A DNA stretch of 64,000 nt from positions 92,870 through 156,869 of the forward strand of contig VMFR01000002.1 of the NCBI GenBank assembly GCA_007376135.1, given 5' to 3'. The notes beneath the pieces are model-generated. The model searched no databases. It was not told the DNA's origin and saw only the letters and a list, made by a program, of their open reading frames with translations. The translations under genes and the position numbers were made by a program. Shown here one piece after another: positions 1 through 64,000 of the stretch. The DNA is from Parcubacteria group bacterium Gr01-1014_31 (lineage in GTDB: Bacteria; Patescibacteriota; Patescibacteriia; Buchananbacterales; GWA2-38-13). How positions within the stretch are numbered: the stretch's first letter is position 1; every line of letters starts with the position of its first letter.

Positions 1-86
1 ATCCACCAACGACTTGCCGTCGATTTTGGTGATATCAATGTGCTCAACGGGCTTGGCGAGCAACTCCTTTTTCGTGGGCTTGGGCA
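1..86 (-). CDS. partial hypothetical protein (N-terminus only; gene continues past window start)
   Basis: Reverse complement begins ATG at 84-86 and reads MPKPTKKELLAKPVEHIDITKIDGKSLVD. GC is host-like, unlike the adjacent low-GC island. No recognisable family from this fragment. Confidence 0.3.
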
Positions 87-115
87 TAAGAAATACTGTT
101 ATCTAGGCGTCATTG

Positions 116-619
116 TTATAATTCTTTTAATAAATTACAACCACGGATACGCCACCACATCGCCTCGTCACTTACATCAAAAACATCGGCCAAACTCTTC
201 ACGTTCTTTAACCCATCCCGAATTTCTCCTTTCAATAACCCTAAAGGCATTAACAGCTCGGCGGCGAATTGATTTGCCTCAATTTCTTCTGGTTTTTGAC
301 TAGTTAAATCAAAAGGTGAATCACCGGTAGTATGCCCCATCATAAAATGCCCAATCTCATGGGCTACTGTGAAACGTTGACGGTGCCGATGCTGATTTTG
401 ATTATATCCAATCGTAATATTCTCTCCTTGGGTTAGTTGCATACCATCGGTGTCTTTACCAAAATCCCACGGGCAAATGGATAAATCGGATGTCTTTTTT
501 AAATATTCAACAATATCCCTTATCCTAATCGGTGGTCTTGTAACTCCAGCGTTGGCTAAAAGTCGCCTAGCAACTTTCCTTGCACTACCAACCCTAGGGT
601 TACCATCAACTTCGCTCAT
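116..619 (-). CDS. ImmA/IrrE family metallo-endopeptidase (COG2856-like)
   Basis: 167 aa with zinc-peptidase motif HEIGHFMMGH. Its start overlaps the stop of the upstream XRE-HTH gene by 14 nt, the typical repressor/anti-repressor pair arrangement. Low GC. Confidence 0.75.
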   Translation of the reverse strand: MSEVDGNPRVGSARKVARRLLANAGVTRPPIRIRDIVEYLKKTSDLSICPWDFGKDTDGMQLTQGENITIGYNQNQHRHRQRFTVAHEIGHFMMGHTTGDSPFDLTSQKPEEIEANQFAAELLMPLGLLKGEIRDGLKNVKSLADVFDVSDEAMWWRIRGCNLLKEL

Positions 620-971
620 GCTTCTTTTTCTTCACAAAGTCGATAAACCGAAGAATCTCCTCCTGATCCTGCTTAGAAAGATTCTTATCTGCACGTAAGG
701 CGAAATTAATATCTTGTTTCTCCTCCAAGCCCAAGAAAAATTTAATATCACGGTGTAAAAAATTGGAAATCTCTTCCAAATCCTCAGCGCGTACCTTTCT
801 TTCACCGGCTTCAATTAATGAAATTGCTGTGGCCGACTCAAATCCAATCACTTCTGCCAGGTCTTTCTGCGATTTTCCGGCAGATTCACGCGCCTCCTTT
901 ATTTTTGAGCCTATAAATTTATTTTTGTCGTCATGATTTTTCATATCAACAGTATGCCCCTCCTCAATCAT
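606..971 (-). CDS. XRE-family helix-turn-helix transcriptional regulator
   Basis: 121 aa. HTH_XRE-like segment KIKEARESAGKSQKDLAEVIGFESATAISLIEAGERK. Co-oriented with and overlapping the ImmA-like gene. Low GC. Confidence 0.75.
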   Translation of the reverse strand: MIEEGHTVDMKNHDDKNKFIGSKIKEARESAGKSQKDLAEVIGFESATAISLIEAGERKVRAEDLEEISNFLHRDIKFFLGLEEKQDINFALRADKNLSKQDQEEILRFIDFVKKKKHERS

Positions 972-1040
972 TCTGGCAAGGCATGGCTGCCAAAACGATT
1001 TGACAGGTTTATTTCAATTTGATAATATAAAAATGCCAAA

Positions 1041-1418
1041 GTGGAAATCTGCAATAAAGGTCGACTGATGAATACTTTGTGCAAGCAAAAACTAATCCAG
1101 TCAAGTCCTATGGTACACAAATACCAAGGCCCATTCCTATACAACGATGAGGTAATTAGCTCTTGGAATTCGAACGCAATCGGCGTCTATTACTGCGGCT
1201 ATCTAAACAGTCGCGAGGTGCTGATTACTCTCTACGTTGGTAAGGGAGCGGGCGAGGGAGGTATTCGTAATCGCCTTCTTGAACACCTACGGAATGAATA
1301 CTGGCCGGATGTTACCCATTTCGGTTACTGCGTCTGCGATACCAAGGAAGATGCCAATAATTTCGAGGCAGTCGAAATTGCGCGTCTAAAACCCAAATAC
1401 AACGTTCAAGGGAAATGA
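1041..1418 (+). CDS. GIY-YIG nuclease domain protein (stand-alone)
   Basis: 125 aa. GIY-like GVYYCGY, YIG-like LYVGKG, conserved Arg IRNRLLEHL, downstream Glu in EAVEIARL. About 40% GC in a 65% GC context. Confidence 0.5.
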   Translation: MEICNKGRLMNTLCKQKLIQSSPMVHKYQGPFLYNDEVISSWNSNAIGVYYCGYLNSREVLITLYVGKGAGEGGIRNRLLEHLRNEYWPDVTHFGYCVCDTKEDANNFEAVEIARLKPKYNVQGK

Positions 1419-1452
1419 AGTGAAACCAACATAAAATACGTTGAATGACAAC

Positions 1453-1480
1453 GGGGGCTAGCTACAACTGGCCCCCTTAA
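1453..1480. terminator. bidirectional rho-independent-type hairpin between GIY-YIG gene and greA
   Basis: GGGGGCTAGCTACAACTGGCCCCC stem-loop followed by TTAATAATTT. Confidence 0.4.
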
Positions 1481-1977
1481 TAATTTAGGCTCACCACCCT
1501 ACACCCCACCCGCTTGCCTGCCAACTGGATTTCCACGGTGTCGCCGACTTGACAGCCCATCAGCGCGGCGCCGACGGGAGATTTGTGCGAGATGACGCCA
1601 GAGGTAGGGTCGGTTTCCGATGACCCCAGAATGGTGTAGGTTTTTTGCTTGCCGTTTATTTCAACGGTCACCGTGCTGCCCAGTTGCACGACCCCGGATT
1701 TTACCGGCTGGATGATGACGATGTGCTTCAGGTATTCCGTCAGCTCGGTGATGCGGTCGTTGAGGTGGCGCAACCGGCCCTTGGCAATGGAGTAGGCCGC
1801 GTTTTCGGAAAAATCCCCCATCTCCGCCAGCCGTTTTACTTCCAAAATGGCGCGGGGCTGCGTCACCGACTTCAACCGGGCAAGCTCCTGTTTGAGCTCG
1901 TCAAGCTTCGCGGCCGTCAGGTTGGGGTCGCTTGGCAAATTGGTGTACTTGCCGGGTTTGCGGATGGGAACGCGCAT
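1477..1977 (-). CDS. greA: transcription elongation factor GreA
   Basis: 166 aa. N-terminal coiled-coil LTAAKLDELKQELARLKSV..RLAEMGDFSENAAY and C-terminal FKBP-like domain typical of GreA. Confidence 0.85.
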   Translation of the reverse strand: MRVPIRKPGKYTNLPSDPNLTAAKLDELKQELARLKSVTQPRAILEVKRLAEMGDFSENAAYSIAKGRLRHLNDRITELTEYLKHIVIIQPVKSGVVQLGSTVTVEINGKQKTYTILGSSETDPTSGVISHKSPVGAALMGCQVGDTVEIQLAGKRVGCRVVSLNY

Positions 1978-1993
1978 GGCTGCTGCCGCGCGC

Positions 1994-3607
1994 CTACGGG
2001 CTGCCGACGGTGAACAGCAGCATCATGCCGGCCTCCAGGTGCTCGGCGATGTGGCAGTGCGCCATCCATTCGCCGGGATTGGTGACTTCCAGCAGCAGCT
2101 CCACGCGGTCGCCCGTTTGAATGGTCGTGGTATCTTTCCACACCAGGTTGTCGCTTTTGACGCCGTTGGTGCTGACCACCAGGAAACGGTTGCCGTGGAA
2201 ATGGATAGGATGCTGCATCGGGTGCTCCGAGTTGGGGTCATTGAACACGCTGATTGTGACCAGGTCGCCGGTTTCAAATTGCCAGTCAATATCCATATTC
2301 GTCTTGCCGGTATCCTCGTCAATGAGCTGCCACTTGACCATTTCGGAGTTGGACATCACGTTCATCATGCCCATGTCATCCTCCCACTCTATCTTTTGTA
2401 CCTGGCCCGCGCCCATCTGGTCGTTGCGCATCATCTGGCCGCCGGCCATCATGTGCATGTCGTGGCCGCCGGCCTGCTGCTGCATCATGCCCATGCCCTC
2501 CATCTTGAGCCCCAACCGCAGCCGCTTGTCCACCGGGCCGTCCATTTCTGCCCGCAGGCGTGAAAGCTCCTCCTGCAGCACCGCGTCGGTCCGCAGGGCG
2601 GCAAACTGCTGGGCATAGGATGGAGAGATTGCCTCGCCGGCAACCACAATCTCGCCCAAGGAATATGTTTTACCCGGCGTGCGGTGCTCCAGGCGGTAGG
2701 TGCCCGGGGTCGCAAACTGCGCTTCTACCACCGCCCGTTCGGAGGGATTGATGAGCACCTCGGAAACCATCTGCTCGCGAACGTAGCGCCCGTTGTCGCC
2801 GCCGACCAGTTTCAGGCGCAGACCACTGATACCCACCTGCAACGGCCGCGCATTGGCGACATTCGTCAGGTAGAAACGGACCACCTCGCCGGTTTGCACT
2901 TCTTGGCGGTAGGACGTTTCGCCGTTGACCAGCAGCACGTTGCCGTAGCGGCCCATCAGCGTCCGGTTGGAAAATTTCTGGTTGAACGGCTCAATGCCGT
3001 TGGGCCCGACCAGCAGGTCATCCAGCGCCAGCACGACTTCGCGGTTCACTGGCGACCAGTAGCCCGCTTGTGTTGGAGTCACCAAAAAATTGCCGTACAG
3101 GCCCAGCTCTTGGGCATAGTCCTCCCGGAAGTGCGGATGGTACCAGTACACGCCCGCGTCCGGGAATTTGATCTCATAGGTAAACGACTCGCCCGGCGGA
3201 ACCACCGGCTGGGTGACGTTCGGCGTGCCGTCAAATTTATTTTTCAGCCGCACCCCGTGGGAGTGGATGGTGGATGGGATGTCGCTGTTGTTGGTGAACC
3301 TGATGGTGACCTCCGCACCCTGCGCCACTTTGATGAGCGGCCCGGGGATGGAGCCGTTGTATGCCAGCATCCGATGCTCGCGGCCATTGATGGTTTTCTT
3401 GACGAAGGAGGCGGTCAGCCGGTACGTGTCGCCGTTCTTCAGTTCCACGGTCTCCGTCGGCTGGGCCTCCGGCAGGTCGGCGGCGGTCGTCGCGAAGGTA
3501 TCGCCAGCTGGCGCGCCGCCAGGGGCAAGCGCGCGGCGGGAGTACAAAGCAAAACCAGCGCCCACGACGGCGACGGTAATGATGATGGCGATGAGCGATT
3601 TTTTCAT
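1994..3607 (-). CDS. multicopper oxidase (CueO/PcoA-like) with Met-rich segment
   Basis: Copper-site motifs HPIHFHG and WMAHCHIAEHLEAGMM. Met/His-rich insert MGMMQQQAGGHDMHMMAGGQMMRNDQMG. N-terminal signal/TM. Start chosen at MKKSLIAIIITV (ATG at 3605-3607); the ORF could extend to 3682. Confidence 0.85.
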   Translation of the reverse strand: MKKSLIAIIITVAVVGAGFALYSRRALAPGGAPAGDTFATTAADLPEAQPTETVELKNGDTYRLTASFVKKTINGREHRMLAYNGSIPGPLIKVAQGAEVTIRFTNNSDIPSTIHSHGVRLKNKFDGTPNVTQPVVPPGESFTYEIKFPDAGVYWYHPHFREDYAQELGLYGNFLVTPTQAGYWSPVNREVVLALDDLLVGPNGIEPFNQKFSNRTLMGRYGNVLLVNGETSYRQEVQTGEVVRFYLTNVANARPLQVGISGLRLKLVGGDNGRYVREQMVSEVLINPSERAVVEAQFATPGTYRLEHRTPGKTYSLGEIVVAGEAISPSYAQQFAALRTDAVLQEELSRLRAEMDGPVDKRLRLGLKMEGMGMMQQQAGGHDMHMMAGGQMMRNDQMGAGQVQKIEWEDDMGMMNVMSNSEMVKWQLIDEDTGKTNMDIDWQFETGDLVTISVFNDPNSEHPMQHPIHFHGNRFLVVSTNGVKSDNLVWKDTTTIQTGDRVELLLEVTNPGEWMAHCHIAEHLEAGMMLLFTVGSP

Positions 3608-3614
3608 AACCGGA

Positions 3615-3800
3615 TTACTTAGACGCGTATTTTTCAGGATGCAGCGTAAACTCCTGCTTACAATCCTCGGAGCAGAACGCATAGATTTTGCCTTCGTGTG
3701 AGAGCGTGATGGCGCCGTTTGCGGACATGCCGCAGACCGGGTCGTTGCCGGCTCCCTGCATCGGCGCGGCTTGGAACTTCTTGAACAGGTTGCGGAACAT
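3615..3800 (-). CDS. YHS/TRASH-domain metal-binding protein
   Basis: 61 aa with DPVCGM...YAFCSEDC. The cysteine pattern is characteristic of YHS copper-binding domains. Confidence 0.65.
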   Translation of the reverse strand: MFRNLFKKFQAAPMQGAGNDPVCGMSANGAITLSHEGKIYAFCSEDCKQEFTLHPEKYASK

Positions 3801-3814
3801 AATAATTAAAAAGA

Positions 3815-4051
3815 TTAAAAATGAGGATTATGTGGCGATTCGTCCCGGCCATGATGGCCCTGTCCGCCGCCGTGCTGCCGGTGCATAAAGATATGCAGGA
3901 GCGGACACAATAGAAGGACGACATAGGGAATGACGGAAACGAGGTGCGTCGTATGATCCTGCAGCAGAAATACGAGGCCAATGACACCAATGGCGGCAAT
4001 GCCGATCCAGACCGGCCGGGAGAACAACCCGATGCGTTCGCTGCTACCCAT
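3815..4051 (-). CDS. small membrane protein, DUF2933-like (common in copper/heavy-metal loci)
   Basis: 78 aa from MGSSERIGLF. One TM segment followed by a His/Gly-rich tail HRQHGGGQGHHGRD. Start ATG complement at 4049-4051. Confidence 0.4.
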   Translation of the reverse strand: MGSSERIGLFSRPVWIGIAAIGVIGLVFLLQDHTTHLVSVIPYVVLLLCPLLHIFMHRQHGGGQGHHGRDESPHNPHF

Positions 4052-4062
4052 GGGAAAAAGGG

Positions 4063-4560
4063 TTATTGCCCTACCCCGGCACCGAAGTGAGTGTGAACAC
4101 CGCCAATCATTTGCCGCACGCACCATTGCGCGTACATCTTGCCAAACAACCGTCCGAGCCACGCGTTCTTCGCGGGCAGGTCGTAGTCAATGAACACGCG
4201 CAGTGTTGCACTAGTTCCCTGCGGCCGGATCTCAAAACCCATCCGGTAATCGCCGACCACCAACAGCCGCGGCGTGCCGACCGTCTCCCAGGTTTTTGCG
4301 CGGGGCGGATCGCGGCGCATGACCACTTCGTGCAGGGACAATGACAGCCCGAGCACACGGCCGTGCATCCGGATATGCGAGCCTACCTTCTGGCCCCGTC
4401 CTTCGTCCAGCACCACCTCCATGCGACCGCCACCCATCATCCAGGAGGACTTGTTCATGTGCGAGGAAAAACTGGCGTGGTCGTCGGTGTACGCAAACAC
4501 CTGCGCCGGGAGCGCGGCGACGGAGATACTGGCTTCGTAATGTCGTTTGGCTTGGGACAT
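4063..4560 (-). CDS. SRPBCC (Bet v1/START-like polyketide-cyclase fold) family protein
   Basis: 165 aa. Overall pattern resembles the SRPBCC ligand-binding superfamily. Judgement by fold-family resemblance only. Confidence 0.45.
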   Translation of the reverse strand: MSQAKRHYEASISVAALPAQVFAYTDDHASFSSHMNKSSWMMGGGRMEVVLDEGRGQKVGSHIRMHGRVLGLSLSLHEVVMRRDPPRAKTWETVGTPRLLVVGDYRMGFEIRPQGTSATLRVFIDYDLPAKNAWLGRLFGKMYAQWCVRQMIGGVHTHFGAGVGQ

Positions 4561-4565
4561 ACGAG

Positions 4566-6662
4566 CTACAGGTGCAACCGCGATTCAACGCGCTTCAGGA
4601 GCACCGCGTTGGTGGCCACAATGATGGAGGAGGCGGACATCAGGAGCGCCGAGACCTCTGGCCGCAACGACCAACCCAGGGAACTATAGAATACCCCGGC
4701 GGCCACGGGAATGGCCAGCAGGTTGTACACGGCGGCCCAGAACAGGTTCTGCTTCATCTTCGTGACCGTGGCCTTGGAAAGCCGGATCGCAGCCACCAGG
4801 TCGTAAGGGTCGGACTTCATCAGTACGATGTTACCCGTCTCAATGGCGACGTCCGTACCGGCGCCGATGGCGATGCCAATATCCGACTGGGCCAACGCAG
4901 GGGCGTCGTTGATGCCATCGCCGACCATCGCGACCCGCTTGCCCTCATCCTGGAGTTTTTTGACGTACTTGGCCTTGTCTTCGGGCAGCACCTCGGCAAA
5001 GTAGCGATCAATCCCCAGGTCCGCGGAGATCGCTTTGGCCACTTGCTCATGGTCGCCCGTGATCATGGCAACCTCCATGCCGAGCTCCTTGAGTTTTTGG
5101 ATGGTCTTTTTGGCGGTCGGCCGCACGGTATCCGCCACGCCGATCACGCCGGCGACCTGCCCGTCAATGGCGACGATGCTGATGGTGTTCCCCGTGCCGA
5201 GGAGTCGGCCGAGTTCCTGCTGCAACGGCGAAAGGTCAATGTGGTGCTGCCGCATCAGGCGTTCAGTCCCCGCAATGACCGTTTTTCCGTCTGCCACCGC
5301 GCGGACGCCGTGGCCGCCAATGGACTCGAACTGTGCGACGCTTTTTTCGATGGAGATGTTGCGCGTTTTGGCCTCCTCGATGATAGCGAGGCTGATGGGA
5401 TGGTTGGAGTTGCGCTCCACGGCGGCCGTGTACGCGAGCACGTCCTCCACAGTGAAGGAGGAAGCCGCCACCACTTCGGTAACCCTGGGTTTGCCTTCGG
5501 TCAGCGTGCCGGTTTTATCCAGCACGATGGCATTGAGCCGCGAGGTGTTCTCCAGCGTGGCCGCGTCTTTGATCAGGATATTATGCTTGGCGCCCAAGCC
5601 GGTGCCGACCGCCACGGCCGTCGGGGTGGCCAGGCCGAGGGCGTCGGGGCACGCAATGACGATCGCCGAAACGGCGAACGTCAGGGCCGTCAGCAGGCCC
5701 GCCCCCGCGACGAAGTACCAGCCTACGAACGCCGCAGCGCCGGCGCCGAGCGCGACCACTACCAGCACCGCGGCGGCCTTATCGGCGATGCGCTGGCCGG
5801 GAGCTTTGGAATTCTGGGCGGTCTCGACCATTTTAATGATCTGCGCCAGCACGGTTTCCGACCCGACCTTCGTCGCCCTGAACTTCGCCGCCCCCGTCAG
5901 ATTGACCGACCCGCCGATGACCTTGGCGCCGGTCTTTTTCGCGACGGGAATGGACTCCCCCGTGACCAGCGACTCATCAATGGACGTTTCCCCCTCAATA
6001 ATTTCACCATCCACGGGCACTTTGTCGCCGGGCCGGAGCACGACCACATCGCCCCGCAGGATCTCGGAACTCGGTATGGTGACTTCCTGGCCATGACGGA
6101 TAACCTTTGCCTGGGGCGGCACGAGGTCAAAGAGCGCGCGCAAGGCGTCCGAAGTACCGCGCCTCGATTTCATTTCCATCCAATGGCCGAAGAGCACGAA
6201 CGTGACCAACAGCGCCGCTGCCTCATAGAAGGTCTCGCTCTCCGGCCGGATGACGGTGAGCAGTACGCTGAAGAGGTAGGCGGCCAGCACGCCGGTCGCG
6301 ATCAGGACCGACATGTTCAGCTTCCGGGCTTTGAGCGCGTGGTAGGTGCCGGTGATGAAGATCGAACCGGTCCAGAATACTACCGGCGTGGTGAGGAGGA
6401 ACAGGAGCCAGCTGACCGGGAGAGGGGTTGGGAGATCGAGTTTGAAGTAGTTGAGTCCCACCGGAGAGTAAAGAAAGATCGGCACCGACAGGATAAAGGA
6501 GATCCAAAACCGCCGGCGCATGTCCGCTTCCATCGCTTTCGCCATCTGCGGATTGGTCATGGCCGCGTCATGATCGGCATGGCTCAGGTGGCGGACGTCG
6601 GGAGCGGGCGTGGCGCTCGCAGGAGCTGCCTGGTGATGTTCGTGCGGGTCGGAGTGGTGCAT
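4566..6662 (-). CDS. heavy-metal (probably copper) translocating P1B-type ATPase with His-rich N-terminus
   Basis: 698 aa. DKTGTLT phosphorylation site, GDGINDAPAL hinge, TGES actuator-type region, eight predicted TM helices. N-terminus MHHSDPHEHHQ resembles CopB-type exporters. The TM6 motif reads CPD rather than the usual CPC/CPH. Confidence 0.9.
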   Translation of the reverse strand: MHHSDPHEHHQAAPASATPAPDVRHLSHADHDAAMTNPQMAKAMEADMRRRFWISFILSVPIFLYSPVGLNYFKLDLPTPLPVSWLLFLLTTPVVFWTGSIFITGTYHALKARKLNMSVLIATGVLAAYLFSVLLTVIRPESETFYEAAALLVTFVLFGHWMEMKSRRGTSDALRALFDLVPPQAKVIRHGQEVTIPSSEILRGDVVVLRPGDKVPVDGEIIEGETSIDESLVTGESIPVAKKTGAKVIGGSVNLTGAAKFRATKVGSETVLAQIIKMVETAQNSKAPGQRIADKAAAVLVVVALGAGAAAFVGWYFVAGAGLLTALTFAVSAIVIACPDALGLATPTAVAVGTGLGAKHNILIKDAATLENTSRLNAIVLDKTGTLTEGKPRVTEVVAASSFTVEDVLAYTAAVERNSNHPISLAIIEEAKTRNISIEKSVAQFESIGGHGVRAVADGKTVIAGTERLMRQHHIDLSPLQQELGRLLGTGNTISIVAIDGQVAGVIGVADTVRPTAKKTIQKLKELGMEVAMITGDHEQVAKAISADLGIDRYFAEVLPEDKAKYVKKLQDEGKRVAMVGDGINDAPALAQSDIGIAIGAGTDVAIETGNIVLMKSDPYDLVAAIRLSKATVTKMKQNLFWAAVYNLLAIPVAAGVFYSSLGWSLRPEVSALLMSASSIIVATNAVLLKRVESRLHL

Positions 6663-6670
6663 ACGGGAAG

Positions 6671-7411
6671 TTAATGAAAGAGGTATTGATGGAATAATTG
6701 TGCCTGGTCGACGATCACCTGGAGCACTATTTTTTCCTCACCGGATACGGCTCCGCCGGTCGGCAACAGGAGCACGCCGCGTTCCGGCGCTTGCGCATCT
6801 GAACTCCCGATAATATCGATGTTTGCGGGTGCAAGAGTATTCCCGGCGGCAAGGGCCTGCAGGATCGCTTTGTTGCTCAGGCCATTCGTTTGCCCGGGCC
6901 ACGCTTCCTCGGAATGAAAAAACTCATGGGTGGTCCGGGCGTTCCGCGGGTTGATGAAACGGAAAAGCCCCCACTTGGTTTTCGCGATCGATGTGGCCGC
7001 AATGCCGAGGAGCTGTTCAAATATGGCGTTCTTTTGCCGGTGCGTTATCTTTTCCCGGCGCAACAAGGTACTGGTCAGCGTCTTGAGCAGCGGGAGGCGG
7101 ACGTTGACCAGACCAATGTACTTCGCTGCGTCAAGGAGCCGGCCGTCCAGCTGCTGTAAATGTTCTTGCAACCGGATCTTTTCCCGCTCACGTTTTTTAA
7201 TTTCATTAACATGCATCTCATACGTGAGCCACGCCACGCCCATAACCAGCACCGTAACAATATTTTGGATGAAGGGCGATGACAATGAGAACAGGTGCCC
7301 GCGAATAATGTGCGGCTGAACGATGAGCACCGCGAACAGAACGAAGTAAATGATCTTTACAATACGGGACATATCGGAATGCGAACACGCATGGTAGCAG
7401 ATATTGGACAC
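6671..7411 (-). CDS. hypothetical membrane-anchored protein
   Basis: 246 aa. Two N-terminal TM helices, then a coiled-coil (NEIKKREREKIRLQEHLQQL) and a soluble domain. No recognisable family. The start may be the internal MSRIVK. Confidence 0.35.
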   Translation of the reverse strand: MSNICYHACSHSDMSRIVKIIYFVLFAVLIVQPHIIRGHLFSLSSPFIQNIVTVLVMGVAWLTYEMHVNEIKKREREKIRLQEHLQQLDGRLLDAAKYIGLVNVRLPLLKTLTSTLLRREKITHRQKNAIFEQLLGIAATSIAKTKWGLFRFINPRNARTTHEFFHSEEAWPGQTNGLSNKAILQALAAGNTLAPANIDIIGSSDAQAPERGVLLLPTGGAVSGEEKIVLQVIVDQAQLFHQYLFH

Positions 7412-7626
7412 TAGCGGCCTTCACGCTCCAACTGCCGGCGGTACAGCGCGCAAATGCCGGCCGAAATCGCGATCAGCTGAAGGATGGCGGCGTCGGCGAA
7501 GAGATGGAACTGCGAAAAACCGAACGCGGTCCCGCCATCCCCCGCCAGCCAGGCCCCGACGAGCGCCGATACGCCCCAGATACCCGCAACGATGGATACT
7601 CCGTGCATCATGGTGGATTTTTTCAT
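7411..7626 (-). CDS. small two-TM membrane protein, unknown function
   Basis: 71 aa with two hydrophobic helices. Lies in the copper locus between csoR and the P-type ATPase. Confidence 0.3.
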   Translation of the reverse strand: MKKSTMMHGVSIVAGIWGVSALVGAWLAGDGGTAFGFSQFHLFADAAILQLIAISAGICALYRRQLEREGR

Positions 7627-7637
7627 AGGTGGTTCAA

Positions 7638-7910
7638 TTATTTATTCGACAGCGTGTACACCCGGATCAACTCCTTGATGGCCTTCTCGTCGCCACCGGC
7701 TTTCTGCATCTGCTGCTTCACGTGCGAACGGAGATGGTTCTCCAGGAGAAAACGGTCAAGACTCTTGAGCGACCGCTGGATCGCGAGGGACTGCTCCAAG
7801 AGGATGGGGCAATACTCTTCGCTTTCGATCGCCTTCACCAGGCCGTCGAGCTGCCCCCGGATGATCTTCGCCCGGTGGATGGCCCGTGTTTTGAGCTTTT
7901 GATCCAGCAT
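7638..7910 (-). CDS. csoR: CsoR/RcnR-family copper-sensing transcriptional repressor
   Basis: KTRAIHRAKIIRGQLDGLVKAIESEEYC...HLRSH follows the CsoR pattern (RGHLDG-like helix and Cys/His ligands). Start taken at MLDQ (ATG complement 7908-7910); the ORF could extend to 7943. Confidence 0.75.
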   Translation of the reverse strand: MLDQKLKTRAIHRAKIIRGQLDGLVKAIESEEYCPILLEQSLAIQRSLKSLDRFLLENHLRSHVKQQMQKAGGDEKAIKELIRVYTLSNK

Positions 7911-7950
7911 AAAGCTTGTGGGGATATGGATAAGACGCGACAACCTGCCT

Positions 7951-7967
7951 ATAGGGTATACCCCTAT
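7951..7967. promoter_or_regulatory. candidate CsoR operator (GC-cored pseudo-palindrome) upstream of csoR
   Basis: ATAGGGTATACCCCTAT is a near-perfect palindrome of the TACCC..GGGTA type used by CsoR repressors. It lies about 40 nt upstream of the csoR start on the minus strand. Confidence 0.35.
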
Positions 7968-8064
7968 ATCCTATTTGTCAATCCCCCGCCCGATTCTCCC
8001 CCGGTCAAAACGTGAATCAATAACCCTGCGGCAGAAACCGCAGGGTTATTAAAGCGGAACCGTT

Positions 8065-8847
8065 CTATTTCACGTACTGGTCGATGGTCGTTTTAACCTG
8101 CTCGAACGGCTGCGCACCGGAGATAATGCGGGTTTCGCCGCTGCGGGTGAGGAGTACCGTACCCGGGGTGCCGGTCACGCCGGCCTGCTGGCCTTCGGTC
8201 ATATCCTGCTGGACCTTCTGGGCGTACTTGCCGCTGTCCAGGCACGACTTGAACTTGGCCTCGTTCAAACCGATCTCCTTGGCTAACGGCACCAAGTCAG
8301 CTAACGGAAACCCCGTACCATTCGAAGTCGTGCGCTCGAACATGGTATCAAGGTATTTCCAGAACGCGACATTGCCGCCCAGCTCACCCGCGCACTCGGA
8401 GGCTTCCGCTTCCTTCTGCGCGTTGGCGTGGAACGAGAGCGGGAAATGGCGGTATACCCAGGCGACCTTGGTGCCGTAGGTCTGCACGACCTGCTCCATC
8501 GTCGGATGGAACCGTTTGCAGAATGGGCACTCGATGTCGGAGTACTCGATGAGGAAGATCTCGGCCTTAGAGAAATCACCCTTGATGTGGTCGGTCTTGG
8601 AAACCGGCTTGACCTGGCCGGCCGTGGGCTCGGTCGGGTCGTTGGCCGACGGCAACTGCGCCCCGGCGACCTGGCCGCCCGTCGACGGCTTGGCCGCGAC
8701 CACGTCGTCATCGCCGCCGCCCAACCCTTGGCCCTTCAGCACCAAGGGCAGCGTGATGACAAACCCGATGGCCATCACGGCCAGGATGCCACCGACAAAG
8801 CCGGACCAGAACGCCGACTTCGGAGGCAGATTATTGATCACCTGCAT
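8065..8847 (-). CDS. DsbA/BdbD-family thiol-disulfide oxidoreductase, membrane-anchored
   Basis: 260 aa. N-terminal TM, Gly/Asp-rich linker, thioredoxin-fold domain with CPFC active site. Confidence 0.75.
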   Translation of the reverse strand: MQVINNLPPKSAFWSGFVGGILAVMAIGFVITLPLVLKGQGLGGGDDDVVAAKPSTGGQVAGAQLPSANDPTEPTAGQVKPVSKTDHIKGDFSKAEIFLIEYSDIECPFCKRFHPTMEQVVQTYGTKVAWVYRHFPLSFHANAQKEAEASECAGELGGNVAFWKYLDTMFERTTSNGTGFPLADLVPLAKEIGLNEAKFKSCLDSGKYAQKVQQDMTEGQQAGVTGTPGTVLLTRSGETRIISGAQPFEQVKTTIDQYVK

Positions 8848-8947
8848 AAACGGTGTGCGTTAATGATTATGAATAACGATTGACGAGCGAACGAGATTCG
8901 CTGTATGCGGAAAAGGCAGATCACCGACGCGCGAGATCACCCAAACA

Positions 8948-9973
8948 TCAACAACTAAGCTGGTGGCAGACGCGCTGGTTACTGCCGCCCGGAATATGAA
9001 TCTGGGGTTTTGGCGACTGCAGCAACAAAGCAGGCGTTTGATGGTCGGGCAGAGCTAAGGCCAGGCCAGGACCCGTAGGGCAATGGACTGGCGAGCCCAC
9101 ACGGGCCGATGCGGGCGGCGTCAATAAAAATACGAAGAGCATCATCGCGACTGCGGTTGCGATGATGTGCACGAACGGCACGGGGGCAGAAGAAAAGCGT
9201 TGACCGGCAAGCGTGGCCACGCGGACGGAGATCAACCCACGTTGGGCGAATGCAACTGCCACCCCGCGGGGAACAGCGGCGGCGGAAAGCTGATAAAGCG
9301 CTCGTGCCAGCGCAGCTCGGCCACCGGGTTGATGCAGCGCAGCGTTATCCGCAGCTATTTCCTGCGCAACGGTATACCGCTGCCGCAACACGCCCACCAA
9401 GGGCAGAAAGAATAACGCCTGCTGCAGGGCCGTCAGAAGCGCCATGCGCATCGGATCCCGGCGCCGACGATGGTGATCTTCGTGGGCAAGCACTGCACTA
9501 AGTTCCGGCTCTTGTAACCGCGCTACCGTAGTGGTCGAAAGATATATTCTTGGATGGAAAAAACCGGTACAAAAGCACAGCGGCCGAGGTGAATCCACCA
9601 CCACCAGCGAGTCGGCGTTCAACCGCAACCGCCTTCGCAGCTGATGTATCGGCGTCGGCTCGATGTCAGTGATCAGGTCGGTCAGCGAGCGCCGCAAACG
9701 GTTCGTCGCCAGAACCTGCCAGAGCAGCGACCCAATACATACTACCGCGAGCATGGTTGGGATACTCAACGCCAGCAATAATTGGATCGGCATACCGACA
9801 AACAGCGAACCGAGTACCTCGGTGCAACGGGCACGCACCGCCATGACCACCTGCTGAACCTCGAACGATCGCAGGGCGCGCAGGAGTACTTGCCCCAGCA
9901 CGACAAAGACGCCAGTCCCTATGGCGAGCGCGGCTAAAAATGTTCCATCGTACCACTGGCGGAATCGCGTCAT
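8948..9973 (-). CDS. BlaR1/MecR1-like M56 family membrane metalloprotease (signal transducer), lacking a penicillin-binding sensor domain
   Basis: 341 aa. Four TM helices and HEDHH zinc motif in a cytoplasmic loop, as in M56 peptidases. Too short for a C-terminal PBP-type sensor. C-terminus is Cys/His-containing (HCPTGP...VCHQLSC). Directly downstream of the BlaI-family repressor gene. Confidence 0.65.
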   Translation of the reverse strand: MTRFRQWYDGTFLAALAIGTGVFVVLGQVLLRALRSFEVQQVVMAVRARCTEVLGSLFVGMPIQLLLALSIPTMLAVVCIGSLLWQVLATNRLRRSLTDLITDIEPTPIHQLRRRLRLNADSLVVVDSPRPLCFCTGFFHPRIYLSTTTVARLQEPELSAVLAHEDHHRRRRDPMRMALLTALQQALFFLPLVGVLRQRYTVAQEIAADNAALHQPGGRAALARALYQLSAAAVPRGVAVAFAQRGLISVRVATLAGQRFSSAPVPFVHIIATAVAMMLFVFLLTPPASARVGSPVHCPTGPGLALALPDHQTPALLLQSPKPQIHIPGGSNQRVCHQLSC

Positions 9974-9982
9974 ACCACAAGA

Positions 9983-10378
9983 TTATTCCCCTTTCGCGTG
10001 CTTTGCAGAACGGAGCTGATGCAGCAACCGCTTAAGCGCTTTGCGGTCGGTGCGCTGCAGCTCTTCGGCAAAACACGCGACGGCCACCGGACCGAACTGG
10101 CGTCTCATCTGCCCAAAAAACGTTTCTGCCGCCGACCGAAAAAACTGCTCTGGCGTAAAAACGGCTTGATAGTGGTGCACCTGCCCAGCCGCGCGTACGA
10201 GCAATCCTTTGACGGCCAGCCGATTGATAACGGTCAGGACCGTCGTATAGGCCAGATCACGGTTGCGCTGCAGGAGCCGCACGACCTCGCCGACCGGCAA
10301 TGGTTTTTGGTACGACCAAAAAATAGCCATCACTCGATGTTCGAGTTCACCCAGGAGTTGGCGCGGAATTCGTCTCAC
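9983..10378 (-). CDS. BlaI/MecI/CopY-family winged-helix transcriptional repressor
   Basis: 131 aa. N-terminal MAIFW...PLPVGEVVRLL...YTTVLTVINRLAVKGLL matches the Penicillinase_R winged helix. No C-terminal CxCx4CxC copper site. Confidence 0.8.
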   Translation of the reverse strand: MRRIPRQLLGELEHRVMAIFWSYQKPLPVGEVVRLLQRNRDLAYTTVLTVINRLAVKGLLVRAAGQVHHYQAVFTPEQFFRSAAETFFGQMRRQFGPVAVACFAEELQRTDRKALKRLLHQLRSAKHAKGE

Positions 10379-10381
10379 AAA

Positions 10382-10429
10382 GAATTACTACAGATTGTAG
10401 TTAGTGTTTACTACAATCTGTAGTAATTC
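10382..10429. promoter_or_regulatory. BlaI/CopY-type operator: 20-bp perfect inverted repeat containing TACAnnnTGTA boxes
   Basis: GAATTACTACAGATTGTAGT .. 8 nt .. ACTACAATCTGTAGTAATTC. Each arm itself contains ACTACAgatTGTAGT. Sits immediately upstream of the repressor gene start, consistent with autoregulation. Confidence 0.6.
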
Positions 10430-10607
10430 TTACAAGGAGTCAAGCAAAGTTATCCACACGAAATCTTGATGCCAAGGCCGCGCACCAGTTCTCGCCGTAA
10501 TTCACCCAACCACAACACAATCGGATGCCAATGGCACAGAATGTTTCTCTACCCGCCCGATTTCCTGATGCAAATTTGCAGGTGATCCCATCCTCCCGCG
10601 CGCCGTT

Positions 10608-10641
10608 AAAAAAAAACGAGAGGAAAATTCCTCTCGTTTTT
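10608..10641. terminator. bidirectional rho-independent terminator
   Basis: A9-CGAGAGGAAAATTCCTCTCG-T5: GC stem flanked by an A-run and a T-run. Confidence 0.55.
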
Positions 10642-10689
10642 CATCCCTTCTCTCGAAAGTTCGAAATCTCGTTTCCTGGTTGAACGCCG

Positions 10690-10944
10690 CTACGACAGGT
10701 GCTTGGAGACAAGCTTGGTCATTTCGAACATGCTGACGGTTGCCTGGCCGCCAAAGACTGCCTTGAGCTTCTCATCCGCGTTGATGTTGCGCTTGTTCTG
10801 GGCATCCTGCAGGTTGTTTTTCTTGATGTAAACCCACAGCTGTTTAGCAACTTCCGACCGGGGCATCGGCCCCGGGCCGATAACGGCTGCCAGCTCGGCG
10901 CTGACCTGCATTGGCTTCATGAACGCGGAATTGGCCTTTGGCAT
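10690..10944 (-). CDS. SWIB/MDM2-domain protein
   Basis: 84 aa from MPKANSAFMKPMQVSAELAAVIG...LWVYIKKNNLQD...KLKAVFGG, matching the SWIB/MDM2 fold consensus. The longer ORF to 11070 has no support. Confidence 0.55.
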   Translation of the reverse strand: MPKANSAFMKPMQVSAELAAVIGPGPMPRSEVAKQLWVYIKKNNLQDAQNKRNINADEKLKAVFGGQATVSMFEMTKLVSKHLS

Positions 10945-11015
10945 ACGGTTTTTATTGGTTAGTTGTTTAATGGTCTTTACTATAACACTATTTCCCTCCC
11001 AAGCGGAGGGGGCGC

Positions 11016-11453
11016 TTATTTCTTGCTGGTGCAGTTGAACATCCACTGGATGCCATACTTGTCGGTGCACGAACCGAAGTAATCGCCCCAGAACATCTCC
11101 TGCAGCTGCATGCCTACCTTGCCGCCCTTGGAGAGCGCCACAAACAAGCGATCCGTTTCGCCCCGTGTGTCGGGCTCCAGGTTGATGTGCATATTGTTCC
11201 CCGGGGTAACCGTGAAGCCCATGGACTCGGGCGCGTCGGTGCCCATTAGGACATGCCCGCCAAGGATTTTGATCTCCACATGCATGACCAGATTTTTGTC
11301 CGCCGCCGCCATCGGGGGCGTCCCTGGTTGCGGGGGGACCTCGGAGAACCGATGGATGCCATTGGTAAACTCGCCGCCGAACACCGATTTATAAAAATTG
11401 AACGCTTCCTCGGTCGTGCGAGGAAAATTCAGATACGTGCTGACTCGGGCCAT
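11016..11453 (-). CDS. VOC-family (PhnB/glyoxalase-like) protein
   Basis: 145 aa. YLNF...EEAFNFYKSVFGG start typical of PhnB-like 3-demethylubiquinone methyltransferase-fold proteins. Confidence 0.65.
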   Translation of the reverse strand: MARVSTYLNFPRTTEEAFNFYKSVFGGEFTNGIHRFSEVPPQPGTPPMAAADKNLVMHVEIKILGGHVLMGTDAPESMGFTVTPGNNMHINLEPDTRGETDRLFVALSKGGKVGMQLQEMFWGDYFGSCTDKYGIQWMFNCTSKK

Positions 11454-11539
11454 ACTGATGATAGTTACTTGGATAATTTAGATCTCCCTCGCGAGCGGAG
11501 AGGGAGGCTCAAAAAATCATATAGGAGTAACCCCCAGGG

Positions 11540-11624
11540 CGGAGAGGGAGGGATTCGAACCCTCGAACCCTTGCGGGTTACCGCATTTCGAGTGCGGCGC
11601 ACTAGTCCACTATGCGACCTCTCC
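11540..11624 (-). tRNA. tRNA-Ser (anticodon CGA)
   Basis: Minus-strand GGAGAGGTCGCATAGTGGACTAGTGCGCCGCACTCGAAATGCGGTAACCCGCAAGGGTTCGAGGGTTCGAATCCCTCCCTCTCCG. 7-bp acceptor stem, anticodon loop CUCGAAA, long variable arm, GTTCGAATC T-loop. CCA not encoded. Confidence 0.85.
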
Positions 11625-11942
11625 GCTCTGGGGGTTAAAAAACATTTGGACGACCGGATATACCAGCACAAGTATGCGCGAATGGCATTACCCGCGGACC
11701 CCGCACCAATTTTGCACCAGGGAGACGGCCCCGCCATTCGGCGGGGTAAACTCCGCGCTGCGCCCTAAACGGGGAGGGCCTATTCGTCCAGCCCATTCCG
11801 CGAATGAGCTGGATTATTTCCGTACCTTTCTTTATTGTCCCACCCGCACACGTGCGGGCGTTCTGGAGGACGGAAAGTAAAATTATGCTATACTGAAAAA
11901 AGCTAAAAGTCAACGAAAAAAGGCTGAACCTCCTTATTTCTT

Positions 11943-12821
11943 ATGCCCTCTGTCCGCAAGCTCGTCATCCCCGTGGCGGGTCTCGGCACCCGCTTTCTCC
12001 CGGCCACCAAAGCGCAACCCAAGGAAATGCTGCCGCTCCTGGACAAGCCCATCATCCAGTACATCGTGGAAGAGGCAGTGCGCTCCGGCATCACCGACAT
12101 CATCCTGGTGACCGGCAAGACCAAGCGCGCCATTGAGGACCACTTCGACCGCGACGAGGAACTGGTCAACTACCTCAAGACCCACAACAAGGCCGAGGCG
12201 TCCGAGAATATCAGAAAGATATCCGAGATGGCCAATTTCATCTTCGTGCGCCAGAAGGGGCCGTACGGCAACGGCACGCCCGTGCTCAACGCGCGGCACA
12301 TCATCGGCGACGAGCCGTTCGCGGTGGTCTGGGGCGACGACATTTGGCGCTGCCCGACGGACCCGCACGTGGCGCAGCTGGTGTCCGTCTACGAGCGCTA
12401 CCACGACCCGGTCATCACGCTGAAGGAAACCGACGACGAGGGCGCGCGCCGCTACGGCATCGTGGAAGGCCCCGAGGTGCAGCCGGGCGTGTACCAGCTT
12501 AACCAGATCATGGAAAAGCCCGGGCCGGACAAAACGCGCAGCCGCCTGGCGTCGCACGGCGGGTACGTTTTCACCCCCGACATCTTTGACGCGCTGGCCG
12601 AGACCGCGCTGGGCCGCGACGGCGAGCTGTGGCTGGTGGACGCCATCGCCAACCTCCTGAAGCGCCGCACCATCTACGGCAAGGTCATCGAAGGCGAATT
12701 CTACGACACCGGCAACAAGATCGGCTGGCTGAAGGCCAACGTCGAGTTCGCGTTGCGCGATGCCCACGTCGGCCCGGCATTTGAAGCCCATCTGAAACGC
12801 CGCATATGCGATACCAAGTAA
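11943..12821 (+). CDS. galU: UTP--glucose-1-phosphate uridylyltransferase
   Basis: 292 aa. VIPVAGLGTRFLPATKAQPKEMLP N-terminal nucleotidyltransferase motif and overall GalU architecture. Confidence 0.9.
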   Translation: MPSVRKLVIPVAGLGTRFLPATKAQPKEMLPLLDKPIIQYIVEEAVRSGITDIILVTGKTKRAIEDHFDRDEELVNYLKTHNKAEASENIRKISEMANFIFVRQKGPYGNGTPVLNARHIIGDEPFAVVWGDDIWRCPTDPHVAQLVSVYERYHDPVITLKETDDEGARRYGIVEGPEVQPGVYQLNQIMEKPGPDKTRSRLASHGGYVFTPDIFDALAETALGRDGELWLVDAIANLLKRRTIYGKVIEGEFYDTGNKIGWLKANVEFALRDAHVGPAFEAHLKRRICDTK

Positions 12822-14188
12822 ACCGCCGCCTGCTGCCGCTGTTGCTGCTCGGCACCCTCGTGCTGACCGCCGGATTCCGCTGCACGCTGGTGCCCCAGAA
12901 AGTCCGCGAGCTGCTCAAGCCCGTGACCCTGGACTGGTGGCGCGTCTACGATTCTCCCAGCGACCTTTCCGACATCATCAACAGCTACCGCGCCATCCAC
13001 CCCAACATCACCATCAACGTCCGCACGCTGCGCTACGAGGAGTTCCGCGACAAGCTGCTGGAAGCCTACGCCAAGCGGCAGGAGCCTGACATCATCTCCA
13101 TGCACGTGGGGTGGCTGCGCTATTACCTGCGCCAGGGGTTCATCCAACCGATGCCCGCCAGCGTCACGATGGCGTACCAAAAGACCCAAAAAACTTTGGG
13201 CGTGAAAGAAGAGGTATTGATCGAACAGCGCACCACCACGATGCCGTCCCTGGGCCAGCTGCAGGCGCAGTACCTGGATACGGTGGTGCGGGACATCATG
13301 ATCAGCGGCAAGGTCTACGGGTTCCCGCTGTCGGTGGACACGCTGGCGCTGTTCTACAACCGCGCGCTGTTCAACGCCGCCGGTATTCCCCTGCCGCCCG
13401 CCAGTTGGAACGAATTCCAGGAAATGGCGGCCAAGCTCACCCTGCGGGATGCCGACGGCAATATCCAGCAGGCCGGCGCGGCGCTGGGCACGGGCGCCAA
13501 CGTCCGCCGCGGCGCGGACGTGCTGTCCCTCCTGCTGCTGCAGAACGGCACCTACGTCATGACCGAGAGCGGCGCGGCGCAATTTCACATCGGCCCCAGC
13601 GGCCGCGACGCCTACCACCCGGGCCTGGAAGCGCTGCGCTTCTACACCGATTTTGCCAACCCGACCAAGGAAGTCTACAGCTGGAACGCGCAGCAGCCCG
13701 ATTCCATCTCGGCGTTCGCCGCCAGCCGCGTGGCCATGACCTTTGGCTACAGCTTTGACCTGGCCGAGATCAAGGCCGCCAGCCGCGGCCGGCTGAACAT
13801 GGGCGTGGTGCCCGTGCCCCAGCTCCCGGGCGTGAACGCCAACGTCGCCAGCTATTGGGTGGAAACGGTGTCCAGCCGCACCAACAACCCCAGCGAAGCC
13901 TGGGATTTCCTCCTCCACGCCGCCAAGGCCGAGGTGGTCAAAACCTATCTGGCCAAAACGGGCAAGCCCACGGCCCTGCGCGCGCTGGTCAACGACCAGA
14001 AGGCCTCCGACCAGCTGGGCCCGTTCGCCTCGCAGCTCCTGACGGCCCGCACCTGGTACTTCGGCTATGACATGGACACGGGCGAGAACGTCCTGCGCGA
14101 ACTCATCGAGGCCCTCCCGGTCAGCGCCGAGACGCCCGCGCGGCTGATGACCCAGGCGGCGCGCCGGCTGGAAGAAACCTCACGCTAA
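12806..14188 (+). CDS. ABC-transporter solute-binding protein (family 1, sugar-type), secreted/lipoprotein
   Basis: 460 aa. Signal peptide with Cys (LTAGFRCT). SBP_bac_1-like size and pattern. Overlaps the galU stop by 16 nt. Confidence 0.7.
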   Translation: MRYQVNRRLLPLLLLGTLVLTAGFRCTLVPQKVRELLKPVTLDWWRVYDSPSDLSDIINSYRAIHPNITINVRTLRYEEFRDKLLEAYAKRQEPDIISMHVGWLRYYLRQGFIQPMPASVTMAYQKTQKTLGVKEEVLIEQRTTTMPSLGQLQAQYLDTVVRDIMISGKVYGFPLSVDTLALFYNRALFNAAGIPLPPASWNEFQEMAAKLTLRDADGNIQQAGAALGTGANVRRGADVLSLLLLQNGTYVMTESGAAQFHIGPSGRDAYHPGLEALRFYTDFANPTKEVYSWNAQQPDSISAFAASRVAMTFGYSFDLAEIKAASRGRLNMGVVPVPQLPGVNANVASYWVETVSSRTNNPSEAWDFLLHAAKAEVVKTYLAKTGKPTALRALVNDQKASDQLGPFASQLLTARTWYFGYDMDTGENVLRELIEALPVSAETPARLMTQAARRLEETSR

Positions 14189-14197
14189 CGCAACCCC

Positions 14198-14869
14198 ATG
14201 CGTTCATCCCGTTCCCTCATCCTGGCTGCCGCGCTCATGGCTGCGGCGTTCTTCGCCGCGCCGGACGCCGCCAATGCCCAGATGCACTGCTGCTGCGACG
14301 TGGAGTTCGAACGCTGCGCCCCTTCCCCCATCATGCAGGGACAGCCGGGCGTTGCCGGATACCCGTGTCCGCCAGTCGGCGACGAAACGCTGACCCTCTG
14401 GCGCGCCTCCAACGACCCGGCGTACCAGACGTGCTCAGCCTGGGTCAACCCGAACGCCGCTGAATTCCGTACCGCCGCCGAGCAGGAGGCGCGCGAACGC
14501 AGCTGGCTGAAGCTGGTCATCGGCACCGAACTCATCCCCGATGCCTGTCGCACCGGCGATGCGAAGGGCTGCACGCTGTCCCACCTGCTGCAGGTCCTTG
14601 CCAACGTCGCGCGGGCGATGCTGGCGTTGCTGGGCAGCGCGGCGTTCGCGATGTTCGTCTACGGCGGGGTGGTCTTTCTGACCTCCCAGGGCAACCAGGA
14701 GCGGGTCACTACGGGCCGGCGCATCCTCACCAATGCCGTATTGGGCATTCTGGTGGTGCTGGTATCCTGGACGGCGGTCAACTTCGTAGTGGTCGCCCTC
14801 AGCCAAGGCCGGGGCGGATTTGGCCAAATGGCCAACATCTTTGGCAATCAATGGAACCGCGGTCCATAA
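14198..14869 (+). CDS. VirB2/TrbC-like pilin family protein (T4SS-pilin-like) with Cys-rich N-terminal extension; paralog 1 of 9
   Basis: 223 aa. Signal peptide ending ANAQ, a roughly 110-aa domain with 10 Cys (QMHCCCDVEFERC...), then the shared C-terminal hairpin ...FVYGGVVFLTSQGNQERVTTGRRILTNAVLGILVVLVSW. This aligns with the GG(F/Y)xWMTAxGNEE..KAK..I..A.IGL block of the following genes. Confidence 0.6.
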   Translation: MRSSRSLILAAALMAAAFFAAPDAANAQMHCCCDVEFERCAPSPIMQGQPGVAGYPCPPVGDETLTLWRASNDPAYQTCSAWVNPNAAEFRTAAEQEARERSWLKLVIGTELIPDACRTGDAKGCTLSHLLQVLANVARAMLALLGSAAFAMFVYGGVVFLTSQGNQERVTTGRRILTNAVLGILVVLVSWTAVNFVVVALSQGRGGFGQMANIFGNQWNRGP

Positions 14870-14895
14870 GGTGTGGATAACCGGTTTAAAATTTG

Positions 14896-14924
14896 TTGAC
14901 AGGTAGTGAAAAACCTTGTATAAT
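14896..14924 (+). promoter_or_regulatory. consensus sigma70-type promoter (TTGACA-17-TATAAT) for pilin paralog 2
   Basis: TTGACA at 14896-14901, exactly 17-nt spacer, TATAAT at 14919-14924. About 105 nt upstream of ATG 15030, which carries a strong SD (GGAAGGGGGTGA). Confidence 0.6.
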
Positions 14925-15029
14925 TACTGTGTTTTCCTTTGCATTTTGCTTGAAACATAGCAGAATAATGCGGCTGGAACCGGGCGGGTGACCGCTTGGC
15001 GCCGGCAGCACTCGGAAGGGGGTGAAACA

Positions 15030-15395
15030 ATGAAAAAAATTACTACAGGGATTGCTACGGCCGCGGGGCTGATCGCAGCACTGCCGGTCTTCGCCCAGCT
15101 CCCGGCGACGGTTAACCAGGGGTTAGCCTACTCGACGATCGTCGGCTGGGGTACCCAGGACCTTCGTACGACCATCATGCTCGTGATCAACATCATCATG
15201 GGCTTCCTGGGAATTATCGCCGTTATCATCATTCTCACCGGTGGATTCAAGTGGATGACCGCCGGCGGCAACGAGGAGAAGGTAGCGGAGTCCAAGAAGC
15301 TGATCATCGCTGGTATCGTTGGTTTGGCAATTATCTTTGGCGCCTACGCGATCGCGTCGTTCGTCATCAGTTCGCTGGTGAACGCCACGACCTAG
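15030..15395 (+). CDS. VirB2/TrbC-like pilin (T4SS-pilin family), probable major subunit; paralog 2
   Basis: 121 aa. Signal peptide ...ALPVFAQ, short mature N-terminus, TM1 IMGFLGIIAVIIILTGGFKWMTAGGNEEKVAESKKLIIAGIVGLAIIFGAYAIASFVI (TM2). Start moved to the internal MKK with a good SD. Own promoter and terminator. Confidence 0.7.
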   Translation: MKKITTGIATAAGLIAALPVFAQLPATVNQGLAYSTIVGWGTQDLRTTIMLVINIIMGFLGIIAVIIILTGGFKWMTAGGNEEKVAESKKLIIAGIVGLAIIFGAYAIASFVISSLVNATT

Positions 15396-15420
15396 TTCGC
15401 AAGACTCCACAGAGGCAAAG

Positions 15421-15445
15421 GGCCCCGCTCGGCGGGGTCTTTTGT
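15421..15445 (+). terminator. rho-independent terminator after pilin paralog 2
   Basis: GGCCCCGCTCGGCGGGGTC hairpin followed by TTTTGTT. Confidence 0.5.
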
Positions 15446-15481
15446 TACGCCCGGCCGGTGGCGTTCGGGCCGCTGCTGCGA

Positions 15482-15487
15482 TATAAT
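15482..15487 (+). promoter_or_regulatory. candidate -10 element (TATAAT) for the pilin 3-8 operon
   Basis: GCTGCGATATAATGG lies 20 nt upstream of ATG 15508. No good -35 was found, so support is weak. Confidence 0.3.
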
Positions 15488-15507
15488 GGGTTCATCACTT
15501 TTTCCCC

Positions 15508-15903
15508 ATGCGCCGCCGATCTGCCGCCATTGTTCTGACCCTCCTGCTGGGTGTTGCGCTGGCGACGCCGATTTCTGCGGCGTTGGCCCAGGGTGACGAC
15601 TACGGCCTGAACGAAACCTATACCGCCGCCACCGGGGAGCAACCGCCCGCGAACCCCGACCCCCTGCCTCAAACCCTTGGGCTCATCATCAACTGGACGC
15701 TCGGGCTGCTGGGCTTTGTTTTCCTGATGCTCATGATCTGGGCCGGCATCGGCTGGATGACGGCCGGCGGCAACGAGGAGAAGGTGACGAAAGCGAAAAC
15801 GATGATCAACGCTGCCATCGCCGGTATGGTCGTGGTCTTCATTTCCTACGCGCTGGCCGACGCTATCGTTGCCGCGCTGTCGGCGGCGTCCAATACCGGC
15901 TAG
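15508..15903 (+). CDS. VirB2/TrbC-like pilin family protein; paralog 3
   Basis: 131 aa. Signal peptide ...AALAQ. Conserved LMLMIWAGIGWMTAGGNEEKVTKAKTMINAAIAGMVVVFISYALA. The 30-nt core is nearly identical to paralog 2. Confidence 0.7.
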   Translation: MRRRSAAIVLTLLLGVALATPISAALAQGDDYGLNETYTAATGEQPPANPDPLPQTLGLIINWTLGLLGFVFLMLMIWAGIGWMTAGGNEEKVTKAKTMINAAIAGMVVVFISYALADAIVAALSAASNTG

Positions 15904-15911
15904 CTCTCCCT

Positions 15912-16319
15912 ATGCGCCCTCCCCGGCAACTCATTGCCCACACCGCCGCCGGCTTGCTGGTGTTCCCCGGCGCCGCCTTGGCCCAGAACGAATATCGCGG
16001 CATCGGCAAGGTCATCAACAAAGCGATGCGCGACACGGCGCTGTTCGCGGGGTTCATCCCCGAGAGCGGCCAGCCGCGCAACTTCATGCAGATCATGGGC
16101 GCCTACACCAACGGCATCATCACTTTTCTCGGCCTCATTTTCCTGGTGCTCATCATCTGGGCCGGCTTCAAGTGGATGACGGCCGCCGGCAATGAAGACC
16201 AGGTCACCAAGGCGCGCGGCTACATCAAGAATGCCGCCATCGGGCTGACCATCATCCTGGTGGCGCGGATGATCACCTACCTGCTGCTGGAGATCATCCA
16301 GCCCGCCGTCACGCCATAG
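15912..16319 (+). CDS. VirB2/TrbC-like pilin family protein; paralog 4
   Basis: 135 aa. ...AALAQ signal. LVLIIWAGFKWMTAAGNEDQVTKARGYIKNAAIGLTIILVARMITY. 8-nt gap from paralog 3, no SD. Confidence 0.7.
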   Translation: MRPPRQLIAHTAAGLLVFPGAALAQNEYRGIGKVINKAMRDTALFAGFIPESGQPRNFMQIMGAYTNGIITFLGLIFLVLIIWAGFKWMTAAGNEDQVTKARGYIKNAAIGLTIILVARMITYLLLEIIQPAVTP

Positions 16320-16322
16320 CCT

Positions 16323-16727
16323 ATGCACGCAAAAATCCCCTCGCTTCCCCGCTGGCTGGCTGCCGCCGTGGCGCTGGCGCCAAGCGCGGCGCTGGCACAA
16401 ACGACCCGCAGCGCGGGCGGGCTGTTCGCTAACATCCGCTCCAACATTGAAACATCGGGTATCATGCCGGGCACGGCCACCGACGCACAGCAGGTCATCG
16501 GTGGCATCATCACCGGCGTCATCGGGCTGCTGGGCGTCATTTTCTTCATCCTCATTCTCTACGGCGGGTACCTGTGGATGACGGCGCGCGGCAATGAGCA
16601 GCAGATAGAAAAAGCCAAGGACATCATCAAATCCTCCAGCATCGGGCTGGCGGTCGTGCTGGGCGCCTACCTCATCACGTTCATCGTGGTGCAGCTGCTC
16701 ATCAGCCAGACGCTAACGTCGCTGTAG
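16323..16727 (+). CDS. VirB2/TrbC-like pilin family protein; paralog 5
   Basis: 134 aa. ...AALAQ signal. ILILYGGYLWMTARGNEQQIEKAKDIIKSSSIGLAVVLGAYLITF. 3-nt gap from paralog 4. Confidence 0.7.
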   Translation: MHAKIPSLPRWLAAAVALAPSAALAQTTRSAGGLFANIRSNIETSGIMPGTATDAQQVIGGIITGVIGLLGVIFFILILYGGYLWMTARGNEQQIEKAKDIIKSSSIGLAVVLGAYLITFIVVQLLISQTLTSL

Positions 16728-16731
16728 ACCT

Positions 16732-17148
16732 ATGCGCCGTAATTTCTCTACCTGGGCGTGGACGGCGGCGGGAATCGCAGCGGGCTTGCCCATGCCGGTG
16801 CTGGCGCAGACGCGCAACACTATTATGGGCCGCCTCATCAACACGGCGTCCATGTTTGGCCCGTTCCAAACCATCGACAATGAGCCGGGCGCAGGACTGC
16901 GGCAGGCGGCGCGTATCATCGGCCTTATCATCGGCAGCTTGCTCGCATTCTTGGGCATCGTGTTCATGCTCCTCATGATAACGTCGGGCATCCGTTGGAT
17001 GACGGCGCGCGGCAATGAGACGGAAATTGAAAAAGCCAAAGAAACCATCAAGAGCGCCGCCATCGGGCTGCTGGTGGTCGTGCTCTCCTACGCCTTTGTG
17101 ACCCTCATCAGCCGGATGGTGGTAGACACCGGCCTGCTACGCGGATAG
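16732..17148 (+). CDS. VirB2/TrbC-like pilin family protein; paralog 6
   Basis: 138 aa. ...PVLAQ signal. LLMITSGIRWMTARGNETEIEKAKETIKSAAIGLLVVVLSYAFVTL. Confidence 0.7.
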   Translation: MRRNFSTWAWTAAGIAAGLPMPVLAQTRNTIMGRLINTASMFGPFQTIDNEPGAGLRQAARIIGLIIGSLLAFLGIVFMLLMITSGIRWMTARGNETEIEKAKETIKSAAIGLLVVVLSYAFVTLISRMVVDTGLLRG

Positions 17149-17159
17149 TTTTTCTCCCT

Positions 17160-17543
17160 ATGTCGCATCGCTTTGCTTCGTGGACGAAAGGGCTGGCGGC
17201 CGCTCTGGCGCTCTTGCCCTACCGCGTGCTGGCGCAGGCCCCGCCGCTGTTCGGGCCGGGCAGCCTGGTGAACGAAACCTGCGAAGGCGCCGGGTTCAAC
17301 TGCAGCGAGCGCGACGAGACGTTCTTTGCCGAGGCGCTGGGCTCCGTCGTGTTCGCGCTGCTGTCGTTCACCGGCCTGGTATTCACCGCGCTCATCCTGT
17401 ACGGCGGGTATCACTGGATGCTGGCGCGCGGCAACGAGTCCGAGATCGACAAAGCCAAGTCCATCATCCGTTCGGCCATCATCGGGCTGGTCGTCACCCT
17501 GGCGTCCTACTCGGTGTGGATCGCCATCTCCTACTTTATCTAA
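17160..17543 (+). CDS. VirB2/TrbC-like pilin family protein; paralog 7
   Basis: 127 aa. ...RVLAQ signal. Mature N-terminus has CEGAGFNC. ALILYGGYHWMLARGNESEIDKAKSIIRSAIIGLVVTLASY. Confidence 0.7.
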   Translation: MSHRFASWTKGLAAALALLPYRVLAQAPPLFGPGSLVNETCEGAGFNCSERDETFFAEALGSVVFALLSFTGLVFTALILYGGYHWMLARGNESEIDKAKSIIRSAIIGLVVTLASYSVWIAISYFI

Positions 17544-17548
17544 CCACG

Positions 17549-17986
17549 ATGCGCCGCTTGACCTCCCGCGTGCTTCAAATCTTGGCCCCGCTGGTCGTAT
17601 TGTTCGCCACGGCGGCGCAGGCGCAAACCGGGCGCTTGCTGGGTGGCGGCCTGAGCGACCGGATGCGCGGCATCGCGGGGGTGTTTGCCCGCAACGTCGG
17701 GCTGCAGGAAACGCCGCTGTCGTTCGTCGTCGCGCGGGTCATCTTCATGTTCCTGGCCATCCTCGGCATCATTTTCGTCGGCCTCATCACCTACGCGGGC
17801 TACCACTGGCTGACCGCGCGCGGCAACGAGGAAAAGGTGCGCAAAGCCCAGGATACCCTGCGGCAGGCGACCTGGGGGCTCATCATTGTGCTGGCCGCCT
17901 ACTCCATTTCGTACTTCATCCTGGCGTACCTGCTGGGCGAATTCGGCACCGCCCCGCCGCCCCCGCTGACTGGCGGCGCAACATAA
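17549..17986 (+). CDS. VirB2/TrbC-like pilin family protein; paralog 8
   Basis: 145 aa from MRRLTSRVLQ... with ...AAQAQ signal. GLITYAGYHWLTARGNEEKVRKAQDTLRQATWGLIIVLAAYSISY. Pro-rich C-tail. The long track ORF 17180..17986 is an out-of-frame overlap of paralog 7; the real start is ATG 17549. Confidence 0.65.
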   Translation: MRRLTSRVLQILAPLVVLFATAAQAQTGRLLGGGLSDRMRGIAGVFARNVGLQETPLSFVVARVIFMFLAILGIIFVGLITYAGYHWLTARGNEEKVRKAQDTLRQATWGLIIVLAAYSISYFILAYLLGEFGTAPPPPLTGGAT

Positions 17987-18007
17987 TACAACCCGGCAAA
18001 AAGAAGA

Positions 18008-18040
18008 ACGGCGCAAAAGCATTGCCTTTGCGCCGTTTTC
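18008..18040. terminator. bidirectional terminator between the pilin operon and the convergent lipoprotein gene
   Basis: GGCGCAAAAGCATTGCCTTTGCGCC hairpin with T-run on the plus strand and A-run (T-run on the minus strand). Confidence 0.5.
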
Positions 18041-18066
18041 GAATCGAAGAACGATCCGCTTGCCCA

Positions 18067-18648
18067 CTACTTGGGCTTTACGCACGCCGCCCACTTCACG
18101 GTGCGCACCACGGTGGTTTCGTTGACCGTCTCGAAAACCACGTTCCCGCTGGCAGTCTCGATGAACCGGAAAAGATATTTATACCCCTCCGGTAACGAAC
18201 AGGCGACCGTGGTCGGCTCCACCTTGGGATTCGGCGCAGGAGCGAGGTTGACCACTTCCACGGTTGGACCGTTCAAGTTGATCCGACCTCGGTGATCGAC
18301 CTGGAAAACCTGGCAGACCAGGGCAAGACCGGTGAAATTACTGATGCCCCCATCCACCAAAATCATGGTGGGCTCCTCAGGCTTGGTGGCCTTGATCTGC
18401 TCGAGCTTGCGCTCGGCCAAATCGACGTCGCCCTCCTTGGCGTTGATGACCGCAGTTCGCGCGGCCGTCAGTTGGGAATTGTACTCCATCAACTCCGCCG
18501 CACGCATCGCCGTGATCGGGTCCGTTTCGCCAAACCACGCGTGAACCACGATCTTGGGATCGCGCTTGTCCTCCAACAACACATCGGAGGAACGGCAGCC
18601 GAACGCAGCGGCGAGCGGGAGGACAACCAACATCATCCGGTACGACAT
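18067..18648 (-). CDS. hypothetical lipoprotein
   Basis: 193 aa from MSYRMMLVVLPLAAAFGC (lipobox-like AFGC). No family recognised. The longer ORF to 18783 lacks a signal-peptide context. ATG complement at 18646-18648. Confidence 0.45.
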   Translation of the reverse strand: MSYRMMLVVLPLAAAFGCRSSDVLLEDKRDPKIVVHAWFGETDPITAMRAAELMEYNSQLTAARTAVINAKEGDVDLAERKLEQIKATKPEEPTMILVDGGISNFTGLALVCQVFQVDHRGRINLNGPTVEVVNLAPAPNPKVEPTTVACSLPEGYKYLFRFIETASGNVVFETVNETTVVRTVKWAACVKPK

Positions 18649-18915
18649 GTAAAGACTCCTGCCAGAAACTGGCGTTGTGGGACGCATTGTCCAAGGTTCA
18701 ACCGTATTAAGCCCCGGTGAAGGCTCCACAGCAGTGGAGAAAAGCCAAACATTGGCTTTTGACTTAAGATGTAATGATACCACAAATTGAAACTATTGTC
18801 AATATAATTAGCAATATTTGGCTTATTTTAGATGATTATAATCAATACTATATTACGCCCGCCAATGCTAATTCCCCTTGTTTCAGCCAACCCGGGAATC
18901 CTGTATAATGAACGT

Positions 18916-19025
18916 GGTATGCCCGGTAGTACAATGGATATACTGGGCAGAAGAGCGGTGCGGCAGTAATTAATTACGCTGGAACGCGAACACCAGTAAA
19001 CAACCATTGTCCTGCCGGGTATGCC
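18916..19025 (+). promoter_or_regulatory. conserved inverted-repeat 5' leader element (copy C); 3' arm contains the start codon of pilin paralog 9
   Basis: 5' arm GGTATGCCCGGTAGTACAATGG (18916-18937) and 3' arm CCATTGTCCTGCCGGGTATGCC (19004-19025) form a 22-bp stem (with G-U pairs) around an AT-rich core. An extended -10 TGTATAAT (18902-18909) is 6 nt upstream. The same architecture occurs at 55591-55691 and 60110-60224. Confidence 0.5.
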
Positions 19026-19431
19026 CATCGCAGAGCGCGTCGCCGTCAAACTCGCCCAGCTCTCCCCCGATATTCGGGAGTCGCAAGGGCCGCTGTGGCG
19101 CGCGATAAAGAACCAGTACACCCCGTTCAACCTGTTCTTCGGCCCGCCCTCCGACCCGCGCGTCGTGGCGGCGCTGGTCATCAAGGGGTTCATGTCGCTG
19201 CTGGGCATCTTGTTTTTGCTCTACGTGGTGTACGCGGGGTTCATGTGGATGACGGCCAACGGCGACGAGGAAAGGATCCGCAAGGCGAAATCCACCATCA
19301 CCACCGGCGCATTCGGGGTGCTGGTCATCCTGGCGGCGTACTCCATCGCCCAGTTCATCACCACGGCGTTCGGCTGCGCGACCGCCACCTACGGCGAGTG
19401 GTGCCTTTTCTTCAACAACCTGACGTGGTAG
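19021..19431 (+). CDS. divergent VirB2/TrbC-like pilin family protein without N-terminal signal peptide; paralog 9
   Basis: 136 aa. The conserved hairpin LLYVVYAGFMWMTANGDEERIRKAKSTITTGAFGVLVILAAYSIA is present, but the N-terminus MPIAERVAVKLAQLSPDIRES is not a signal peptide. C-terminal CATATYGEWC. Confidence 0.55.
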   Translation: MPIAERVAVKLAQLSPDIRESQGPLWRAIKNQYTPFNLFFGPPSDPRVVAALVIKGFMSLLGILFLLYVVYAGFMWMTANGDEERIRKAKSTITTGAFGVLVILAAYSIAQFITTAFGCATATYGEWCLFFNNLTW

Positions 19432-19446
19432 CGCTGCCCCGCATTG

Positions 19447-19477
19447 CGCCCCCGGAACGCTCCGGGGGTATTTTTTT
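19447..19477 (+). terminator. rho-independent terminator after pilin paralog 9
   Basis: CCCCCGGAACGCTCCGGGGG hairpin followed by TATTTTTTTG. Confidence 0.6.
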
Positions 19478-19511
19478 GTCTTCATCCACGGTAAGCTGAA
19501 CCCGCATCCTT

Positions 19512-21479
19512 ATGGCGACTCCCCCGCTGCTGCGAAACTGCCGCGACTCCCATGCCGGGCTCCTGCTCGCCGCTGCCGCCGCGCTCTGGCTGGCCGTGGT
19601 TTTTGTCGCCGCGCAGTGGAAGTACGCCAACCTCCGCTACACCGCGATGGACTTGGGCATCTTCACACAGGTCGTTGCCCGCAGCGCGGACGGCGATTGG
19701 TTTGGCAGCACCATCCACCCGCCGACGTACCTGGGCGACCACTTCAGCCCGGCGCTAGCCGTGCTCACGCTCCCCTACCGCCTGGTACCGTCGCCGCTGA
19801 CCTTGGTGTTCGCGCTGCAGCTTTCTTTGGCGTTGGGCGCCTGGCCGCTCTATCGTTTGGCGCGCACCGCCCTGCCGCCGCTGGGCGCGCTCGCCGTTGG
19901 CCTCGCCTACCTGCTTTCCCCGTTCACCCAGAACCTGGCGCTGTTTGAATTCCACTTCATCGCGTTCTCCGTGCCGGTCCTGCTCGCGGCGGCCAACACT
20001 TTTGCCAGAAAAAAACTGCCGGCGTTCTCCGGCTGGTGTTTGGCGGCCCTCCTCATCCGCGAGGACGTCGCGCTGGTGGTGCTCGGGTTCGCGGTGCTGG
20101 CGTTGCTCCAACGGCGGCCTTGGCGCTGGGTGCTCGTGCCCGGCGTGGCCGCCGCCGCCTGGCTGCCCGCGGCGCTAGTTATTATCCGCGCGGCCGGAGT
20201 AAGCGGCAGCTATAAATTTTTTGCCTACTACGCGTGGCTGGGCGACACGCCGGCAGCCATGCTGCAAACCATCTTCCTGCGGCCCTGGCGCTGGCTTGCC
20301 ATGCTGCTGCGGCCGCCAAACGTCATCACCGCGGCGGGACTGCTGTTGCCATTCGCGTTCCTGCCGCTGTTTTCCCCTGCCGCATTGGCGCTGGCCGCGC
20401 TTCCGGCGCTCCAAATGTTCCTGGGCGCGCCCGGCGGCGGCGACCTGGTGCTGCGCACCCAGTACAGCGCGCTGTTTTTGCCCGGGCTGTGGCTGGCGGC
20501 AATTTTGGCGATTCCCCGGCTGCCCCGCAGCAAACTGGCGGCGATCGTTGGTCGCCAGGGCGGACTGGCGATCGCGGTGGTAACGGCCGCCGTGGTCTAC
20601 GGCGGGCTGACGCTGGGGCCGCTGCCCGGCACCCTGCGGCTGATGGTCCGCCAAGGCTGGCAGCATGAGTCGGCACTGGCGCGACGCGCGCTGGCAGCCG
20701 CAATGCCCCAGACCGGCGGGGTTGCCGCCGCCTACCCTTTGTTGCCGCAGGTCGCCGGCCGCACCGCAACCGTCGCCAGTTTGAACTACGCGTTCATCGG
20801 CCGCCAGCAGCTCTCCACGCTCTCCTACGCGCTGCCCGCCGACATCGACTTCGTGCTGTTGGACGTGGAAGAATTCCTCACCTACCACCTGCAATACCGG
20901 ACGCACGTGCTATACCACGGCGACTATCCGACGGCCGCGGCCAACCTTCGCGCCGCGCTCGCAACCGGCAATTTCGGCATCACCCAGATAGCCGGTTCCA
21001 CCGTGCTGCTGGAACGGAACGCCTCCAGCACCCTGACGCTGGCAACCGTCCTGCCGGGAACCCCGGCGGACGTGCACGGAACTCCGCAGGAACTCGATGG
21101 CGGCGTGCGGTTCTTGGGCTACCGCGCAGGCCCGCCGGCGCCCGGGCCGATGCCGCCCGAACGCCAGCTGCCGCTGGTCCTGTACTGGTCCGTGAACAGC
21201 GTCCAGCCAACACCGCTCTACTGGCAGATGCTGGCAGACGGCAAACCCTGGGGCGCACTGCAGCCCCTCGGGAACGGCGTGCTGCCGGTCACGGACTGGC
21301 CCCAGTCCGCGGTCGTGGAAACCAGCACCTGGCTATGGCGGCCGACCGCTTCGACGCTGGCGCTGCAGGTGGTCGCCGTGAATTCCGGCGGGCTGTTCCT
21401 CGCCCTTGACCTTGCCTCCGAACTGCGGGTCACCAAAATGACGCCCGTGGGCGAACCGATACCTTTGGATGACCTGTGA
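19512..21479 (+). CDS. DUF2079-like polytopic membrane protein (often glycosyltransferase-associated)
   Basis: 655 aa. Multi-TM N-terminal half with DLGIFTQ...GDHFSPALAVLTLPY, recalled as the DUF2079 signature. Large C-terminal extracytoplasmic domain. Confidence 0.45.
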   Translation: MATPPLLRNCRDSHAGLLLAAAAALWLAVVFVAAQWKYANLRYTAMDLGIFTQVVARSADGDWFGSTIHPPTYLGDHFSPALAVLTLPYRLVPSPLTLVFALQLSLALGAWPLYRLARTALPPLGALAVGLAYLLSPFTQNLALFEFHFIAFSVPVLLAAANTFARKKLPAFSGWCLAALLIREDVALVVLGFAVLALLQRRPWRWVLVPGVAAAAWLPAALVIIRAAGVSGSYKFFAYYAWLGDTPAAMLQTIFLRPWRWLAMLLRPPNVITAAGLLLPFAFLPLFSPAALALAALPALQMFLGAPGGGDLVLRTQYSALFLPGLWLAAILAIPRLPRSKLAAIVGRQGGLAIAVVTAAVVYGGLTLGPLPGTLRLMVRQGWQHESALARRALAAAMPQTGGVAAAYPLLPQVAGRTATVASLNYAFIGRQQLSTLSYALPADIDFVLLDVEEFLTYHLQYRTHVLYHGDYPTAAANLRAALATGNFGITQIAGSTVLLERNASSTLTLATVLPGTPADVHGTPQELDGGVRFLGYRAGPPAPGPMPPERQLPLVLYWSVNSVQPTPLYWQMLADGKPWGALQPLGNGVLPVTDWPQSAVVETSTWLWRPTASTLALQVVAVNSGGLFLALDLASELRVTKMTPVGEPIPLDDL

Positions 21480-21496
21480 GCACGGCGGTGACGCAA

Positions 21497-21526
21497 TAAA
21501 AAAACCGGCGCCAGCCGGTTTTTTTC
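21497..21526. terminator. bidirectional terminator between convergent DUF2079 gene and glycosyltransferase operon
   Basis: A8-CCGGCGCCAGCCGG-T7. Confidence 0.55.
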
Positions 21527-21536
21527 GTGTCGGAGT

Positions 21537-23153
21537 TCACTCGGCGACCCGGAACATCGTTCCGGCGGAATTTGCGAACACGGGGATCAACCCGGGAACG
21601 GTATCGGGCGGAACGGCCGCGGCGGCGCGGTCCAGAAATCCGTACCAGACGTACCGTGCGCCCGTACGCTTGAGCAGCGCGGCCCGAAAGGCTGGGTCGG
21701 AGGAAGTGTAGAATTGCTCCACCACCGGACGCTTGGCCGCGCTGTTGATGGTCTCGTCGCCGTGGCCATAGTACTGGGTCCTCGCGGTGTACGCTCCCAG
21801 CCACATCCCGCTGTCGTGGGCAGCCAAGATAATCTCCCCCGGTCGGATGTGTCCGTGCACCCAGTCGGCGGCGGCAAAAAAATCATCCGGGAAATAGTAG
21901 GAGGCGGGAAACTTCCGGTAGTACTGCAGGTCGCGGGCGGCAATGCCCAGCGGCGAACCCAGCAGCACGGCGGCGGCCAGAACTGCGGCGACGCTCACGC
22001 CCAGCCACCCGCCGCGCCGCATGACCCAGCGGAATACGGTAACGGCGGCCGGAGCGGCAATGATACTCAACGGGAACAACAGCCCCTGCAGGTAGCGCGC
22101 CTGGAATTGGCTGGGTAAGAGGGCCAGTACCGTGGCGGCGGCGAGCCACGCGCCGGCCCACCAGCGATGCGTGGTGGTCCGCGAAAAATACGTTCGCGCG
22201 CCGAACACGGCCAGCACCGCCACTGCGCCGAGCCCTACCAGGACATAGGGCAACGGCGGCAAGCGCGAAATGTTCTGCAGCGCCCGCGCGGCCGATACCG
22301 GGTCAACGGCCAGCAGCCACGCGTGATATACAAGCGAGCCGGCGACCGCCAGGAACAACGGCAGCAAATAGGGTGTTGCGGCCAGCGGCGCGCGACGCTC
22401 GTTGCGCCAGCGCAGCAGCAGCCAGCCGACGGGGACTGCCAACAGCGTCGGCCAATGGTAGGGATGAAAATTCAACAGCACCGCCGCGGCAATACCCGCG
22501 CTCCAGCCGGCGCGCCACGACCACTGCTCCGCGGCGCGAGCGGCAAGCAGCAGGGTACCGACCAAAAGCGCCCACGAAGCCACCAGGTGCGGCGACGATC
22601 CTAAACTGAGTATGGGCGAACTCCACGGCAGCCACAGGTCCAGGGGCCAGCGGTAACCCGCCCCGCGCTCAAGGTACTCGGCAGTGGGCAGGAACGGCGT
22701 GGCCCAGATGCCCACACCGCCCGATAGCGTGAGTGCGAACGCGGCCACGCGTTCCCACCGGTCGGTGAGGAACCACGCGATGCCGCGATACAGCACCGCC
22801 AGCAGCACCACACCCAGCAGCACGCGGCTGGCGTGGAAAGTCGCCGCAGGCGTGAGGCGAAACAACCGCCCCGCGGCGCCCAGCGCCAGCCACAGCACGT
22901 TCAATGTGCCGACCGGCTGAGGCTCGGCGGTAAAAATGTCGCGCAGCGTCAAGTTGCCATCCTCTATTTGGCGCAGGTAGCTGTAATAAACCGGCGGGTC
23001 GGCGGGCATGAGCGTCCGTACCCCGATGAAACGCGTGCCCGCAGGTGTTTGCAAAAATCCGTAGAGCAGCGACCCGTTGGCAACGATCAGCGCCAGCGCG
23101 CCGATGGCTACGGCGGCCCAAGCAAAACGATGCGGGGTGGCAACAGCAGACAT
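21537..23153 (-). CDS. polytopic membrane protein, putative GT-C-type glycosyltransferase (paralog of 23161..24801)
   Basis: 538 aa with at least 10 predicted TM helices. First loop YYSYLRQIEDGNLTLRDIFT parallels YVYWSYLWQARDGNLALTDLYT in the adjacent gene. Last gene of a nine-gene glycosylation operon. Confidence 0.4.
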   Translation of the reverse strand: MSAVATPHRFAWAAVAIGALALIVANGSLLYGFLQTPAGTRFIGVRTLMPADPPVYYSYLRQIEDGNLTLRDIFTAEPQPVGTLNVLWLALGAAGRLFRLTPAATFHASRVLLGVVLLAVLYRGIAWFLTDRWERVAAFALTLSGGVGIWATPFLPTAEYLERGAGYRWPLDLWLPWSSPILSLGSSPHLVASWALLVGTLLLAARAAEQWSWRAGWSAGIAAAVLLNFHPYHWPTLLAVPVGWLLLRWRNERRAPLAATPYLLPLFLAVAGSLVYHAWLLAVDPVSAARALQNISRLPPLPYVLVGLGAVAVLAVFGARTYFSRTTTHRWWAGAWLAAATVLALLPSQFQARYLQGLLFPLSIIAAPAAVTVFRWVMRRGGWLGVSVAAVLAAAVLLGSPLGIAARDLQYYRKFPASYYFPDDFFAAADWVHGHIRPGEIILAAHDSGMWLGAYTARTQYYGHGDETINSAAKRPVVEQFYTSSDPAFRAALLKRTGARYVWYGFLDRAAAAVPPDTVPGLIPVFANSAGTMFRVAE

Positions 23154-23160
23154 AGAAATA

Positions 23161-24801
23161 CTATTGCTGCGCCACGCGGTAAAGACGCACCGAGCCGTTA
23201 TCGTACACGCGGGTCAACTGCGGCAGCGCCTCCAGACCGGACCAATCATTGCCGACCTCGCGCGGGCCGGCGAACACGTGCGTCACTCCGTACCGGCGCA
23301 GCCAGGAGAGCTGCTGTTCCGGATTACGTGCCTGGAAAAACCACAGAAGAGCGACGCGCTTGGCCTCATCATCCAGCGTTTCAATGCCGTGGCCCGCAAC
23401 GACGCGTCGGCCGATGCGTCCTGGGATCAGATAACTCGTCAACGGGTGGGCGGCAATGACCGACGTTGCGCCCGTCATCGGGCGCAACGCAGTGATCGCT
23501 GCCAACTGGTCGCGTGGCCAGAACATCAGCTCGTGGCGTTCCCACATTAACCCGAGCTCGTTGGCAAGATTCGTCATAGGGGTGAAGCCAAAGAGCAGCA
23601 CGAACGCGACGGCGGGCAGCATCGGCAATATCCGGAGGGCTGCGGGGACGCCCGGCCACCGCTTGCTCATCCACGCCCAGACCGGAGGAAAACCGTAGAC
23701 CGACAGCAGCACCAGTGGCAACTGCAAACCGGTCAGGAGCCGGCGCTGAAAATCAAGGTTTGGAAAAAATACCAAGGTCAGCTGGGCAAAGAGCCAGATA
23801 CCGCACAACAACCACGGCAGTTGGCGCCACTCGCCAGTCCGACGGAGCCGCCAAAGCCCGGCTGCCGCACCGGGTACGAGCCAGCCGTAACCGATAATCA
23901 TCAAATACCAGGCTGGCGTGTACGCGACGTTCTGCGCCGCTCGGCCAGCAGTGACCGGGTCTACTCGCAACGCGTACGTATAGTAGGCGAGCACCGGCGC
24001 GGCCGCCATACCGACCAACACCACCTGCCGCACCACATCACCGCGCCAGCGACGGCTGACCAGCGAGACGGCTACGGCCCACGCTGACAATATCACGGCC
24101 ACGGTCGGCACGTGGAACGGGTGGAAACTGAACAGCCCCAACGCCGAGGCGGCGGCGACCGCTACCCAGCGCCAACGGGAATCCCGCGCGCCAACCAGCG
24201 TGGCCGAAAAAATAACTGCCATGAGCGTTACCGCGGCCAGCATGTGACCGGAATGCATCGCCGACAGAAAGACGTTGGATTCCGCGACCCACAGGTCCGG
24301 AGGCCAATGGTAGTACCCCCACTGATAAGGACCGGGGTGCAAGAACGGCAACAGGTAACCCGACCAGCCGCCGGCGAATACCGCCAGCAGCAGTGTCCAG
24401 CGCCGCTGGTCCGGCGTCAACGGGAATTGCCGGATCAACCACCACAGCGCTGCCAGCGTGAGTGGGATCATCGCGAGCCGCACGAGGTGGAACGTCAGGG
24501 AAACGGGTAATTGCAGCGAGGCTCCCAGCAGACCGGCGCCGCTCCAGAATGTATTGAGCATGGGGACCGCGGCGAGTTCCGTCGTATAGAGGTCCGTCAA
24601 CGCAAGATTGCCATCGCGCGCTTGCCACAGATACGACCAGTACACGTAGGTATCCCCGGAGGCGAACCCATGCAACCCAAGGTAACCAAGTTGGGGCGTT
24701 GCGCGCAGCCAGCCCAGCACGTACGGCAGGCTGGAAAGTACTGCCAGCGTAACGGCGACGCCAAGCAGGAAACGGCGATCAGACCATCTCTCCGAGAGCA
24801 T
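23161..24801 (-). CDS. polytopic membrane protein, putative GT-C-type glycosyltransferase (paralog of 21537..23153)
   Basis: 546 aa from MLSERWSDRRFLLGV (ATG complement 24799-24801). The longer ORF to 24951 would overlap the GT2 gene by 80 nt. Multi-TM with C-terminal soluble domain. Confidence 0.4.
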   Translation of the reverse strand: MLSERWSDRRFLLGVAVTLAVLSSLPYVLGWLRATPQLGYLGLHGFASGDTYVYWSYLWQARDGNLALTDLYTTELAAVPMLNTFWSGAGLLGASLQLPVSLTFHLVRLAMIPLTLAALWWLIRQFPLTPDQRRWTLLLAVFAGGWSGYLLPFLHPGPYQWGYYHWPPDLWVAESNVFLSAMHSGHMLAAVTLMAVIFSATLVGARDSRWRWVAVAAASALGLFSFHPFHVPTVAVILSAWAVAVSLVSRRWRGDVVRQVVLVGMAAAPVLAYYTYALRVDPVTAGRAAQNVAYTPAWYLMIIGYGWLVPGAAAGLWRLRRTGEWRQLPWLLCGIWLFAQLTLVFFPNLDFQRRLLTGLQLPLVLLSVYGFPPVWAWMSKRWPGVPAALRILPMLPAVAFVLLFGFTPMTNLANELGLMWERHELMFWPRDQLAAITALRPMTGATSVIAAHPLTSYLIPGRIGRRVVAGHGIETLDDEAKRVALLWFFQARNPEQQLSWLRRYGVTHVFAGPREVGNDWSGLEALPQLTRVYDNGSVRLYRVAQQ

Positions 24802-24871
24802 AGAAAATGGTGGGGTGTAAAACGTAAAGCGTGAAACCTGCAACGCAAATACACCGTACGCGTTCCACGTT

Positions 24872-25669
24872 TCAGGTTCCAGGTTCCACGCTCTGGGGCC
24901 GCTCCGACCGCAAGTGCCACACTTTCCAAAACGCCTCCACCATGATGGCAAGGTTGAACTTGGATTTGCCGTGTCGGCGCTCGGTGAAGGTGATGGGTAC
25001 CTCCGTCACGCGGTAACCGTGCCAGACCGCGCGGGCGGTCGTCTCGATCTGAAAATTATATCCCACGGAACTCAAATGGCCGTGAGTGATTGCCTCCAGC
25101 GCCTGGCGCCGGTAGGCCTTGAACCCGCCGGTCAGGTCGCGAATTCTCAGCCCCAGGACCGTTCGGGCATACCAATTGCCGAACCGACTGATGCTGCGGC
25201 GTAAAAACCCCCAGTTGACGATGCTGCCGCCGCGCACGTAGCGCGAGCCCAGCGCGACGTCGGCTCCCTGCTGCAGCGCGGAGATCAGCACGGGAATGAC
25301 CGCCGGGTCGTGGGAAAAATCCGCATCCATCTGCACGACCACGGATACATGCTGCAGGAGCGCCCAGCGGAAACCGTCCACGTACGCGGTCCCTAATCCC
25401 CCCTTGCCGGCACGATGCAGCACGTGGAGTTCGGACTGCCGCGCGGCAAGCTCATCGGCGAGCCTGCCGGTGCCATCCGGCGAATGATCGTCCACGACCA
25501 ATACCCGAAGGTTGGAAATTCCCAGCCCAAAAATCTGGCGCAGGAGCGGCTCCAGATTGCCGCGCTCGTTGTAGGTCGGGATGACCACGCACACGAGCGG
25601 GTGGACAGACGGACTATGAGCGATGTCTCTCTCGCGGGGTCCTCCAACGGAAATAAAATTAGTAGGCAT
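24872..25669 (-). CDS. polyprenol-phosphate (dolichol-phosphate-type) mannosyltransferase, GT2 family (Dpm1/Ppm1-like)
   Basis: 265 aa. CVVIPTYNERGNL, VLVVDDHSPDGT and DADFSHDP motifs of GT2 polyprenol-phosphate sugar synthases. Confidence 0.8.
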   Translation of the reverse strand: MPTNFISVGGPRERDIAHSPSVHPLVCVVIPTYNERGNLEPLLRQIFGLGISNLRVLVVDDHSPDGTGRLADELAARQSELHVLHRAGKGGLGTAYVDGFRWALLQHVSVVVQMDADFSHDPAVIPVLISALQQGADVALGSRYVRGGSIVNWGFLRRSISRFGNWYARTVLGLRIRDLTGGFKAYRRQALEAITHGHLSSVGYNFQIETTARAVWHGYRVTEVPITFTERRHGKSKFNLAIMVEAFWKVWHLRSERPQSVEPGT

Positions 25670-26990
25670 ATAACCGCATAATCATCCACATACCATAAAA
25701 TCCGCTAATAGTGAAAAAACCCGTACCGCCCACGAGCAGCCAGCGGCCCCAATCCGCACGGCGGAAAGCAAGCTGCCAACCAGACATCAGCAGGATGAGT
25801 GCCGCGACAATGAGCGGCATCAGGTAGCGGCCGTCCGGCTGGTGCAACACCGCAAAGTTATGACGCACCACGGCGGCAAAGAGGGCAAGGCACGCCGCCA
25901 GTGCCGAACCCAGTAACCAACGCCGCGACCGTCCCTCCGGAGAATCGACGCCGGGAGTGCGACGAAAGAGAAAACGCACAAACCCAGCACACCCGCCCAC
26001 GACGAATAAAAGATACCAAGAAAGGAACGGCGAGGGAAAAACGATATCATAACTATAGGCGTTAAAGCTGCTGAAGAATATCTGCCCGAAAAAACCCATC
26101 CAGTGCAACGGCTGCCGCCAGTCCAAATGAACGATCGGGTATGTTGACCCGACGCGCAACCCCGACTGGACAGCCTCGATGAAGGAATAGTCGGGCGGCA
26201 CCCAAGCGATGCCACTGCCGACCAATATCGGAATGAATGCGCGGCCATAGGTGAGGTACTGATGCACGTAAAACGCCGTCGGCACCAGGAGCCAAACGGC
26301 AACCGCAGCGGCGATCGGCCCGGCCACGGAACGGCCGCGCGTCATCAGCAACCAGAGGCAATACCCGGCCGCCAGAATATAGCCACTATAACCGTTCTCA
26401 CGGCCGAGGAACACGAGTCCCAGCGCCGCGCCAAGCGCAACGGATGTGCCCCAATGCAATGTCCCGCGGCGATGCGCGAGACTTAGGACGTACAGTACCA
26501 CGGTCACCGCGAATATCGTGAAGGCGTCGGAGTTCAAATAAGTCCCCAGTCCAAGCACTTTGGGGTGGAGCGCCACCAGCGTCGCGAGCGTGGCGGCGTG
26601 CAGCGGTTTATCGGGCCAAAGATTACGTACTATGAAGTACGCAACCACGATGGTCATGGCACCAAGGAACGCCGATCCGAAACGGATCTTGACGAACAAC
26701 GGCAAGCCACCGGGAAAGGCATGCGCAACCCAGGCGTTCAGACGATAGCCAAAAATCGGTTTCACCACGAAATGCGGCACCCAACCCTCCTGCCCATATC
26801 GCGGAGCATGATTCTTCTGGTACAACTCGGTCATCACCTGATAACGGTACCGCTCGTCCGGACCGGCATCGAATGGTAACGCTAGGGCGAGAGAAAACCG
26901 CAATGCTAACGACGTAACCACTACAGCCGCCAGCCACCACCGCGCGAGCACCAGCGGCGGAAACGGCAGCAATTTGGAAATACTAGCCAT
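25659..26990 (-). CDS. GT-C fold glycosyltransferase, ArnT/PMT (GT39/GT83)-like polytopic membrane protein (paralog of 26983..28302)
   Basis: 443 aa with 11 or more TM helices. First periplasmic loop PFDAGPDERYRY carries the Asp-Glu motif typical of GT-C enzymes that use polyprenol-phosphate sugars. Confidence 0.5.
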   Translation of the reverse strand: MASISKLLPFPPLVLARWWLAAVVVTSLALRFSLALALPFDAGPDERYRYQVMTELYQKNHAPRYGQEGWVPHFVVKPIFGYRLNAWVAHAFPGGLPLFVKIRFGSAFLGAMTIVVAYFIVRNLWPDKPLHAATLATLVALHPKVLGLGTYLNSDAFTIFAVTVVLYVLSLAHRRGTLHWGTSVALGAALGLVFLGRENGYSGYILAAGYCLWLLMTRGRSVAGPIAAAVAVWLLVPTAFYVHQYLTYGRAFIPILVGSGIAWVPPDYSFIEAVQSGLRVGSTYPIVHLDWRQPLHWMGFFGQIFFSSFNAYSYDIVFPSPFLSWYLLFVVGGCAGFVRFLFRRTPGVDSPEGRSRRWLLGSALAACLALFAAVVRHNFAVLHQPDGRYLMPLIVAALILLMSGWQLAFRRADWGRWLLVGGTGFFTISGFYGMWMIMRLYAY

Positions 26991-28302
26991 AGAACGTCAA
27001 TAATTTCCAAAAGCTATACCCACCACTCATAATAACAAAGCTCACACCGAACGCCACCCAAAATCCTCGCGACTTTCCCAATATCGCCGAATACCAACCC
27101 ATGACTCCCCACACGGCACCCGGGACCGCCAACGGCAGAAGGTATCGGCCCTGAGGTTGAAAGATGACAGAAAAATTATGCCGCAGGACCGCGGCCGCGA
27201 GCGTAAGGATGGCGACAATGGAACCAGCGAGCAACCAACGTCGATGGTCAACGCCGCCGACGGATAGAGACGCGGGTAGCGAAGACAGCCGGCGCCAGCC
27301 GGCAACACTCGCACCCACCATCAGTACGAAAAGTGCATACCAATGGAACGGCAGCCAGATATCCATATAGCCGAAGAGCCCGAAGGCGCTGGGCACCAGC
27401 CATGCTCCAAAGATGGCCCAATGCTTTGGGTTGGACCAGATCAAGTGGAACACCGGGTAATCGAACCCTCCTACTGGCAGGCGGGCAAAGGCATCGGCCA
27501 CCGACCAGCCCGGCGGCACCCAGGCAACGCCACTCCCCCCCAACAACGGCAAGAAGGCATGGCCGTAGACCGACTGCTGCTGCGCGTAGAACAGCACGGG
27601 GAACGCCAGCGCCACCACGGCGGCCGCGAGCAGTTCGCAGCGGTAACGACGCCTCTGCGCAATGAACGGCAGGAGTGCAGCGGCGGCCAGCAGGAATCCA
27701 GCGTACCCGTTCTCACGCCCGAGGAACACCAGCCCCAGCGCCCCGCCGATGCCCACGGCCAGCGGCAGCCTTAGGCGACCGTCGCGGATCGCCAGCGCCA
27801 GCAGCCAGAATAACAGCGCATTCGCGGCGATAGTATACGCGTCGGCGTTCAAATACGAAGAAAGGAAAACCAGCTGCGGGTAGAACGCCAGCACCGCAGC
27901 GATCGCCAGGGCGCGCCCCGCGGAGGCAGGCCACAGCGCCCGCGCTGCAGCATACCCGGCCACGACGGCGGCAACGCCTGCCAGCACCGACCCGAGGCGC
28001 AATTTGATATAGAGCGGCAGCGCCAGAGGGACGAAGTGTGCGGCCAGCGCATTCAGCCGGTAGGCCAGCATCGGTTTCACGACGTAGTGGTGCCAGGTCT
28101 CCGTGCCGTACCTGGGCGTACGGCCCGTCGCATAGATCTGCGCGGTGACCGGATACCGACGCCGTTCGTCGGGACCGCCATCATAGGGCAAGACCAGCGC
28201 CAGCGCCAACCGCAGCAGCAGCGCGGCGGCCACCAGTGTCGCCACCAGCCAACGCGCCGTCGTTGCCGTCGGCGCAGGCGCGAAATAAGACGCGGCGACC
28301 AT
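26983..28302 (-). CDS. GT-C fold glycosyltransferase, ArnT/PMT-like polytopic membrane protein (paralog of 25659..26990)
   Basis: 439 aa from MVAASYFAPAP (ATG complement 28300-28302). Loop motif PYDGGPDERRRYP. TM architecture parallels the adjacent paralog. Confidence 0.5.
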   Translation of the reverse strand: MVAASYFAPAPTATTARWLVATLVAAALLLRLALALVLPYDGGPDERRRYPVTAQIYATGRTPRYGTETWHHYVVKPMLAYRLNALAAHFVPLALPLYIKLRLGSVLAGVAAVVAGYAAARALWPASAGRALAIAAVLAFYPQLVFLSSYLNADAYTIAANALLFWLLALAIRDGRLRLPLAVGIGGALGLVFLGRENGYAGFLLAAAALLPFIAQRRRYRCELLAAAVVALAFPVLFYAQQQSVYGHAFLPLLGGSGVAWVPPGWSVADAFARLPVGGFDYPVFHLIWSNPKHWAIFGAWLVPSAFGLFGYMDIWLPFHWYALFVLMVGASVAGWRRLSSLPASLSVGGVDHRRWLLAGSIVAILTLAAAVLRHNFSVIFQPQGRYLLPLAVPGAVWGVMGWYSAILGKSRGFWVAFGVSFVIMSGGYSFWKLLTFYG

Positions 28303-28307
28303 ACGAT

Positions 28308-29069
28308 TCACGCCGGTCGGACGCTCGCGCGTCGGAATTGCGGCGAACGGGAAATACCCAGGCACGTCAACCCGTACCGCCCCATCGTGCGGATGATGTC
28401 CAGCCCATAGCGGACGCTACCGGAAAATCCGACCGAGGACGCATCCTTGAAATACCGCGTCGGAATGGGGATCTCCTGGATGTGGAACCCGTGCACCACG
28501 AGTTGCACAATAATCTCCGTGTCAAAAACGAAACCGTCCGAGTTCAGGTGCAGAGGCACGGTGTTCAGCACGCGCGCGCTATAGGCGCGGAATCCCGAGT
28601 GGTACTCGGTCAGCCGCAGCCCCAGACACCAATTCTCAAATACCGTCAACGCAATGTTGGGATAGTACTTCCAGCGCGGCATGCCGCCACTGAGGGCCGC
28701 GCCGCGGTAAATCATCCGCGAGCCGAACACCGCGTCGCACTGGCCGTTGATGATGGGAGCGACCAACTGCGGAATGGCGTGCGGGTCGTACTGGTGGTCG
28801 GGATGCACCATCACCACCACGTCGGCGCCGAGTTTGAGCGCTTCCGCGTAGCAGGTCTTTTGGTTGCCGCCGTAGCCGCGGTTGTTCGGATGCACCACGG
28901 TGCGTAGTCCCGAGGAACGGGCCAGCGCCGCGGTCCCGTCGGTGGACGCGTCATCCACCAGCACGATGTCATCCACCGTGTCGCGCGGGATGTCATGGAG
29001 CGTCTGCCGCAGCGTCTTTTCCGCGTTGTAGGCCGGCAGTACGGCAATGACCTTTGGGTGCGCGGGCAT
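28308..29069 (-). CDS. GT2-family glycosyltransferase (polyprenol-phosphate sugar synthase-like)
   Basis: 253 aa. VIAVLPAYNAEKTL...VLVDDASTDGT...HPDHQYDP. Confidence 0.75.
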   Translation of the reverse strand: MPAHPKVIAVLPAYNAEKTLRQTLHDIPRDTVDDIVLVDDASTDGTAALARSSGLRTVVHPNNRGYGGNQKTCYAEALKLGADVVVMVHPDHQYDPHAIPQLVAPIINGQCDAVFGSRMIYRGAALSGGMPRWKYYPNIALTVFENWCLGLRLTEYHSGFRAYSARVLNTVPLHLNSDGFVFDTEIIVQLVVHGFHIQEIPIPTRYFKDASSVGFSGSVRYGLDIIRTMGRYGLTCLGISRSPQFRRASVRPA

Positions 29070-29072
29070 AGC

Positions 29073-30338
29073 TCAGGAAGTTTGCGCCGGAGCCGGCCGC
29101 CGCACCCAGGCGGTAGCGAGCAGCGCAATAATCACCCAGACGTAATTCTCGTTGAAGAACCGCGACAGCCACCAGAACGCCAGCAGCAGCGCAGCGCTAC
29201 CGGCCAACGCGCGGGAAAGGTCGTTGTCGCGCCGCTGCCACCACAACAACAAGGAAAGCAAGGGAATGACGACCATCAATTGAAGCATCCCGTAAGGGAA
29301 ATATGCCCGCGGCGACGATGGCCAGCCCAGCAGCTGCAGCAGCACCGACAGCCCAAGCCCGTAGATCGGATAGCTGGTCGGCAGCAAGCCGGCCGGGTAG
29401 CGATAGACGTCATCCCAGAACGCGGACCAGTTCCAGAGCGCAAAGGGGGCCGTAATGATGGCGGCGACCGCGGGCAGCAGCCACAATTGCCGCCGCTGTC
29501 GCGGATGTTCCCACCACCAATATGCCGCCAGGAACGGAATGACGAGCCACGCCGTCTGCTTGGAGGTGGCCGCCAGCGCCAGCGCAACGGCGCCGGCACT
29601 GCCGCGCCCGGCGGCGAACGCCGCGGCCGCGGCCACCAAGAATGCCAGCACGAACGTATCGCTGGTTCCCATGGTCACGGCGGCAACCGCGAAAGGATTG
29701 GCCAACAGCACGACGAGGTACGCCAGACGGTCCTGCTTGCGGCGCGGCAGCGTCCAGGCAGCGGCGGCAAGCAACGCCAGCGCCGCCAAGTGGGTGATGC
29801 GCTGGTCGTAGAACCCCAGGATCGGCTCGCTTACCATCGCCACGCCCGCGGATGCGACCGTATAGAACGGCAGCGTGATGTAGTGGAAGAGCGCGGGGTT
29901 GGCAAACCAAGTATTGCTGGATGCATCGTAGAATTGCCCGCCCTGCCACTGCTGGAGCGGCGTGCCGAGGTAGTCCACCGCGTAGAAATTACTACCGGCG
30001 CGCAGTTCCCGCACGCCCTCCTCGATCAATATGGCGTTGTCGTGCACGAACGCGACCGGGCCGGAGGCGCGGCGCAGCGCGACGAATGCGACCGTCGTCA
30101 CCCCCAGCAGCAGCACGAGCGCCGCACCGACGGCGATACCGCGCACCCGCGAAGACCATGACCGCGCCGCCAGATCGGCAACCAACGCGACGAGCGCGCA
30201 CAGCCAAAAGAGGTTGGCGATCGCGGTCCACACCGGCAACGGCAATTCTGCGCGCAGGCCAACGATGTCCAGCGCGCCCAGCAACAGCAAAGCCGCGGTT
30301 TCCGGCGCGATGATGCGGGTGCTGGTAATGGCGGGCAT
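29073..30338 (-). CDS. polytopic membrane protein, putative GT87/DUF2029-like mannosyltransferase
   Basis: 421 aa, about 12 TM helices, no large soluble domain. Size and topology resemble PimE/DUF2029-type polyprenol-phosphate-mannose-dependent transferases. Family assignment is tentative. Confidence 0.35.
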   Translation of the reverse strand: MPAITSTRIIAPETAALLLLGALDIVGLRAELPLPVWTAIANLFWLCALVALVADLAARSWSSRVRGIAVGAALVLLLGVTTVAFVALRRASGPVAFVHDNAILIEEGVRELRAGSNFYAVDYLGTPLQQWQGGQFYDASSNTWFANPALFHYITLPFYTVASAGVAMVSEPILGFYDQRITHLAALALLAAAAWTLPRRKQDRLAYLVVLLANPFAVAAVTMGTSDTFVLAFLVAAAAAFAAGRGSAGAVALALAATSKQTAWLVIPFLAAYWWWEHPRQRRQLWLLPAVAAIITAPFALWNWSAFWDDVYRYPAGLLPTSYPIYGLGLSVLLQLLGWPSSPRAYFPYGMLQLMVVIPLLSLLLWWQRRDNDLSRALAGSAALLLAFWWLSRFFNENYVWVIIALLATAWVRRPAPAQTS

Positions 30339-30340
30339 AC

Positions 30341-31081
30341 TTATCCTTTGGCGGCGGGCGGATCTTGCCGCAGCTGGCGGCGCAAGCGCAGCACGTCCTT
30401 CAAGTAGGTGATGCTGAGAGAAAAAATATTGACCTTGCTCACGCGGCCAGGCGGCTCGTGCCAGCGCACCGGGATCTCTTTGATGCGGTACCCCGCCACC
30501 CCTGCCCGAACGACCAGCTCGGTATCAAAGAACCAGCCGCCGTGCCGTATCTGGGGCAGCAAGGTGTCGCGCACGCGGCGGCTGATGGCCTTGAAGCCGC
30601 ACGGAGCATCCTGCACGGTGATGGGTACCAGGCTCGCCAGCACCCAACGGTAGCCGCGCGACGCCGTCCGGCGCAACCAATCGCGCGCGACCACGGCGCC
30701 CGGCGCGTAGCGCGACCCGACCGCCACGTCGTACCCCTCATGGGCAACCGCCCCGACCACCGCCGGGAGCGCCGAGAGGTCCGTCGCCAGGTCGGAATCC
30801 ATGAACAGATACACATCCGCATCCACTGCGCGCCACCCCGCCGCGATGGCATTACCCTTCCCTCGTTGGGGCACGGCCTCATACCGCACCCGCGCGTCGG
30901 TCGCCGCCAGGCCTTTCACCTGCGCTGCCGTATCGTCGGCGGACCCGTTGTCGGCCACCACCAGCACCGTGTCCCAATCGGGCAGCGATGCGGCGGCTGC
31001 CGTCAACACGGCGCGGCTGTTGGCGATGATGATTGTCCCCTCATCCAGGGCCGGGATGACGATGGCCAATTTTTGCTTCAT
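30341..31081 (-). CDS. GT2-family glycosyltransferase (Dpm1-like)
   Basis: 246 aa. LAIVIPALDEG...VVADNGSADDT...DSDLATD. Confidence 0.75.
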   Translation of the reverse strand: MKQKLAIVIPALDEGTIIIANSRAVLTAAAASLPDWDTVLVVADNGSADDTAAQVKGLAATDARVRYEAVPQRGKGNAIAAGWRAVDADVYLFMDSDLATDLSALPAVVGAVAHEGYDVAVGSRYAPGAVVARDWLRRTASRGYRWVLASLVPITVQDAPCGFKAISRRVRDTLLPQIRHGGWFFDTELVVRAGVAGYRIKEIPVRWHEPPGRVSKVNIFSLSITYLKDVLRLRRQLRQDPPAAKG

Positions 31082-32685
31082 AGGGCGGGTACGGGCGACA
31101 CTTCAAAAATAGTAGCCTCGGGGTCGCGGTAGACTTCGCGGAAGCCCGGATTGCCGGCGACCAGCTTGCGCATGGACTCCTGCTCTTTGCCGACGAACAC
31201 GAACTGAGCGCCGAAGCGTTGAGCCACGATCTCGTACAGCCGAACGCGCTCACGGGCGGTGGTCACTCGTTCCCATTCACCATAGCGGACACGGTCGAAC
31301 CGGTACATGAATGTCGGGTCCAGGCCGACCAGGTAGCGGCTCTGGCTATTGTAGTACCACAACATCGGGAAATCGTCCCAGTCGCTGTGGAAGACCAGCG
31401 CATCGGGCGGCGTGTTGGCCCGCAGCCACGCCGAGGCCGCGGCAAACCGGGTCAGCGGGATGCCGTCGCGAAATGCGCCGCGCACGCTGGAAACGTCGCG
31501 CACCACCAGGTAGGGCACCATCAGCAGCGGCAGCACCACGGCCGCCAGGAACAATTTTTGCTCACGCAGGAACGCTTTCAATTCGTTCCAAAACGGCTGC
31601 AGCGGCTGGCCTGCGACGCAGCCACGCAGCGCATCGGCGGAAAAGAGGATGGAGATCGGCACGAGGTACTCCACATTGCGGCGCGACCGCAACGTCAAGG
31701 CGTAGAGCAGCGCCGTCGCCAGCAGCAGGAATCCCGTTCGCGGGGCTTGCCGCCGCCACGTCAGGACATAGAGCGTCAACCCCACGATCGCAACGAACGA
31801 GGCTAAGCTGGTGGCCGCCAGCAACTCCAGCGCGGGGTAGGGATACCACTCCCCGCCTACGCCGATGGTTTCCTGATAGTTGATGACGGCGATCTGCACG
31901 ATCTGATTCCAATAGAACTGGAGGTGGTAGGGAAAATACGGGTGCAGCAGCAGCGCCAGCAAGATGCCGCCCATGACCGCGCCCAAGCTCCTGATCTGCC
32001 GCCGGAGCGCAGCCCGCCGCTCCCCCGCGGGCGCGAGCCCAACCAGCGCGAAGGCGTACAACCCGGCCAGCACCACCATGAGCGGCCAGCCACCGTAGAG
32101 CCAGACGTAGAAAAAACTGGTTGCGGCCAGCCACCGCAGGCGCGCGCGCGTCAGCAGTATGAGCCAGACAAACAGCACCGCGAACGCGAGCGGCTGCGCT
32201 TTCGCGAGGTTGGCGCGGAACACGAACGGACTGGTGGCCAGTAGTAGCGCCGTTGCATAGCCGGCCCGGGGCACGCCCCAGGTCCGCAGCAGCGCGTAGA
32301 ACGCGGTCACCGCCGTGGCGAAGAACGTGACGGTCGCCAATTTCAGACCCAGCAGCGGCGGCAAGAGCCGCACCCACGGAATGAGCAGCACGTGGTAGAG
32401 GAATTGATGATCCGCAAAGCTGTCACGTAGTACCGTGAACTGCAGCCACGGGAACTGGGTGAAGATGCCGCGCTCCGAGATGAGGAGCGCCATCTTGGCG
32501 TGGTAGAAAGAATCCGGGTCGGCGAAGGTCGGCGTGGCCTGCACCCAGACGGACAAGAGTCCGGCAACGGTAAAAACCGTCAGGTACGCCAACATCGGCC
32601 GTCGCGCCAAGTGACGGGCGAATGCGTGCCGCAGCGCGGCGATGGCGGCAACCAACGGATGGCGGGCAACCCAGGCAAATGGCAT
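31078..32685 (-). CDS. polytopic membrane protein with C-terminal soluble domain, putative GT-C-type glycosyltransferase; first gene of the operon
   Basis: 535 aa. N-terminal multi-TM region with DPDSFYH in the first loop and a roughly 150-aa C-terminal extracytoplasmic domain. Overlaps the next gene by 4 nt. Confidence 0.4.
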   Translation of the reverse strand: MPFAWVARHPLVAAIAALRHAFARHLARRPMLAYLTVFTVAGLLSVWVQATPTFADPDSFYHAKMALLISERGIFTQFPWLQFTVLRDSFADHQFLYHVLLIPWVRLLPPLLGLKLATVTFFATAVTAFYALLRTWGVPRAGYATALLLATSPFVFRANLAKAQPLAFAVLFVWLILLTRARLRWLAATSFFYVWLYGGWPLMVVLAGLYAFALVGLAPAGERRAALRRQIRSLGAVMGGILLALLLHPYFPYHLQFYWNQIVQIAVINYQETIGVGGEWYPYPALELLAATSLASFVAIVGLTLYVLTWRRQAPRTGFLLLATALLYALTLRSRRNVEYLVPISILFSADALRGCVAGQPLQPFWNELKAFLREQKLFLAAVVLPLLMVPYLVVRDVSSVRGAFRDGIPLTRFAAASAWLRANTPPDALVFHSDWDDFPMLWYYNSQSRYLVGLDPTFMYRFDRVRYGEWERVTTARERVRLYEIVAQRFGAQFVFVGKEQESMRKLVAGNPGFREVYRDPEATIFEVSPVPAL

Positions 32686-32872
32686 AACCGAGACGCGCGG
32701 AGCAACATCAGCACCGCCAGTGCGCCACTATGAAAAGGGGAAGCGCTGCCTTTATCCTAGCGGTCGGTTGCTGTCAACGCAACAGCGTTTTTACCGCCGA
32801 ATGGATTGCGCGGAATGGAAAAATATGGCATACTGACCGCTGCACATCACCGTTCATTCAGGTTGATTTTTT

Positions 32873-33586
32873 ATGTCAGGACACAGCAAATGGGCGACCA
32901 CCCACCGCGCCAAGAGCGCCGTGGATTCCAAGCGAGGAGCCGTCTTCACCAAACTGACGCGGGCGATCTCTTCGGCGGCGCGGAGCGGCGGCGGCAATCC
33001 GGAATCCAATTTCAAACTGCGGTTGGCCATGGACCAGGCGCGGGCGGCCAACATGCCCAAGGATAATATAGAACGCGCCATCGCCAAGGCGACCGGCCAG
33101 GGCGGCGACGTGCAGCTGGAGGCGGTCACCTACGAGGGCTTCGGCCCGCACGGCGTGGCTGTCATCGTCGAGTGCTTGACGGACAACCGGAACCGCACCA
33201 GCCACGAGATCCGCCACCTGTTCGAAGGACGGGGCGGCCACATCGGCACGCCCGGCAGCGTGGGCTGGCAATTCGAACGGACGGGCATCGTCACGACGGC
33301 AACCGTTTCCCCCGATGACGAGCTTGCCCTCATTGACTTGGGCGCATCGGACATCCGGCGCGACGACCGCGAGGTAACGGTCCTCTGCCCGCCCGCCCAA
33401 CTGGAGGCCGTACGGAAATTCTTCAACTCCCGGGGCGTGGCCGCGGAAGCCAAGCTGGGCCTACTACCGAAGGAGACCAAGCCGCTCGCCAGCGAAAAAG
33501 AAGTCGCCGACCTGCAGACGCTGCTCGACCAGCTCGACGACCACCCCGACGTCCAAGAATGCCATCATAATGCCGAAAGCCCGTGA
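32873..33586 (+). CDS. yebC: YebC/PmpR-family DNA-binding regulatory protein
   Basis: 237 aa starting MSGHSKWATTHRAKSAVDSKRG, a highly conserved YebC N-terminus. Confidence 0.85.
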   Translation: MSGHSKWATTHRAKSAVDSKRGAVFTKLTRAISSAARSGGGNPESNFKLRLAMDQARAANMPKDNIERAIAKATGQGGDVQLEAVTYEGFGPHGVAVIVECLTDNRNRTSHEIRHLFEGRGGHIGTPGSVGWQFERTGIVTTATVSPDDELALIDLGASDIRRDDREVTVLCPPAQLEAVRKFFNSRGVAAEAKLGLLPKETKPLASEKEVADLQTLLDQLDDHPDVQECHHNAESP

Positions 33587-33680
33587 ACCCCGTACCACAG
33601 GCTTATCCTCGGAGATTTACCTCATCGTCCCTCAGTTATGCTCATGGTATTTTGCGCGAGACATACGCGCGTAGTTTCCT

Positions 33681-34181
33681 GTGGTACGGGGTGAACGCAC
33701 CGTGCTGGGGATCGACCCGGGGCTGGCAACGACCGGCTTCGGCGTGCTGACGGTTGCCCCCGGCACCATCTCAGCCCAAGCCTTCGGCGTCATCCGAACC
33801 CCGGCGCACCGCCCGGATACCGAGCGCCTCGTTTCTATCCAGCGCGAACTCGAAGCGCTGATTTCTCGCTACCGACCCGACCTCGTGGCCGTCGAAAAAC
33901 TTTTCTTCAACACCAACACCACCACCGCGATGGCCGTCTCGCAGGCGCGCGGGGCGGTACTGGCGGTCTGCGGTGCGGCGCACCTGCCCCTCCGGGAGTG
34001 CACGCCGCTCGAGGTCAAGCAGGCGGTGACCGGCTACGGCCGCGCCGACAAAGGCCAGATGCAGCGGATGGTCGCGCTGCTGCTGAAACTCAAGGAAATC
34101 CCGCGCCCGGATGATGCGGCCGACGCGCTGGCCGTGGCCATCTGCGGCGCGCAGACCAAAGTTTGGGGAGAGAACCGCTGA
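33681..34181 (+). CDS. ruvC: crossover junction endodeoxyribonuclease RuvC
   Basis: 166 aa. VLGIDPGLATTGFGVL catalytic Asp region and overall RuvC length. Confidence 0.85.
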   Translation: MVRGERTVLGIDPGLATTGFGVLTVAPGTISAQAFGVIRTPAHRPDTERLVSIQRELEALISRYRPDLVAVEKLFFNTNTTTAMAVSQARGAVLAVCGAAHLPLRECTPLEVKQAVTGYGRADKGQMQRMVALLLKLKEIPRPDDAADALAVAICGAQTKVWGENR

Positions 34182-34185
34182 ATCT

Positions 34186-35244
34186 ATGTCGTACCGCATC
34201 GCCTTGCTCGCCACGCCTTGGGAAGCGGTACCGCCCCCGAAGTACGGCGGCACGGAACTGATCGTCGCCAACCTCGCGGATGAACTCACCCGCCGCGGCC
34301 ATACCGTCACGGTGTTTGCCACCGGCGACTCGCGTCCCGCTGGCCGCCTGGCGGCGGTGTTCCCCCGCGCGCTCTACCGCGACGGCGTCCCCTGGAACGA
34401 CACGCTGCGCCCGCTGCAACACGTCGCTGCCTGTTTCACCCGCGCCCGCGAGTTCGACCTCATCCACAACCATGCCAACTACTTCGGCCTGCTGTTCGCG
34501 AACCTGGTGCCAACCCCGGTGGTCACCACCTACCATGGCGACTTTGTGACCGCGGAAAAGATCCCGGAAAAACGGCACCTGCTGGAGGCGTTCCGTCGCG
34601 CTCCGTTCGTTGCCATCAGCTGGCGCCAACGCGCCCTGGCAAAAACCCGCCTCAATTTCGTCGGTACCGTTCACAACGGCATCGCCATTGAACAGTTCCC
34701 TTTTTCGCCGCGGCCCGGCAACTACCTGTGCTGGCTAGGACGCATCACCGAAAAAAAAGGGATCCTTGAAGCCATCACGGTCGCCCGTCGGCTGCGCCTG
34801 CCGCTGAAGATCGGCGCCAAGATCGACCCGGTCGACCGCGCGTTCTTCAAACACCGCGTGGAGCGCCGCATCGACGGCAAACATATCCAATACCTGGGAG
34901 AGCTGGACCACCGCGGAAAAACCCGGCTGCTGAAAAGGGCGCTCGCGCTCTTGAACCCCATCACCTGGGAGGAACCATTCGGCCTGGTCATGGCGGAGGC
35001 GATGGCCTGCGGCACGCCGGTTATCGCCTTCCCCCGCGGCGCGGCTCCCGAGATCGTTGCCGATGGAGTGACGGGCTACCTGCCCACCACGGTGGACCGC
35101 ATGGTGGCCGCGGTCAAACGCATCCACCATATCCGGCGTAGCGCCTGCCGTGCCCGCGCAGCGCGATACTTCAGCCGGGAAGCGATGACTGACGGCTACG
35201 AGAAGATCTACGCGCGAGTACTGCGACGGGAAAAAGGCCGATAA
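34186..35244 (+). CDS. GT4-family glycosyltransferase (retaining, GT-B fold)
   Basis: 352 aa from MSYRIALLATPWEAVPPPKYGGTELIV. C-terminal EX7E-type region EEPFGLVMAEAMACGTPVIAF. Start placed at ATG 34186, just after the ruvC stop. Confidence 0.8.
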   Translation: MSYRIALLATPWEAVPPPKYGGTELIVANLADELTRRGHTVTVFATGDSRPAGRLAAVFPRALYRDGVPWNDTLRPLQHVAACFTRAREFDLIHNHANYFGLLFANLVPTPVVTTYHGDFVTAEKIPEKRHLLEAFRRAPFVAISWRQRALAKTRLNFVGTVHNGIAIEQFPFSPRPGNYLCWLGRITEKKGILEAITVARRLRLPLKIGAKIDPVDRAFFKHRVERRIDGKHIQYLGELDHRGKTRLLKRALALLNPITWEEPFGLVMAEAMACGTPVIAFPRGAAPEIVADGVTGYLPTTVDRMVAAVKRIHHIRRSACRARAARYFSREAMTDGYEKIYARVLRREKGR

Positions 35245-35291
35245 CTCAACACCCTGTTCCCCTCCGCCTAATTCCTATCTTTCACCGCGAT

Positions 35292-36509
35292 ATGCCCCAG
35301 CCGCTGAGAATACTATTTTTGCACCACTTCCCGTTGTGGGGCTGCGGCAGCGGCACGTTCGTGCGCAACCTCGCTATCCGATTGTCCGGCAAACAAGAGA
35401 TCGCCATCGCCTGCCCGGAAACCCGCACGGTCGAGGGCGTCAAACTCTACCCCATCAAGCTGCCGTTCTTCGCCTCGTTCACCGGCCATCCGGAACACCC
35501 GAACAGCAAACTCTATGCGGAGCTATCGCCCGGGGAGATCACGCAGCTGTACCGGGCGTTCCTGCACTACGCGGTGGACGCGGTGGAGAATTTCCGGCCC
35601 CACATCATCCACGCCAACCACGCCGGCGTGCTGACGTGGGCGGCGCGCTACCTCTACGCCATCTACGGCATCCCGTACCTGGTCACCATCCACGGCACCG
35701 ATCTGCACAACATCGACCTCGACCGCCGCTACTGGCACCTGTCGCGCGACGCCGTCAAAGCCGCGCGGCAGATCACGTGCGTGTCCGGCGATACGCGGGC
35801 ATGGTTCTACCGCATCTTCGGGGGCGAGGACAAGCTTCGCGCCAAGATCCGCACCATCCCCGCGGGCATCAACTTGGCCGATTACGACCGGACCCTGAGC
35901 ACCGACGACCTGGACGCCAAGTACAAACTGACCGGACGTCCGGTGGTCATGTTCGCCGGCAAGCTGACGCCCTACAAGGGAGTGCGCTACCTGGTCAAAG
36001 CAGCGCGCTGGATCAACGGCGAGGTGGTCATCATCGGCGATGGGCCGGAACTCCACACGCTCACGGACCTCGCGCGCGACCTGAAGGTCTCGAACGTGCG
36101 GTTCTTGGGTCACTTCGGAAAAAAGGATGACCTCTGGCTGCACAAATTCTATCAGCGGGCAGACGTGTTCGTGGCGCCGTCGGTCTGGGATGAGCCGCTG
36201 GGCATGGTCATCCTGGAAGCCATGGCCTACGGCACGCCGGTGGTGGTCACCCGCAAGGGCGGCATCCCGCTGGCGGTGAAAGACGGCGTCAACGGCCGCT
36301 TCATCAAGCCGCGCAACAGCCACGACATCGCCGACAAGGTCAATGCGCTCTTGGCCGACCCCGCGCGGCGGCGGCAACTGGGCGAACAGGCCCGGCAGGT
36401 GGTGGAGGAGAAATTCACCTGGGACAAGATCGCCGAGAAGTTCCTACAGATCTACCGGGCGCGGGCCGCGGGAGGCAACGGAAAGAACGGCAAAACCGAT
36501 CGCACCTAG
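35292..36509 (+). CDS. GT4-family glycosyltransferase
   Basis: 405 aa. DEPLGMVILEAMAYGTPVVVT and GT-B fold pattern. Distinct subfamily from its four neighbours. Confidence 0.8.
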   Translation: MPQPLRILFLHHFPLWGCGSGTFVRNLAIRLSGKQEIAIACPETRTVEGVKLYPIKLPFFASFTGHPEHPNSKLYAELSPGEITQLYRAFLHYAVDAVENFRPHIIHANHAGVLTWAARYLYAIYGIPYLVTIHGTDLHNIDLDRRYWHLSRDAVKAARQITCVSGDTRAWFYRIFGGEDKLRAKIRTIPAGINLADYDRTLSTDDLDAKYKLTGRPVVMFAGKLTPYKGVRYLVKAARWINGEVVIIGDGPELHTLTDLARDLKVSNVRFLGHFGKKDDLWLHKFYQRADVFVAPSVWDEPLGMVILEAMAYGTPVVVTRKGGIPLAVKDGVNGRFIKPRNSHDIADKVNALLADPARRRQLGEQARQVVEEKFTWDKIAEKFLQIYRARAAGGNGKNGKTDRT

Positions 36510-36598
36510 CCCGGACAACATTGGGGAGAAACGACGGCCGTCAAGGCCGTCTTTTTCGCGCCTTCGACCGGTAAATAATGGTATACTGAAGCCGTCCT

Positions 36599-37657
36599 AT
36601 GTCCCGCACGCGACGGCCCCGCATCGCAATTATCGCTCCATTCTTCCTGCCCATTCCGCCGCGGCGGCAAGGCGGTACGGAATGGATCGTTGCCCATCAG
36701 GCCGACGGCTTGGTGGACCGCGGCTATCCCGTCACCCTCCTGGCGGTCGCGGGATCCACCACGCGCGCCCGGCTCATTCCCGTCATTACGCGCGGCGTGA
36801 GCGACTACCCACTGCGGCTGGACTCCATGGAGGCGTCACGGAAATTACGGCTGGAAATGACGGCGCTTGGATTGGCCGCCGAGCACCTGCGCCAGAACCG
36901 CTTCGACCTGGTCTTCAACCATGCCCGCGGCGGCGAGCTGCTCTACCCGCTGTTGCGGCAGATGGGGGTGCCCATGGTCACCGTGCTGCACCTGCCGGTG
37001 TTCAGTGAAAACGCAAAATTCCTGGCCGGACAACGAGCGCCGCTGGTCTCTATCAGCAACCATGAACGGCGGGCCTTTCCGCGACTCAATTATGTCGCGA
37101 CCGTGTACAATGGTGTGAACACCAAAACGTTCTCCTTCAACGCCAAACCCCGCGATTACCTGCTGATGATGACCACCATCGGCGAACATAAAAATACGCT
37201 CGATGGGATCGTGGCGGCAAAACGCGCGCGCCGAAAGCTGATCATCGCCGGCAAGATCCGCGACCATGCCTACTTTGCCGCCAAGATCAAACCGCGCCTG
37301 GACGGCCGAACGGTGCGCTACCTCGGCGAGGTCGGGCTCAAGGAAAAGATCCGGCTCTACCGCAACGCCAGTGCACTCCTGTTCCCGGTGGTCTGGGAAG
37401 AACCATTCGGCTTGGTGATGATCGAATCACTCTCCTGCGGCACGCCGGTTGTAGGCTACCGGAGCGGCGCCGTGCCGGAGGTTATCCGTCACGGCATCAC
37501 GGGTTTCATCACGCCGAAAACTCCGGCTGCGTTGGCCCAAGCCATCCGCCGCCTTCCCGAGATCGACCGCGCCGCGTGCCGGCACGACGCGGTACGACGT
37601 TTTTCGCTCGACCGCATGCTCGACGGCTACGAAAAGGTCATCCATCATCTCATTTGA
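36599..37657 (+). CDS. GT4-family glycosyltransferase
   Basis: 352 aa. APFFLPIPPRRQGGTEWIV N-terminus and EEPFGLVMIESLSCGTPVVGY. Confidence 0.8.
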   Translation: MSRTRRPRIAIIAPFFLPIPPRRQGGTEWIVAHQADGLVDRGYPVTLLAVAGSTTRARLIPVITRGVSDYPLRLDSMEASRKLRLEMTALGLAAEHLRQNRFDLVFNHARGGELLYPLLRQMGVPMVTVLHLPVFSENAKFLAGQRAPLVSISNHERRAFPRLNYVATVYNGVNTKTFSFNAKPRDYLLMMTTIGEHKNTLDGIVAAKRARRKLIIAGKIRDHAYFAAKIKPRLDGRTVRYLGEVGLKEKIRLYRNASALLFPVVWEEPFGLVMIESLSCGTPVVGYRSGAVPEVIRHGITGFITPKTPAALAQAIRRLPEIDRAACRHDAVRRFSLDRMLDGYEKVIHHLI

Positions 37658-37659
37658 AT

Positions 37660-38733
37660 ATGAAGAGATTGAAGATCGCGCAGATCGCGCCCCTCTGGAT
37701 CCGAGTGCCGCCCGAAAAGTACGGCGGCACGGAGCTCATCGTCTACCACCTGTGCGAAGAATTGGTTGCCCGCGGCCACAAGGTGACGCTCTTTGCCTCG
37801 GGCAATTCGAAAACTTCGGCGAAATTGGTGCCGGGGTTCCGCACCAATTTATTGGCCGCCGGCATCCCATGGACCAGCCAGCTGGAAACGCTGCGCCATC
37901 TCGCGCAAGCCTACGCGCGCAGCGGCGAATTCGACCTGGTGCACTCGCACGTCGACCTGTATGAGACGTTCTTCGCGCGCTTCTCCCGCGCGCCAGTGGT
38001 GCACACCATCCACAACCCGCTGTATTCGTCGCGCAAAGACGACCTGCGGCTGCAGATCCTCACGAACAGCCGGTGGTCGCATTATGTGACCATCTCCAAT
38101 TCGCAGTATCGGCTCGGCTCGGCTCACCTCAACCGCGCGGGCACCGTGTACAACGGCATCGATATTTCGAAGTTCCGATATATCAAAAAAGGCGGCGACC
38201 ACTTCATCTGGATCGCGCGCGTTGACCCCTACAAAGGTATTGAGAACGCAATCACGGCCTGCGAACGGGCTCACGTCAAGTTGACCCTGGCTGGCCGGCT
38301 GGATGCGACGCGGCGGCAGTACTTTCGCCAGCGCATCCGCCCGCACCTCAGGCACGGTATCCGTTGGGAAGGCGAGATCGGCGGCAGCCAGAAGAACGCG
38401 TTCTTCGGCTCGGCTCAGGCGCTGCTCTACCCGATCGAGTGGCACGAACCGTTCGGCCTGGTCATGGTGGAAGCCATGGCCTGCGGCACGCCGGTCATCG
38501 CCTACGACCGCGGCTCGGTGCGGGAGCTGGTCAAAGACGGCGTGACCGGGTTTGTGGTGAACACCATCCCGGAAATGGTACGGGCCATCAAAAAGGTGGG
38601 CGCCATCGACCGCGCCGCCTGCCGCGCCTGGGTGGAGAAAAAATTCACGGTGCAAACGATGGTGGACGGCTATGAACGAGTATACGAACGGATCTTAAGT
38701 CAACGTACGAAAGGTAAAGGGCGGAATTCTTGA
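37660..38733 (+). CDS. GT4-family glycosyltransferase
   Basis: 357 aa from MKRLKIAQIAPLWIRVPPEKYGGTELIV (ATG 37660, 3 nt after the previous stop). C-terminal roughly 45 aa identical to the GT4 at 39732..40865. Confidence 0.8.
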   Translation: MKRLKIAQIAPLWIRVPPEKYGGTELIVYHLCEELVARGHKVTLFASGNSKTSAKLVPGFRTNLLAAGIPWTSQLETLRHLAQAYARSGEFDLVHSHVDLYETFFARFSRAPVVHTIHNPLYSSRKDDLRLQILTNSRWSHYVTISNSQYRLGSAHLNRAGTVYNGIDISKFRYIKKGGDHFIWIARVDPYKGIENAITACERAHVKLTLAGRLDATRRQYFRQRIRPHLRHGIRWEGEIGGSQKNAFFGSAQALLYPIEWHEPFGLVMVEAMACGTPVIAYDRGSVRELVKDGVTGFVVNTIPEMVRAIKKVGAIDRAACRAWVEKKFTVQTMVDGYERVYERILSQRTKGKGRNS

Positions 38734-39720
38734 ATGAGTATGGTACCCCCCGGCAACATCCTTATCCCGCGCATCGGCGAAAAGATCGCCGCCGTGCTGC
38801 GGCGGCACAAACTGCGCCCCGAGGTCAGTCCGAAAAAATTCTTGGCGCGCGTCAAAACCAGCAAGCACCGCTACTTCACTCCGGCCCGAACGCCCGAGGG
38901 AACGACGGTGGCATTCTATGCGCGGCTCCACGCCAACCCCGACGCGCAACGGAAATTCCTGACCGAAGTCAGCGTCCTGCGACGGCTCAACCGGATGCCG
39001 CAGCCGTTCGCCCGCTCGGCGCCGCGGCTGCTGTCGGCCGGACGGGAATCCTCATTCGAATGGTTCACCCGCGAGCACATCAACGGCAACCCGCTGGGCC
39101 ACAGCCGCCACTTATCCGGACGGCTGGCTGCCTCCACGGTGGCGCAGCTGGCCTCCTCCATCGTTTCCATCGGCCAACTGCCGCCCAAGGAGCTGCGGGT
39201 CAAACTGCAGCGGTTCAATCCCGATAACTACCGCATCGACCGCCAGTGCTACGGGCTGGCCCAAGCGGCAGCGGTACCGGCGACCACCTGCCGCGGCGTC
39301 GGCCGCCTGGTTTCGAACAATCGCCAGCTACTGCATCGCTGCAACCGGGTGGTCGCGCACGGCGACCTGAATTTAGGCAACATCCTGGTGGACGGCGGGA
39401 TCGTGCGCATCGTGGATTGGGAACTGGCTCAGCTCAACAACTTGGCCTACGACCTGGGGTATTTGTGGGTTCATCTCTGGGAAGCTCCCAAACGCTTCCG
39501 CCAGCTCCTGCTGCAATCATTTGTCCGGCAGTTGCCGTCGCCGCAGCGCGCCCTCTTCCGCCAGCTCCTGCCGGTGGTGGTCGCGTACCTGGCGATCGGC
39601 GGCATCCCCTACCGGAGGAGCGCGCATGAACGCCACGCCGAACAGGAACGGCGGCGGCGCTACCATGTTCGGTTGCTGCAGCAATGCCTGCACGGCTTTT
39701 CCGCCCTGCGGAACGCCTAA
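38734..39720 (+). CDS. aminoglycoside-phosphotransferase (APH)-fold kinase, possible sugar (anomeric) kinase
   Basis: 328 aa. Catalytic loop HGDLNLGNILV and IVDWE (Brenner and DxD motifs of the APH/choline-kinase fold). Embedded in a glycosyltransferase/sugar-nucleotide cluster. Confidence 0.55.
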   Translation: MSMVPPGNILIPRIGEKIAAVLRRHKLRPEVSPKKFLARVKTSKHRYFTPARTPEGTTVAFYARLHANPDAQRKFLTEVSVLRRLNRMPQPFARSAPRLLSAGRESSFEWFTREHINGNPLGHSRHLSGRLAASTVAQLASSIVSIGQLPPKELRVKLQRFNPDNYRIDRQCYGLAQAAAVPATTCRGVGRLVSNNRQLLHRCNRVVAHGDLNLGNILVDGGIVRIVDWELAQLNNLAYDLGYLWVHLWEAPKRFRQLLLQSFVRQLPSPQRALFRQLLPVVVAYLAIGGIPYRRSAHERHAEQERRRRYHVRLLQQCLHGFSALRNA

Positions 39721-39731
39721 CGCCAACGCCT

Positions 39732-40865
39732 ATGTCGAAACGATTGCGCATCGCGATGTTCTGCACCAACGAGTGGCAAACGCCGCCGCCCCAGAACACG
39801 TTCTACGCGCCGTTGTGGATCGCCCAGGCCATCGCCGAAGGATTGCATCGCCGCGGCCACCGCATAACGTACTTCGGCGCCCGCGGCTCCACGCTGCGCG
39901 CCCCGCTGGCGCACCTGAACATGCCCGCCATCAAAACCAACCGTCAACTCAAACCGTTCCTCGCTCGGCAGAATGAAACGGTGGTGAACTTCTACGAACA
40001 GTTGATGATCGCCGAGATCTACCGGCGTGCCAACCGCGGCGATTTCGACCTCATCCACATCCACCCCTACCGGCGGGCCATCCAGTTCGCGCCCCTCACG
40101 CAAACGCCCACGGTCATTACCCTGCACGATCCGATCGAGGACTTCCGCCGCTACATGCTGCAGCAGACGGTGACGCAACGGAACACGCACCTCATCTCCA
40201 TCAGCAACGCCCAGCGGAAACCCGCTCCGCGGCTCAACTTCGCGGCCACGGTCTACAACGGCGTACGCCTCGCCGACTACCCCTTCAACCCCGCGCCGGG
40301 CAACCACCTCGTCGCGGCTGGACGCTTCGTACCGGAAAAAGGCATCGACGTGGCCGTCCAGGTGGCGGCGCTCGCCAAAACTCCGCTGCGGCTGGCGGGC
40401 GGACAGGCCGAGGGGCACTACTGGGACGCTTACATCAAACCCTACGTGCGGCCGCGCGGCCGAACCCGCTACGTGGGGATGCTGAAGTCCCGGGAGATGG
40501 GCAAATTCTACGGCTCCGGTCGAGCACTTCTCTACCCGCTGCGCTGGGAGGAACCGTTCGGCCTGGTGATGGTGGAGGCTATGGCCTGCGGCACGCCGGT
40601 CATCGCGTTCCCGCACGGCTCGGTGCGGGAGCTGGTCAAAGACGGCGTGACCGGGTTTGTGGTGCACACCATCCCGGAAATGGTACGGGCCATCAAAAAG
40701 GTGGGCGCCATCGACCGCGCCGCCTGCCGCGCCTGGGTGGAGAAAAAATTCAGCACGGAAAAAATGGTCGATGGATACGAAAATGCCTTCTACGACATTC
40801 TCACGCAAGAACGACGGAGTGCAAAACGCAAAATGCAAAACGCAAAACAACAACGCAAAAAATAA
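39732..40865 (+). CDS. GT4-family glycosyltransferase
   Basis: 377 aa from MSKRLRIAMFCT. EEPFGLVMVEAMACGTPVIAFPHGSVRELVKDGVTGFVVHTIPEMVRAIKKVGAIDRAACRAWVEKKF. Lys-rich tail. Confidence 0.8.
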   Translation: MSKRLRIAMFCTNEWQTPPPQNTFYAPLWIAQAIAEGLHRRGHRITYFGARGSTLRAPLAHLNMPAIKTNRQLKPFLARQNETVVNFYEQLMIAEIYRRANRGDFDLIHIHPYRRAIQFAPLTQTPTVITLHDPIEDFRRYMLQQTVTQRNTHLISISNAQRKPAPRLNFAATVYNGVRLADYPFNPAPGNHLVAAGRFVPEKGIDVAVQVAALAKTPLRLAGGQAEGHYWDAYIKPYVRPRGRTRYVGMLKSREMGKFYGSGRALLYPLRWEEPFGLVMVEAMACGTPVIAFPHGSVRELVKDGVTGFVVHTIPEMVRAIKKVGAIDRAACRAWVEKKFSTEKMVDGYENAFYDILTQERRSAKRKMQNAKQQRKK

Positions 40866-40911
40866 AAGATTTCTTTTACGCTTTTCGCTTTGCATTTTTC
40901 GCTGACTTTCT

Positions 40912-42774
40912 ATGCAGCTTGAAGACGGCCTGTGGATCGACGACGGATTTTACGTCGACTTCGACGAGCAGGGCCAGTTCCGCATCATCGGCCCCAATAA
41001 CCACCTCTACTGTGGGCTGGTGGACATTCCGCGCCACCGTCTGCGGGTCCGCAGCGTGCGCTCGCCGCAGCCCGGGACCGTCGTGGTCAGCGGCAGTTTC
41101 GTCGGACCCGCCGTCAACCTCTACTACCCGGCGATGGACGACATCCGCACCATGCGGACGTTCGCCGGCAGCGACTCATTCCTGGCGGCGCGTCAGAAAT
41201 CCTTCGACCGCCTGGTACCCCACCACATGCACCGCACGCGGCGGAACGGCCAGACCGTGCTGGAATTCTCCCGCCACTACCATGAACGGCTGTCCTACCG
41301 GTGCAGTTTTTCCTTTCCCTCGGCCGTCGCGGTCAAAAAGATCACCCGGCCGTTCGCGGGATTCCGCGTCAGCAGCGCTACGGCCCGCGCCGCCATCCCG
41401 TTCACCCTGACGGCGCAAACTAACGATCTGGCCGCCCACCACCCGTTGAAGCGCTACTTCCTCCAGGATGCCGGCGACCTGCCGTTCGAATTGTTCGGCA
41501 AGCGCCAGCACATTCTGCGCGCGTTCTGGGAACGCACGGCGGTGGAGATCGCTCACCTCATCGCCTGGGGAAAAACGTCCGGCGACCGCTTCGGCACGAT
41601 CTTTCCCCGCGACTGGATGGAATCGGCCGACCTGGGCGTGCATGACCTGACGCCGGAAGCGCGCGCCCACATGTATACGGTCAGCCTCCGCCACGTCAAC
41701 ACCAAAGGCGAGGGATGGCACGAGGATGTCGTGGGCGAGTACCGCTACGAGTACCAGCTCTCGGGCCGCGACATCTACGACCGGCACATGATCGACATCG
41801 AACCCCACTACCTGATCGGATTGCAACAACTGCCGCAGGAGATCCTCCTTGACCCCCAGGTGCGTACGGCCTTGCAGCGGGTCGCCCGCTATGTCGTGGC
41901 CCAGGCGCGGTCAAAGGAATTCATCACCTTTAAAAAATTGCCCCCGCGCGACCGTAAAACCGGCAACCAGTACTATGTGAGCGGCAACTGGCGCGACAGC
42001 GAGTGGGCGTTCAAAAAGATCGGCCAAGACATCGCGCCCTTCGATGTCAACGCGGTCTTTTACCCCAAGGCGCTCGCCGTCCTGAAGGAATTCCAGCGGC
42101 CGCTGGGCGTGAAAACCGCTGACCTGGACGAGCTGATCTCCCGCTGGCACGCCAAGGAGCAGTATTTCCGTTTCACCAACAAAGACGGCACGAGCGCGTA
42201 TGCGCTGGCCGTCTATGGCATCCACGGCCGCGGGGCGGCGGTACGCTGCAACCAGCTGAAAGTCAACCATCTGGACGAGGCCTACCGCTACACCTACGCC
42301 ACCGCCACGCGTGACCAGGTCGTCAGCTTCTGTAAGCGCCTGACCGACCCGGCCTACTTCTTCACCAAGTACGGTCCGCTCCTGGTGGCGAACGTCAACG
42401 ACCACGGCTACACCAACCGCGAGTACCATGGTCAGGTCATCTGGATGAAACAGGCCGCCTACGCCATCTTGGGCTTGAGCAAGCACCTCAAGATCGCCGT
42501 GGTGGAACGATGGCCCGCCGATGTGCAACGCTTGATCAAGGAGGCAATGCTGCAGGTCAGCATCGGGGTCATTTCCGCCTGCGTACAGCTCAACGCCATC
42601 CCCGAACTCCATTGGGTGGATGGAGGCCAGCCGAAATTCTTCCCCATCTCGTCCAGCAAAGTTCAGCTTTGGTCGGCGGTGGGCGTGCGGCGCATCATCC
42701 GCAAGTATCTGGAGCTGCAAACCGATCCGAATTACCGTACAATAAAGACGGCTGTGACCTGGCCCAAACTATGA
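40912..42774 (+). CDS. hypothetical protein (large soluble; possibly a glycoside hydrolase-like enzyme)
   Basis: 620 aa, no TM or signal. Location between GT4 genes and galT-like/ROK genes suggests carbohydrate metabolism. No motif confidently recognised. Confidence 0.3.
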   Translation: MQLEDGLWIDDGFYVDFDEQGQFRIIGPNNHLYCGLVDIPRHRLRVRSVRSPQPGTVVVSGSFVGPAVNLYYPAMDDIRTMRTFAGSDSFLAARQKSFDRLVPHHMHRTRRNGQTVLEFSRHYHERLSYRCSFSFPSAVAVKKITRPFAGFRVSSATARAAIPFTLTAQTNDLAAHHPLKRYFLQDAGDLPFELFGKRQHILRAFWERTAVEIAHLIAWGKTSGDRFGTIFPRDWMESADLGVHDLTPEARAHMYTVSLRHVNTKGEGWHEDVVGEYRYEYQLSGRDIYDRHMIDIEPHYLIGLQQLPQEILLDPQVRTALQRVARYVVAQARSKEFITFKKLPPRDRKTGNQYYVSGNWRDSEWAFKKIGQDIAPFDVNAVFYPKALAVLKEFQRPLGVKTADLDELISRWHAKEQYFRFTNKDGTSAYALAVYGIHGRGAAVRCNQLKVNHLDEAYRYTYATATRDQVVSFCKRLTDPAYFFTKYGPLLVANVNDHGYTNREYHGQVIWMKQAAYAILGLSKHLKIAVVERWPADVQRLIKEAMLQVSIGVISACVQLNAIPELHWVDGGQPKFFPISSSKVQLWSAVGVRRIIRKYLELQTDPNYRTIKTAVTWPKL

Positions 42775-43745
42775 ACCGCCACCACTACACGTACGACCAC
42801 CCGCGAGCGCGCCGCGGCAAGATCCGCGACGCCGAATTGCGCAAGGACTACATCCAGGACAAGTACGTCATCATCGCGCCGCGCCGCGGCAACCGGCCGC
42901 ATGAACTTGAGCGCGTCGTCCGCGCGCGGTCGGCGGTCCGCAAAACCTGCGCGTTCTGCCCGGGATTAGTGGAGCAACAGCGGCAGATCATGACCGTGGA
43001 GGCCAAGCGCGGCTGGATGATCAAGGTCATCACCAATAAATTCCCCGCGGTCACTCTGGATAACCCCCGGGCCTACGGCATGCAGGAGGTCGTGGTAGAA
43101 ACACCCGACCACCGGCCGGAACTGGAAGAGCTGCCGACGGACCACATCGCAACGCTGTTTGCCGTCTACGCCGAGCGCACCAAGCAAATCTCCGAGAACC
43201 CGCGCATCGAGTACATCATTATTTTCAAGAACCAAGGGGGGACGGCCGGCGCGTCCATCCTGCACGCCCACTCGCAGATCTTTGCCACCGACTTTTTGCC
43301 GCCGCATCTGCTGGATAAGTCGCAGGTGGTCCAAGCCTACAAGCTCAAGACCGGCCGCTGCGTCTACTGCGACGTCATCCGCCGCGAACGGAAGTCCCCG
43401 CGCATGGTCTACGATGACGGCATCGCCGTGGCGTTCACGCCCTATGCGTCGCTCTACAACTACGAACTGTGGGTCATGCCAGCGCGGCACATCGACAACA
43501 TCACCCAGATGAACGCCGAGGAGCGGCGGTCCTTCGCCCACGTCTTCAAACGCGCGCTCAGAAAGATCACGCAGCTGGGGCTGCCATACAACTACTACTT
43601 CCACCAGGTGGTCCACGATGAGGACCAGCACCTCTACTTCAAGATCACCCCGCGCGGCTCGGTGTGGGCCGGCGTTGAAATTGGTTCGGGGGTCATCATC
43701 AACCCGGTCCCGCCCGAGGAGGCGGCCGCGTACTATCGAAAATAG
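42771..43745 (+). CDS. GalT-like (HIT-superfamily) hexose-1-phosphate nucleotidyltransferase
   Basis: 324 aa from MNRHHYTYDHP (ATGA overlap with the previous stop). His-x-His active-site motif LHAHSQIF and Cys pairs (CAFCPG, CVYCD) resemble the zinc site of galactose-1-phosphate uridylyltransferase. Confidence 0.6.
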   Translation: MNRHHYTYDHPRARRGKIRDAELRKDYIQDKYVIIAPRRGNRPHELERVVRARSAVRKTCAFCPGLVEQQRQIMTVEAKRGWMIKVITNKFPAVTLDNPRAYGMQEVVVETPDHRPELEELPTDHIATLFAVYAERTKQISENPRIEYIIIFKNQGGTAGASILHAHSQIFATDFLPPHLLDKSQVVQAYKLKTGRCVYCDVIRRERKSPRMVYDDGIAVAFTPYASLYNYELWVMPARHIDNITQMNAEERRSFAHVFKRALRKITQLGLPYNYYFHQVVHDEDQHLYFKITPRGSVWAGVEIGSGVIINPVPPEEAAAYYRK

Positions 43746-43867
43746 TTCCGGCGGACCACGACGCGTCCGGCTCATGCCGGACGCGTTTTTTATTGTATAA
43801 TAGGAGCACTCCACCGCACCCCCTTGTCTGCGGTGGTACCCCCGGGGTACTATCCGGCAATCATCAT

Positions 43868-44755
43868 ATGCCCAACTCTCACATCGGCGTTGACGTCGGC
43901 GGCACCAAGATTGCGGCCGGCATCGTGCGCGGCAGCCACGCGGTTCGCGTCACGACCATCCCCACGCCAAAAACCGGCCGGCGGGAGGTAGTCGCCGCGA
44001 TCGTCCAGCTGGTCAAAACCCTGGATGGCCCGCGCTCAACCCGCGTGGGTATCGGCATTGCCGGCGCGGTGAACGCGGCAAAAGGGATCGTGTACTCCAG
44101 TCCGAACCTGCCGCCGGATTTCAAGAACGTACCGCTGGCACGATTGGTAGCGCGCGCCGTGCGACGTCCGACCAGGATCGAGAATGACGCCAAATGTTTC
44201 GCATTGGCGGAAGCGACGCTGGGTGCCGGGCGCGGCAAGCGCATTGTTGCCGGCTTCACGCTGGGATCCGGCATCGGCTTTGGCATCGTCATGGACGGGA
44301 AAATTTTGCACGGCCGCGGCGGTATTGCCGGAGAATTGGGCCACACCACCGTCGTGGAAGATGGCCTGCCCTGCAGCTGCGGGCAGCGCGGCCACCTGGA
44401 AAGCTACGCCTCGGGACGGAGCATGACGCGCCTCTACCGGCGGCTGACCGGCAAAACGGTCAACTCATTCGAGCTGGAACGGCGCGCCAAAGACCACGAG
44501 GCGGCGGCGCGACGAGTGGTCGCGTACGGCGCCGAGATCCTGGCCATCGGCCTGGCCAACGCCATGACCACCTTCAACCCTGATATCATCGTGCTCGGAG
44601 GCGGCCTGAGCCGGGTACCGATCTACTGGCGCCCCGCCGCACGGCGCGCGTCACAACTGGTTCCCTACCGCCAGTTCCTCCCCACCCCGATCGTCAAGGC
44701 AAAGTTTGGCTCCCAAGCCGGCTTGATCGGCGCAGCGCTGGTGGCCAACACCTAG
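43868..44755 (+). CDS. ROK-family sugar kinase (glucokinase-like)
   Basis: 295 aa from MPNSHIGVDVGGTKIAAGIV. Zinc motif HTTVVEDGLPCSCGQRGHLE typical of ROK kinases. Confidence 0.75.
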   Translation: MPNSHIGVDVGGTKIAAGIVRGSHAVRVTTIPTPKTGRREVVAAIVQLVKTLDGPRSTRVGIGIAGAVNAAKGIVYSSPNLPPDFKNVPLARLVARAVRRPTRIENDAKCFALAEATLGAGRGKRIVAGFTLGSGIGFGIVMDGKILHGRGGIAGELGHTTVVEDGLPCSCGQRGHLESYASGRSMTRLYRRLTGKTVNSFELERRAKDHEAAARRVVAYGAEILAIGLANAMTTFNPDIIVLGGGLSRVPIYWRPAARRASQLVPYRQFLPTPIVKAKFGSQAGLIGAALVANT

Positions 44756-44767
44756 CACCAATCCATC

Positions 44768-47596
44768 ATGCCTATCCCCGGGCTCACACCCGTTCCCAAT
44801 CGCCCCTCGTCATGGCGCTACGGACCCGCCACCCGACGACGGCCGCCGCTGCGACGACGTTGGTTGCGACTCTTGCTGGCAGCGATCGCCCTCCTGACCG
44901 TCGGCGGCGCTATTTTTGTTATTGGCCTGGCCGCGTGGCTGGCCAAAGACCTGCCGGACCCCAACCGCTTGAGCCAACGGGCAGTCGCCCTGACCACAAA
45001 ACTCTTCGACCGCACCGGAAAAACCGTGCTCTATGAGATCCATGGCCCGGAACGCCGGACGCTGGTCCCGCTCGCCGACATCCCAAAATACTTGGTCCAG
45101 GCGACGCTGACCGCCGAGGATCGGGATTTCTATCATCATAAAGGCTTCAGTATCACCGGCATCATTCGTTCCGTGCTCCGCAACGTCCGCACGGGCAGCC
45201 GCGTCGGCGGTTCCACGCTCACCCAACAGTTCGTCAAGAACGCCATTCTCACGACGGAGAAAACCTACACCCGCAAGATCAAGGAGGTGCTGCTCGCCTA
45301 TCAGATGGAACGGCACTTTACCAAGGATCAGATCCTGCAGCTCTACTTCAACGAGATACCCTACGGCAAGAACGCCTACGGCGCGCAGGCGGCCGCCGAA
45401 ACCTACTTCGGCAAGGGCGTCAAAGACCTGACCGTGGCGGAAGCGGCGGTGATCGCGGCCATGACCCAGCGGCCCAGCTACTTTTCCCCGTACGGCAGCC
45501 ACCGCGATGAGCTGGTCGTACGGCAACGCTGGATCTTGGATTCCATGGTCGAAGAGGGCTACCTGACCGCAGCACAAGCGACCGCGGCCAAAGAAGAGAA
45601 ACTAACGTTCCGGCAGCTGACGGATAACATCTTAGCGCCGCACTTCTCGCTCTACATCAAGGAGCTGCTCTCGTCCCGTTACGGCGAGAGCGCCGTGGAA
45701 ACCGACGGCCTGCAGGTCATCACCACCCTGGATCTGGAAAAACAGAAGCTGGCGGAAGCCGCGATCGCCGAAGGAGCGGAGAAGAATGAAAAATTCGACG
45801 CCGGCAATGCCGCGCTGCTGGCGGTTGACCCGGCGACCGGCCAGATCGTCGCCATGGTAGGGTCGCGAGACTTCTTCGACGAGGATATCGACGGCCAGGT
45901 CAACGTCGTGACGCGGCCGCGGCAGCCGGGGTCCTCGTTCAAACCGGTCGTCTACGCGGCCGCATTCCGCAAAGGGTTCACGCCGGAAACGGTGCTCTAC
46001 GACGTGGTCACGCCGTTCATCAACTACGACGGGAACGTGTACGAACCGAAAAACTACACGCTCAAGGAGTACGGCGCGGTCGCCATGCGCCAGGCGCTGG
46101 CGGGATCGCTCAACATCCCCGCGGTGCAAACCATCTACCTCACCGGCATCGGCAACGTCCTGCAGCTGGCCGAGGAACTGGGCTACACGACGCTGAAACC
46201 GCGCTCGCGGTTCGGCCTCAGCCTGGTGCTGGGCGGCGGTGAGGTGACGCTCCTGGAGCATGTTGGGGCCTTCGCCGCGTTCGCGCGCGACGGGGAACGC
46301 CGCCCGATCACCCCGATCCTCAAGGTCACCAACCGCAATGGCGAAGTACTGGAAGAGTACCGCGACCAACCCGTCAAAGTGCTCGAAACCCAAGTGGCGC
46401 GCCAGCTTAACTCCATCCTCTCGGACAATGCCGCGCGGACGTTCATCTTCGGGGCCCAGAATTCTCTGATCCTGCCGGACCGGCCAGTCGCCGCCAAAAC
46501 TGGTACAACCAACGACTACAAAGATGCCTGGACCATCGGGTTCACCCCGCAGTTGGTCACCGGCGTGTGGGTCGGCAATAGTCGCGGCGAGGAAATGAAA
46601 CGGGGGGCGGACGGATCAGTGGTCGCCGCCCCCATCTGGCAGCGCTTTATGCGCGAAGCGTTGAGCGGCCTCCCGGTGGAAGAATTCCGTCCGCCGGAAC
46701 CGGTCACCACCGGAAAACCGGTCCTGGATGGCACCATCAAGGACGGTCTCAAGATCGTTGTCGACCGCGCCTCCGGGAAACTCGCGACCGAACGGACACC
46801 GCTGAATTTCCGCGAGGAGCGCGCATTCCTGGTACCCCATAGCATTCTCCACTACCTCAACCCGGACGACCCGCGCGGACCCGAGCCCGCTGAGGGCCAA
46901 CGCGACCCGCAGTACGGCGTGTGGGAGGCGGCAGTGCAGCGCTGGGCCAGCGAGCAGGAACTGACCATCAGCGAACCGCCGACCGAGGAGGACGACCTGC
47001 ATGTGCCGGCCAACACTCCCACGATCCGCTTGGTCAGCCCGTCAGGCGGCGAGCGTTGGACCAGCCGACAGCTGCATCTCCAGTCGTGGGCGGCCGCCCC
47101 GCGCGGCGTGCGCCGCGTGGAATATCGGCTCGGCGGCGTGCTGATGGGGACCGCCTGGCAGGAACCGTTCGCCCTGGACTTTTTCCTCGATAACGCCAAT
47201 GTGGCCAACGGCTACGCGACGCTCACGGCCACGGCCTACGACGACGTGGACAACGCGGCGAGCGCCTCGGCCAATGTGCTCCTCGACCTGCCGCTCCTGG
47301 AACGCGGCATCATCTGGTCGGCCCCGCGCGACGGCGTCATCCTGGAGACTAAGCAGTTCCCGGTCACGCTGCAGCTGAACCTCATCCGCCCGGAGCAGGT
47401 CAAACAAGTGGATGTGGCCGCCCGCGGGCCGGACGGGACCACCTACTTCATCAATTCCATCCGCCAGATCCGCTCGACCGTCGGCACACCCTGGATCCGC
47501 CCGCCGGAAACCGGCATCTTCCGCCTCACCGCAACGGTCACCAATCAGGACGGCTACCAGTACACGAGCGATGAACTGACCGTAGAAGTAAAATAA
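44768..47596 (+). CDS. class A penicillin-binding protein (PBP1A-type transglycosylase/transpeptidase) with roughly 300-aa C-terminal extension
   Basis: 942 aa. N-terminal TM, GT51 motifs (EDRDFYHHKGF, GGSTLTQQ), transpeptidase SxxK/KTG-type region (KTGTTNDYKDAW). Long C-terminal repeat-like domain. Confidence 0.85.
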   Translation: MPIPGLTPVPNRPSSWRYGPATRRRPPLRRRWLRLLLAAIALLTVGGAIFVIGLAAWLAKDLPDPNRLSQRAVALTTKLFDRTGKTVLYEIHGPERRTLVPLADIPKYLVQATLTAEDRDFYHHKGFSITGIIRSVLRNVRTGSRVGGSTLTQQFVKNAILTTEKTYTRKIKEVLLAYQMERHFTKDQILQLYFNEIPYGKNAYGAQAAAETYFGKGVKDLTVAEAAVIAAMTQRPSYFSPYGSHRDELVVRQRWILDSMVEEGYLTAAQATAAKEEKLTFRQLTDNILAPHFSLYIKELLSSRYGESAVETDGLQVITTLDLEKQKLAEAAIAEGAEKNEKFDAGNAALLAVDPATGQIVAMVGSRDFFDEDIDGQVNVVTRPRQPGSSFKPVVYAAAFRKGFTPETVLYDVVTPFINYDGNVYEPKNYTLKEYGAVAMRQALAGSLNIPAVQTIYLTGIGNVLQLAEELGYTTLKPRSRFGLSLVLGGGEVTLLEHVGAFAAFARDGERRPITPILKVTNRNGEVLEEYRDQPVKVLETQVARQLNSILSDNAARTFIFGAQNSLILPDRPVAAKTGTTNDYKDAWTIGFTPQLVTGVWVGNSRGEEMKRGADGSVVAAPIWQRFMREALSGLPVEEFRPPEPVTTGKPVLDGTIKDGLKIVVDRASGKLATERTPLNFREERAFLVPHSILHYLNPDDPRGPEPAEGQRDPQYGVWEAAVQRWASEQELTISEPPTEEDDLHVPANTPTIRLVSPSGGERWTSRQLHLQSWAAAPRGVRRVEYRLGGVLMGTAWQEPFALDFFLDNANVANGYATLTATAYDDVDNAASASANVLLDLPLLERGIIWSAPRDGVILETKQFPVTLQLNLIRPEQVKQVDVAARGPDGTTYFINSIRQIRSTVGTPWIRPPETGIFRLTATVTNQDGYQYTSDELTVEVK

Positions 47597-47647
47597 AAAA
47601 ACCCGAGGGCGAGACTTGAACGGCGCCGCCAAATGGCGGCGCTTTGC

Positions 47648-48076
47648 TTACCGAGGCGGTACAGGCGCGCCATCAACGCGGTCGTGGCGCCGCGCTGTCC
47701 ACGCACCGGCGATCAGATAAGCGGCAACGCCCGTCAACCCGAGCTGCAGGGTGGGCGACCAACCCGTGTTCAGTAGCGGCACGACGGGCATGAACGGGCC
47801 GTACGCCCAACGGGCGGTTGCCAGCGCCCGCCACTCAATGGCGAGCGCCGCGGTCACGCCGCCGAGAAACAGCAGCGGCAGGCGCAGTTCGCGCCGCGGG
47901 AAACGCCTCACCAGCCACCCCAGGACAGTAATGACGGTCGCGTCAACGGCGGCGGCATACAGCAGCACCGGCCACGTTATGGGCCCGCCGCGGAAGTGCA
48001 GATACAACGGGGCGTGCAAAACCTCCCACACGAGATTGACCGCGTAACTTGCTCCCCAGAGACGCGCCCAGAGCAT
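47648..48076 (-). CDS. hypothetical membrane protein
   Basis: 142 aa from MLWARLWGASYAVNLVWEV with four predicted TM helices. Start trimmed to avoid an 80-nt overlap with the upstream gene. Confidence 0.3.
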   Translation of the reverse strand: MLWARLWGASYAVNLVWEVLHAPLYLHFRGGPITWPVLLYAAAVDATVITVLGWLVRRFPRRELRLPLLFLGGVTAALAIEWRALATARWAYGPFMPVVPLLNTGWSPTLQLGLTGVAAYLIAGAWTARRHDRVDGAPVPPR

Positions 48077-48080
48077 AAGC

Positions 48081-49268
48081 TTACTGCGGGCGATCTTTTT
48101 CCAGCACCACCAGCCGCCGCAAAGCGCACCACCGGCCCACCACGCTCGCGCACGCGTCATCAGCCGCTGACAATGCGGGCACCAAGACCGACGGCACCAA
48201 CGCGGGATAGGAAAACCCGCCGGTCAGCGGGTAGAGCAAACACGCGAGGTACTGGCCGTGGACCAGGTGGAGCTGCGGCAGCTGCGCCAATACCGCCGCG
48301 CGGTACTTGGTGAACAGCAGCGTGGGCAGCGCTTGGTTGGCGTACTCGCCGGGCAGGACAGGGAGGGCCGCCTCTTCGGCCGGCGTGAGCGGGGGCGTGG
48401 CTCCCATCTCCACGGGTTCCGCGTGGGTCAAACGATACACAAGAAATGACCAAGGGGTGATCCATGGTTCCAGCAGCACCAAACGGCCGCCGGGGGAAAG
48501 CACCCGTTGGGCTTCGCGTAGAAAACGCAACGGCCGCCGCAGGTGGTGCAGCATATCGATGCCCACAATGTTGTCAAATGCGCCGTCGTCGAACGGCAAC
48601 GCTTCCGCATCGGCCACCACATCCACCCAAGGGTTGGGGTGCACGTCGGTGGCGACCACGTCCGGCTTGAACGCCTTGAAATTGCCGATCCCGCAACCAA
48701 CCTCCAGCGTCCGGCCGGCAATGAGTTGCCGGGAGATCCGACGGTACCAGCCGGCGTACACCGCCCGGAGCGCCGGTTTACGCCGCCAGATCGCGATGTT
48801 CTCGGCCAGATGGGCAGCCGCGTAAGTGGGATCCTCGCGGGGCGGGGCTACCGTTACAGCAAACTCTCGCGCCTGCCGTTCGTCCTGCGCCAACTGCTCC
48901 CGCAACGCCGCCGAGCTGGGGAATGAACGCGTAGCCCGCAGCCGCCGCTCCACTCGTACGCTCAGCTCTTTCCCCTGCAACGCACCGTCATATCCCAAGA
49001 GATGCACCTCGAAGACCGGCACGGTCTCGCCGAACGTCGCCGCCGGCCCCCAATGCGCGAGCATTAACCGCCAAGGCTGGCTGGACACGCGCGCCCAGCC
49101 GCAATAGACGCCCCACGGCATGTCGGCGAGAGCCTCGGGTTGCCCGAGATTTGCCGTCGGCATCCCAAGACCCTTCCCCCGGCCGCGCCCGGGAACGACG
49201 CGCCCATGAAGTTGAAGTGGCAGCTGCATATACTGCACCATTGTAGGGGCCAGTCCTGGTGGTGGCAA
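48081..49268 (-). CDS. fusion protein: riboflavin kinase domain + class I SAM-dependent methyltransferase
   Basis: N-terminal GRVVPGRGRGKGLGMPTANL...GVYCGWARV...FEVHLLGYDG matches the RibF C-terminal flavokinase domain. C-terminal LEVGCGIGNF...DAEALPFDDGAFDNIVGIDMLHHL is a methyltransf_11/25-type motif set. Exact start (MPPP, MVQY or MQLP) is uncertain. Confidence 0.6.
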   Translation of the reverse strand: MPPPGLAPTMVQYMQLPLQLHGRVVPGRGRGKGLGMPTANLGQPEALADMPWGVYCGWARVSSQPWRLMLAHWGPAATFGETVPVFEVHLLGYDGALQGKELSVRVERRLRATRSFPSSAALREQLAQDERQAREFAVTVAPPREDPTYAAAHLAENIAIWRRKPALRAVYAGWYRRISRQLIAGRTLEVGCGIGNFKAFKPDVVATDVHPNPWVDVVADAEALPFDDGAFDNIVGIDMLHHLRRPLRFLREAQRVLSPGGRLVLLEPWITPWSFLVYRLTHAEPVEMGATPPLTPAEEAALPVLPGEYANQALPTLLFTKYRAAVLAQLPQLHLVHGQYLACLLYPLTGGFSYPALVPSVLVPALSAADDACASVVGRWCALRRLVVLEKDRPQ

Positions 49269-49314
49269 GCAAAACCCCCGCTGCGGCGGGGGCGTGGGAG
49301 GAGAACGTCGCGCC

Positions 49315-50460
49315 CTACTGTTTGATCGGCATCACCAAATAGAGGTAATCGGTCCGTCCGCGGGGTTTGAGCACGCACGGGCTGGCGTTGTCGATCAGGT
49401 GCAGCTCCACCTCCTCGGTTTCGATATTCTGCAGGCCGTCGAGCAGGAACCGGTAGTTCAGGACCGTGCGGTTCTCTTGGCCGGTCACCTCGGCGGCAAT
49501 GCGGGAAGTGTTCTCCCCCAGTTGGGCGTTGGCGGCCGACAAGCTGAGCGAGCGCTGGGTAGGCATAACGGCCAGCGCCACGTCATAAATGCCACTCCGT
49601 GAAAAGAGGCTGGTGGTTTTTGTGGCCTTTGTCAGATCCACGGTCGCGGCGCGCGCCGTAGTGGCGTACTGCTTGGGAATGATCTGCTCATAGTCAGGGT
49701 ACTGGCCCTCGATCACCCGCGAGACGATCTCCACCGTCCCAAGCGTGAAGAGCACCTGGTTTTCCGCCACGAACAGCTCAACCCGATCGACGGTCGCCAA
49801 TGCGGCGGGATCTTTGAAACTCGTGAGAATGCGGAGGAGCTCCTGAAGCGCACGAGCGGGAACGATGACCTTCTGCGGCTTGGTCGGCGCGGTCAGCAGC
49901 CGCACCTTTCTCTCCGCCAGGCGATAGCTGTCGGTCGCCGTCAACGTCAATTGGTTGCCGCTGGTGGTCAGGAGCACGCCATTGATCTCCGGCCGAGTCT
50001 CGCTCATGGAAACGGCGAATATCACCTGGGCAATGGCGGCACGGAGGTCGATAACCGAGCAAGACAGGGTGTTGGTGCGCTCCACGGTGGGAATGAGGGG
50101 AAAATCGGCCGCTGCGATTCCCTTCATCTTCATCTCTGAGCTCCCACCCTTCACAACCATTGACCCCCCGTTCTCGCCACTCGCATTCTCCAGCGCGATT
50201 TCCACGCTATCTTTCGGCAAGAGACTGACGTAATCGGCGAAAAGCTTGGATTGCACCGTGAACGACCCCGGGCGCTCGATCTTCCCTCGCACCTGGCAAC
50301 TGACGCCGATCTCTAAATTGGTCGCGGATAGCTTAATGCCGTTCTCTCCCGCTTCGATCAGCACGTTATTCAACACCGGTAGGTTCGTATTCTTGGCCGC
50401 GACGTGGGCGACGGTCATTAAACCCTGGCTTAAATTTTCTTGAGTAACAACGAATTTCAT
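49315..50460 (-). CDS. dnaN: DNA polymerase III subunit beta (sliding clamp)
   Basis: 381 aa. MKFVVTQENLSQGL...LPVLNNVLIEA N-terminus and three-domain length. Directly downstream of dnaA. Confidence 0.9.
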   Translation of the reverse strand: MKFVVTQENLSQGLMTVAHVAAKNTNLPVLNNVLIEAGENGIKLSATNLEIGVSCQVRGKIERPGSFTVQSKLFADYVSLLPKDSVEIALENASGENGGSMVVKGGSSEMKMKGIAAADFPLIPTVERTNTLSCSVIDLRAAIAQVIFAVSMSETRPEINGVLLTTSGNQLTLTATDSYRLAERKVRLLTAPTKPQKVIVPARALQELLRILTSFKDPAALATVDRVELFVAENQVLFTLGTVEIVSRVIEGQYPDYEQIIPKQYATTARAATVDLTKATKTTSLFSRSGIYDVALAVMPTQRSLSLSAANAQLGENTSRIAAEVTGQENRTVLNYRFLLDGLQNIETEEVELHLIDNASPCVLKPRGRTDYLYLVMPIKQ

Positions 50461-50805
50461 ACGAGGGATAACAGGGGTTTGATAACGGTGATAATTATAT
50501 TGATACTAGGTAGTAATAGTAGTAGGCGGCAGGGATAAGTGGACAAGTGGGAGATTCGACTGTGTGAGTTCGTTTACGGCGAGTTACGATGGGATAAGTC
50601 CGGGATACACGGCGTGGGTTGGCCGTGGATGGATTGGGTATGAATGTCGCGGCGGCGGCTGACGCCGCGTCGGCAGTGCATAGGTCAGTGGACAGTTCCC
50701 AGGTTATCCAACTGAGAGGCGGGGCTTTTACCCCACCTCTTCCCCACGCTGTCCCCGCATCTTCCCCAGTTTCCGGGCCCATGCCGTTGGCACGGCAACG
50801 GCTCG
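50461..50805. other. dnaA-dnaN intergenic region with AT-rich stretch and repeated GGATAA/GATAAC DnaA-box cores (candidate oriC segment)
   Basis: gGGATAACa, tTGATAACg, gGGATAAGt and gGGATAAGt within 140 bp, plus AT-rich GATAATTATATTGATACTAGGTAGTAATAGTAG. No full 9-mer consensus box. Confidence 0.35.
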
Positions 50806-52197
50806 TTAACTGGTGATGTTGGTCATGTTGAAGAGCCGCTGGCGGATGACACCGACGTCTTGCTGGAGTTTCTCGTCCACCTGCAGTTCCCGGCTGATCT
50901 TGAGATACGCGTGCATGGCGGTGGTGTGGTCGCGATTGCCGATTTCGGAGCCGATCGCGGGGTAGGAGCACTTGGTCTCCTCCCGCATCAGATACATGAT
51001 GATCTGCCGCGGCAGCGCCAGGTTCTTTTTCCGGCAGCTGCCCATGATATCCTCGGTTTTTAGGTCAAAATATTCGATCACGGCGGAAATGATCTGCCGC
51101 GGCGTGAGGGATTTTCGGGGGCCGTCGCCGCTGAGCGTTCCCAGCATCTTTTTCACCCCTTCCAAGGTGATGGGGCTGCGGTCCAGCTGGTGGAACGCGA
51201 CGATCCGGTTCAGCGCTCCTTCCAACTCGCGGACGTTGTTGGCGACCGACGTCGCTACATAGTGCAGAATTTCCCGCTCCATGGCGAAGGCGCGTTCCCG
51301 GCACTTGGTCTCAAGGATCGCCAGCCGTGTTTCCAGGTCCGGGGTGCCGACGTCGGCGATCATCCCCCATTCAAAGCGCGATACCAGCCGGTGTTCGAGC
51401 GCCGGGATGGCCTTTGGCGGTCGGTCCGAGCTGATGACGATCTGTTTATTATTCTGGTGCAGCGCGTTGAAGGTATGGAAGAACTCTTCTTGCGTGCCTT
51501 CTTTCCCGGCGAGGAACTGGATATCGTCGACCAGGAGGACGTCGACCGAGCGGTAAACGTTCTTGAAGCGCGACGTGACGTTGGAGGAAATAGAGCGGAT
51601 GAAATCGTTGATGAATTTTTCAGAGCTGACGTACAATACTTTGGCGCCCCCCTGCCGGCGCGCCAGATGGTTGCCGACGGCCTGCAGCAGGTGCGTTTTG
51701 CCCAAACCGACGCCGCCGTAGATGAACAATGGGTTATACACGCGACCGGGTTTGTTGCAGACGGCCAAACAGGCGGCATGTGCCAGCTCATTGGCCTTGC
51801 CGATGACGAAATTTTCAAAGGTGTAGCGCTGGTTGAGCCCGAGTTCGTTCGGGGTTGCCTCGCCCCCGTCGTCGGCCGCAGTCGGTGTTGCAACCGTTAC
51901 CGCCGCCGTGATCTCAACGACCGGTGCGGCGGCGCGGGGTCCGGTTTCAACCTTGTAAATAACCTCGCGCACGCGGTTTTCCGAGACTTTTTGCAGGGCG
52001 CGCAAAATGAACGCGTGATATTTCTTTTCAAACCACGCTTTGGTGAACGTATTGGGAACGCCGACAATGACCCGCTCGCCTTCGGCGGAGGCGATGAAGG
52101 TGTTTTTGAACCAGGTCATGAAATTGGCCCGGCTCAAGGTCAACTCCAATTCCCCCAGCGTGGCCTGCCAGAGTTGCTGATGATCGATCATACTCAA
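50806..52197 (-). CDS. dnaA: chromosomal replication initiator protein DnaA
   Basis: 463 aa. AAA+ Walker A GGVGLGKTHLL, sensor motifs and C-terminal DNA-binding domain (...AIGSEIGNRDHTTAMHA). Confidence 0.9.
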   Translation of the reverse strand: MSMIDHQQLWQATLGELELTLSRANFMTWFKNTFIASAEGERVIVGVPNTFTKAWFEKKYHAFILRALQKVSENRVREVIYKVETGPRAAAPVVEITAAVTVATPTAADDGGEATPNELGLNQRYTFENFVIGKANELAHAACLAVCNKPGRVYNPLFIYGGVGLGKTHLLQAVGNHLARRQGGAKVLYVSSEKFINDFIRSISSNVTSRFKNVYRSVDVLLVDDIQFLAGKEGTQEEFFHTFNALHQNNKQIVISSDRPPKAIPALEHRLVSRFEWGMIADVGTPDLETRLAILETKCRERAFAMEREILHYVATSVANNVRELEGALNRIVAFHQLDRSPITLEGVKKMLGTLSGDGPRKSLTPRQIISAVIEYFDLKTEDIMGSCRKKNLALPRQIIMYLMREETKCSYPAIGSEIGNRDHTTAMHAYLKISRELQVDEKLQQDVGVIRQRLFNMTNITS

Positions 52198-52583
52198 ATG
52201 TGGGACGCGGCGGCTGCCACCAAGGAATGGCGGCAGGCCGGTGAGATGATGGCTGGGGTATCAGCGACGAGTGCCGGCTGACGACAGCCCGTCGCGATAA
52301 AATTTTTTTTTCAGCTCCTGTTTTTTCAACTTGGACACCCGGAACAGTGATTTCTTTTTTGAGCTCCCCCATAGTATACCACGAGGGTTGGCGTGTCAAA
52401 GCTGACATGCCAACTGTGCATTTGTGTACAAGCTGTGGAGTGCATGTGCATATTGTAAATCCGCCCGACATTTGAAGCCGCGATGATTGACGGTTTGCCA
52501 TTCCCCTGCTAGGATAGGTGTACCTTGAGCGCTCGGCGGACCTCCGCCCCGCGCGCAAACGAATTCAATCCTCCTTTTTGCTT
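52198..52583. other. dnaA-rpmH divergent intergenic region: candidate oriC/DUE
   Basis: Classical oriC location. A/T-rich run (AAAATTTTTTTTTCAGCTCCTGTTTTTTCAACTT...TTTCTTTTTTGAG) and degenerate DnaA boxes (TGTGTACAA, TGTGCATAT, 7/9 each). Confidence 0.4.
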
Positions 52584-52721
52584 ATGCCGAAACGGACGTA
52601 CCAACCGAAACGCCGCCGCCGCCAGCGCGTGCACGGATTCCGCCGCCGCATGCGGAGCAGCAATGGCCGCAACGTGCTCAAGCGCCGACGGACCCGGGGG
52701 CGCCATCGCTTGACGGTATAG
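52584..52721 (+). CDS. rpmH: 50S ribosomal protein L34
   Basis: 45 aa. [25 protein letters not shown] is near-universal L34 sequence. Start at the internal ATG of the 67-aa ORF. Confidence 0.85.
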
Positions 52722-52757
52722 TTCTGACGGGGCATTCGCCCCGCTGGTGCCGTCGCT

Positions 52758-53102
52758 ATGTTGTCCCAACACTACCGCCTGACGAAGCGTGGAGAGTTGA
52801 TGGCCGTGCTCCGGCACGGCGCTATGGTGCGGGGCGGCGGTTTGACGGTACGCGTCCTGCCGACCGGCCGCCAGGGCAGCCGTTTTGCTTTCGTTGTTTC
52901 CAATAAAGTCTCCAAGCACGCCGTGCAGCGCAACCGTTTGCGTCGGCAGTTGCGAGAGCTGGTGCGTGCCATGCTGCCGGAGGTGGCGGGCGGTTACGAT
53001 GTGGTGGTCACGGTGCAGCCGGGACGTCCGGTGCGTACTACCGTTGCGCTCAAGGATTCACTGGCCATTGCCCTGCGCCGCGTTCGTCTCCTTTCCCTAT
53101 GA
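52758..53102 (+). CDS. rnpA: ribonuclease P protein component
   Basis: 114 aa, basic. RNR motif region SKHAVQRNRLRRQLRE. Follows rpmH. Confidence 0.8.
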   Translation: MLSQHYRLTKRGELMAVLRHGAMVRGGGLTVRVLPTGRQGSRFAFVVSNKVSKHAVQRNRLRRQLRELVRAMLPEVAGGYDVVVTVQPGRPVRTTVALKDSLAIALRRVRLLSL

Positions 53103-53353
53103 ACCGATTTTCCCGGCGTTTGGCCTCAGCCATGGCTGCGGGTATCCGGCTCTACCAGCGGACGTTTTCCATGGACCACGGATTACTGAGCCGCATCATT
53201 CCCGGCGGACGCTGTCGGTACTGGCCGAGCTGTTCGGAGTACGGACGCCAGGCGTTCCGGCGTTACGGCCTGCGTCGCGGGCTGTTGCTCACATTGTGGC
53301 GCATCGGGCGATGTAATCCCTTCAGCGCCGGCGGCGTTGATCCACTTCCCTAG
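53099..53353 (+). CDS. yidD: membrane protein insertion efficiency factor YidD
   Basis: 84 aa. YQRTFSMDHGLLSRIIPGGRCRYWPSCSEYGRQAF...GRCNPFSAGGVDP matches YidD/haemolytic domain. Overlaps the rnpA stop by 4 nt. Confidence 0.8.
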   Translation: MNRFSRRLASAMAAGIRLYQRTFSMDHGLLSRIIPGGRCRYWPSCSEYGRQAFRRYGLRRGLLLTLWRIGRCNPFSAGGVDPLP

Positions 53354-53446
53354 TTTGTAGGAGTTAGCTTGTGGCTGGTAGGCAATCGTTGCCGGCCCGC
53401 CCTACAAGCTACCAGCTAAAAGCTACAAGCCTTACCTCCACGCATC

Positions 53447-54193
53447 ATGGGCCAACTCTTCCACACCGTGCTCTACCAGCCGATCTTCAATTTGCTGGTT
53501 ATTTTGTATAACCTCGTCCCCGGCCACGACCTGGGCGTTAGCATCCTCCTGTTGACCGTCCTGCTGAAAGTGCTGCTCTACCCGATCGCGGCGCGGTCCA
53601 TCCGCATCCAGCACCAGATGCAGCGGCTGCAGCCCCAGATCTCTGCCCTGCAGCAGAAATTCAAAGGGCAGAAGGAGCAGCTGTCGCGCGAGCTGATGGA
53701 GTTGTATAAGAAAGAAAAGGTGAACCCGTTCTCGTCGTGCCTACCATTGCTCATCCAGCTCCCGTTCCTCATCGCCGTGTACCGCGTGTTCATCGACGGT
53801 CTGAAACCCGGCCCCGTGGAAGGATTGTATTCGTTCGTTACTAACCCTGGCCCGTTGAATCCCGTGGCGTTCGGCTTTTTGGATCTGGCCGACGCCCGGA
53901 ACTGGGTGCTGGCGATCCTCGCCGGCGGCGCGCAATACTGGCAAGCCAAGATGCTGCAGACGAAAAAACCGCCGGTGCACGGGGCGGGCACCAAGGATGA
54001 AGATATGGCCGCCGCCATGAGCAAGCAGATGGTGTATATGATGCCGGTGATGACCGTGTTCATTAGCGCCAGCCTGCCGGCTGGCCTTGCGCTGTACTGG
54101 CTCGCGACGACCTTGTTGAGCGTCGCCCAGCAGCACCTGATGTTGCGTCCCAAGTCTGCCTTGCCGCCCGCGACCCCGGCTTCTCAGGTTTAG
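53447..54193 (+). CDS. yidC: membrane protein insertase YidC (short, Gram-positive-like form)
   Basis: 248 aa. PIFNLLVILY...LLLTVLLKVLLYPI...QPQISALQQKFKG...CLPLLIQLPFLIAVYRV are YidC/Oxa1 core motifs. Confidence 0.85.
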   Translation: MGQLFHTVLYQPIFNLLVILYNLVPGHDLGVSILLLTVLLKVLLYPIAARSIRIQHQMQRLQPQISALQQKFKGQKEQLSRELMELYKKEKVNPFSSCLPLLIQLPFLIAVYRVFIDGLKPGPVEGLYSFVTNPGPLNPVAFGFLDLADARNWVLAILAGGAQYWQAKMLQTKKPPVHGAGTKDEDMAAAMSKQMVYMMPVMTVFISASLPAGLALYWLATTLLSVAQQHLMLRPKSALPPATPASQV

Positions 54194-54201
54194 TATTGGC
54201 C

Positions 54202-54239
54202 ATAAAGAAAACACCCGCGGCCGCGGGTGTTTTCTTTAT
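54202..54239. terminator. bidirectional terminator: 17-bp perfect palindrome
   Basis: ATAAAGAAAACACCCGCGGCCGCGGGTGTTTTCTTTAT between convergent yidC and the lipid-kinase gene. Confidence 0.6.
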
Positions 54240-54243
54240 GGTT

Positions 54244-55011
54244 CTAAAACACCCTGGTTTTCCCGACGATGACCCGCAGTTTACCGGGCAGCACGTCGAC
54301 GGTGACCGGCGTTTTTAGCACGCGCTCGCCATCCGTCAGCACCGTCGTGGATTTCCCGCCGCTGATCTTTATTTGCCGACAGGGCAGGATACTGGGCGTT
54401 GATTGCCGGCGCCGGCGGAACAGCCCGCCGCCGTTCTCGGGCGGTTCGATCACCACTTCGAGCAGCCCGTCGGCGGGGTCGAAGCGGCGGCCGACCGCAT
54501 CTGCGCTCCAACCTTCCGGCGGCAAATTGCGGATGAGGACGGTAAAGCTGCCGGCGTTGGGCTTGACGTGATACCGGCTATCCAGTTCGAAGGATGCCTG
54601 GTTGGATGGCACCCGTAGTCCGGACAGGAAATAGGTGGTGTTTGCGCGGCCGATGTCCAAACGGCTGAGCCGCCGGGCGGCGATGACGTCGCAGGCCGCC
54701 TCGCCGTTCGGGATGCCCAGCGCGGCGGCGATGACGCTGGTGCCGCCCAACGGGATAAAACCGGCCGTGACGTTGTCGTACGGGATGATCTCGTTGACGA
54801 CGCTCAAGAACGTGGCATCGTCGCCGACGGCCACCACGGTCCGTACGCCGCTCGCAACCTCATCGTGGATGAGCTCGCGGAGGTTTTTCAGCGGCGAGAG
54901 CCGGCTGATTTTGCCGCCGATCCCGAGGTCGGTCAAACGGGTTTCCACCCGCACCAGCGCGTGCTGGAATGGTTTGCCCGACAACTGGGCATCGTAAAGA
55001 TATAGGTACAT
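54244..55011 (-). CDS. diacylglycerol-kinase catalytic-domain (YegS/BmrU-like) lipid kinase
   Basis: 255 aa. TVVAVGDDATF and GFIPLGGTSVIAAALG match DAGK_cat nucleotide-binding motifs. Confidence 0.65.
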   Translation of the reverse strand: MYLYLYDAQLSGKPFQHALVRVETRLTDLGIGGKISRLSPLKNLRELIHDEVASGVRTVVAVGDDATFLSVVNEIIPYDNVTAGFIPLGGTSVIAAALGIPNGEAACDVIAARRLSRLDIGRANTTYFLSGLRVPSNQASFELDSRYHVKPNAGSFTVLIRNLPPEGWSADAVGRRFDPADGLLEVVIEPPENGGGLFRRRRQSTPSILPCRQIKISGGKSTTVLTDGERVLKTPVTVDVLPGKLRVIVGKTRVF

Positions 55012-55038
55012 ACCGCCACCCCGGCGGAGCGTTAAGGC

Positions 55039-55464
55039 CTACGCGGCCAGCTTGGCTTTTGGGAGGGGCGGACGGTTCGGGTCGGGGACGTGTTCGCGGG
55101 GCTTGGGTTCAGTGCGCGCGCGGTGTTCGCCGACCTCGACTTTGCCGTTGATCTGCGCTCCGGCAGCCACCGCCAGGACCTTGGTGCGGATGTCGCCGAA
55201 GATCTTACCGGTGCTGGTGATCTCCAGGGTTTCGCGCACCGTTACGTTACCAACGATCTCGCCGGCGACGAGCGCCGCTCCGGCGCTGACGTTGGCCGTG
55301 ATCTTGGCTTGCTCGCCGATGCGCAGCGACTGCTCGGTGCGCAGCTGTCCGCTGACCGCACCCTCTACCACGACGTCACCGGCGGCCGCAAAATCACCCT
55401 CAACTTTGACCGTTGGGCCGATGATGGTTTCGATCTCGTGTCCGGCATCGTCGCGTTTGAACAT
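55039..55464 (-). CDS. bactofilin-family cytoskeletal protein
   Basis: 141 aa from MFKRDDAGHEIETIIGPTVKVEGDFAAAGDVVVEGAVSG. Repetitive beta-helical G-x-V/I pattern (ITANVSAGAALVAGEIVGNVTV) typical of bactofilin DUF583. The longer N-terminus to 55545 would overlap the rpsT promoter. Confidence 0.65.
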   Translation of the reverse strand: MFKRDDAGHEIETIIGPTVKVEGDFAAAGDVVVEGAVSGQLRTEQSLRIGEQAKITANVSAGAALVAGEIVGNVTVRETLEITSTGKIFGDIRTKVLAVAAGAQINGKVEVGEHRARTEPKPREHVPDPNRPPLPKAKLAA

Positions 55465-55535
55465 AAAAATGGTGAAAATTATGAACGCACGATGAATGTA
55501 CCATGCCCTCCCGAGGGCCAGCAAGGGGAATGCCA

Positions 55536-55564
55536 TTGACAGCAAAAACGTTTTCGCGTATGCT
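55536..55564 (+). promoter_or_regulatory. candidate sigma70-type promoter for rpsT (TTGACA-17-TATGCT)
   Basis: TTGACA at 55536-55541, 17-nt spacer, TATGCT at 55559-55564. About 125 nt upstream of the rpsT ATG. Confidence 0.4.
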
Positions 55565-55590
55565 GTCGACTATTCTTACCGCCTCTGCCC

Positions 55591-55691
55591 GGTAGGACAA
55601 CGGGCTGGCGAGGTAGAGGTATAAACCCGACTGAGAATTATAGCGTCGTACCGCGAAGATTACACATTTGACCGTTGTCCTACCGGGTATG
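55591..55691 (+). promoter_or_regulatory. conserved inverted-repeat 5' leader element (copy A); 3' arm ends in the rpsT start codon
   Basis: GGTAGGACAACGG (55591-55603) pairs perfectly with CCGTTGTCCTACC (55672-55684), followed by GGGTATGCC with ATG at 55689. A 68-nt lower-GC core lies between the arms. Confidence 0.5.
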
Positions 55692-55955
55692 CCGATCAAA
55701 CATTCCGCCGTCCGTGATTTGCGGGTCAGCCGCAAGCGTGCCAGCGCCAACCTAAAGGTTCGCGAGAACCTGCGCTTTTTGCTGCGCCGGTGCCGTCAGC
55801 AGTTCGTCGCCAAGGATGCCGCCAAGGCAACGGCCGCCGTGGCCGCCGCGGTGTCGGCCTTTGACCGCGCTGCCCGTGCCGGTATCGTCAAGGCTGGCCA
55901 CGCCGCGCGGCACAAATCGCGTCTGATGTTGCGGCTCAACCGGCTCGGACGCTAG
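55689..55955 (+). CDS. rpsT: 30S ribosomal protein S20
   Basis: 88 aa. MPIKHSAVRDLRVSRKRASANLKVRENLRF...AGHAARHKSRLMLRLNRL matches S20. Start at the internal ATG of the 95-aa ORF. Confidence 0.85.
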   Translation: MPIKHSAVRDLRVSRKRASANLKVRENLRFLLRRCRQQFVAKDAAKATAAVAAAVSAFDRAARAGIVKAGHAARHKSRLMLRLNRLGR

Positions 55956-55979
55956 CGGCCGTTTCACCCGCGACCTGCC

Positions 55980-56004
55980 TCACCCCCGTTTCCCGGGGGT
56001 GTTT
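55980..56004. terminator. bidirectional terminator between rpsT and holA
   Basis: CACCCCCGTTTCCCGGGGGTG hairpin followed by TTTT. Confidence 0.5.
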
Positions 56005-56017
56005 TAGTATTCCTGGT

Positions 56018-56986
56018 TCATCGCGCCGCCGTCGTGAGCCAGAGCGTTAGGAGCGCCGAGCCGTTCGCCCGGCTGCTTTTGGATGCGCGGTCCAGCGTGA
56101 GCAGCGCTCGGTAGCGGGTTTCCAGTTCCGCCAGCGTGAAGTTGGTGACCTGGCCGAGCGTTTTTTTGGCGACGAACGGATGCAGCCGCAGGGCGTCGGC
56201 CATCGCCCAGGAAGTCCCCTGGTTGGGGTGGTCGGAAATCCACGCCTTGGCCAGCAGCAGGTTGCGGCAGTGCCAGGTGATCTTGGCGACCAGTTCCGGG
56301 GTGCTGACGCCGGCACGCTGCTGCTCCTGTAGCAGCCGCAGCGCTTCCGTCGTGCGCCGTTGGCCGATGGCATCCGTCAGCGCAAAGACGTTTTCCTCCA
56401 CGTCGCTCGATGCCAGCTCCTGCACATCGGGAATTGTTGCCGCGCGGCCGTGGCAGTAGGCGGAAAGTTTGGCCAATTCCCCATCCGCCCGCCACAGGTC
56501 GTTGTTGGCGCAGTCCATGAGCCGCTCCATCGCCCCCGGCGCGAATTGCGCGCCATGATGCTTGGCGCGCGTTCGGTACCAGGCGGCAAGCGGCATCCCT
56601 TGGAGGGGTTCGAACTGTTCCGCGTACGGGCTTTCTCGCAGGAATGACAGCAATGCCCCTCCTTTGCGCGTGGCGGGCAGCTCCCCTTCCCAGAAGACGG
56701 CGACGGCCGTCGCTGCCGCCGGGCGCTGCACCAGTTCCAGCACCTGTTTTTCTACCGCTGCCGTGGGTTTGCCGCCGAAAAATTCTTCGACCATGACCAG
56801 GCGTTTGGGGGCGAGGAACGGAGCGGCCAACAGCGCCTGTTCCAAATCCTCGACCTTCAGCCGCTTGCCGTCCAAGGCCGCGGTGTTATAGCCGGTCTTG
56901 TCGACTTCGCGCCGGAAACGTTCCTTGATCTGGCGGAGTTTGCCGCGGCTGCGGAAGGTGTCCGCGCCGTGGAGAAAGATGACCAT
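56018..56986 (-). CDS. holA: DNA polymerase III subunit delta
   Basis: 322 aa from MVIFLHGADTF (HolA N-terminal pattern). Overall helical clamp-loader delta architecture. The ORF could extend to 57022. Confidence 0.7.
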   Translation of the reverse strand: MVIFLHGADTFRSRGKLRQIKERFRREVDKTGYNTAALDGKRLKVEDLEQALLAAPFLAPKRLVMVEEFFGGKPTAAVEKQVLELVQRPAAATAVAVFWEGELPATRKGGALLSFLRESPYAEQFEPLQGMPLAAWYRTRAKHHGAQFAPGAMERLMDCANNDLWRADGELAKLSAYCHGRAATIPDVQELASSDVEENVFALTDAIGQRRTTEALRLLQEQQRAGVSTPELVAKITWHCRNLLLAKAWISDHPNQGTSWAMADALRLHPFVAKKTLGQVTNFTLAELETRYRALLTLDRASKSSRANGSALLTLWLTTAAR

Positions 56987-57054
56987 AGAACGGCGAAGCA
57001 AGAATCGAGAATCAGGAATCAAGGGTATGGTTGCATCGGTCGGACTCGTACTCC

Positions 57055-59802
57055 TTACTGTTTGCCTTTTATTTCGTCAACCGGCTTGAGGTCGCCCCAG
57101 TTTTTGCCGACTTCGACATGCACGAGGATCGGGACACGGAGCTGGTAGACGCCCTCCATGGTTTTCTTGACGAACCGCGCCAATGCAGCGGCGTCGCTTG
57201 CCGGTACTTCGAAGACCAGTTCGTCGTGCACTTGCAGTAGCATCCGGGCGGCCGGACAAACGGCCGGCAGCCGGTCGTGGACGGCGATCATCGCCAGCTT
57301 CATCAGATCGGCGGCCGTGCCCTGCACGGGGTGGTTGATGGCCGCGCGTTCGGCGCCTGAGCGGATCTGCGGTGCGGAGCTCGCAATTTCGGGCAGGTAG
57401 CGACGCCGGCCGAAGATGGTCTCCACGAATCCGTGCTCCAGCGCCAGCCGCTTGGTGTCCTCCAGGTAAGCGGCGATCTTCGGATGCAGCCGGAAGTAGG
57501 TATCAATGAAGGTTTTGGCTTTGTCGCGGGTGATGCCCTGGCGCTGGGACAGCCCGACCACGCCCATGCCGTAGATGATGCCGAAGTTCACTTCTTTCGC
57601 CGTTCGTCGCAATTCTTTGGTGACCTGCGCCACGGGCACATCGTGGATCTCGGCGGCGGTTCTCGTGTGCACATCCTCGCCGCGGGTGAACGCGGATATC
57701 ATCGTCGGGTCTTGCGCCAGCGAGGCGATGATGCGCAACTCGATCTGATTGTAGTCGGCCGACAGCAGGACGTTGCCGCGCTCGGCGATGAACGCTTTCC
57801 GAATTTGGCTGCCTAACGGGGTGCGGATGGGGATGTTCTGGAGGTTGGGGTCGGAGGATGACAGCCGGCCGGTGGCGGCGATGGTCTGATTGAAACTGGT
57901 GTGGAGCCGTTGATCGCGGGGAGACACCAGCTGGGGCAGCGCTTCCAAATAGGTGGACTGCAGTTTCGACAGCTCACGATATTCCATGATGAGCGGGATG
58001 ATCTGGTGCTGGTCGGCCAATTTTTCCAGTTCGCCCGCCGCCGTAGAGATGCCGGTTTTGGTGCGGCCCAGCCCGACGGTGGAGATTTTGAGCTTGCCGA
58101 ACAGGACCTCTTTCATCTGCAAGGGGGAGGCGATGTTGAACGGTACGCCCGCCAGGTCGTGGATCTTGGATTCCAGTTTGGCCAGCTGTTTGCCGACAGT
58201 CGTCGACATTTTTTTCAGGAACGCCGTATCAAGTTTGATGCCGTGCCGCTCCATTCGCGCCAGCACCTGGATGAGCGGCAGTTCGATCTTTTCCAGCAAG
58301 CCGAGCTGGTTTTTATTCTCCAGTTCGCGGTGCAGGCGAGAAAACAGCCGCAGCGAGTAGTCGGCATCGGCGCAGGCGTAGGGCACCACCTGGTCCAGCG
58401 GCACCTCGGTCATCGAGCGCTGCTTGGCCCCGCTGCCGATGAGGTCGGTGATTTGCGTCATTTGGAAACCGAACTCCGAGAAGCTCAACCCATCAAGACC
58501 GTGCTGCCGGGAACCGGGGTTCAGCAGGTACGACGCGATCATGGAGTCAAAAGCGATGCCGGAGAGCGGCAGCCCCGCGGTTTCGAGGCTGTGGAGGTCG
58601 AATTTCAAATTATGCCCTGTTTTCGGAATGCCAGCGTCGGACAGCATCGGTTTGAGTTTGGCCAGCAGTTCGGGTTTGGGCAGGACGAACGCCGCCTCCC
58701 CTTCCGCCCAGGCCAGGCTGATGCCGACCAGGTCAGCCGTCAGGGGATCCAGGCTCGAGGTCTCCGTGTCCACGGCGATCAGGGGTGCGCGGCGGATGTG
58801 CGACAGCACATCATCCAGTTTGTTCGCATCATCCACCAGCCGGTAGCCGGGCAGCAGTTTCGTGGGCGCGTCGTTCTGGGCGTTGCCCAACGCGAGCGCC
58901 CCCTGGGCGTCGGCGACGTGCTTGCTGGCGGGTAGCCGGTTGATGAGCGACTTGAACTCCAGCTCGGAGAATAGCCGTATCACGGCTGCCGGGTCGTAGG
59001 CCCCGACCTCGCACTCGTTCAGATGGAATTTGACCGGGGCATCGGTCGTGATCTTGCACAGCCGTTTGGCCAGGAGGGCTTTTTCCCGATGCTCCTGCAG
59101 CAGCGCGCGCGTGCGGACGGGAATTGCGGGGTCCTCCACGTGTTGGTAGAGGTTTTCCAGGCTGCCGAATTGTTGCAGCAGCGCGGTGGCCGTTTTTTCC
59201 CCGATGCCGGGTACGCCCGGGATGTTGTCGGACGGGTCGCCTCGCAACGCCTTGTAGTCCACCAGCTGTTCGGGGTTGAGGCCGAATTTTTCCCGCACCG
59301 CGGCCGCATCGTAGGTAACGGTGTCGGCGATGCCCTGCCGCAGGGCGTACACGGACACGCCCGGCGCAACCAGTTGAAGTGCATCCTGGTCGCCGGTGAC
59401 CACGATCCGCTCCAGGCCGCGGGCGGCGGGGTTCGCAACCAGGCTGCCGATCAAGTCGTCGGCTTCCAGGCCCGGCTGTTCAAACAGCGGCAGTCCGAAG
59501 GCGGCAACCACTTGCCGGATACGGTCGAACTGGTCGTAGAATTCCTGGGGTTTTTTGACCCGTTGCGCTTTGTACTCGGGGAATTCGTGGTGGCGGAAAT
59601 TTTTGCCCGGCGCGTCCATGGTGACGGCCAGATACCGCGGTTTCAGGTCCTTGATGACCTTGAGGAGGATGCTGGCGAACCCGAAGACCGCGTTGACCAA
59701 TTCACCCTTGCTGTTTCGCATGGTCTGGGGCAGCGCATGCCAGGCGCGATGAATAATTGCATTTCCATCGATGATCACCAGCTTGTCTTTTCGGTCGCTC
59801 AT
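57055..59802 (-). CDS. polA: DNA polymerase I
   Basis: 915 aa. 5'-3' exonuclease N-terminus (KLVIIDGNAIIHRAWHA), 3'-5' exo region, and polymerase motifs A, B and C (DYNQIELR, RRTAKEVNFGIIYG, VHDELVFE). Confidence 0.9.
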   Translation of the reverse strand: MSDRKDKLVIIDGNAIIHRAWHALPQTMRNSKGELVNAVFGFASILLKVIKDLKPRYLAVTMDAPGKNFRHHEFPEYKAQRVKKPQEFYDQFDRIRQVVAAFGLPLFEQPGLEADDLIGSLVANPAARGLERIVVTGDQDALQLVAPGVSVYALRQGIADTVTYDAAAVREKFGLNPEQLVDYKALRGDPSDNIPGVPGIGEKTATALLQQFGSLENLYQHVEDPAIPVRTRALLQEHREKALLAKRLCKITTDAPVKFHLNECEVGAYDPAAVIRLFSELEFKSLINRLPASKHVADAQGALALGNAQNDAPTKLLPGYRLVDDANKLDDVLSHIRRAPLIAVDTETSSLDPLTADLVGISLAWAEGEAAFVLPKPELLAKLKPMLSDAGIPKTGHNLKFDLHSLETAGLPLSGIAFDSMIASYLLNPGSRQHGLDGLSFSEFGFQMTQITDLIGSGAKQRSMTEVPLDQVVPYACADADYSLRLFSRLHRELENKNQLGLLEKIELPLIQVLARMERHGIKLDTAFLKKMSTTVGKQLAKLESKIHDLAGVPFNIASPLQMKEVLFGKLKISTVGLGRTKTGISTAAGELEKLADQHQIIPLIMEYRELSKLQSTYLEALPQLVSPRDQRLHTSFNQTIAATGRLSSSDPNLQNIPIRTPLGSQIRKAFIAERGNVLLSADYNQIELRIIASLAQDPTMISAFTRGEDVHTRTAAEIHDVPVAQVTKELRRTAKEVNFGIIYGMGVVGLSQRQGITRDKAKTFIDTYFRLHPKIAAYLEDTKRLALEHGFVETIFGRRRYLPEIASSAPQIRSGAERAAINHPVQGTAADLMKLAMIAVHDRLPAVCPAARMLLQVHDELVFEVPASDAAALARFVKKTMEGVYQLRVPILVHVEVGKNWGDLKPVDEIKGKQ

Positions 59803-60109
59803 ACTATTGCAGCGTTACCGCCTGCCCCGTACGAAGCTGAGGGCAGAAATTTGTCTCTCCTGGAGCGAGCCGCAGGCGGTTGACCGCGCCGGAAAGACTG
59901 TAGCCTTTCTGTAAACCCAAGCCCGCGAGCTTTCGTGCGGGGTCGATGATGACCAGCTTGTCCTTTTTTTCAGCCATAACGGTAGTATAGCACCCTGGGT
60001 GCGGCCGCAAACCCGGCGTTTCCCGTTGTTTTTAAGCCGACGATTTGCTATTTTGACAGCGTTACCGCGGGGGGTGGCAGTTGCTGCGCACGCCCCGCGT
60101 TCCCTATCT

Positions 60110-60224
60110 GGTATGCTCGGTAGGACAACGGATCTCACGGAGCAAGGCATACGATACACGGATTAATTATTTTTTGGTCCTAAACGCAATTACTCCATTC
60201 GGCCGTTGTACTACCGGGTATGCA
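60110..60224 (+). promoter_or_regulatory. conserved inverted-repeat 5' leader element (copy B); 3' arm contains the smc start codon
   Basis: GGTATGCTCGGTAGGACAACGG (60110-60131) and CCGTTGTACTACCGGGTATGCA (60203-60224, ATG at 60220). The ACAACGG/CCGTTGT pair carries a compensatory change relative to copy C (ACAATGG/CCATTGT). Confidence 0.5.
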
Positions 60225-62502
60225 TTTAGAATCCCTGGAGATCACCGGTTTCAAGTCATTCGCCACTACCACCGCGCTGAAATTCCCGGCTGCGGCTGCT
60301 GGTACTCGTGGCGGCATTACCGCCATCGTCGGGCCCAACGGTTCGGGCAAGTCCAACATCACCGACGGCATCCGCTGGGCGCTGGGCGAGCAGTCGCTGA
60401 AAACCCTGCGCGGCAAGAAGGCCGAGGATGTCATCTTTTCCGGCTCGGACAAGAAGGCGCGGCTGGGGTTGGCCGAAGTATCGCTGGTGCTCAACAACGA
60501 GGACCGCGCGATGCCCGTGGATTTCCCCGAAGTCGTCATCACCCGGCGGCTGTACCGCAACGGCGAGGGAGAATATCTTTTGAACAAGCAGCCCATTCGG
60601 CTGACCGACGCGGTGCTGCTGATGGCCAAAGCCAATTTCGGCCAGAAGAGCTACTCCGTCATCGGCCAGGGCATGGTGGATGCCATCCTCAACGCCACTC
60701 CCCAAGAGCGCAAGGAATTCTTCGAGGAGGCCGCCGGCGTCAAGCAATACCAGCTCAAGCGCGAGCAGTCGGTGCGGAAACTGCAGCACACTTGGGAGAA
60801 CATCAGGCAGGCGGAAGCGGTCATCGAAGAGATCGAGCCGCGGCTGCGTTCCCTGCAGCGGCAGGTGAAAAAGCTCGAACAGCGCGAGCAGCTCATCCAA
60901 GAATTGTCCGGCAAGCAGCGCGAGTACTATGGCCGCGCGTGGCGTGCCATGCAGGAGGAGGAGTGTGTGGTCAAACCGCGCGTGCAGGAGCTCACGGGAC
61001 AGCTGCAGGAGCAGACCCGCCAGCTGCAAGCGGTCCAACAGCAGCTTGACCGGTTGGAGCAGGAGGACCGTCGGACCGAGGTATTCAACCGGCTGCAACA
61101 GCGCTACCAGAAAGCCGTGGAGGCCAAGTCCCAGCTGCGGGAAACCCAACTTTTGCTGCGCAACAAGATAGAATTGGCCAAGACCAAGGCCGCGCTTTCC
61201 GCCATTCCCGTGCCGCTGCCCGAGATCGTTACCCGCCTGGAGCGCGTGGCCGCGACCTACGATGATTTTTTACAGCAGCTGTCCGCCGCCCGGAAGCCCG
61301 AGGACCTCGCGCGGCTGCAGGAGCGCGCCAAGACCGTGAGCGGAACGTTGCGCGAGCTCTTGGCCGAGCTGCAGCACGGGAAGAAGCAACAGACGGCTGC
61401 CGTGGACCCGCAGATGGTCGCCGACCTGGAGCGCGCGAGCGGCAAACTGGAAGCGCTCGAAGCGGAGGTTGTTTCCGCGCAGCGGGAGATCACCGAGTTC
61501 AACACCACCGAGGAGGCCAAGCGCGGGAAATTTTTCGACCTCCAGCGCCAGTTCCAAGCCCGGCAGCAGGAATTGAATGCGACCGCCGCCCAGCTGTCCG
61601 AGTTGCGAGTGGCGATGGCCAAATTGGACACGCGGCGCGAAGCATTGGAAGAAGAGGTGAAGACCGAGCTGCAGTCCACCGCGTGGCTGCACGACTACCA
61701 GCCCGCCGGCGCGGGCGAGGACCCGCAGCTGAGCTCAAGCGTCCACCAGTTGAAGCGCCAGCTGGAGTTCATCGGCGGCATTGAGCCCCAGACCGTCAGT
61801 GAGTACCACCAGACCAAAGAGCGTTACGATTTTTTGAGCACCCAGGTTGCCGATCTGCGCACGGCGCTGGAGCAGCTGCGCACGGTCATTGAGGAGTTGG
61901 ATGGAACCATTCACCGGCAGTTCCACGACTCGTTCCGCCAGATCAACCACGAATTCGGGCGCTACTTCAAGGTATTGTTCAACGGCGGAAAAGCGGAACT
62001 GGACGCCATCACCCAGGAGGTGGCGGAGGCCGAGGAGGAAAAGCAGGTGGAGGCTGCCGCCGAAGGCGTGGAGGTTGCCGATGAAGCCGACCAGGAGGAA
62101 GAGGAGATTAGGCGGCTCTTGCGCGGTCGCACCGGCAAAGTGGTTGTTGGCGTGGAGATCCGCGCCACGCCCCCGGGCAAGAAGCTGGTGTCGGTGACCA
62201 TGCTGTCGGGCGGCGAGCGGGCGCTCACGTCCATCGCGCTCATTTCCGCCATCATTGCCAACAACCCCTCGCCCTTCGTGGTGCTCGATGAGGTGGATGC
62301 CGCTCTGGACGAGGCCAATTCCGAACGGTTTGGCGCCATCCTGGAGGAGCTGTCCGGCAAGACCCAGTTCATCGTCATCACCCACAACCGCGCCACCATG
62401 CACCGCGCGGCGGTTCTCTATGGCGTGACCATGGGCGACGACGGCGTGTCGCGTATCCTTTCGCTGCAGCTGGAGGAGGGGGAGAAATTGGTGAATCGGT
62501 AG
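60220..62502 (+). CDS. smc: chromosome segregation protein SMC (short form)
   Basis: 760 aa. N-terminal Walker A GPNGSGKSNI. C-terminal signature LSGGERALTSIAL and Walker B VLDEVDAALD. Long coiled-coil middle. Located upstream of rpsP and the KH-protein gene, as smc is in many bacteria. Shorter than canonical SMC, with no obvious hinge. Confidence 0.7.
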   Translation: MHLESLEITGFKSFATTTALKFPAAAAGTRGGITAIVGPNGSGKSNITDGIRWALGEQSLKTLRGKKAEDVIFSGSDKKARLGLAEVSLVLNNEDRAMPVDFPEVVITRRLYRNGEGEYLLNKQPIRLTDAVLLMAKANFGQKSYSVIGQGMVDAILNATPQERKEFFEEAAGVKQYQLKREQSVRKLQHTWENIRQAEAVIEEIEPRLRSLQRQVKKLEQREQLIQELSGKQREYYGRAWRAMQEEECVVKPRVQELTGQLQEQTRQLQAVQQQLDRLEQEDRRTEVFNRLQQRYQKAVEAKSQLRETQLLLRNKIELAKTKAALSAIPVPLPEIVTRLERVAATYDDFLQQLSAARKPEDLARLQERAKTVSGTLRELLAELQHGKKQQTAAVDPQMVADLERASGKLEALEAEVVSAQREITEFNTTEEAKRGKFFDLQRQFQARQQELNATAAQLSELRVAMAKLDTRREALEEEVKTELQSTAWLHDYQPAGAGEDPQLSSSVHQLKRQLEFIGGIEPQTVSEYHQTKERYDFLSTQVADLRTALEQLRTVIEELDGTIHRQFHDSFRQINHEFGRYFKVLFNGGKAELDAITQEVAEAEEEKQVEAAAEGVEVADEADQEEEEIRRLLRGRTGKVVVGVEIRATPPGKKLVSVTMLSGGERALTSIALISAIIANNPSPFVVLDEVDAALDEANSERFGAILEELSGKTQFIVITHNRATMHRAAVLYGVTMGDDGVSRILSLQLEEGEKLVNR

Positions 62503-62541
62503 CGGAATACTAAGTAGTAAGTTCTAAGAAACTTTTGGTTC

Positions 62542-62570
62542 TTGACTTTTCTTCCCCTTTCCGATAATCT
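62542..62570 (+). promoter_or_regulatory. candidate promoter for rpsP (TTGACT-17-TAATCT), bracketed by a 19-bp inverted repeat
   Basis: TTGACT at 62542-62547, 17-nt spacer, TAATCT at 62565-62570. Flanked by CTAAGTAGTAAGTTCTAAG (62510-62528) and its inverse CTTAGAACTTAGTACTTAG (62579-62597). Confidence 0.4.
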
Positions 62571-62609
62571 GCATAGCACTTAGAACTTAGTACTTAGCAC
62601 TGTCCGAAA

Positions 62610-62951
62610 ATGCTCGCCATTCGTTTCGCCCGCGTCGGCAAGACCAAGCAGCCCACCTACCGTATCACGGTGTCCGAAAAGGGCCGTGATCTGTTCGGTC
62701 GCAGCCTGGAGATCCTGGGCCACTACAACCCCCGTTCCAAGGTGTGTGACGTCAACGCGGAGCGCATCAAGTATTGGCTGTCGGTCGGTGCCGCTGCTTC
62801 CCCCACCGTCCACAACCTTTTGGTGGACCAGCACGTCATTGAGGGTCCCAAGATCAAGGTGACGCGCGGCAAAAAGAAAGCCGCCGAAACACCGGCCGCC
62901 GCCGCGCCCGCTGCTCCCGCTCCTGCCAAGGCCAAACCGGCCGCCGCGTAG
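62610..62951 (+). CDS. rpsP: 30S ribosomal protein S16 with Ala/Pro/Lys-rich C-terminal tail
   Basis: 113 aa. MLAIRFARVGKTKQPTYRITVSEKGRDLFGRSLEILGHYNP matches S16. Low-complexity tail AAAPAAPAPAKAKPAAA. Confidence 0.85.
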   Translation: MLAIRFARVGKTKQPTYRITVSEKGRDLFGRSLEILGHYNPRSKVCDVNAERIKYWLSVGAAASPTVHNLLVDQHVIEGPKIKVTRGKKKAAETPAAAAPAAPAPAKAKPAAA

Positions 62952-63181
62952 AATTCACCCCTCCGATATCCGCAACGAACCGCCGCCGCCGGTTCGTTTT
63001 GATGTCGGTGAATGTTTGATTTCCCTGCTGTTGACGGTGGTAGGGGGCTATGCTAGCGTAGGCTTACATTCACCAGAGCGGCAAATTCCGGAGAACTACT
63101 AAGGTTTTCGGATCGTCGAAACCGTGCTGGTAGCTAATGATTAACGCTCCGCACTTGCGCGGAGTTTCCTGAGCCAGTCCT

Positions 63182-63529
63182 ATGGCTGAAGAACACAAGG
63201 ACCAAGAGTTTGTCGAGTACATTGTCAGGGGGATCGTCAACCACCCCGAGGACGTCAAGGTCGAGCGGACCGTGGATGAGATGGGGGTGTTGCTAACCCT
63301 GCACGTTAACCCCGAGGATATGGGGTACGTCATCGGCCGCCAAGGGCAGACGGCGCGGTCCATCCGTACGCTGCTCAAGATCGTCGGCGCCAAGAGCAAC
63401 GCTCGCGTCAACCTGAAGATCTACGAACCCGAGGGTTCGCGCCGCGCGCACAGCGAGGAAGGTCGCAGCCGCAGCACAGAGACGTCCGCCGAGCCGGACA
63501 CGTCGGTGCTCGACGACCTCAAGATCTAG
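63182..63529 (+). CDS. KH-domain RNA-binding protein (YlqC/UPF0109-like)
   Basis: 115 aa. VIGRQGQTARSIRTLLKIVGAK is a KH GxxG-type motif. Conserved position after rpsP. Confidence 0.75.
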   Translation: MAEEHKDQEFVEYIVRGIVNHPEDVKVERTVDEMGVLLTLHVNPEDMGYVIGRQGQTARSIRTLLKIVGAKSNARVNLKIYEPEGSRRAHSEEGRSRSTETSAEPDTSVLDDLKI

Positions 63530-63551
63530 GTTAAGATCCCGTTTCCCGACT

Positions 63552-63588
63552 CCAGCTCCGATGTCCATCGGAGCTGGATTTTTTTTGC
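63552..63588 (+). terminator. rho-independent terminator after the KH-protein gene
   Basis: CCAGCTCCGATGTCCATCGGAGCTGG hairpin followed by ATTTTTTTTG. Confidence 0.65.
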
Positions 63589-63693
63589 GTTGACATGCCG
63601 TTCACGCTTTGGTAGCGTTGTTGATTGTTGGCGCGCTGTTCGCCACACCTCGCCGCCGGGTTGGCGGTAGCTCTTTCCCCCTGGGGGTTCCCG

Positions 63694-63879
63694 ATGAAGA
63701 CCGTCTGTGTGCAGAAGCAAGTGACGTTCCGCTCGGCCCGTCGAGCCAGCGGGTGCACGTTTTGTCCGCAGCCCGCCAAGCTTGAGGCCATTTGCGGTTT
63801 GGCGACCGTCTACTGCTGCAAGCAGCCTTCATGCAAATCGCAGGCCGCTGAACGCGCGCGGCGTCATTCCAGGGGGTAA
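63694..63879 (+). CDS. small Cys-rich hypothetical protein
   Basis: 61 aa from MKTVCVQKQ... with 8 Cys (CTFCP...CGLATVYCC...C). Could be a zinc-ribbon-like protein. Weak coding evidence. Confidence 0.2.
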   Translation: MKTVCVQKQVTFRSARRASGCTFCPQPAKLEAICGLATVYCCKQPSCKSQAAERARRHSRG

Positions 63880-64000
63880 CCGTATCCCCGCTCTTTAATC
63901 TATCTCCATCTCCGCAATCATCCGCGGCGGCCAGTCATTATCCGACGGCCGCTCTTTTTGTTCGCCTGCCTCCGCAACAAGGGAACTCGTGACCGCCAGT

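Follow-up and report, generated by a model that had tools for sequence, protein, structure and literature searches.

A conserved Patescibacteria gene block that may make and break a soluble alpha-gluco-oligosaccharide

What is the function of a block of nine genes lodged between ruvC and the gene for a class A PBP in a Patescibacteria genome? Within the window, by which we mean the whole 64-kb stretch of DNA analysed, the nine open reading frames all lie on the plus strand, separated by short gaps or overlaps. Each was found where the initial annotation had placed it, with Pfam and NCBIfam domain calls in agreement, except that the start given for the fourth paralogous GT4, 39684, was corrected to 39732. 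The block is laid out as follows.

Flank: RuvC (5.7e-46)
34186..35244, plus strand: GSSa, with Pfam Glyco_transf_4 and Glycos_transf_1 domains and 45% identity to TeGSS
35292..36509, plus strand: a distinct GT4, GlgM/SPS/BshA-like
36533..36551, plus strand: terminator-like hairpin separating GSSb from the GlgM-like GT4, with a 7-bp stem (6 GC pairs) and then a T run; suggestive only, the total of such sites in the region not being above chance
36599..37657, plus strand: GSSb, a TeGSS-family GT4 with 38% identity to TeGSS and altered catalytic positions
37657..38733, plus strand: GSSc, a TeGSS-family GT4 whose start overlaps the GSSb stop
38734..39720, plus strand: orphan APH-fold small-molecule kinase (Pfam APH, 2e-14) with HGDLNLGN and IVDWE motifs
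39732..40865, plus strand: GSSd, a divergent TeGSS-family GT4 with 35% identity to TeGSS
40912..42774, plus strand: U620, a predicted glycosidase (or phosphorylase) combining a beta-sandwich at the N terminus with an (alpha/alpha)6 barrel
42771..43745, plus strand: GalT-like HIT nucleotidyltransferase, most similar to ADP-glucose phosphorylase; the U620 stop and its ATG overlap
43760..43787, plus strand: strong terminator-like hairpin separating ROK from the GalT-like gene, with a 12-bp stem (9 GC pairs) and then TTTTATTGTA
43868..44755, plus strand: ROK sugar kinase, glucokinase-like (Pfam ROK, 1e-64); its start may be 43793
Flank: PBP with Transgly and Transpeptidase domains

No transmembrane segment or signal peptide was detected in any of the nine proteins, the PBP control having one, and all nine products are, on this sequence-based prediction, soluble and cytoplasmic. 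The same array was observed in about 50 species-level genomes of Patescibacteria, the very small CPR bacteria, and the gene block is more than a chance arrangement. Non-redundant related loci in which over 4 kb of sequence precedes the 620-aa gene numbered 33; at least one GSS-like GT4 was present in 29 of them and at least two in 25, the kinase in 19 and the GalT-like gene in 12, and four of the 33 carried U620 with no GSS-like gene inside 10 kb. Downstream sequence was available for 42 loci, with ROK present in 20 and the PBP in 24. The earlier description of a self-contained sugar-transfer cluster was borne out, and the cluster is cytoplasmic. The galU gene reported nearby also lies in the window, at 11943, as a GalU-like gene whose TIGR01099 (galU) score of 310.8 bits falls narrowly short of the cutoff, 326.8.

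All four paralogous GT4s are members of the TeGSS family and align with TeGSS over their full length at 35-45% identity, a level of sequence similarity that fixes neither their acceptor nor their linkage. TeGSS, a UDP-glucose:sucrose alpha-1,2-glucosyltransferase, synthesises the glucosylsucroses of cyanobacteria; its substrates are UDP-Glc and sucrose, and its gene adjoins SPS in T. elongatus (PMC9909042). A phmmer search of the PDB with GSSc returned TeGSS (7FG9/8X3Q) at 1.2e-79 in a full-length match, followed by BGluT (5ZER) at 3e-31. All five TeGSS catalytic residues (W10, Y18, R179, K184 and E256) are retained in GSSa and in GSSc. Y18 is missing from GSSb and GSSd, and R179 from GSSb as well: in GSSb, TeGSS positions 10, 18 and 179 are occupied by F, Q and T, and in GSSd positions 10 and 18 by E and F. 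The TeGSS mutants Y18F and R179A are nearly inactive (PMC9909042); that the changes seen in GSSb and GSSd cripple TeGSS counts against the make-and-break cycle proposed below. Furthermore, the motif YGGTE(L/W)IV, which had been ascribed to all four paralogs, was exact in the first and third, while the second reads QGGTEW and the fourth FYAPLW, with no YGG. Six residues from the list for the TeGSS acceptor cavity are mostly not conserved, which likewise counts against the cycle.

The four GSS-type paralogs are, by sequence comparison, ancient. TeGSS nests within the CPR paralogs in a neighbour-joining tree, and the four orthogroups are older than lineages whose U620 proteins share only 44-50% identity. 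The GSSa orthogroup is conserved in the related loci L005, L009, L014, L030 and L048, and that of GSSb is conserved too. The 3′ 276 nt of GSSd (40506-40781) are 87% identical to positions 38401-38676 of GSSc.

The best PDB matches of the distinct GT4 were the alpha-maltose-1-phosphate synthase GlgM (6TVP, 1.4e-26) and TeSPS (6KIH, 1.3e-24). It scored 139.7 bits on TIGR02149, below the cutoff of 302, and had strong orthologs only in L010, L014, L030 and L048. Enzymes of the GlgM/SPS/BshA-like class use small soluble, mostly phosphorylated acceptors, and this GT4 is a candidate primer-forming enzyme.

Because the four paralogs are closely related to glucosylsucrose synthase, an enzyme with a soluble acceptor, the best reading of the product is a compatible-solute glycoside or storage oligosaccharide, one of the options that the initial annotation had listed. 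Another of its options, a cell-wall glycopolymer, is unlikely. A further reading is cell-envelope glycosylation, with the GT4s adding sugars to a wall polymer, a lipid or a surface protein. This would account for the conserved adjacency of PBP1A, which the cluster adjoins in the 24 of 42 loci noted above, and GT4s are common in envelope pathways, with EpsE, TuaC and Agl16 among the NCBIfam matches here. However, the block contains no transmembrane segment or signal peptide, no flippase, polyprenyl-phosphate GT or export gene, and the closest characterised homologs take soluble acceptors. Moreover, such a pathway would leave the cytoplasmic glycosidase and the sugar kinase without a role, and the PBP is part of a conserved YebC-RuvC...PBP-DnaN-DnaA backbone. 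We therefore regard envelope glycosylation as highly improbable.

U620 had been listed as a large unknown soluble protein, and its glycosidase fold had been overlooked. No sequence match was found in Pfam, NCBIfam or the PDB, profile search included, and its more than 230 homologs (43-95% identity) are every one labelled hypothetical. Its AF2 model (pLDDT 91, pTM 0.92) matched most closely, by Foldseek, the archaeal amylo-alpha-1,6-glucosidase 7VMA (7.6e-13, TM 0.61), followed by GH63, GH94 and glucosylglycerate hydrolase, and D, E, W and R residues are invariant at many positions. U620 is thus predicted, from its modelled fold, to be a glycosidase of an undescribed family, and it could be a phosphorylase instead of a hydrolase. 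The substrate of 7VMA is glycogen stubs, not alpha-1,2 bonds. The usual neighbour of U620 is the ROK kinase (180.8 bits on TIGR00744, the ROK glucokinase family, cutoff 260; NagK, 179), whose gene in 20 of 42 loci lies directly 3′ of either U620 or the GalT-like gene. Given the glycosidase fold and this neighbour, part of the cluster would be degradative.

The 7VMA match also suits glycogen-like alpha-1,4/alpha-1,6-glucan metabolism, in which the GT4s would be uncharacterised glucan synthases or initiators, U620 the amylo-alpha-1,6-glucosidase of indirect debranching, and ROK would recycle the glucose. A GH57 of the 4-alpha-glucanotransferase type lies immediately before U620 in 13 related loci, and a bona fide GlgA, adjoining GH57, occurs fused to the same kinase (L001, L019 and L020), its GlgA portion in L001 scoring 515 bits on TIGR02095, above the cutoff. 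Unexplained clusters of GT4, GH133 and GH57 genes are also known in archaea, where a GT4 has been proposed to serve as the glycogen synthase (PMC11046441, sections 3.4.1 and 3.4.4). Nevertheless, U620 does not resemble GDE_C/GH133 in sequence, and the GSS paralogs are much nearer to TeGSS (1e-79) than to any glucan synthase, with GlgM at 8e-9 and GlgA at about 1e-5. In addition, GlgA, GH57, branching enzyme and phosphorylase are all absent from the 64-kb window, and a homopolymer needs no four to six conserved GT paralogs. Such a glucan pathway is, in our view, unlikely.

The remaining two enzymes had been assigned to a Leloir-like salvage route, in which an APH-fold, NahK-type anomeric sugar-1-kinase would supply a GalT-like enzyme for exchange onto UDP from UDP-glucose, yielding NDP-sugars for the GT4s. 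The APH fold of the kinase stands: its AF2 model (pLDDT 92.7) gave MTR kinase 2PU8 as best Foldseek match (2.4e-8, TM 0.57-0.61), which favours the route in being an anomeric sugar kinase, followed by APH(3′) and macrolide/corramycin kinases. However, NahK and maltokinase were absent from the top 50 fold matches, and the best sequence matches were weak (6.6e-6) and to macrolide phosphotransferases; the fold matches pointed to no firm clade, and the kinase stands as an orphan APH-fold clade. Its HGD...N and DWE motifs are conserved across all loci.

The GalT-like protein carries CAFC, ETPDH, HAHSQ and CVYC, and the intact HxHxQ motif and zinc-binding Cys motifs likewise suit salvage. It grouped with GalT and ADP-glucose phosphorylase, none of its 33 PDB matches being named as an Ap4A phosphorylase, the alternative affiliation that had been raised. 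The matches were led by 1Z84 (At5g18200, 1.1e-40), 6K5Z (1.1e-31) and E. coli GalT (6e-16), and its score on TIGR00209 was 90.6 bits, below the cutoff of 102.1. We take its nearest solved relative, the Arabidopsis protein 1Z84, to be an ADP-glucose phosphorylase with little uridylyltransferase activity, which argues against salvage. Kinase and GalT-like gene occur together in 11 loci, and a GalU-like gene is nearby, as salvage would have it; yet the kinase stands without the GalT-like gene in 8 of 19 kinase-carrying loci and the reverse holds in 1, and the characterised GSS homolog needs UDP-glucose alone. With an orphan kinase that often lacks a GalT-like partner, and a partner nearest to ADP-glucose phosphorylase, nothing specific points to the NahK-type route, which we consider quite unlikely.

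Collectively, we favour a cycle in which the locus makes and breaks down a soluble alpha-gluco-oligosaccharide in the cytoplasm, as carbon reserve and/or compatible solute, with a probability of about 0.5. The analysis itself shows family membership, fold, solubility and synteny. In the cycle that we infer, in its substrates, linkage types and direction of flux alike, GalU at 11943 would supply UDP-glucose, and the GlgM/SPS-like GT4 would build a small primer glycoside, whose acceptor is probably a phosphorylated sugar. The four TeGSS-type paralogs would then add glucose units sequentially, much as TeGSS adds alpha-1,2-glucose onto sucrose. In breakdown, U620 would trim glucose from the product, and the released glucose would enter glycolysis after phosphorylation by ROK. 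The roles of the other two enzymes are guesses: the GalT-like enzyme might interconvert hexose-1-phosphate and NDP-glucose, as an ADP-glucose phosphorylase or uridylyltransferase, and the kinase might act on a pathway sugar, either the primer or disaccharide in the manner of maltokinase or a free hexose at C1.

Some related loci carry an MshA/SPS-like GT4 with an SPP/S6PP-like HAD phosphatase and a GH100 invertase-like protein, and some have trehalase as an accessory gene. The soluble-glucoside reading draws on these accessory genes and on the GH57 and GlgA described above, all of which act on soluble glucosides or alpha-glucans. The core sugar may accordingly vary by lineage, being sucrose-like with the SPP-like and invertase-like genes, trehalose with trehalase, and an alpha-1,4 chain with the GlgA-kinase fusion and GH57. 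None of these pointers, be it an SPP-like, invertase-like, trehalase or GH57 gene, occurs in the 64-kb window itself, which counts against the proposed cycle.

Several known systems resemble parts of this locus. The entry to the GlgE pathway (the GT4 GlgM and the APH-fold maltokinase Mak/Pep2) likewise combines a GlgM-like GT4 and an APH-fold kinase in one sugar cluster, and the fusion of the kinase to an alpha-glucan enzyme in some lineages recalls Mak-TreS; unlike that pathway, the locus has no GlgE or TreS, its GT4 falls well under the GlgM cutoff, and its kinase shows no specific similarity to Mak. With At5g18200 (1Z84, the best sequence match at 1e-40) and class I GalT, the GalT-like protein shares the HIT fold, HxHxQ nucleophile motif and CxxC zinc site, but it is under the NCBIfam galT cutoff and sits in a GT4 + glycosidase operon. 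The bifidobacterial GNB/LNB module lnpABCD comprises a phosphorylase, NahK, GalT and GalE; it similarly joins a disaccharide-cleaving enzyme to an APH-fold kinase and a GalT-type transferase, and the salvage scheme resembles its NahK + GalT part, whereas the present locus has no GH112 or GalE, a kinase that is not NahK-like, and a predominance of synthetic GTs.

U620 equals the archaeal amylo-alpha-1,6-glucosidase (GH133, 7VMA) in length (620 aa) and in its beta-sandwich and (alpha/alpha)6 architecture (TM 0.61), but is only 14% identical in the structural alignment, with no GDE_C Pfam match and no profile match to any PDB chain. Some related loci pair U620 with GH57 and GlgA, as in the archaeal GT4 + GH133 + GH57 glycogen clusters (PMC11046441), although U620 mainly stands beside TeGSS-type GT4s rather than a glycogen synthase. 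The remaining parallel is cyanobacterial glucosylsucrose (sucroglucan) synthesis by TeSPS (tll1590) and TeGSS (tll1591), with alr1000 in Nostoc (PMC9909042). Both systems use soluble enzymes of the same GT4 subfamily (35-45% identity, full length), GSSa and GSSc keep W10, Y18, R179, K184 and E256, an SPS/GlgM-like GT4 adjoins, and related CPR loci have SPP-like and GH100 invertase-like genes. In contrast, the CPR host is non-photosynthetic and its window has no evident sucrose genes, two of its paralogs lack Y18, one of these also R179, and the acceptor-cavity residues differ. Where the cyanobacterial system has one GSS, CPR loci have four to six ancient paralogs, accompanied by a glycosidase of a new family, ROK, a GalT-like enzyme and an orphan kinase.

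Between 32.9 and 47.6 kb the + strand holds, in this order, YebC and RuvC, then nine genes related to sugars, then a class A penicillin-binding protein (PBP), with intergenic distances of about -4 to 120 bp across the run from YebC to the PBP. By its homologs the host belongs to the Patescibacteria (CPR), and its GC content is about 62%. Pfam and NCBIfam recognised five GT4 glycosyltransferases, an APH-fold kinase, a GalT-like HIT protein and a ROK kinase, bearing out the gene calls of the initial annotation, and upheld the identities of the flanking RuvC, YebC and PBP (Transgly and Transpeptidase domains). Four of the GT4s are paralogs, here called GSSa to GSSd after the cyanobacterial glucosylsucrose synthase TeGSS (PDB 7FG9/8X3Q), and U620 denotes a 620-aa predicted glycosidase or phosphorylase.

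34186-35244, + strand: GSSa, GT4 of the TeGSS family
35292-36509, + strand: fifth GT4, GlgM-like
36533-36551, intergenic: terminator-like hairpin 3' of the GlgM-like gene
36599-37657, + strand: GSSb, GT4 of the TeGSS family
37657-38733, + strand: GSSc, GT4 of the TeGSS family
38734-39720, + strand: APH-fold kinase
39732-40865, + strand: GSSd, GT4 of the TeGSS family
40912-42774, + strand: U620
42771-43745, + strand: GalT-like HIT protein
43760-43787, intergenic: strong terminator-like hairpin 3' of the GalT-like gene
43868-44755, + strand: ROK sugar kinase
49315-50460, - strand: dnaN, about 5 kb downstream of the cluster
50806-52197, - strand: dnaA, about 5 kb downstream of the cluster

The two flanking hairpins suggest that GSSb, GSSc, the kinase, GSSd, U620 and the GalT-like gene form a single tightly coupled unit, in a region where terminator-like sites as a whole do not exceed chance and a promoter scan likewise returned no more sites than expected by chance. 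A transmembrane segment or signal peptide was predicted for none of the nine cluster proteins (0/9), whereas the PBP control was positive. An envelope role is unlikely, and we rejected a cell-wall polymer, one of the products initially proposed, as the proteins are all soluble and export and lipid-carrier genes are absent. Given the position of dnaN and dnaA and a cumulative GC skew that is lowest near 48-50 kb, this cluster adjoins a probable replication origin, as it does in a related locus from another genome (L003); the stretch at about 52.2-53.4 kb was grouped with the dnaN/dnaA stretch (49315-52197) in this origin-proximal observation.

Several features lie elsewhere in the window. At 11943 lies a GalU-like gene, which scores 310.8 bits where the cutoff is 326.8; directly 3' of it, 12806-14869 encodes an extracellular solute-binding protein of 460 aa (SBP_bac_1/8) and a protein of 223 aa in which a type IV secretion pilin domain was recognised. 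The stretch just upstream of YebC (19512-32685) is taken up by a series of large membrane proteins, encoded mostly on the - strand and including DUF2079, DUF6541 and several without a family, together with a PMT-like glycosyltransferase (25659-26990) and a GT2 (30341-31081); it resembles an envelope-glycosylation block in its own right. The + strand AT skew is strongly positive, up to 0.38, at 22-28 kb, overlapping this block. The first 2 kb have a GC content of 46.8% against about 62% elsewhere, 1994-3682 (- strand) encodes a three-domain multicopper oxidase, and a 395-aa ORF at 48081-49268 (- strand) joins an N-terminal riboflavin kinase (Flavokinase) to a C-terminal class I methyltransferase, an unusual fusion.

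The four paralogs are 35-45% identical to TeGSS. GSSc matched 7FG9/8X3Q over its full length (1.2e-79, residues 5-350), against 3e-31 for the next family, BGluT. GSSa (45% identity) and GSSc (41%) keep all of W10, Y18, R179, K184 and E256; GSSb (38%) carries F, Q and T at TeGSS positions 10, 18 and 179, and GSSd (35%), which lacks the YGG motif, has E in place of W10 and F in place of Y18. The N-terminal signature by which the initial annotation had united the four is exact in only two of them. In TeGSS itself, the Y18F and R179A mutants have almost no activity, and its gene adjoins the sucrose-phosphate synthase gene tll1590 (PMC9909042). The TeGSS cavity residues Y70, E74, Y97, R117, T119 and N122 are mostly changed in the paralogs. 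Full-length similarity assigns them to the TeGSS/alpha-1,2-glucosyltransferase subfamily of GT4, in which TeGSS itself converts UDP-glucose and sucrose to alpha-1,2-glucosylsucrose. In a neighbour-joining tree built from 90 members of the family, without support values and hence indicative only, four orthogroups were resolved with one window paralog in each, and TeGSS branched within the CPR groups, not external to them. Over 276 nt at their 3' ends (38401-38676 and 40506-40781), GSSc and GSSd share 87% DNA identity, against only about 45% identity between the whole proteins, a tract that looks like recent gene conversion between paralogs.

The fifth GT4 fell under all NCBIfam cutoffs, including that of the GlgM family, to which it does not belong by score (TIGR02149, 139.7 bits against 302.4); its best PDB matches were GlgM (1.4e-26) and TeSPS (1.3e-24). 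Enzymes of the GlgM, SPS, MshA and BshA class use small, soluble, mostly phosphorylated acceptors.

Homologs of U620 number more than 230, share 43-95% identity with it, are without exception annotated as hypothetical and come nearly all from Patescibacteria; dozens of D, E, W, R and H positions are invariant, among them D225, D234, E271, E276, D455, E456 and E565. The AlphaFold model, computed on 35 sequences (pLDDT 91, pTM 0.92), has a beta-sandwich at its N-terminus (about residues 1-170) followed by an (alpha/alpha)6 barrel, the fold of GH133-type enzymes. Its best Foldseek match was an archaeal amylo-alpha-1,6-glucosidase, likewise of 620 aa (7VMA, 7.6e-13, TM 0.61), followed in order by GH63 YgjK and glucosidase I, GH94 phosphorylases, a glucosylglycerate hydrolase and a GH65-type phosphorylase. 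By sequence, U620 matched nothing in Pfam, NCBIfam, or phmmer and profile searches of the PDB, and thus falls outside GH133 (Pfam GDE_C/TIGR01561). A profile search of 1.84 billion representatives recovered about 40 family clusters and then only distant proteins of 650-850 aa; ten of these, when scanned, gave no glycosidase-family Pfam match, one carrying a Carb_bind domain only. Kinship with a GH100/GDE_C-like neighbour family was rejected (hhalign probability 0.6%). Since no sequence method ties U620 to its fold matches, we regard it as a glycosidase-fold enzyme of an undescribed family, which the model predicts to be a hydrolase or phosphorylase.

The kinase has invariant HGDLNLGN and IVDWE motifs, a Pfam APH match (2e-14) and a confident AlphaFold2 model (pLDDT 92.7), and shows the HxDxxxxN loop, Mg-binding D and bilobal architecture of the APH/eukaryotic-like kinase fold. 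Foldseek gave probability 1.00 to many APH-fold kinases, with matches spread evenly over MTR kinase (the best, 2.4e-8), APH(3'), macrolide, amicoumacin and corramycin kinases, so that the firm clustering with antibiotic kinases that would have spoken against a sugar kinase did not appear. Profile comparison with the PDB yielded only weak catalytic-loop matches, the best to a macrolide 2'-phosphotransferase (6.6e-6). NahK was found neither among the phmmer and profile PDB matches nor in the top 50 Foldseek matches, and maltokinase (Mak/Pep2) in none of these or in NCBIfam; the NahK-type placement first proposed has no specific likeness in sequence or fold behind it beyond the APH fold. Homologs retrieved by word-indexed searching were confined to 24-28 close relatives from CPR bacteria, and none of them added a further fusion partner.

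The GalT-like protein retains the CxxC motif of the zinc site (CAFC), ETPDH and the HxHxQ nucleophile motif (HAHSQ) and matches both the N- and C-terminal Pfam GalP_UDP_transf domains, features that place it in the GalT/ADP-glucose phosphorylase group (HIT branch III). Its match to Arabidopsis At5g18200 (1Z84), a protein characterised as an ADP-glucose phosphorylase, reached 1.1e-40 over residues 20-323, compared with about 1e-31 for the archaeal, GalT-named 6K5Z and 6e-16 for E. coli GalT, and it scored under the curated galT cutoffs (TIGR00209, 90.6 vs 102.1; PRK11720, 114.7 vs 448). No chain in its PDB match list bears the name Ap4A phosphorylase, and the grouping with such enzymes that would have undercut a sugar role was thus not seen. 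The ROK domain was matched at 1e-64 over residues 31-319, with 180.8 against a cutoff of 260 for TIGR00744 and a nearly equal score for NagK (179).

We then compared related loci, 50 of them from a pattern scan in which each GTDB species was represented by one genome and the others from three further look-ups, with all ORFs classified by phmmer. The recurring order is YebC, RuvC, an optional GlgM-like gene, two to six GSS genes, the kinase, a further GSS gene, U620 with the GalT-like gene optionally on either side, ROK, PBP and DnaN-DnaA. Of the 33 loci whose sequence extends more than 4 kb 5' of U620, 29 carried at least one GSS-like gene (two or more in 25), 19 the kinase and 12 the GalT-like gene. 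Kinase and GalT-like gene occurred together in 11, the kinase alone in eight and the GalT-like gene alone in one, and obligate coupling of the two was accordingly rejected. The salvage route originally suggested, in which the kinase would pass sugar phosphate to the GalT-like enzyme, may operate as a sub-module, though nothing specific speaks for it. ROK was present in 20 and PBP in 24 of the 42 loci with downstream sequence. Clustering of the unassigned ORFs revealed lineage-specific accessory genes, none of them present in the window. In three loci the kinase forms the C-terminal domain of an 821-aa protein, whose N-terminal 500 residues in L001 score 515 bits on TIGR02095 (glgA), above cutoff.

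13 loci, directly before U620: GH57 of the 4-alpha-glucanotransferase type
L003, L032, L034, L037, L038, L054: S6PP-like HAD phosphatase
L032, L034, L038: 480-aa protein, best PDB matches GH100 alkaline/neutral invertases (4e-12)
L034, L035, L037, L052: MshA/SPS-like GT4
L017, L031, L041: GH37 trehalase
L005, L010: two family-less proteins of 421 and 374 aa
L001 3997-6462, L019 1713-4208, L020 1575-4100: GlgA-kinase fusion, adjoining GH57 and U620

The family-less pair (L005 973-2238 and 8889-10013; L010 4301-5566 and 8868-9983) consists of conserved proteins without a Pfam family; the 421-aa member has a faint GH15-like 'oligosaccharide amylase' match and the 374-aa member lies directly 5' of U620. 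L003 7844-9766 (- strand) encodes another conserved protein without a Pfam family, of 640 aa. Some loci (L005, L009, L012, L016, L030 and others) lie on contigs with deposited names such as 'Thermoplasmata archaeon', 'uncultured Gammaproteobacteria' or 'Saccharibacteria'; the probable cause is mis-binning or mislabelling of the MAGs, not true occurrence outside Patescibacteria.

The fusion is the strongest functional clue for the kinase and links it to alpha-glucan synthesis. Glycogen-like metabolism with GT4-type synthases, the main rival explanation, takes its support from the 7VMA fold match of U620, GH57 and GlgA in related loci, and the unexplained archaeal clusters of GT4, GH133 and GH57 genes; against it, the GT4s are far nearer TeGSS than any glucan synthase, and glycogen genes are absent from the window, which contains no SPP-like, GH100-like, GH57, trehalase or GT5 gene. 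The constant core of the loci is the GSS-type transferases with U620, and the variable part is an enzyme set for a small core sugar. We favour a model of elongation and trimming because it fits this division: GSS-type transferases would add glucosyl units to a lineage-specific soluble core, which may be sucrose-like, trehalose or an alpha-1,4 chain, U620 would take them off, and ROK would capture the glucose. A further-reaching reading is tentative, with a probability of about 0.3: an ancient and undescribed cytoplasmic glucoside cycle common to many Patescibacteria, combining a radiation of GSS-type enzymes, U620 as a new glycoside hydrolase or phosphorylase family and a new sugar-kinase clade, in some lineages fused to glycogen synthase. 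Its product would be a gluco-oligosaccharide of alpha-1,2 type, distinct from glycogen and built on a core that varies with the lineage, and would be the main carbon reserve or osmoprotectant of these bacteria with reduced genomes.

A substantial part of bacterial diversity belongs to the CPR/Patescibacteria, whose physiology has mostly been deduced from what their genomes lack; a conserved, origin-proximal block for making and recycling soluble glucosides would, if true, be a rare positive statement about CPR storage or stress survival. It would also define a new glycosidase family from U620, with its unannotated members and confident model, and a new sugar-kinase clade for which the GlgA fusion is a ready functional clue. 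The searchable literature yielded no description of the CPR cluster, the U620 family, the GlgA-kinase fusion or a sucroglucan hydrolase. We rate the locus as a sucroglucan-type transferase system to which a new glycosidase family has been added along with an orphan kinase; such metabolism has not been described for this phylum. The TeGSS family would gain a biological context beyond cyanobacteria, and the locus may bear on the open archaeal question of what role GT4 genes play in glucan clusters.

Follow-up and report, generated by a model that had tools for sequence, protein, structure and literature searches.

Organization of the rpsT locus

The gene rpsT lies on the forward strand of the window, by which we mean the whole 64,000-nucleotide stretch analyzed here, and is preceded by its own promoter and a short leader and followed by a hairpin resembling an intrinsic terminator. 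Between the leader and the start codon lies an element of about 100 bp, hereafter copy A, and two further copies, B and C, lie elsewhere in the window (Table 1). The start of S20 at ATG 55689, as proposed in the initial annotation, is supported by an 88-aa ORF with a Pfam match and by its N-terminus MPIK, which is common to S20 orthologues. The beginning MPI, which had been pointed out in S20 and in a pilin, is indeed shared by the two proteins, but it arises from the TATGCC start context that is common in the genome.

Table 1. Coordinates of the features at the rpsT locus and of the related sites in the window
Feature	Position	Strand	Description
Native rpsT promoter	55536..55564	+	TTGACA-17-TATGCT; a feature of the host gene, outside the element
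Native rpsT short leader	55565..55583	+	Kept 5' of the insertion; aligns with the empty-site L017 leader gccaactatcctccattgctcc
5' target-site duplication, copy A	55584..55587	+	TATG decayed to TCTG by one substitution, same in the sister MAG
5' terminal inverted repeat, copy A	55588..55603	+	CCCGGTAGGACAACGG; 16 nt, 100% complementary
Interior (loop), copy A	55604..55671	+	68 nt; 5' half purine-rich, 3' half AT-rich
3' terminal inverted repeat, copy A	55672..55687	+	CCGTTGTCCTACCGGG
3' target-site duplication, copy A	55688..55691	+	TATG; contains the rpsT start ATG (55689)
rpsT	55689..55955	+	Ribosomal protein S20, 88 aa; Pfam Ribosomal_S20p match
Intrinsic-terminator-like hairpin	55981-56001		3' of rpsT
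Copy B	60112..60222	+	TATG + CTCGGTAGGACAACGG ... CCGTTGTACTACCGGG + TATG; 60116-60218 repeat to repeat; ATG 60220 starts smc
Copy C	18918..19023	+	TATG + CCCGGTAGTACAATGG ... CCATTGTCCTGCCGGG + TATG; 18922-19019 repeat to repeat; ATG 19021 starts a T4SS_pilin (PF18895) paralogue
Empty target TATG	32692..32695	-	Start of a 538-aa membrane-protein gene; filled exactly here in the sister MAG
Second element family	33588-33691		Between yebC and ruvC; repeat CCCCGTACCACAGG, duplication TGAA

The perfect 13-bp arms described initially are present as read from the sequence, GGTAGGACAACGG at 55591-55603 and CCGTTGTCCTACC at 55672-55684, and are part of a full perfect inverted repeat of 16 bp. Neither a consensus structure nor an ORF of its own was seen in the interior of copy A, and no promoter there was convincing. 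The substitution in the 5' flank of the element is apparently old, because it is also found in the sister MAG (see below).

The TTGACA-17-TATGCT promoter was recovered in a consensus scan with 10 of 12 matches (0.3 expected); its -10 box is separated from the 13-bp arm by 26 nt. The same layout of the -35 and -10 boxes is common to four rpsT orthologues (L017-L020), and in strains L002-L005 the synteny ends directly 5' of the rpsT -35 box. Since the promoter is real and is situated upstream of the element, the hairpin of copy A is almost certainly transcribed within the 5' UTR of rpsT.

The element family and its distribution

The 13-mer arm and its near-matches occur seven times in the window against 1.4 occurrences expected. 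The caveat of the initial annotation, which had noted the same element before smc and a pilin gene as well, was confirmed and proved to be the correct lead. In total, the family comprises 14 copies at 10 distinct loci, with three copies in the window and seven in the sister MAG. The elements are 98-103 bp long from repeat to repeat, and the same terminal repeat, CCCGGTAGKACAAYGG, is found in 14 of the 14 copies with 0-3 variable positions; thus defined, the repeats are nearly identical among the loci, while the interiors are diverged by about 50%. The genes fronted are rpsT, smc, the T4SS pilin gene, tpiA, fba, fpg, a DJ-1-like gene and three genes of membrane or unknown proteins, and each of them is a genuine ORF (88-760 aa) with its ATG immediately after the 3' repeat (10/10 loci). 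In the sister MAG, the element is also found between the tightly packed operon genes memb10-tpiA-fba.

The distribution was assessed by a pattern scan with both arms, allowing any base at three variable positions. Among 185,579 species genomes the single match was the MAG 'bacterium E14_metabat.bin.16' (JAUSGZ01) with seven copies, which is the sister MAG of this study, 88-89% identical to the window over syntenic blocks. The scan of metagenomes matched four contigs of one sample, near-identical to the window organism, and also two unrelated marine contigs; no match to the arms was obtained among viral contigs and plasmids. A covariance model (R1, built from the 14 copies) detected no additional or more diverged copies in 123 kb of collected sequence. 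Judging from these scans, the element was found only in one narrow lineage, that is in the window species, its sister MAG and one metagenome. The host was placed among Patescibacteria/CPR by the best matches of its SMC protein and by the array of PF18895 pilins.

The features of the family, i.e., terminal inverted repeats, target duplication, small size with no transposase ORF, and dispersed copies variable in presence and absence, are those of MITEs. At all loci, a stop codon closes the frame of the duplicated 5' ATG after 7-28 codons, and no long ORF is present. The search for an autonomous parent yielded neither a solitary repeat nor a repeat pair at insertion-sequence spacing in the window and the collected loci. 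We consider it probable that copy A is a non-autonomous MITE-type transposable element that spans about 100 bp and combines 16-bp terminal inverted repeats with a YATG target duplication. The element entered the TATG that holds the rpsT start codon, the duplication rebuilding the ATG on the 3' side, and the native promoter and short leader of rpsT were left 5' of the insertion; an equivalent event took place at the nine other genes.

Filled and empty sites

The comparison of orthologous loci revealed sites that are filled in one genome and empty in the other. The start of smc in the window reads CTGG-TATG-(element)-TATG-CATTTAG, and the same site in the sister MAG is empty, CTGGTATGCATTTAG; in the full alignment, ...CCCTATCTGGTATGCATTTAGAATCC of the sister MAG is opposed to ...CCCTATCTGG-TATG-(CTCGGTAGG...CTACCGGG)-TATG-CATTTAGAATCC of the window. 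Copy B is therefore a recent insertion. A plain TATG start and no element were also found at smc of a more distant, 70%-identical relative. The reverse situation was observed at the start of the membrane-protein gene (Table 1), which is empty in the window (GGTTATGCCATTT; in the full alignment ...CGGTTATGCCATTT) and filled in the sister MAG (...CTGT-TATG-(TCCGGTAG...CTACCGGA)-TATG-CCGTTT). As a single TATG is present at both empty sites, a 4-bp duplication has taken place at the filled ones. The flanks of the element are TATG/TATG at seven of the ten loci and CATG/CATG at one, and differ by one base at the remaining two, including copy A (TCTG/TATG).

At rpsT, empty sites were found in L017, L019 and L020, whose S20 proteins are 83%, 70% and 69% identical, respectively. 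Their leaders consist of a TTGACA/TTGACT-17-TAYNNT promoter, 23-31 nt of pyrimidine-rich sequence and (T)ATGCC. These data bear directly on the reading suggested initially, according to which the element is an S20-specific autoregulatory leader, i.e., S20 binds the hairpin and represses its own translation. S20 of Escherichia coli is translationally autoregulated, and the position of the hairpin, adjoining the rpsT start codon downstream of the rpsT promoter, agrees with such a role. But near-identical arms front nine unrelated genes, the three orthologues mentioned have rpsT leaders free of the element, and it has no Rfam match; moreover, at other genes its presence differs in the sister genome, with a target duplication each time. 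Autoregulation by S20 thus fails as an explanation of the hairpin, and we regard it as extremely unlikely. For the annotation of the region this removes a false lead, as the element is not an S20 operator, and the three look-alike "leaders" of the window receive a single cause.

A second element family was detected between yebC and ruvC (Table 1). Its repeat also starts with CCC, and the window carries the copy while the sister MAG lacks it. At least three insertions (two of the family described here and one of the second family) differ between the two genomes, which are about 88% identical, while the copies at rpsT, tpiA and fba have been retained across this split of about 12% nucleotide divergence. 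Taken together, these comparisons indicate that the element represents a new MITE family known from 10 loci, which has moved recently within a CPR lineage and whose start-codon target is unusual. They document recently active MITE-type elements in a Patescibacteria/CPR lineage.

Target choice and orientation of the element

All ten insertions are on genuine start codons. In the window, T precedes the start codon (position -1) in 34 of the 52 predicted starts, TATGC occurs at 19 of the 52, and Shine-Dalgarno-like sequences are rare among them. Non-coding TATG on both strands is found 34 times at starts and about 61 times elsewhere, so that starts make up about 36% of the available sites by our crude gene calls. 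The ten start-codon insertions out of ten exceed this availability with p of about 4e-5 to 1e-3, depending on the degree to which non-coding sequence was over-called. Beyond YATG, C is found at position +4 in nine of the ten loci, and past YATG and that C no extended target consensus was detected across the 10 loci.

The interiors are directional. Non-orthologous interiors are more alike when compared sense to sense than sense to antisense (Wilcoxon p = 2e-5). Nine loci carry the interior in one direction, and the fpg copy is ambiguous or flipped in the leave-one-out comparison, giving a ratio of 9:1; a uniform orientation of all copies was rejected on account of the fpg copy. Stop-codon content was considered as a cause of the bias and gave a trend only: the sense mini-ORF ends within the loop at all ten loci, compared with six of ten when the elements are hypothetically flipped. 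Neither the restriction to start codons nor the orientation bias is predicted by random insertion, which implies that unusual targeting or selection by the host is involved. If mechanistic, the start-codon specificity would represent a mode of target selection new to transposons with terminal inverted repeats; if selective, it would mean that the elements are recruited as translation-control modules. The outcome of such targeting is peculiar in itself, as the duplication rebuilds the ATG and an essential gene comes to sit behind a predicted helix of 20 bp.

The directional interior with its AT-rich 3' half also invites the possibility that the element is a portable promoter/5' UTR cassette, comparable to Neisseria REP2 or to the outward promoters of Correia elements. 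In that case the mRNA would start in the AT-rich half of the loop, would lack the 5' arm and would form no hairpin, which would account for the tolerance of essential genes to the insertion; a new promoter could likewise be useful between the operon genes memb10-tpiA-fba of the sister MAG. In about half of the copies an AATTAT-/GATAAT-like hexamer is indeed situated about 46 nt upstream of the ATG. These hexamers, however, are not positionally conserved in all copies, the internal matches to the sigma-70 consensus do not exceed 8/12 in any copy, the consensus scan was empty inside copies A, B and C, and the native promoter is intact upstream of copy A. An internal sigma-70 promoter was rejected on these grounds, and we find the cassette as a whole quite improbable.

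Predicted RNA helix and conservation of the repeats

The RNA of copy A is predicted to fold with -44 kcal/mol (z = -4.2; none of 200 shuffles was as stable), and the range of the folds is -33 to -52 kcal/mol, with z of -3.9 to -5.1 for the three copies of the window. The extension of the arms by G-U pairing, noticed initially, is borne out: in RNA a G.U and a U-A pair are added, which brings the helix of copy A to 18 bp, its terminal pair using the A of the AUG. Overall, the helix is of 18-20 bp, and the consensus fold (RNAalifold) consists of the outer helix only (19-20 pairs), in which the AUG pairs with the upstream UAU(G). UAUG is self-complementary with two wobble pairs, and consequently the duplication adds four weak pairs to the RNA helix. 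The asymmetry of G.U pairs was examined as a proof of a sense-strand RNA and dismissed, being mostly a by-product of the duplication, which leaves about 4 wobble and 2 A.C as independent events. Rfam 15 at the gathering threshold matched only a tRNA in the whole window and contained no family for the element; under permissive settings the element region matched only mir-5918 (15.9 bits against a cut-off of 69, E = 1.8), a chance hit.

In the alignment, 93.9% of the cells are paired against 93.6% in the shuffles, and the covariation score alone stands out (4/500 shuffles). A conserved internal RNA structure was rejected, as RNAalifold gives nothing but the outer helix and the covariation is weak. 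Double changes were observed from C-G to U-A in columns 10/117, from C-G to U-A in columns 23/104 (at two independent loci) and from G-C to U-A in columns 18/109, where a mismatch is the commonest state (10 of 14 copies). The compensatory double changes at these three positions leave room for selection on pairing. Between orthologous copies the changes amount to 5 of 128 positions in the repeats and 15 of 273 in the interior, and several of those in the repeats break pairs. As the rates of repeats and interior are similar and the covariation is weak, the repeats appear to be conserved for transposition and not as a structure-selected RNA. The simplest reading of these alignments is that the repeat sequence is conserved along the lineage of transposition-competent elements, while the inserted copies drift.

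Two other readings of the element were considered. According to the first, the element, whatever its origin, is now a domesticated module, i.e., a translational operator selected by the host and acting as a mobile cis-regulatory "regulon tag" common to a gene set. A single trans-acting factor, be it RNase III, a helicase or a dsRNA-binding protein, would recognize the tag and license translation by opening the helix or cutting it. Several observations speak in its favor: all ten loci have the element on the start codon, above the availability of TATG; nine of ten interiors have one orientation; the repeats are near-identical between loci with interiors diverged by about 50%; compensatory changes occur in columns 10/117, 23/104 and 18/109; the rpsT, tpiA and fba copies are kept across about 12% divergence; and a precedent exists in the Neisseria REP2 repeats, which define a co-regulated gene set (PMC3184786). 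On the other hand, the gene set is without obvious functional coherence, the sister-genome orthologues manage without the element, the repeats evolve no slower than the interior after insertion and several of their changes break pairs, and covariation is little above the shuffles, with a mismatch at 18/109 in 10 of 14 copies. We consider domestication unlikely, though distinctly more plausible than the promoter cassette discussed above.

According to the second, the element acts at the level of DNA, as paired operators, an invertible promoter switch, an integron attC-like site or a RAYT-mobilised REPIN. The sequence of the arms is itself conserved, beyond complementarity, one fixed position of the arms admits a mismatch, and GTAG/CTAC in the arms is reminiscent of REP heads. 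Nevertheless, the element keeps a constant position relative to the ATG but not to promoters, the -10 boxes lying between about 8 and about 26 nt away, and the spacing between the arms varies by 5 bp. In the limited sampling available there was no hint of inversion, as the interior of copy A reads the same way in the sister MAG, a second MAG-like strain, five strain-level contigs and a contig from a metagenome. Target duplications, which are made by neither REPIN/RAYT nor attC systems, are present, and the neighbours are housekeeping genes and not integron cassettes. The attC, REPIN, invertible-switch and paired-operator readings were rejected on the duplication, the housekeeping context and the fixed orientation, and there is very little chance that any of them applies.

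Comparison with known repeat families

Among the systems described, the MITE-type element proposed here would work most like the Correia elements (CREE/NEMIS) of Neisseria, the archetype of bacterial MITEs acting at the RNA level, which are likewise about 100-150 bp long and possess terminal inverted repeats and a target duplication but no transposase (PMC2649163, PMC3184786), and whose many gene-adjacent copies also differ in presence and absence among related genomes. Correia elements are bound or cleaved by RNase III and create promoters (PMC2649163). They are co-transcribed with the neighbouring gene and form a long hairpin open to this binding or cleavage; for the element studied here, hairpin and co-transcription are predicted. 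Unlike it, Correia elements have a TA duplication, unrelated 26-bp repeats, an IHF site and end-generated promoters, and they are not confined to start codons, whereas here the duplication is YATG, all copies are on start codons and the AUG is within the helix. With its YATG duplication, unrelated 16-mer repeats and Patescibacteria-type host, the family does not belong to the CREE, and the resemblance, functional only, is a predicted one.

In position, the element resembles the Neisseria REP2 and Borrelia upstream repeats, which are also about 100-150 bp long, adjoin ORFs and provide a 5' UTR and the ATG to unrelated genes (PMC3184786). REP2, however, brings along a promoter and a ribosome-binding site and is without terminal inverted repeats (PMC3184786), in contrast to the repeats, target duplication and upstream host promoter found here. 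Internal sigma-70 matches of at most 8/12 and no Shine-Dalgarno-like motif at a fixed distance from the ATG place the element outside the REP2-like repeats.

To our knowledge, a start-codon target is not known for the Nezha (cyanobacteria), ERIC and RUP families. The likeness to them lies in the terminal repeats, the direct-repeat flanks, the stable predicted hairpin and the filled and empty sites (PMC3184786). Nezha has a known parent insertion sequence whose repeats match its own (PMC3184786), while for the element studied here none was found in the window and the collected loci.

With REP/REPIN sequences the element shares a hairpin-forming doublet of about 100 bases, GTAG/CTAC near the ends and multiple non-coding copies. 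REPINs, however, generate no target duplication, each of their REPs is a small hairpin, and they are usually located at the 3' ends of genes. By its demonstrated 4-bp duplication and by single arms that do not pair with themselves, the family is set apart from REPIN/RAYT. Like the autoregulatory leaders of ribosomal-protein genes (e.g., rpsT of E. coli), the element is predicted to place a structured RNA beside the start codon of a ribosomal-protein gene, but those leaders are gene-specific and conserved in orthologues, and the element is neither. In full-text searches of a paper library on MITEs in Patescibacteria and on start-codon-associated bacterial MITEs we found no such system described.

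Possible consequences for translation

Transcription from the rpsT promoter would bring the whole element into the 5' UTR, where the repeats together with the UAUG duplication would form a helix of 18-20 bp ending at the AUG. This helix would replace a leader of the unstructured, pyrimidine-rich and Shine-Dalgarno-poor kind usual in this genome, and initiation should be lower or become conditional. The element probably has consequences for translation. A purely harmful hairpin is, at the same time, hard to reconcile with the persistence of copies before the essential, highly expressed genes rpsT, tpiA and fba. Three routes by which translation could proceed are proposed, in the order of our preference.

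First, the AUG would be situated in the weakest, fraying end of the helix, with U.G, A-U, U-A and G.U as the closing pairs. In the old rpsT copy, where TATG has changed to TCTG, only the A of the AUG stays paired. The mutations in the upstream TATG (TCTG at rpsT and TAGG in one tpiA copy), with the accompanying loss of AUG pairing, look like amelioration.

Second, RNase III may cut the duplex of about two turns and thereby leave an mRNA with a short leader, by analogy with the Correia elements. A helix of about two turns is a classical RNase III substrate.

Third, the helix may be melted by ribosomes arriving from the duplicated upstream AUG or from the upstream gene. The upstream AUG is in its native context at eight of the ten loci, the exceptions being the rpsT copy and one tpiA copy, where it has mutated; in the sister MAG, the 5' arm of the fba copy lies within the tpiA ORF. 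A conserved leader peptide was rejected, as the mini-ORF present at eight of ten loci is variable in length and sequence.

The last route can be extended to a bolder proposal, in which the start-codon-homing MITE is a self-compensating translation-coupled switch, a mobile "translate only while translating" device. Each insertion would leave an upstream AUG that opens a mini-ORF of 7-28 codons ending in the loop (10/10 loci), with the real AUG at the other foot of the helix, so that translating ribosomes would hold the helix open and permit initiation. At low translation capacity the helix would shut, both AUGs would be hidden and an RNase III site would be exposed. If true, this would be a plug-in device spreading through the housekeeping genes of a reduced-genome CPR bacterium, but we regard the idea as doubtful, about on a par with domestication.

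The filled and empty orthologous pairs at smc, the membrane-protein gene and rpsT represent natural, isogenic-like controls in a Shine-Dalgarno-poor organism, with which the influence of a start-codon hairpin on expression can be tested directly.

Possible repeated insertion at the rpsT start

Sequence comparison of the rpsT leaders of related organisms suggests that the start codon of this gene has been hit by insertion repeatedly in the clade, since a relative whose S20 protein is 79% identical carries a different palindromic insert at the position occupied in the window by copy A, the ~100-bp inverted-repeat element at the rpsT start. This insert (L018:2228-2346, ~113 nt, imperfectly palindromic) likewise lies downstream of the rpsT promoter and ahead of the ATG, is bordered on either side by ATGCCC and belongs to a family other than that of copy A, with the repeated motif GGACGTCA and the inverted repeat GTCGGACGTCAA / TTGACGTCCGAC. 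In strain-level contigs of the window organism (L002-L005), an insertion sequence coding for a 302-aa transposase with an rve domain replaces the DNA upstream of rpsT as far as the -35 box, and the bactofilin gene is no longer the neighbour of rpsT; both the promoter and copy A are unaltered.

Two marine metagenome contigs (GC 48%; L012:749-861 and L014:50-162) harbour an unrelated element, 80-92 nt long and with inverted repeats, each arm of which is a tandem doublet of the 13-mer of the copy A family (GGTAGGACAATGG GTAGGACAATG...). It was retrieved only because of the search pattern, and may be either a coincidence or a distant relative.

Effect on a coding sequence and start-codon context

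At the tpiA-fba locus of the sister MAG (L010:2745-2787, minus strand), the 268-aa tpiA ORF enters the element copy at fba, crossing its 5' duplication (CATG) and 5' repeat before ending at a TAA in the loop, so that the C-terminus of TpiA (…NP-MPGSTTDRSNTAI*) has been rewritten by the insertion.

In the window, a tandem array of small T4SS_pilin-domain genes (PF18895; TrbC/VirB2-like), about nine paralogues in all, spans 14961-19431, and only the last of them bears an element, copy C. The pilin label given by the initial annotation holds in the type-IV-secretion sense. Throughout the window, predicted gene starts show a strong context bias, with T at -1 in 34 of 52 and TATGC at 19 of the 52, and the regions upstream are pyrimidine-rich (e.g., TTTCTATG) and contain few Shine-Dalgarno-like motifs. 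Together, these features suggest that initiation in this organism is Shine-Dalgarno-independent.

Other repeats in the window

A second palindromic insertion family, distinct from that of copy A, was observed between yebC and ruvC. The element is bordered at both ends by TGAA; the left TGA serves as the stop codon of yebC, and the GTG start of ruvC is at 33702. The site is empty in the sister MAG (CCCG-TGAG-CGCACC), and this is the only copy in the window and the related loci compared.

Inverted repeats and palindromes in the window
Feature	Coordinates	Strand	Description
Second-family element	33584-33695
Second-family repeat CCCCGTACCACAGG	33588-33601 and 33678-33691		76-nt interior
AT-rich inverted repeat CTAAGTAGTAAGTTCTAAG / CTTAGAACTTAGTACTTAG	62510-62597		arms 19-23 nt, spacer 50 nt
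tRNA-Ser(CGA)	11537-11625	-	inside inverted repeat 11528-11637
Perfect palindrome	54200-54241		overlapping 24-nt arms, between convergent yidC and DAGK genes
Perfect palindrome	10380-10431		22-bp hairpin, 8-nt loop

The AT-rich inverted repeat follows the smc stop codon and precedes rpsP, which starts at 62611, and is kept in the sister MAG (L022:12311-12406); its spacer contains TTGACT-15-GATAAT, not called by the promoter scan because of the 15-nt spacing. The repeat around tRNA-Ser(CGA) (20 nt, 95% complementary) lengthens the acceptor stem by ~12 nt into each flank, giving an unusually long precursor helix. Both perfect palindromes are probably bidirectional or strong terminators. Several diverged direct repeats (families D2, D3, D5 and D6, 62-87% identical) fall inside a cluster of repeated paralogous genes at 34200-40800.

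Follow-up and report, generated by a model that had tools for sequence, protein, structure and literature searches.

A palindromic repeat at the start codon of smc in a Parcubacteria bacterium, probably a non-autonomous mobile element

In a 64,000-nucleotide stretch of DNA from Parcubacteria group bacterium Gr01-1014_31 (hereafter, the window), a long inverted repeat runs up to the start codon of smc. The question that it raises is whether it belongs to this gene as a leader, as proposed in the initial annotation, or reached the start of smc from elsewhere. We found that this repeat, referred to as copy B, belongs to a repeat family, that its site is filled in one species and empty in another, that a short target is duplicated at its ends, and that these ends can pair. 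With a probability of about 0.8, we consider copy B to be a non-autonomous palindromic element of the MITE or REP-doublet type, which would have inserted into the TATG of the smc start and duplicated it.

The inverted repeat and the start of smc

The two arms of copy B, GGTATGCTCGGTAGGACAACGG (60110 to 60131) and CCGTTGTACTACCGGGTATGCA (60203 to 60224), form 17 Watson-Crick and 3 G-U pairs over 22 positions, G60124/A60210 and G60110/A60224 being the two that do not pair. An inverted-repeat search delimited 19-nt arms that are 84% complementary and lie 71 nt apart. The plus-strand RNA folds at -41.9 kcal/mol compared to -25.4 ± 3.2 kcal/mol for shuffled sequences (z = -5.2), and 0 of 200 shuffles reached the native energy. 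The inverted repeat reported in the initial annotation is thus real. At its left end, the direct repeat reaches GGTATGC (60110 to 60116), the extension beyond TATG probably being due to chance. The features of the locus and the other window copies are collected in Table 1.

The ATG at 60220 to 60222 had been proposed as the smc start and turned out to be the true one, since it opens an SMC protein of 760 aa starting with MHLESLEITGFKSF..., the N-terminus and length of which agree with those of hundreds of CPR SMC proteins, and homologues begin at the same residue. Close SMC homologues in Patescibacteria all measure 740 to 820 aa, and an SMC with a short coiled coil is typical of the clade. Between the arms lies an AT-rich core, GGATTAATTATTTTTTGG (60160 to 60177). 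Alignment of the interior with those of the two other window copies revealed similarity limited to short motifs; the core motif said to be common to two copies was recovered as ATTAATTA, in the region 60160 to 60177 and at 18968 to 18977.

Table 1. Features of copy B, of smc and of the two other copies in the window
Feature	Position	Strand	Remarks
Copy B, 103 bp	60116-60218	+	Located before smc; member of a three-copy window family
Left target copy, TATG	60112..60115	+	Holds the original smc ATG (60113-60115); single copy in the sister species E14 (contig L083)
Left terminal inverted repeat, CTCGGTAGGACAACGG	60116..60131	+	Contains GTAG; family consensus CCCGGTAGTACAAC
Interior of copy B, 71 nt, variable	60132..60202	+	From alignments with the other window copies
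Right terminal inverted repeat, CCGTTGTACTACCGGG	60203..60218	+	From repeat search and alignments
Right target copy, TATG	60219..60222	+	ATG 60220-60222 is the present smc start
17-codon ORF, MLGRTTDLTEQGIRYTD and stop	60113..60166	+	Opened by the stranded old ATG; read directly
smc, short 760-aa CPR-type SMC	60220..62502	+	Pfam SMC_N, AAA_23
Second window copy, 98 bp	18922..19019	+	67.5 bits; flanks TATG 18918-18921 and TATG 19020-19023
Third window copy, 100 bp	55588..55687	+	77 bits; flanks TCTG 55584-55587 and TATG 55688-55691

A repeat family spread across CPR bacteria

Scanning the window for the 14-mer CGGTAGGACAACGG with 2 or fewer mismatches returned three loci only, each time as an inverted pair, and a covariance model of the family recovered exactly three copies in the 64 kb, the same as those of the 14-mer scan, scoring 67 to 77 bits on the plus strand and 29 to 39 bits on the minus strand. 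The second copy lies upstream of a pilin-like membrane ORF (19021 to 19431). The third precedes rpsT, encoding S20 (ATG at 55689), and is located downstream of a promoter, TTGACA-17-TATGCT (55536 to 55564).

Among species-representative genomes scanned for the 3' arm followed by ATG, the MAG E14 (JAUSGZ01, GCA_030648715.1), representing a sister species, displayed seven sites, and the element was also present in one Moranbacteria and one Uhrbacteria MAG. A metagenome scan for both arms found it in 54 contigs, many of them groundwater or sediment CPR, leading to about 55 distinct family copies in CPR metagenomes and MAGs. Their consensus is yATG-CCCGGTAGTACAAC-(50-90 variable nt)-GTTGTACTACCGGG-yATG, with an element size of 75 to 116 bp and terminal inverted repeats of 14 to 16 bp. 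Copies can be dense, with three in the 64-kb window, three in 8 kb (L023) and three in 2.9 kb (L033). In 33 of 33 aligned copies, the 5' arm has GGTAG and the 3' arm CTACC, an invariance that the search pattern imposed in part; GCAG, GATAG and GTATG variants occur among copies identified independently of it. Within one genome, the ends of the copies are conserved and their interiors are unrelated.

In about 70% of the roughly 55 copies, the ATG situated two bases past CCGG is the start of a recognisable gene. At least 35 unrelated genes are preceded by the element, including rpsT, rpsU, efp, pth, rnpA, trpS, guaA, tpiA, fba and smc, as well as uvrD/pcrA helicase, dnaE, mutM, the CCA-adding enzyme and hrcA; the functions found downstream range over translation, replication, repair, glycolysis and the envelope. 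Other arrangements also occur. Two tandem elements with one TATG in common between them precede hrcA (L048, 2715 to 2927), and in L067 (860 to 930) a solo arm has a short hairpin of variant sequence, CCCGGTACTACAAT...ATTGTAGTAACCGGG, nested beside it. In AT-rich CPR contigs (L030, L051, L059, L061, L076 and L035), copies do not abut an ATG; some of these are followed by AGGAGG and then an ATG about 20 nt downstream, others by a U-run or a small terminator hairpin, and the latter may be terminators or stand-alone transcripts.

Rfam 15 contained no match at gathering score and only chance microRNA matches at E values up to 10. Viral contigs (624 kb), each with an exact 14-mer arm match, served only as a negative control and gave 70 single 14-mer matches, zero elements and no covariance-model match. 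The literature searched on the motif sequence, CPR RNA motifs, CPR MITEs and start-codon MITEs yielded nothing relevant, and this palindromic repeat family spread across CPR bacteria is apparently undescribed.

Most copies harbor an ATG in the 5' arm, and in copy B the 17-codon ORF that it opens ends in the AT-rich core, as might be expected of a leader-peptide device in which a conserved peptide, MPGSTT..., translated from the upstream ATG controls the downstream start. We consider such a device extremely improbable. Across 40 copies there is no conserved ORF: the reading frame measures 7 to 28 codons or is open-ended, phases 0, 1 and 2 are all found, and frame 0 is no more open than frame +1. 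Nor is the ATG constant, as it is CTG in the rpsT copy and ATC in the uvrD series. Finally, the upstream ATG is accounted for by target duplication, and the ORF at 60113 is a by-product of insertion that is not conserved in the family.

Filled and empty sites, target duplication and transposition

E14 shares 97% identity with the window in SMC and 88 to 94% identity in DNA. Its smc locus (contig L083) is an empty site, ...CTATCTGGTATGCATTTAG..., with a single GGTATGC. At the junction, E14 reads ...CGCGTTCCCTATCTGGTATGCATTTAGAATCC..., as opposed to ...CCCTATCTGGTATGC followed by the 103-bp element (TCGG...) and GGTATGCATTTAGAATCC... in the window. The window thus carries a 107-bp insertion, consisting of the 103-bp element and a duplicated TATG. 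Of the aligned bases just upstream of the element, 145 of 147 are identical, and BLAST of the window against L083 gave two collinear blocks with a 13-nt overlap at the junction. The length of the duplication at this locus is ambiguous, 3 to 7 bp, and is most simply 4. Since filled and empty sites differ by the element and the duplicated TATG, this is the signature of a transposable repeat.

Searching with simulated empty sites located a second, independent pair at the ATG of another gene, with L038 filled, L040 empty and the same junction; here, the empty site is CATG and the right flank TATG, so that a 4-bp duplication needs one later substitution. Family-wide, 26 of 52 copies have identical 4-nt flanks, versus 16.4 expected; 2000 shuffles gave 22 at most. 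Flanks other than those of ATG starts match too (CTTG with CTTG), and CATG is matched by CATG in 3 of 3 full-length left flanks.

In relatives with 81, 76 and 56% SMC identity, no copy was found in 55 kb, the rpsT and smc loci included. Synteny at these graded smc homologues is kept: polA and smc are divergent, and S16 and a KH protein come next. Judged from the outgroups only, the difference at smc would be a gain in the window lineage and not a precise loss in E14. The rpsT copy is kept in E14 and absent in L080. As the sister species lacks the element at smc and the next relatives lack it at all their loci, the smc element is dispensable. In a strain variant from another sample (L005, 35 to 943), an insertion sequence with an rve integrase, unrelated to the palindromic element, precedes the rpsT promoter at the place taken by the bactofilin gene in the window.

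These comparisons bear on the proposed role as a leader of smc. What stood of it is that the repeat ends exactly at the ATG and lies very probably in the 5' UTR, where the stem takes in the AUG; what fell is the dedication to smc, the gene of the sister species being devoid of the element and the same element preceding at least 35 unrelated genes. A cis-regulatory leader specific for smc, whether a riboswitch, an attenuator or a protein-binding leader, would fit the strong sense-strand fold (z = -5.2), the sequestered AUG and a model score on the sense strand twice that on the antisense strand. It is nevertheless highly improbable: the element is missing at orthologues of 97, 81, 76 and 56% identity, with the E14 empty site in direct contradiction, the genes that it precedes have no one function or pathway, its interior is not conserved, and Rfam offered no match even at E = 10.

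The hexamer TATGCT (60112 to 60117) had been put forward as a possible -10 box. This suggestion was not borne out, since prediction returned no sigma-70-like promoter in 59900 to 60300 and these bases are unchanged in the E14 empty site; TATGCT is the left duplicate of the start-codon context. A promoter inside the element or its arm (TACAAT, TACTAC or TATGCT at 60112) is likewise unsupported, the good promoter of the rpsT copy lying upstream of the element.

We propose that the element inserted into the TATG of the smc start and that the tetranucleotide was thereby duplicated. The right TATG now provides the start codon, joined straight to codon 2 so that smc is intact, and the left TATG leaves the old ATG stranded upstream. 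Transcription presumably runs from the unchanged smc promoter region through the element to the ATG, so that the element would be part of the 5' UTR. There, the two ends of the element and the duplicated target, itself nearly palindromic, would form a hairpin stem of about 20 bp burying the AUG, which would have to be exposed by breathing, by processing or by ribosomes on the upstream ORF. In the outer stem, GGUAUGC pairs with GGUAUGC because a nearly palindromic target was duplicated, and an mRNA hairpin burying the start codon is thus an automatic consequence of insertion. The G-U pairs of the outer stem being a side effect of the duplicated target, and five copies having sense-strand C-A mismatches, the evidence that the sense-strand RNA is the relevant form is weaker than it appears at first look. 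Since the duplicated target rebuilds the ATG, essential genes survive insertion at their start, and a palindromic repeat can occupy the starts of smc, rpsT, efp, dnaE and trpS without disrupting them. A single mobile repeat would also explain the three look-alike "leaders" of the window, one of them polymorphic between sister species, shifting their interpretation from regulation to genome dynamics.

Copy B and its relatives display the properties by which a MITE is operationally defined, namely terminal inverted repeats, target duplication, small size, absence of coding capacity, multiple copies and filled/empty polymorphism. The mobilising enzyme would act in trans. In the 614 kb searched, neither a transposase nor an autonomous element with matching ends came up, and no arm pairs lay at kilobase distance; Pfam analysis of ten large window ORFs revealed no autonomous partner. 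One observation speaks against simple insertion: the orientation of the interior is constant relative to the downstream gene (9 of 9 copies in one subfamily) although the ends are symmetric, which needs either selection or a strand-specific mechanism.

A strand-specific, single-strand mechanism is what a REP/BIME/REPIN-type origin would provide, in which two inverted GTAG-tagged repeats form an ssDNA hairpin that is mobilised by a single-copy HUH tyrosine transposase (RAYT) and not by a DDE enzyme. GTAG/CTAC is indeed found near the outer end of each arm, and the inverted doublet makes one hairpin around a poorly conserved, still pairing spacer of 50 to 90 bp, much as REPINs and HH dimers have GTAG-tagged arms in an inverted doublet with a variable spacer of 20 to 100 bp and compensated pairing (PMC3116915, PMC3733652, PMC8266576). 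REP/BIME/REPIN sequences also resemble the family in their tandem clusters, their patchy occurrence among species and their long persistence with conserved ends (PMC3116915, PMC3733652, PMC8266576), and tandem and nested arrangements are present here. Moreover, in L043, L036 and L067 the 5' arm continues into its own small palindrome, GTAG-TACAAC-N3-TTGTAC. However, each REP repeat is itself a short palindrome with a stem of 5 to 13 bp, whereas the single arms of the three window copies (A, B and C) are not self-contained palindromes and an own partner is found only in L043, L036, L067 and L060. In addition, a clean 4-bp flank duplication is a hallmark of DDE enzymes and is not described for REPINs, and the CPR family resides at the 5' ends of genes, in contrast to the 3' ends or random extragenic positions of REP/BIME/REPIN sequences. 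No RAYT or IS200-like gene turned up in the 614 kb of incomplete genomes, where a weak tblastn test with an IS608 TnpA query gave nothing below E = 3. We hold this origin to be possible, if on balance unlikely.

Among MITEs, the closest parallels are Correia/NEMIS of Neisseria and ERIC/RU of enterobacteria (PMC3184786, PMC2229807). Like the CPR family, they measure about 100 to 150 bp, have terminal inverted repeats and a short target duplication, occur in many intergenic copies, are polymorphic between filled and empty sites in close relatives, and form long hairpins when cotranscribed with the adjacent gene. The CPR family differs in its target, YATG and not TA; in that about 70% of its copies sit exactly on a start codon, which is replaced by its duplicate; in that the interior is not conserved within a genome; and in its occurrence in several CPR lineages. 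No parent IS is known for it. Rickettsia palindromic elements likewise measure about 100 bp, occur in a reduced genome and insert at positions where essential genes stay functional (PMC3733652). These elements lie in frame inside coding sequences and are translated, whereas the CPR family stops at the start codon, in the 5' UTR; the terminal tags differ as well, RPE-4 and RPE-6 ending in CGTC and the CPR family carrying GTAG.

Start codons, pairing and constraint

Only 1 of 35 window gene starts has a Shine-Dalgarno sequence, against a background of 10.7%. At the 35 ATG starts, position -1 is T in 22 (TATG) and C in 7 (CATG), and position +4 is C in 20. Window leaders are pyrimidine-rich, and the relative L080 resembles the window in all these respects. 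The preferred target of the element, TATG followed by CATG, is thus the preferred start context of the host, and we estimate that start codons make up about half of the TATG sites open to insertion without gene breakage in such a compact genome. The association with start codons would mostly arise because the target coincides with the start context and because insertions inside genes get lost. In most copies, -10-like hexamers lie 3 to 20 nt upstream of the left ATG or 5' arm, which suggests that the targeted genes had very short leaders.

Two further roles for the repeat in translation initiation were rejected. As only 1 of 35 window starts has a Shine-Dalgarno sequence, its lack is not special to the genes with the element, which speaks against the hairpin as a substitute for it. 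Complementarity of the arm to GUGCUACAAUGG, which we take to be a conserved 16S segment, extends over 8 contiguous nt only, and most family members have CAAC and not CAAUGG.

We then considered pairing across the family. In 33 oriented copies, a 23-pair stem is paired in 84% of cells, compared to 27 to 40% with the partners slid. The stem core was fixed by the search patterns and is uninformative for covariation. The pairs just inside it covary, pair 24-117 being CG in 20 copies, UA in 8 and UG in 3. Within the core, the copy L065 (3177 to 3274), found by the model only, shows compensation, with UAUGACAAC pairing with GUUGUCAUA. Such in-core compensations indicate that hairpin formation, beyond sequence alone, has been selected or inherited.

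This pairing also bears on whether the arms act as double-stranded DNA, either as operators of a DNA-binding protein or as core sites of a site-specific recombinase. The conserved arms do contain the palindromes CCGG and GTAC, and joined ends would give CTACCGGG-TATG-CCCGGTAG, resembling a recombinase core site. Compensated pairing, however, reaches non-conserved positions, which is needless for a dsDNA site, the arm spacing varies from 75 to 116 bp without helical phasing, and target sites lack arm-like sequence. We therefore regard a dsDNA site as very improbable.

Some copies show signs of constraint. The uvrD copy occurs in five diverged contigs with the same one-base loss in the old ATG, which points to descent from a single insertion; in these orthologues, the arms are invariant, the interior is diverging, and the inner hairpin displays compensating changes. 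In the rpsT copy, the window and E14 agree at all of the 3' 55 nt, compared to about 10% difference in the adjacent coding sequence. Such constraint would be absent from an insertion that is purely selfish and decaying, and it does not bring back a leader specific for smc. It could result from co-option as a 5'-UTR control element, in which the hairpin tunes translation or stability by clamping the AUG and the mRNA 5' end; variants of this idea could involve a dsRNA factor of the RNase III/Mini-III type or a switch between the long stem and a proximal decoy. Consistent with co-option, the orientation to the gene is constant, the inner stem pairs covary, the upstream hexamers would place the stem at the extreme 5' end of the mRNA, and many copies have a proximal 3'-arm copy that might compete for the 5' arm (L067, L060, L075, L077, L022, L029 and L043). 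On the other hand, the element is dispensable, as E14 lacks it at smc and the next relatives lack it at all loci, the preceded genes have no common function, what is conserved is a regular helix and not a pocket, and sense-strand C-A mismatches recur (five copies, 5' GGCAG variants). Some copies, furthermore, precede a Shine-Dalgarno sequence plus ATG or a terminator and not an ATG directly. Taken together, co-option appears rather doubtful. AUG-sequestering 5'-UTR hairpins, such as translational operators and RNA thermometers, similarly pair the AUG and the preceding bases and here, too, no Shine-Dalgarno sequence is involved; they are gene-specific and conserved in orthologues, whereas copy B is portable and missing from the closest orthologue.

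A further reading combines mobility and use. The element would home to start codons by strand-specific insertion beside the YATG of genes with very short leaders, bringing its own ATG and 5' UTR, and would be kept as a switch of translation or stability. We judge this to be quite unlikely. If true, it would explain the fixed orientation, the invariant arms of old copies and the enrichment of essential genes, the switch being the long stem versus decoy pairing in CPR hosts without Shine-Dalgarno sequences.

The family offers natural gene pairs that differ in whether a 20-bp stem covers the AUG, in hosts lacking Shine-Dalgarno sequences, and such filled/empty pairs are a ready test of how their ribosomes find start codons. 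In CPR genomes, these repeats will also mislead screens for RNA motifs and the calling of start codons.

Several other features of the window were recorded. By synteny with the annotated contig L083, the region 49315 to 54193 contains dnaN and dnaA on the minus strand, then rpmH, rnpA, yidD and yidC on the plus strand, and the replication origin is probably near 52.2 to 52.6 kb. Two ORFs overlap on opposite strands, one of 777 aa (4341 to 6674, plus strand), without Pfam match, and one of 698 aa (4566 to 6662, minus strand). Upstream of smc, polA proper occupies 57055 to 59802 on the minus strand, starting with MSDRKDKLVIIDGNA, and next to it a 57-aa ORF (MAEKKDKLVIID..., 59804 to 59977, minus strand) is a duplicated fragment of the polA N-terminus. 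This small ORF is preceded by TATACT-N6-ATG, a leaderless-type arrangement, and is also called in E14 (L083, 9693 to 9866) and in L086. A 12-nt repeat, CAGCGTTACCGC, flanks the duplication of the polA fragment, at 59810 to 59821 and 60057 to 60068.
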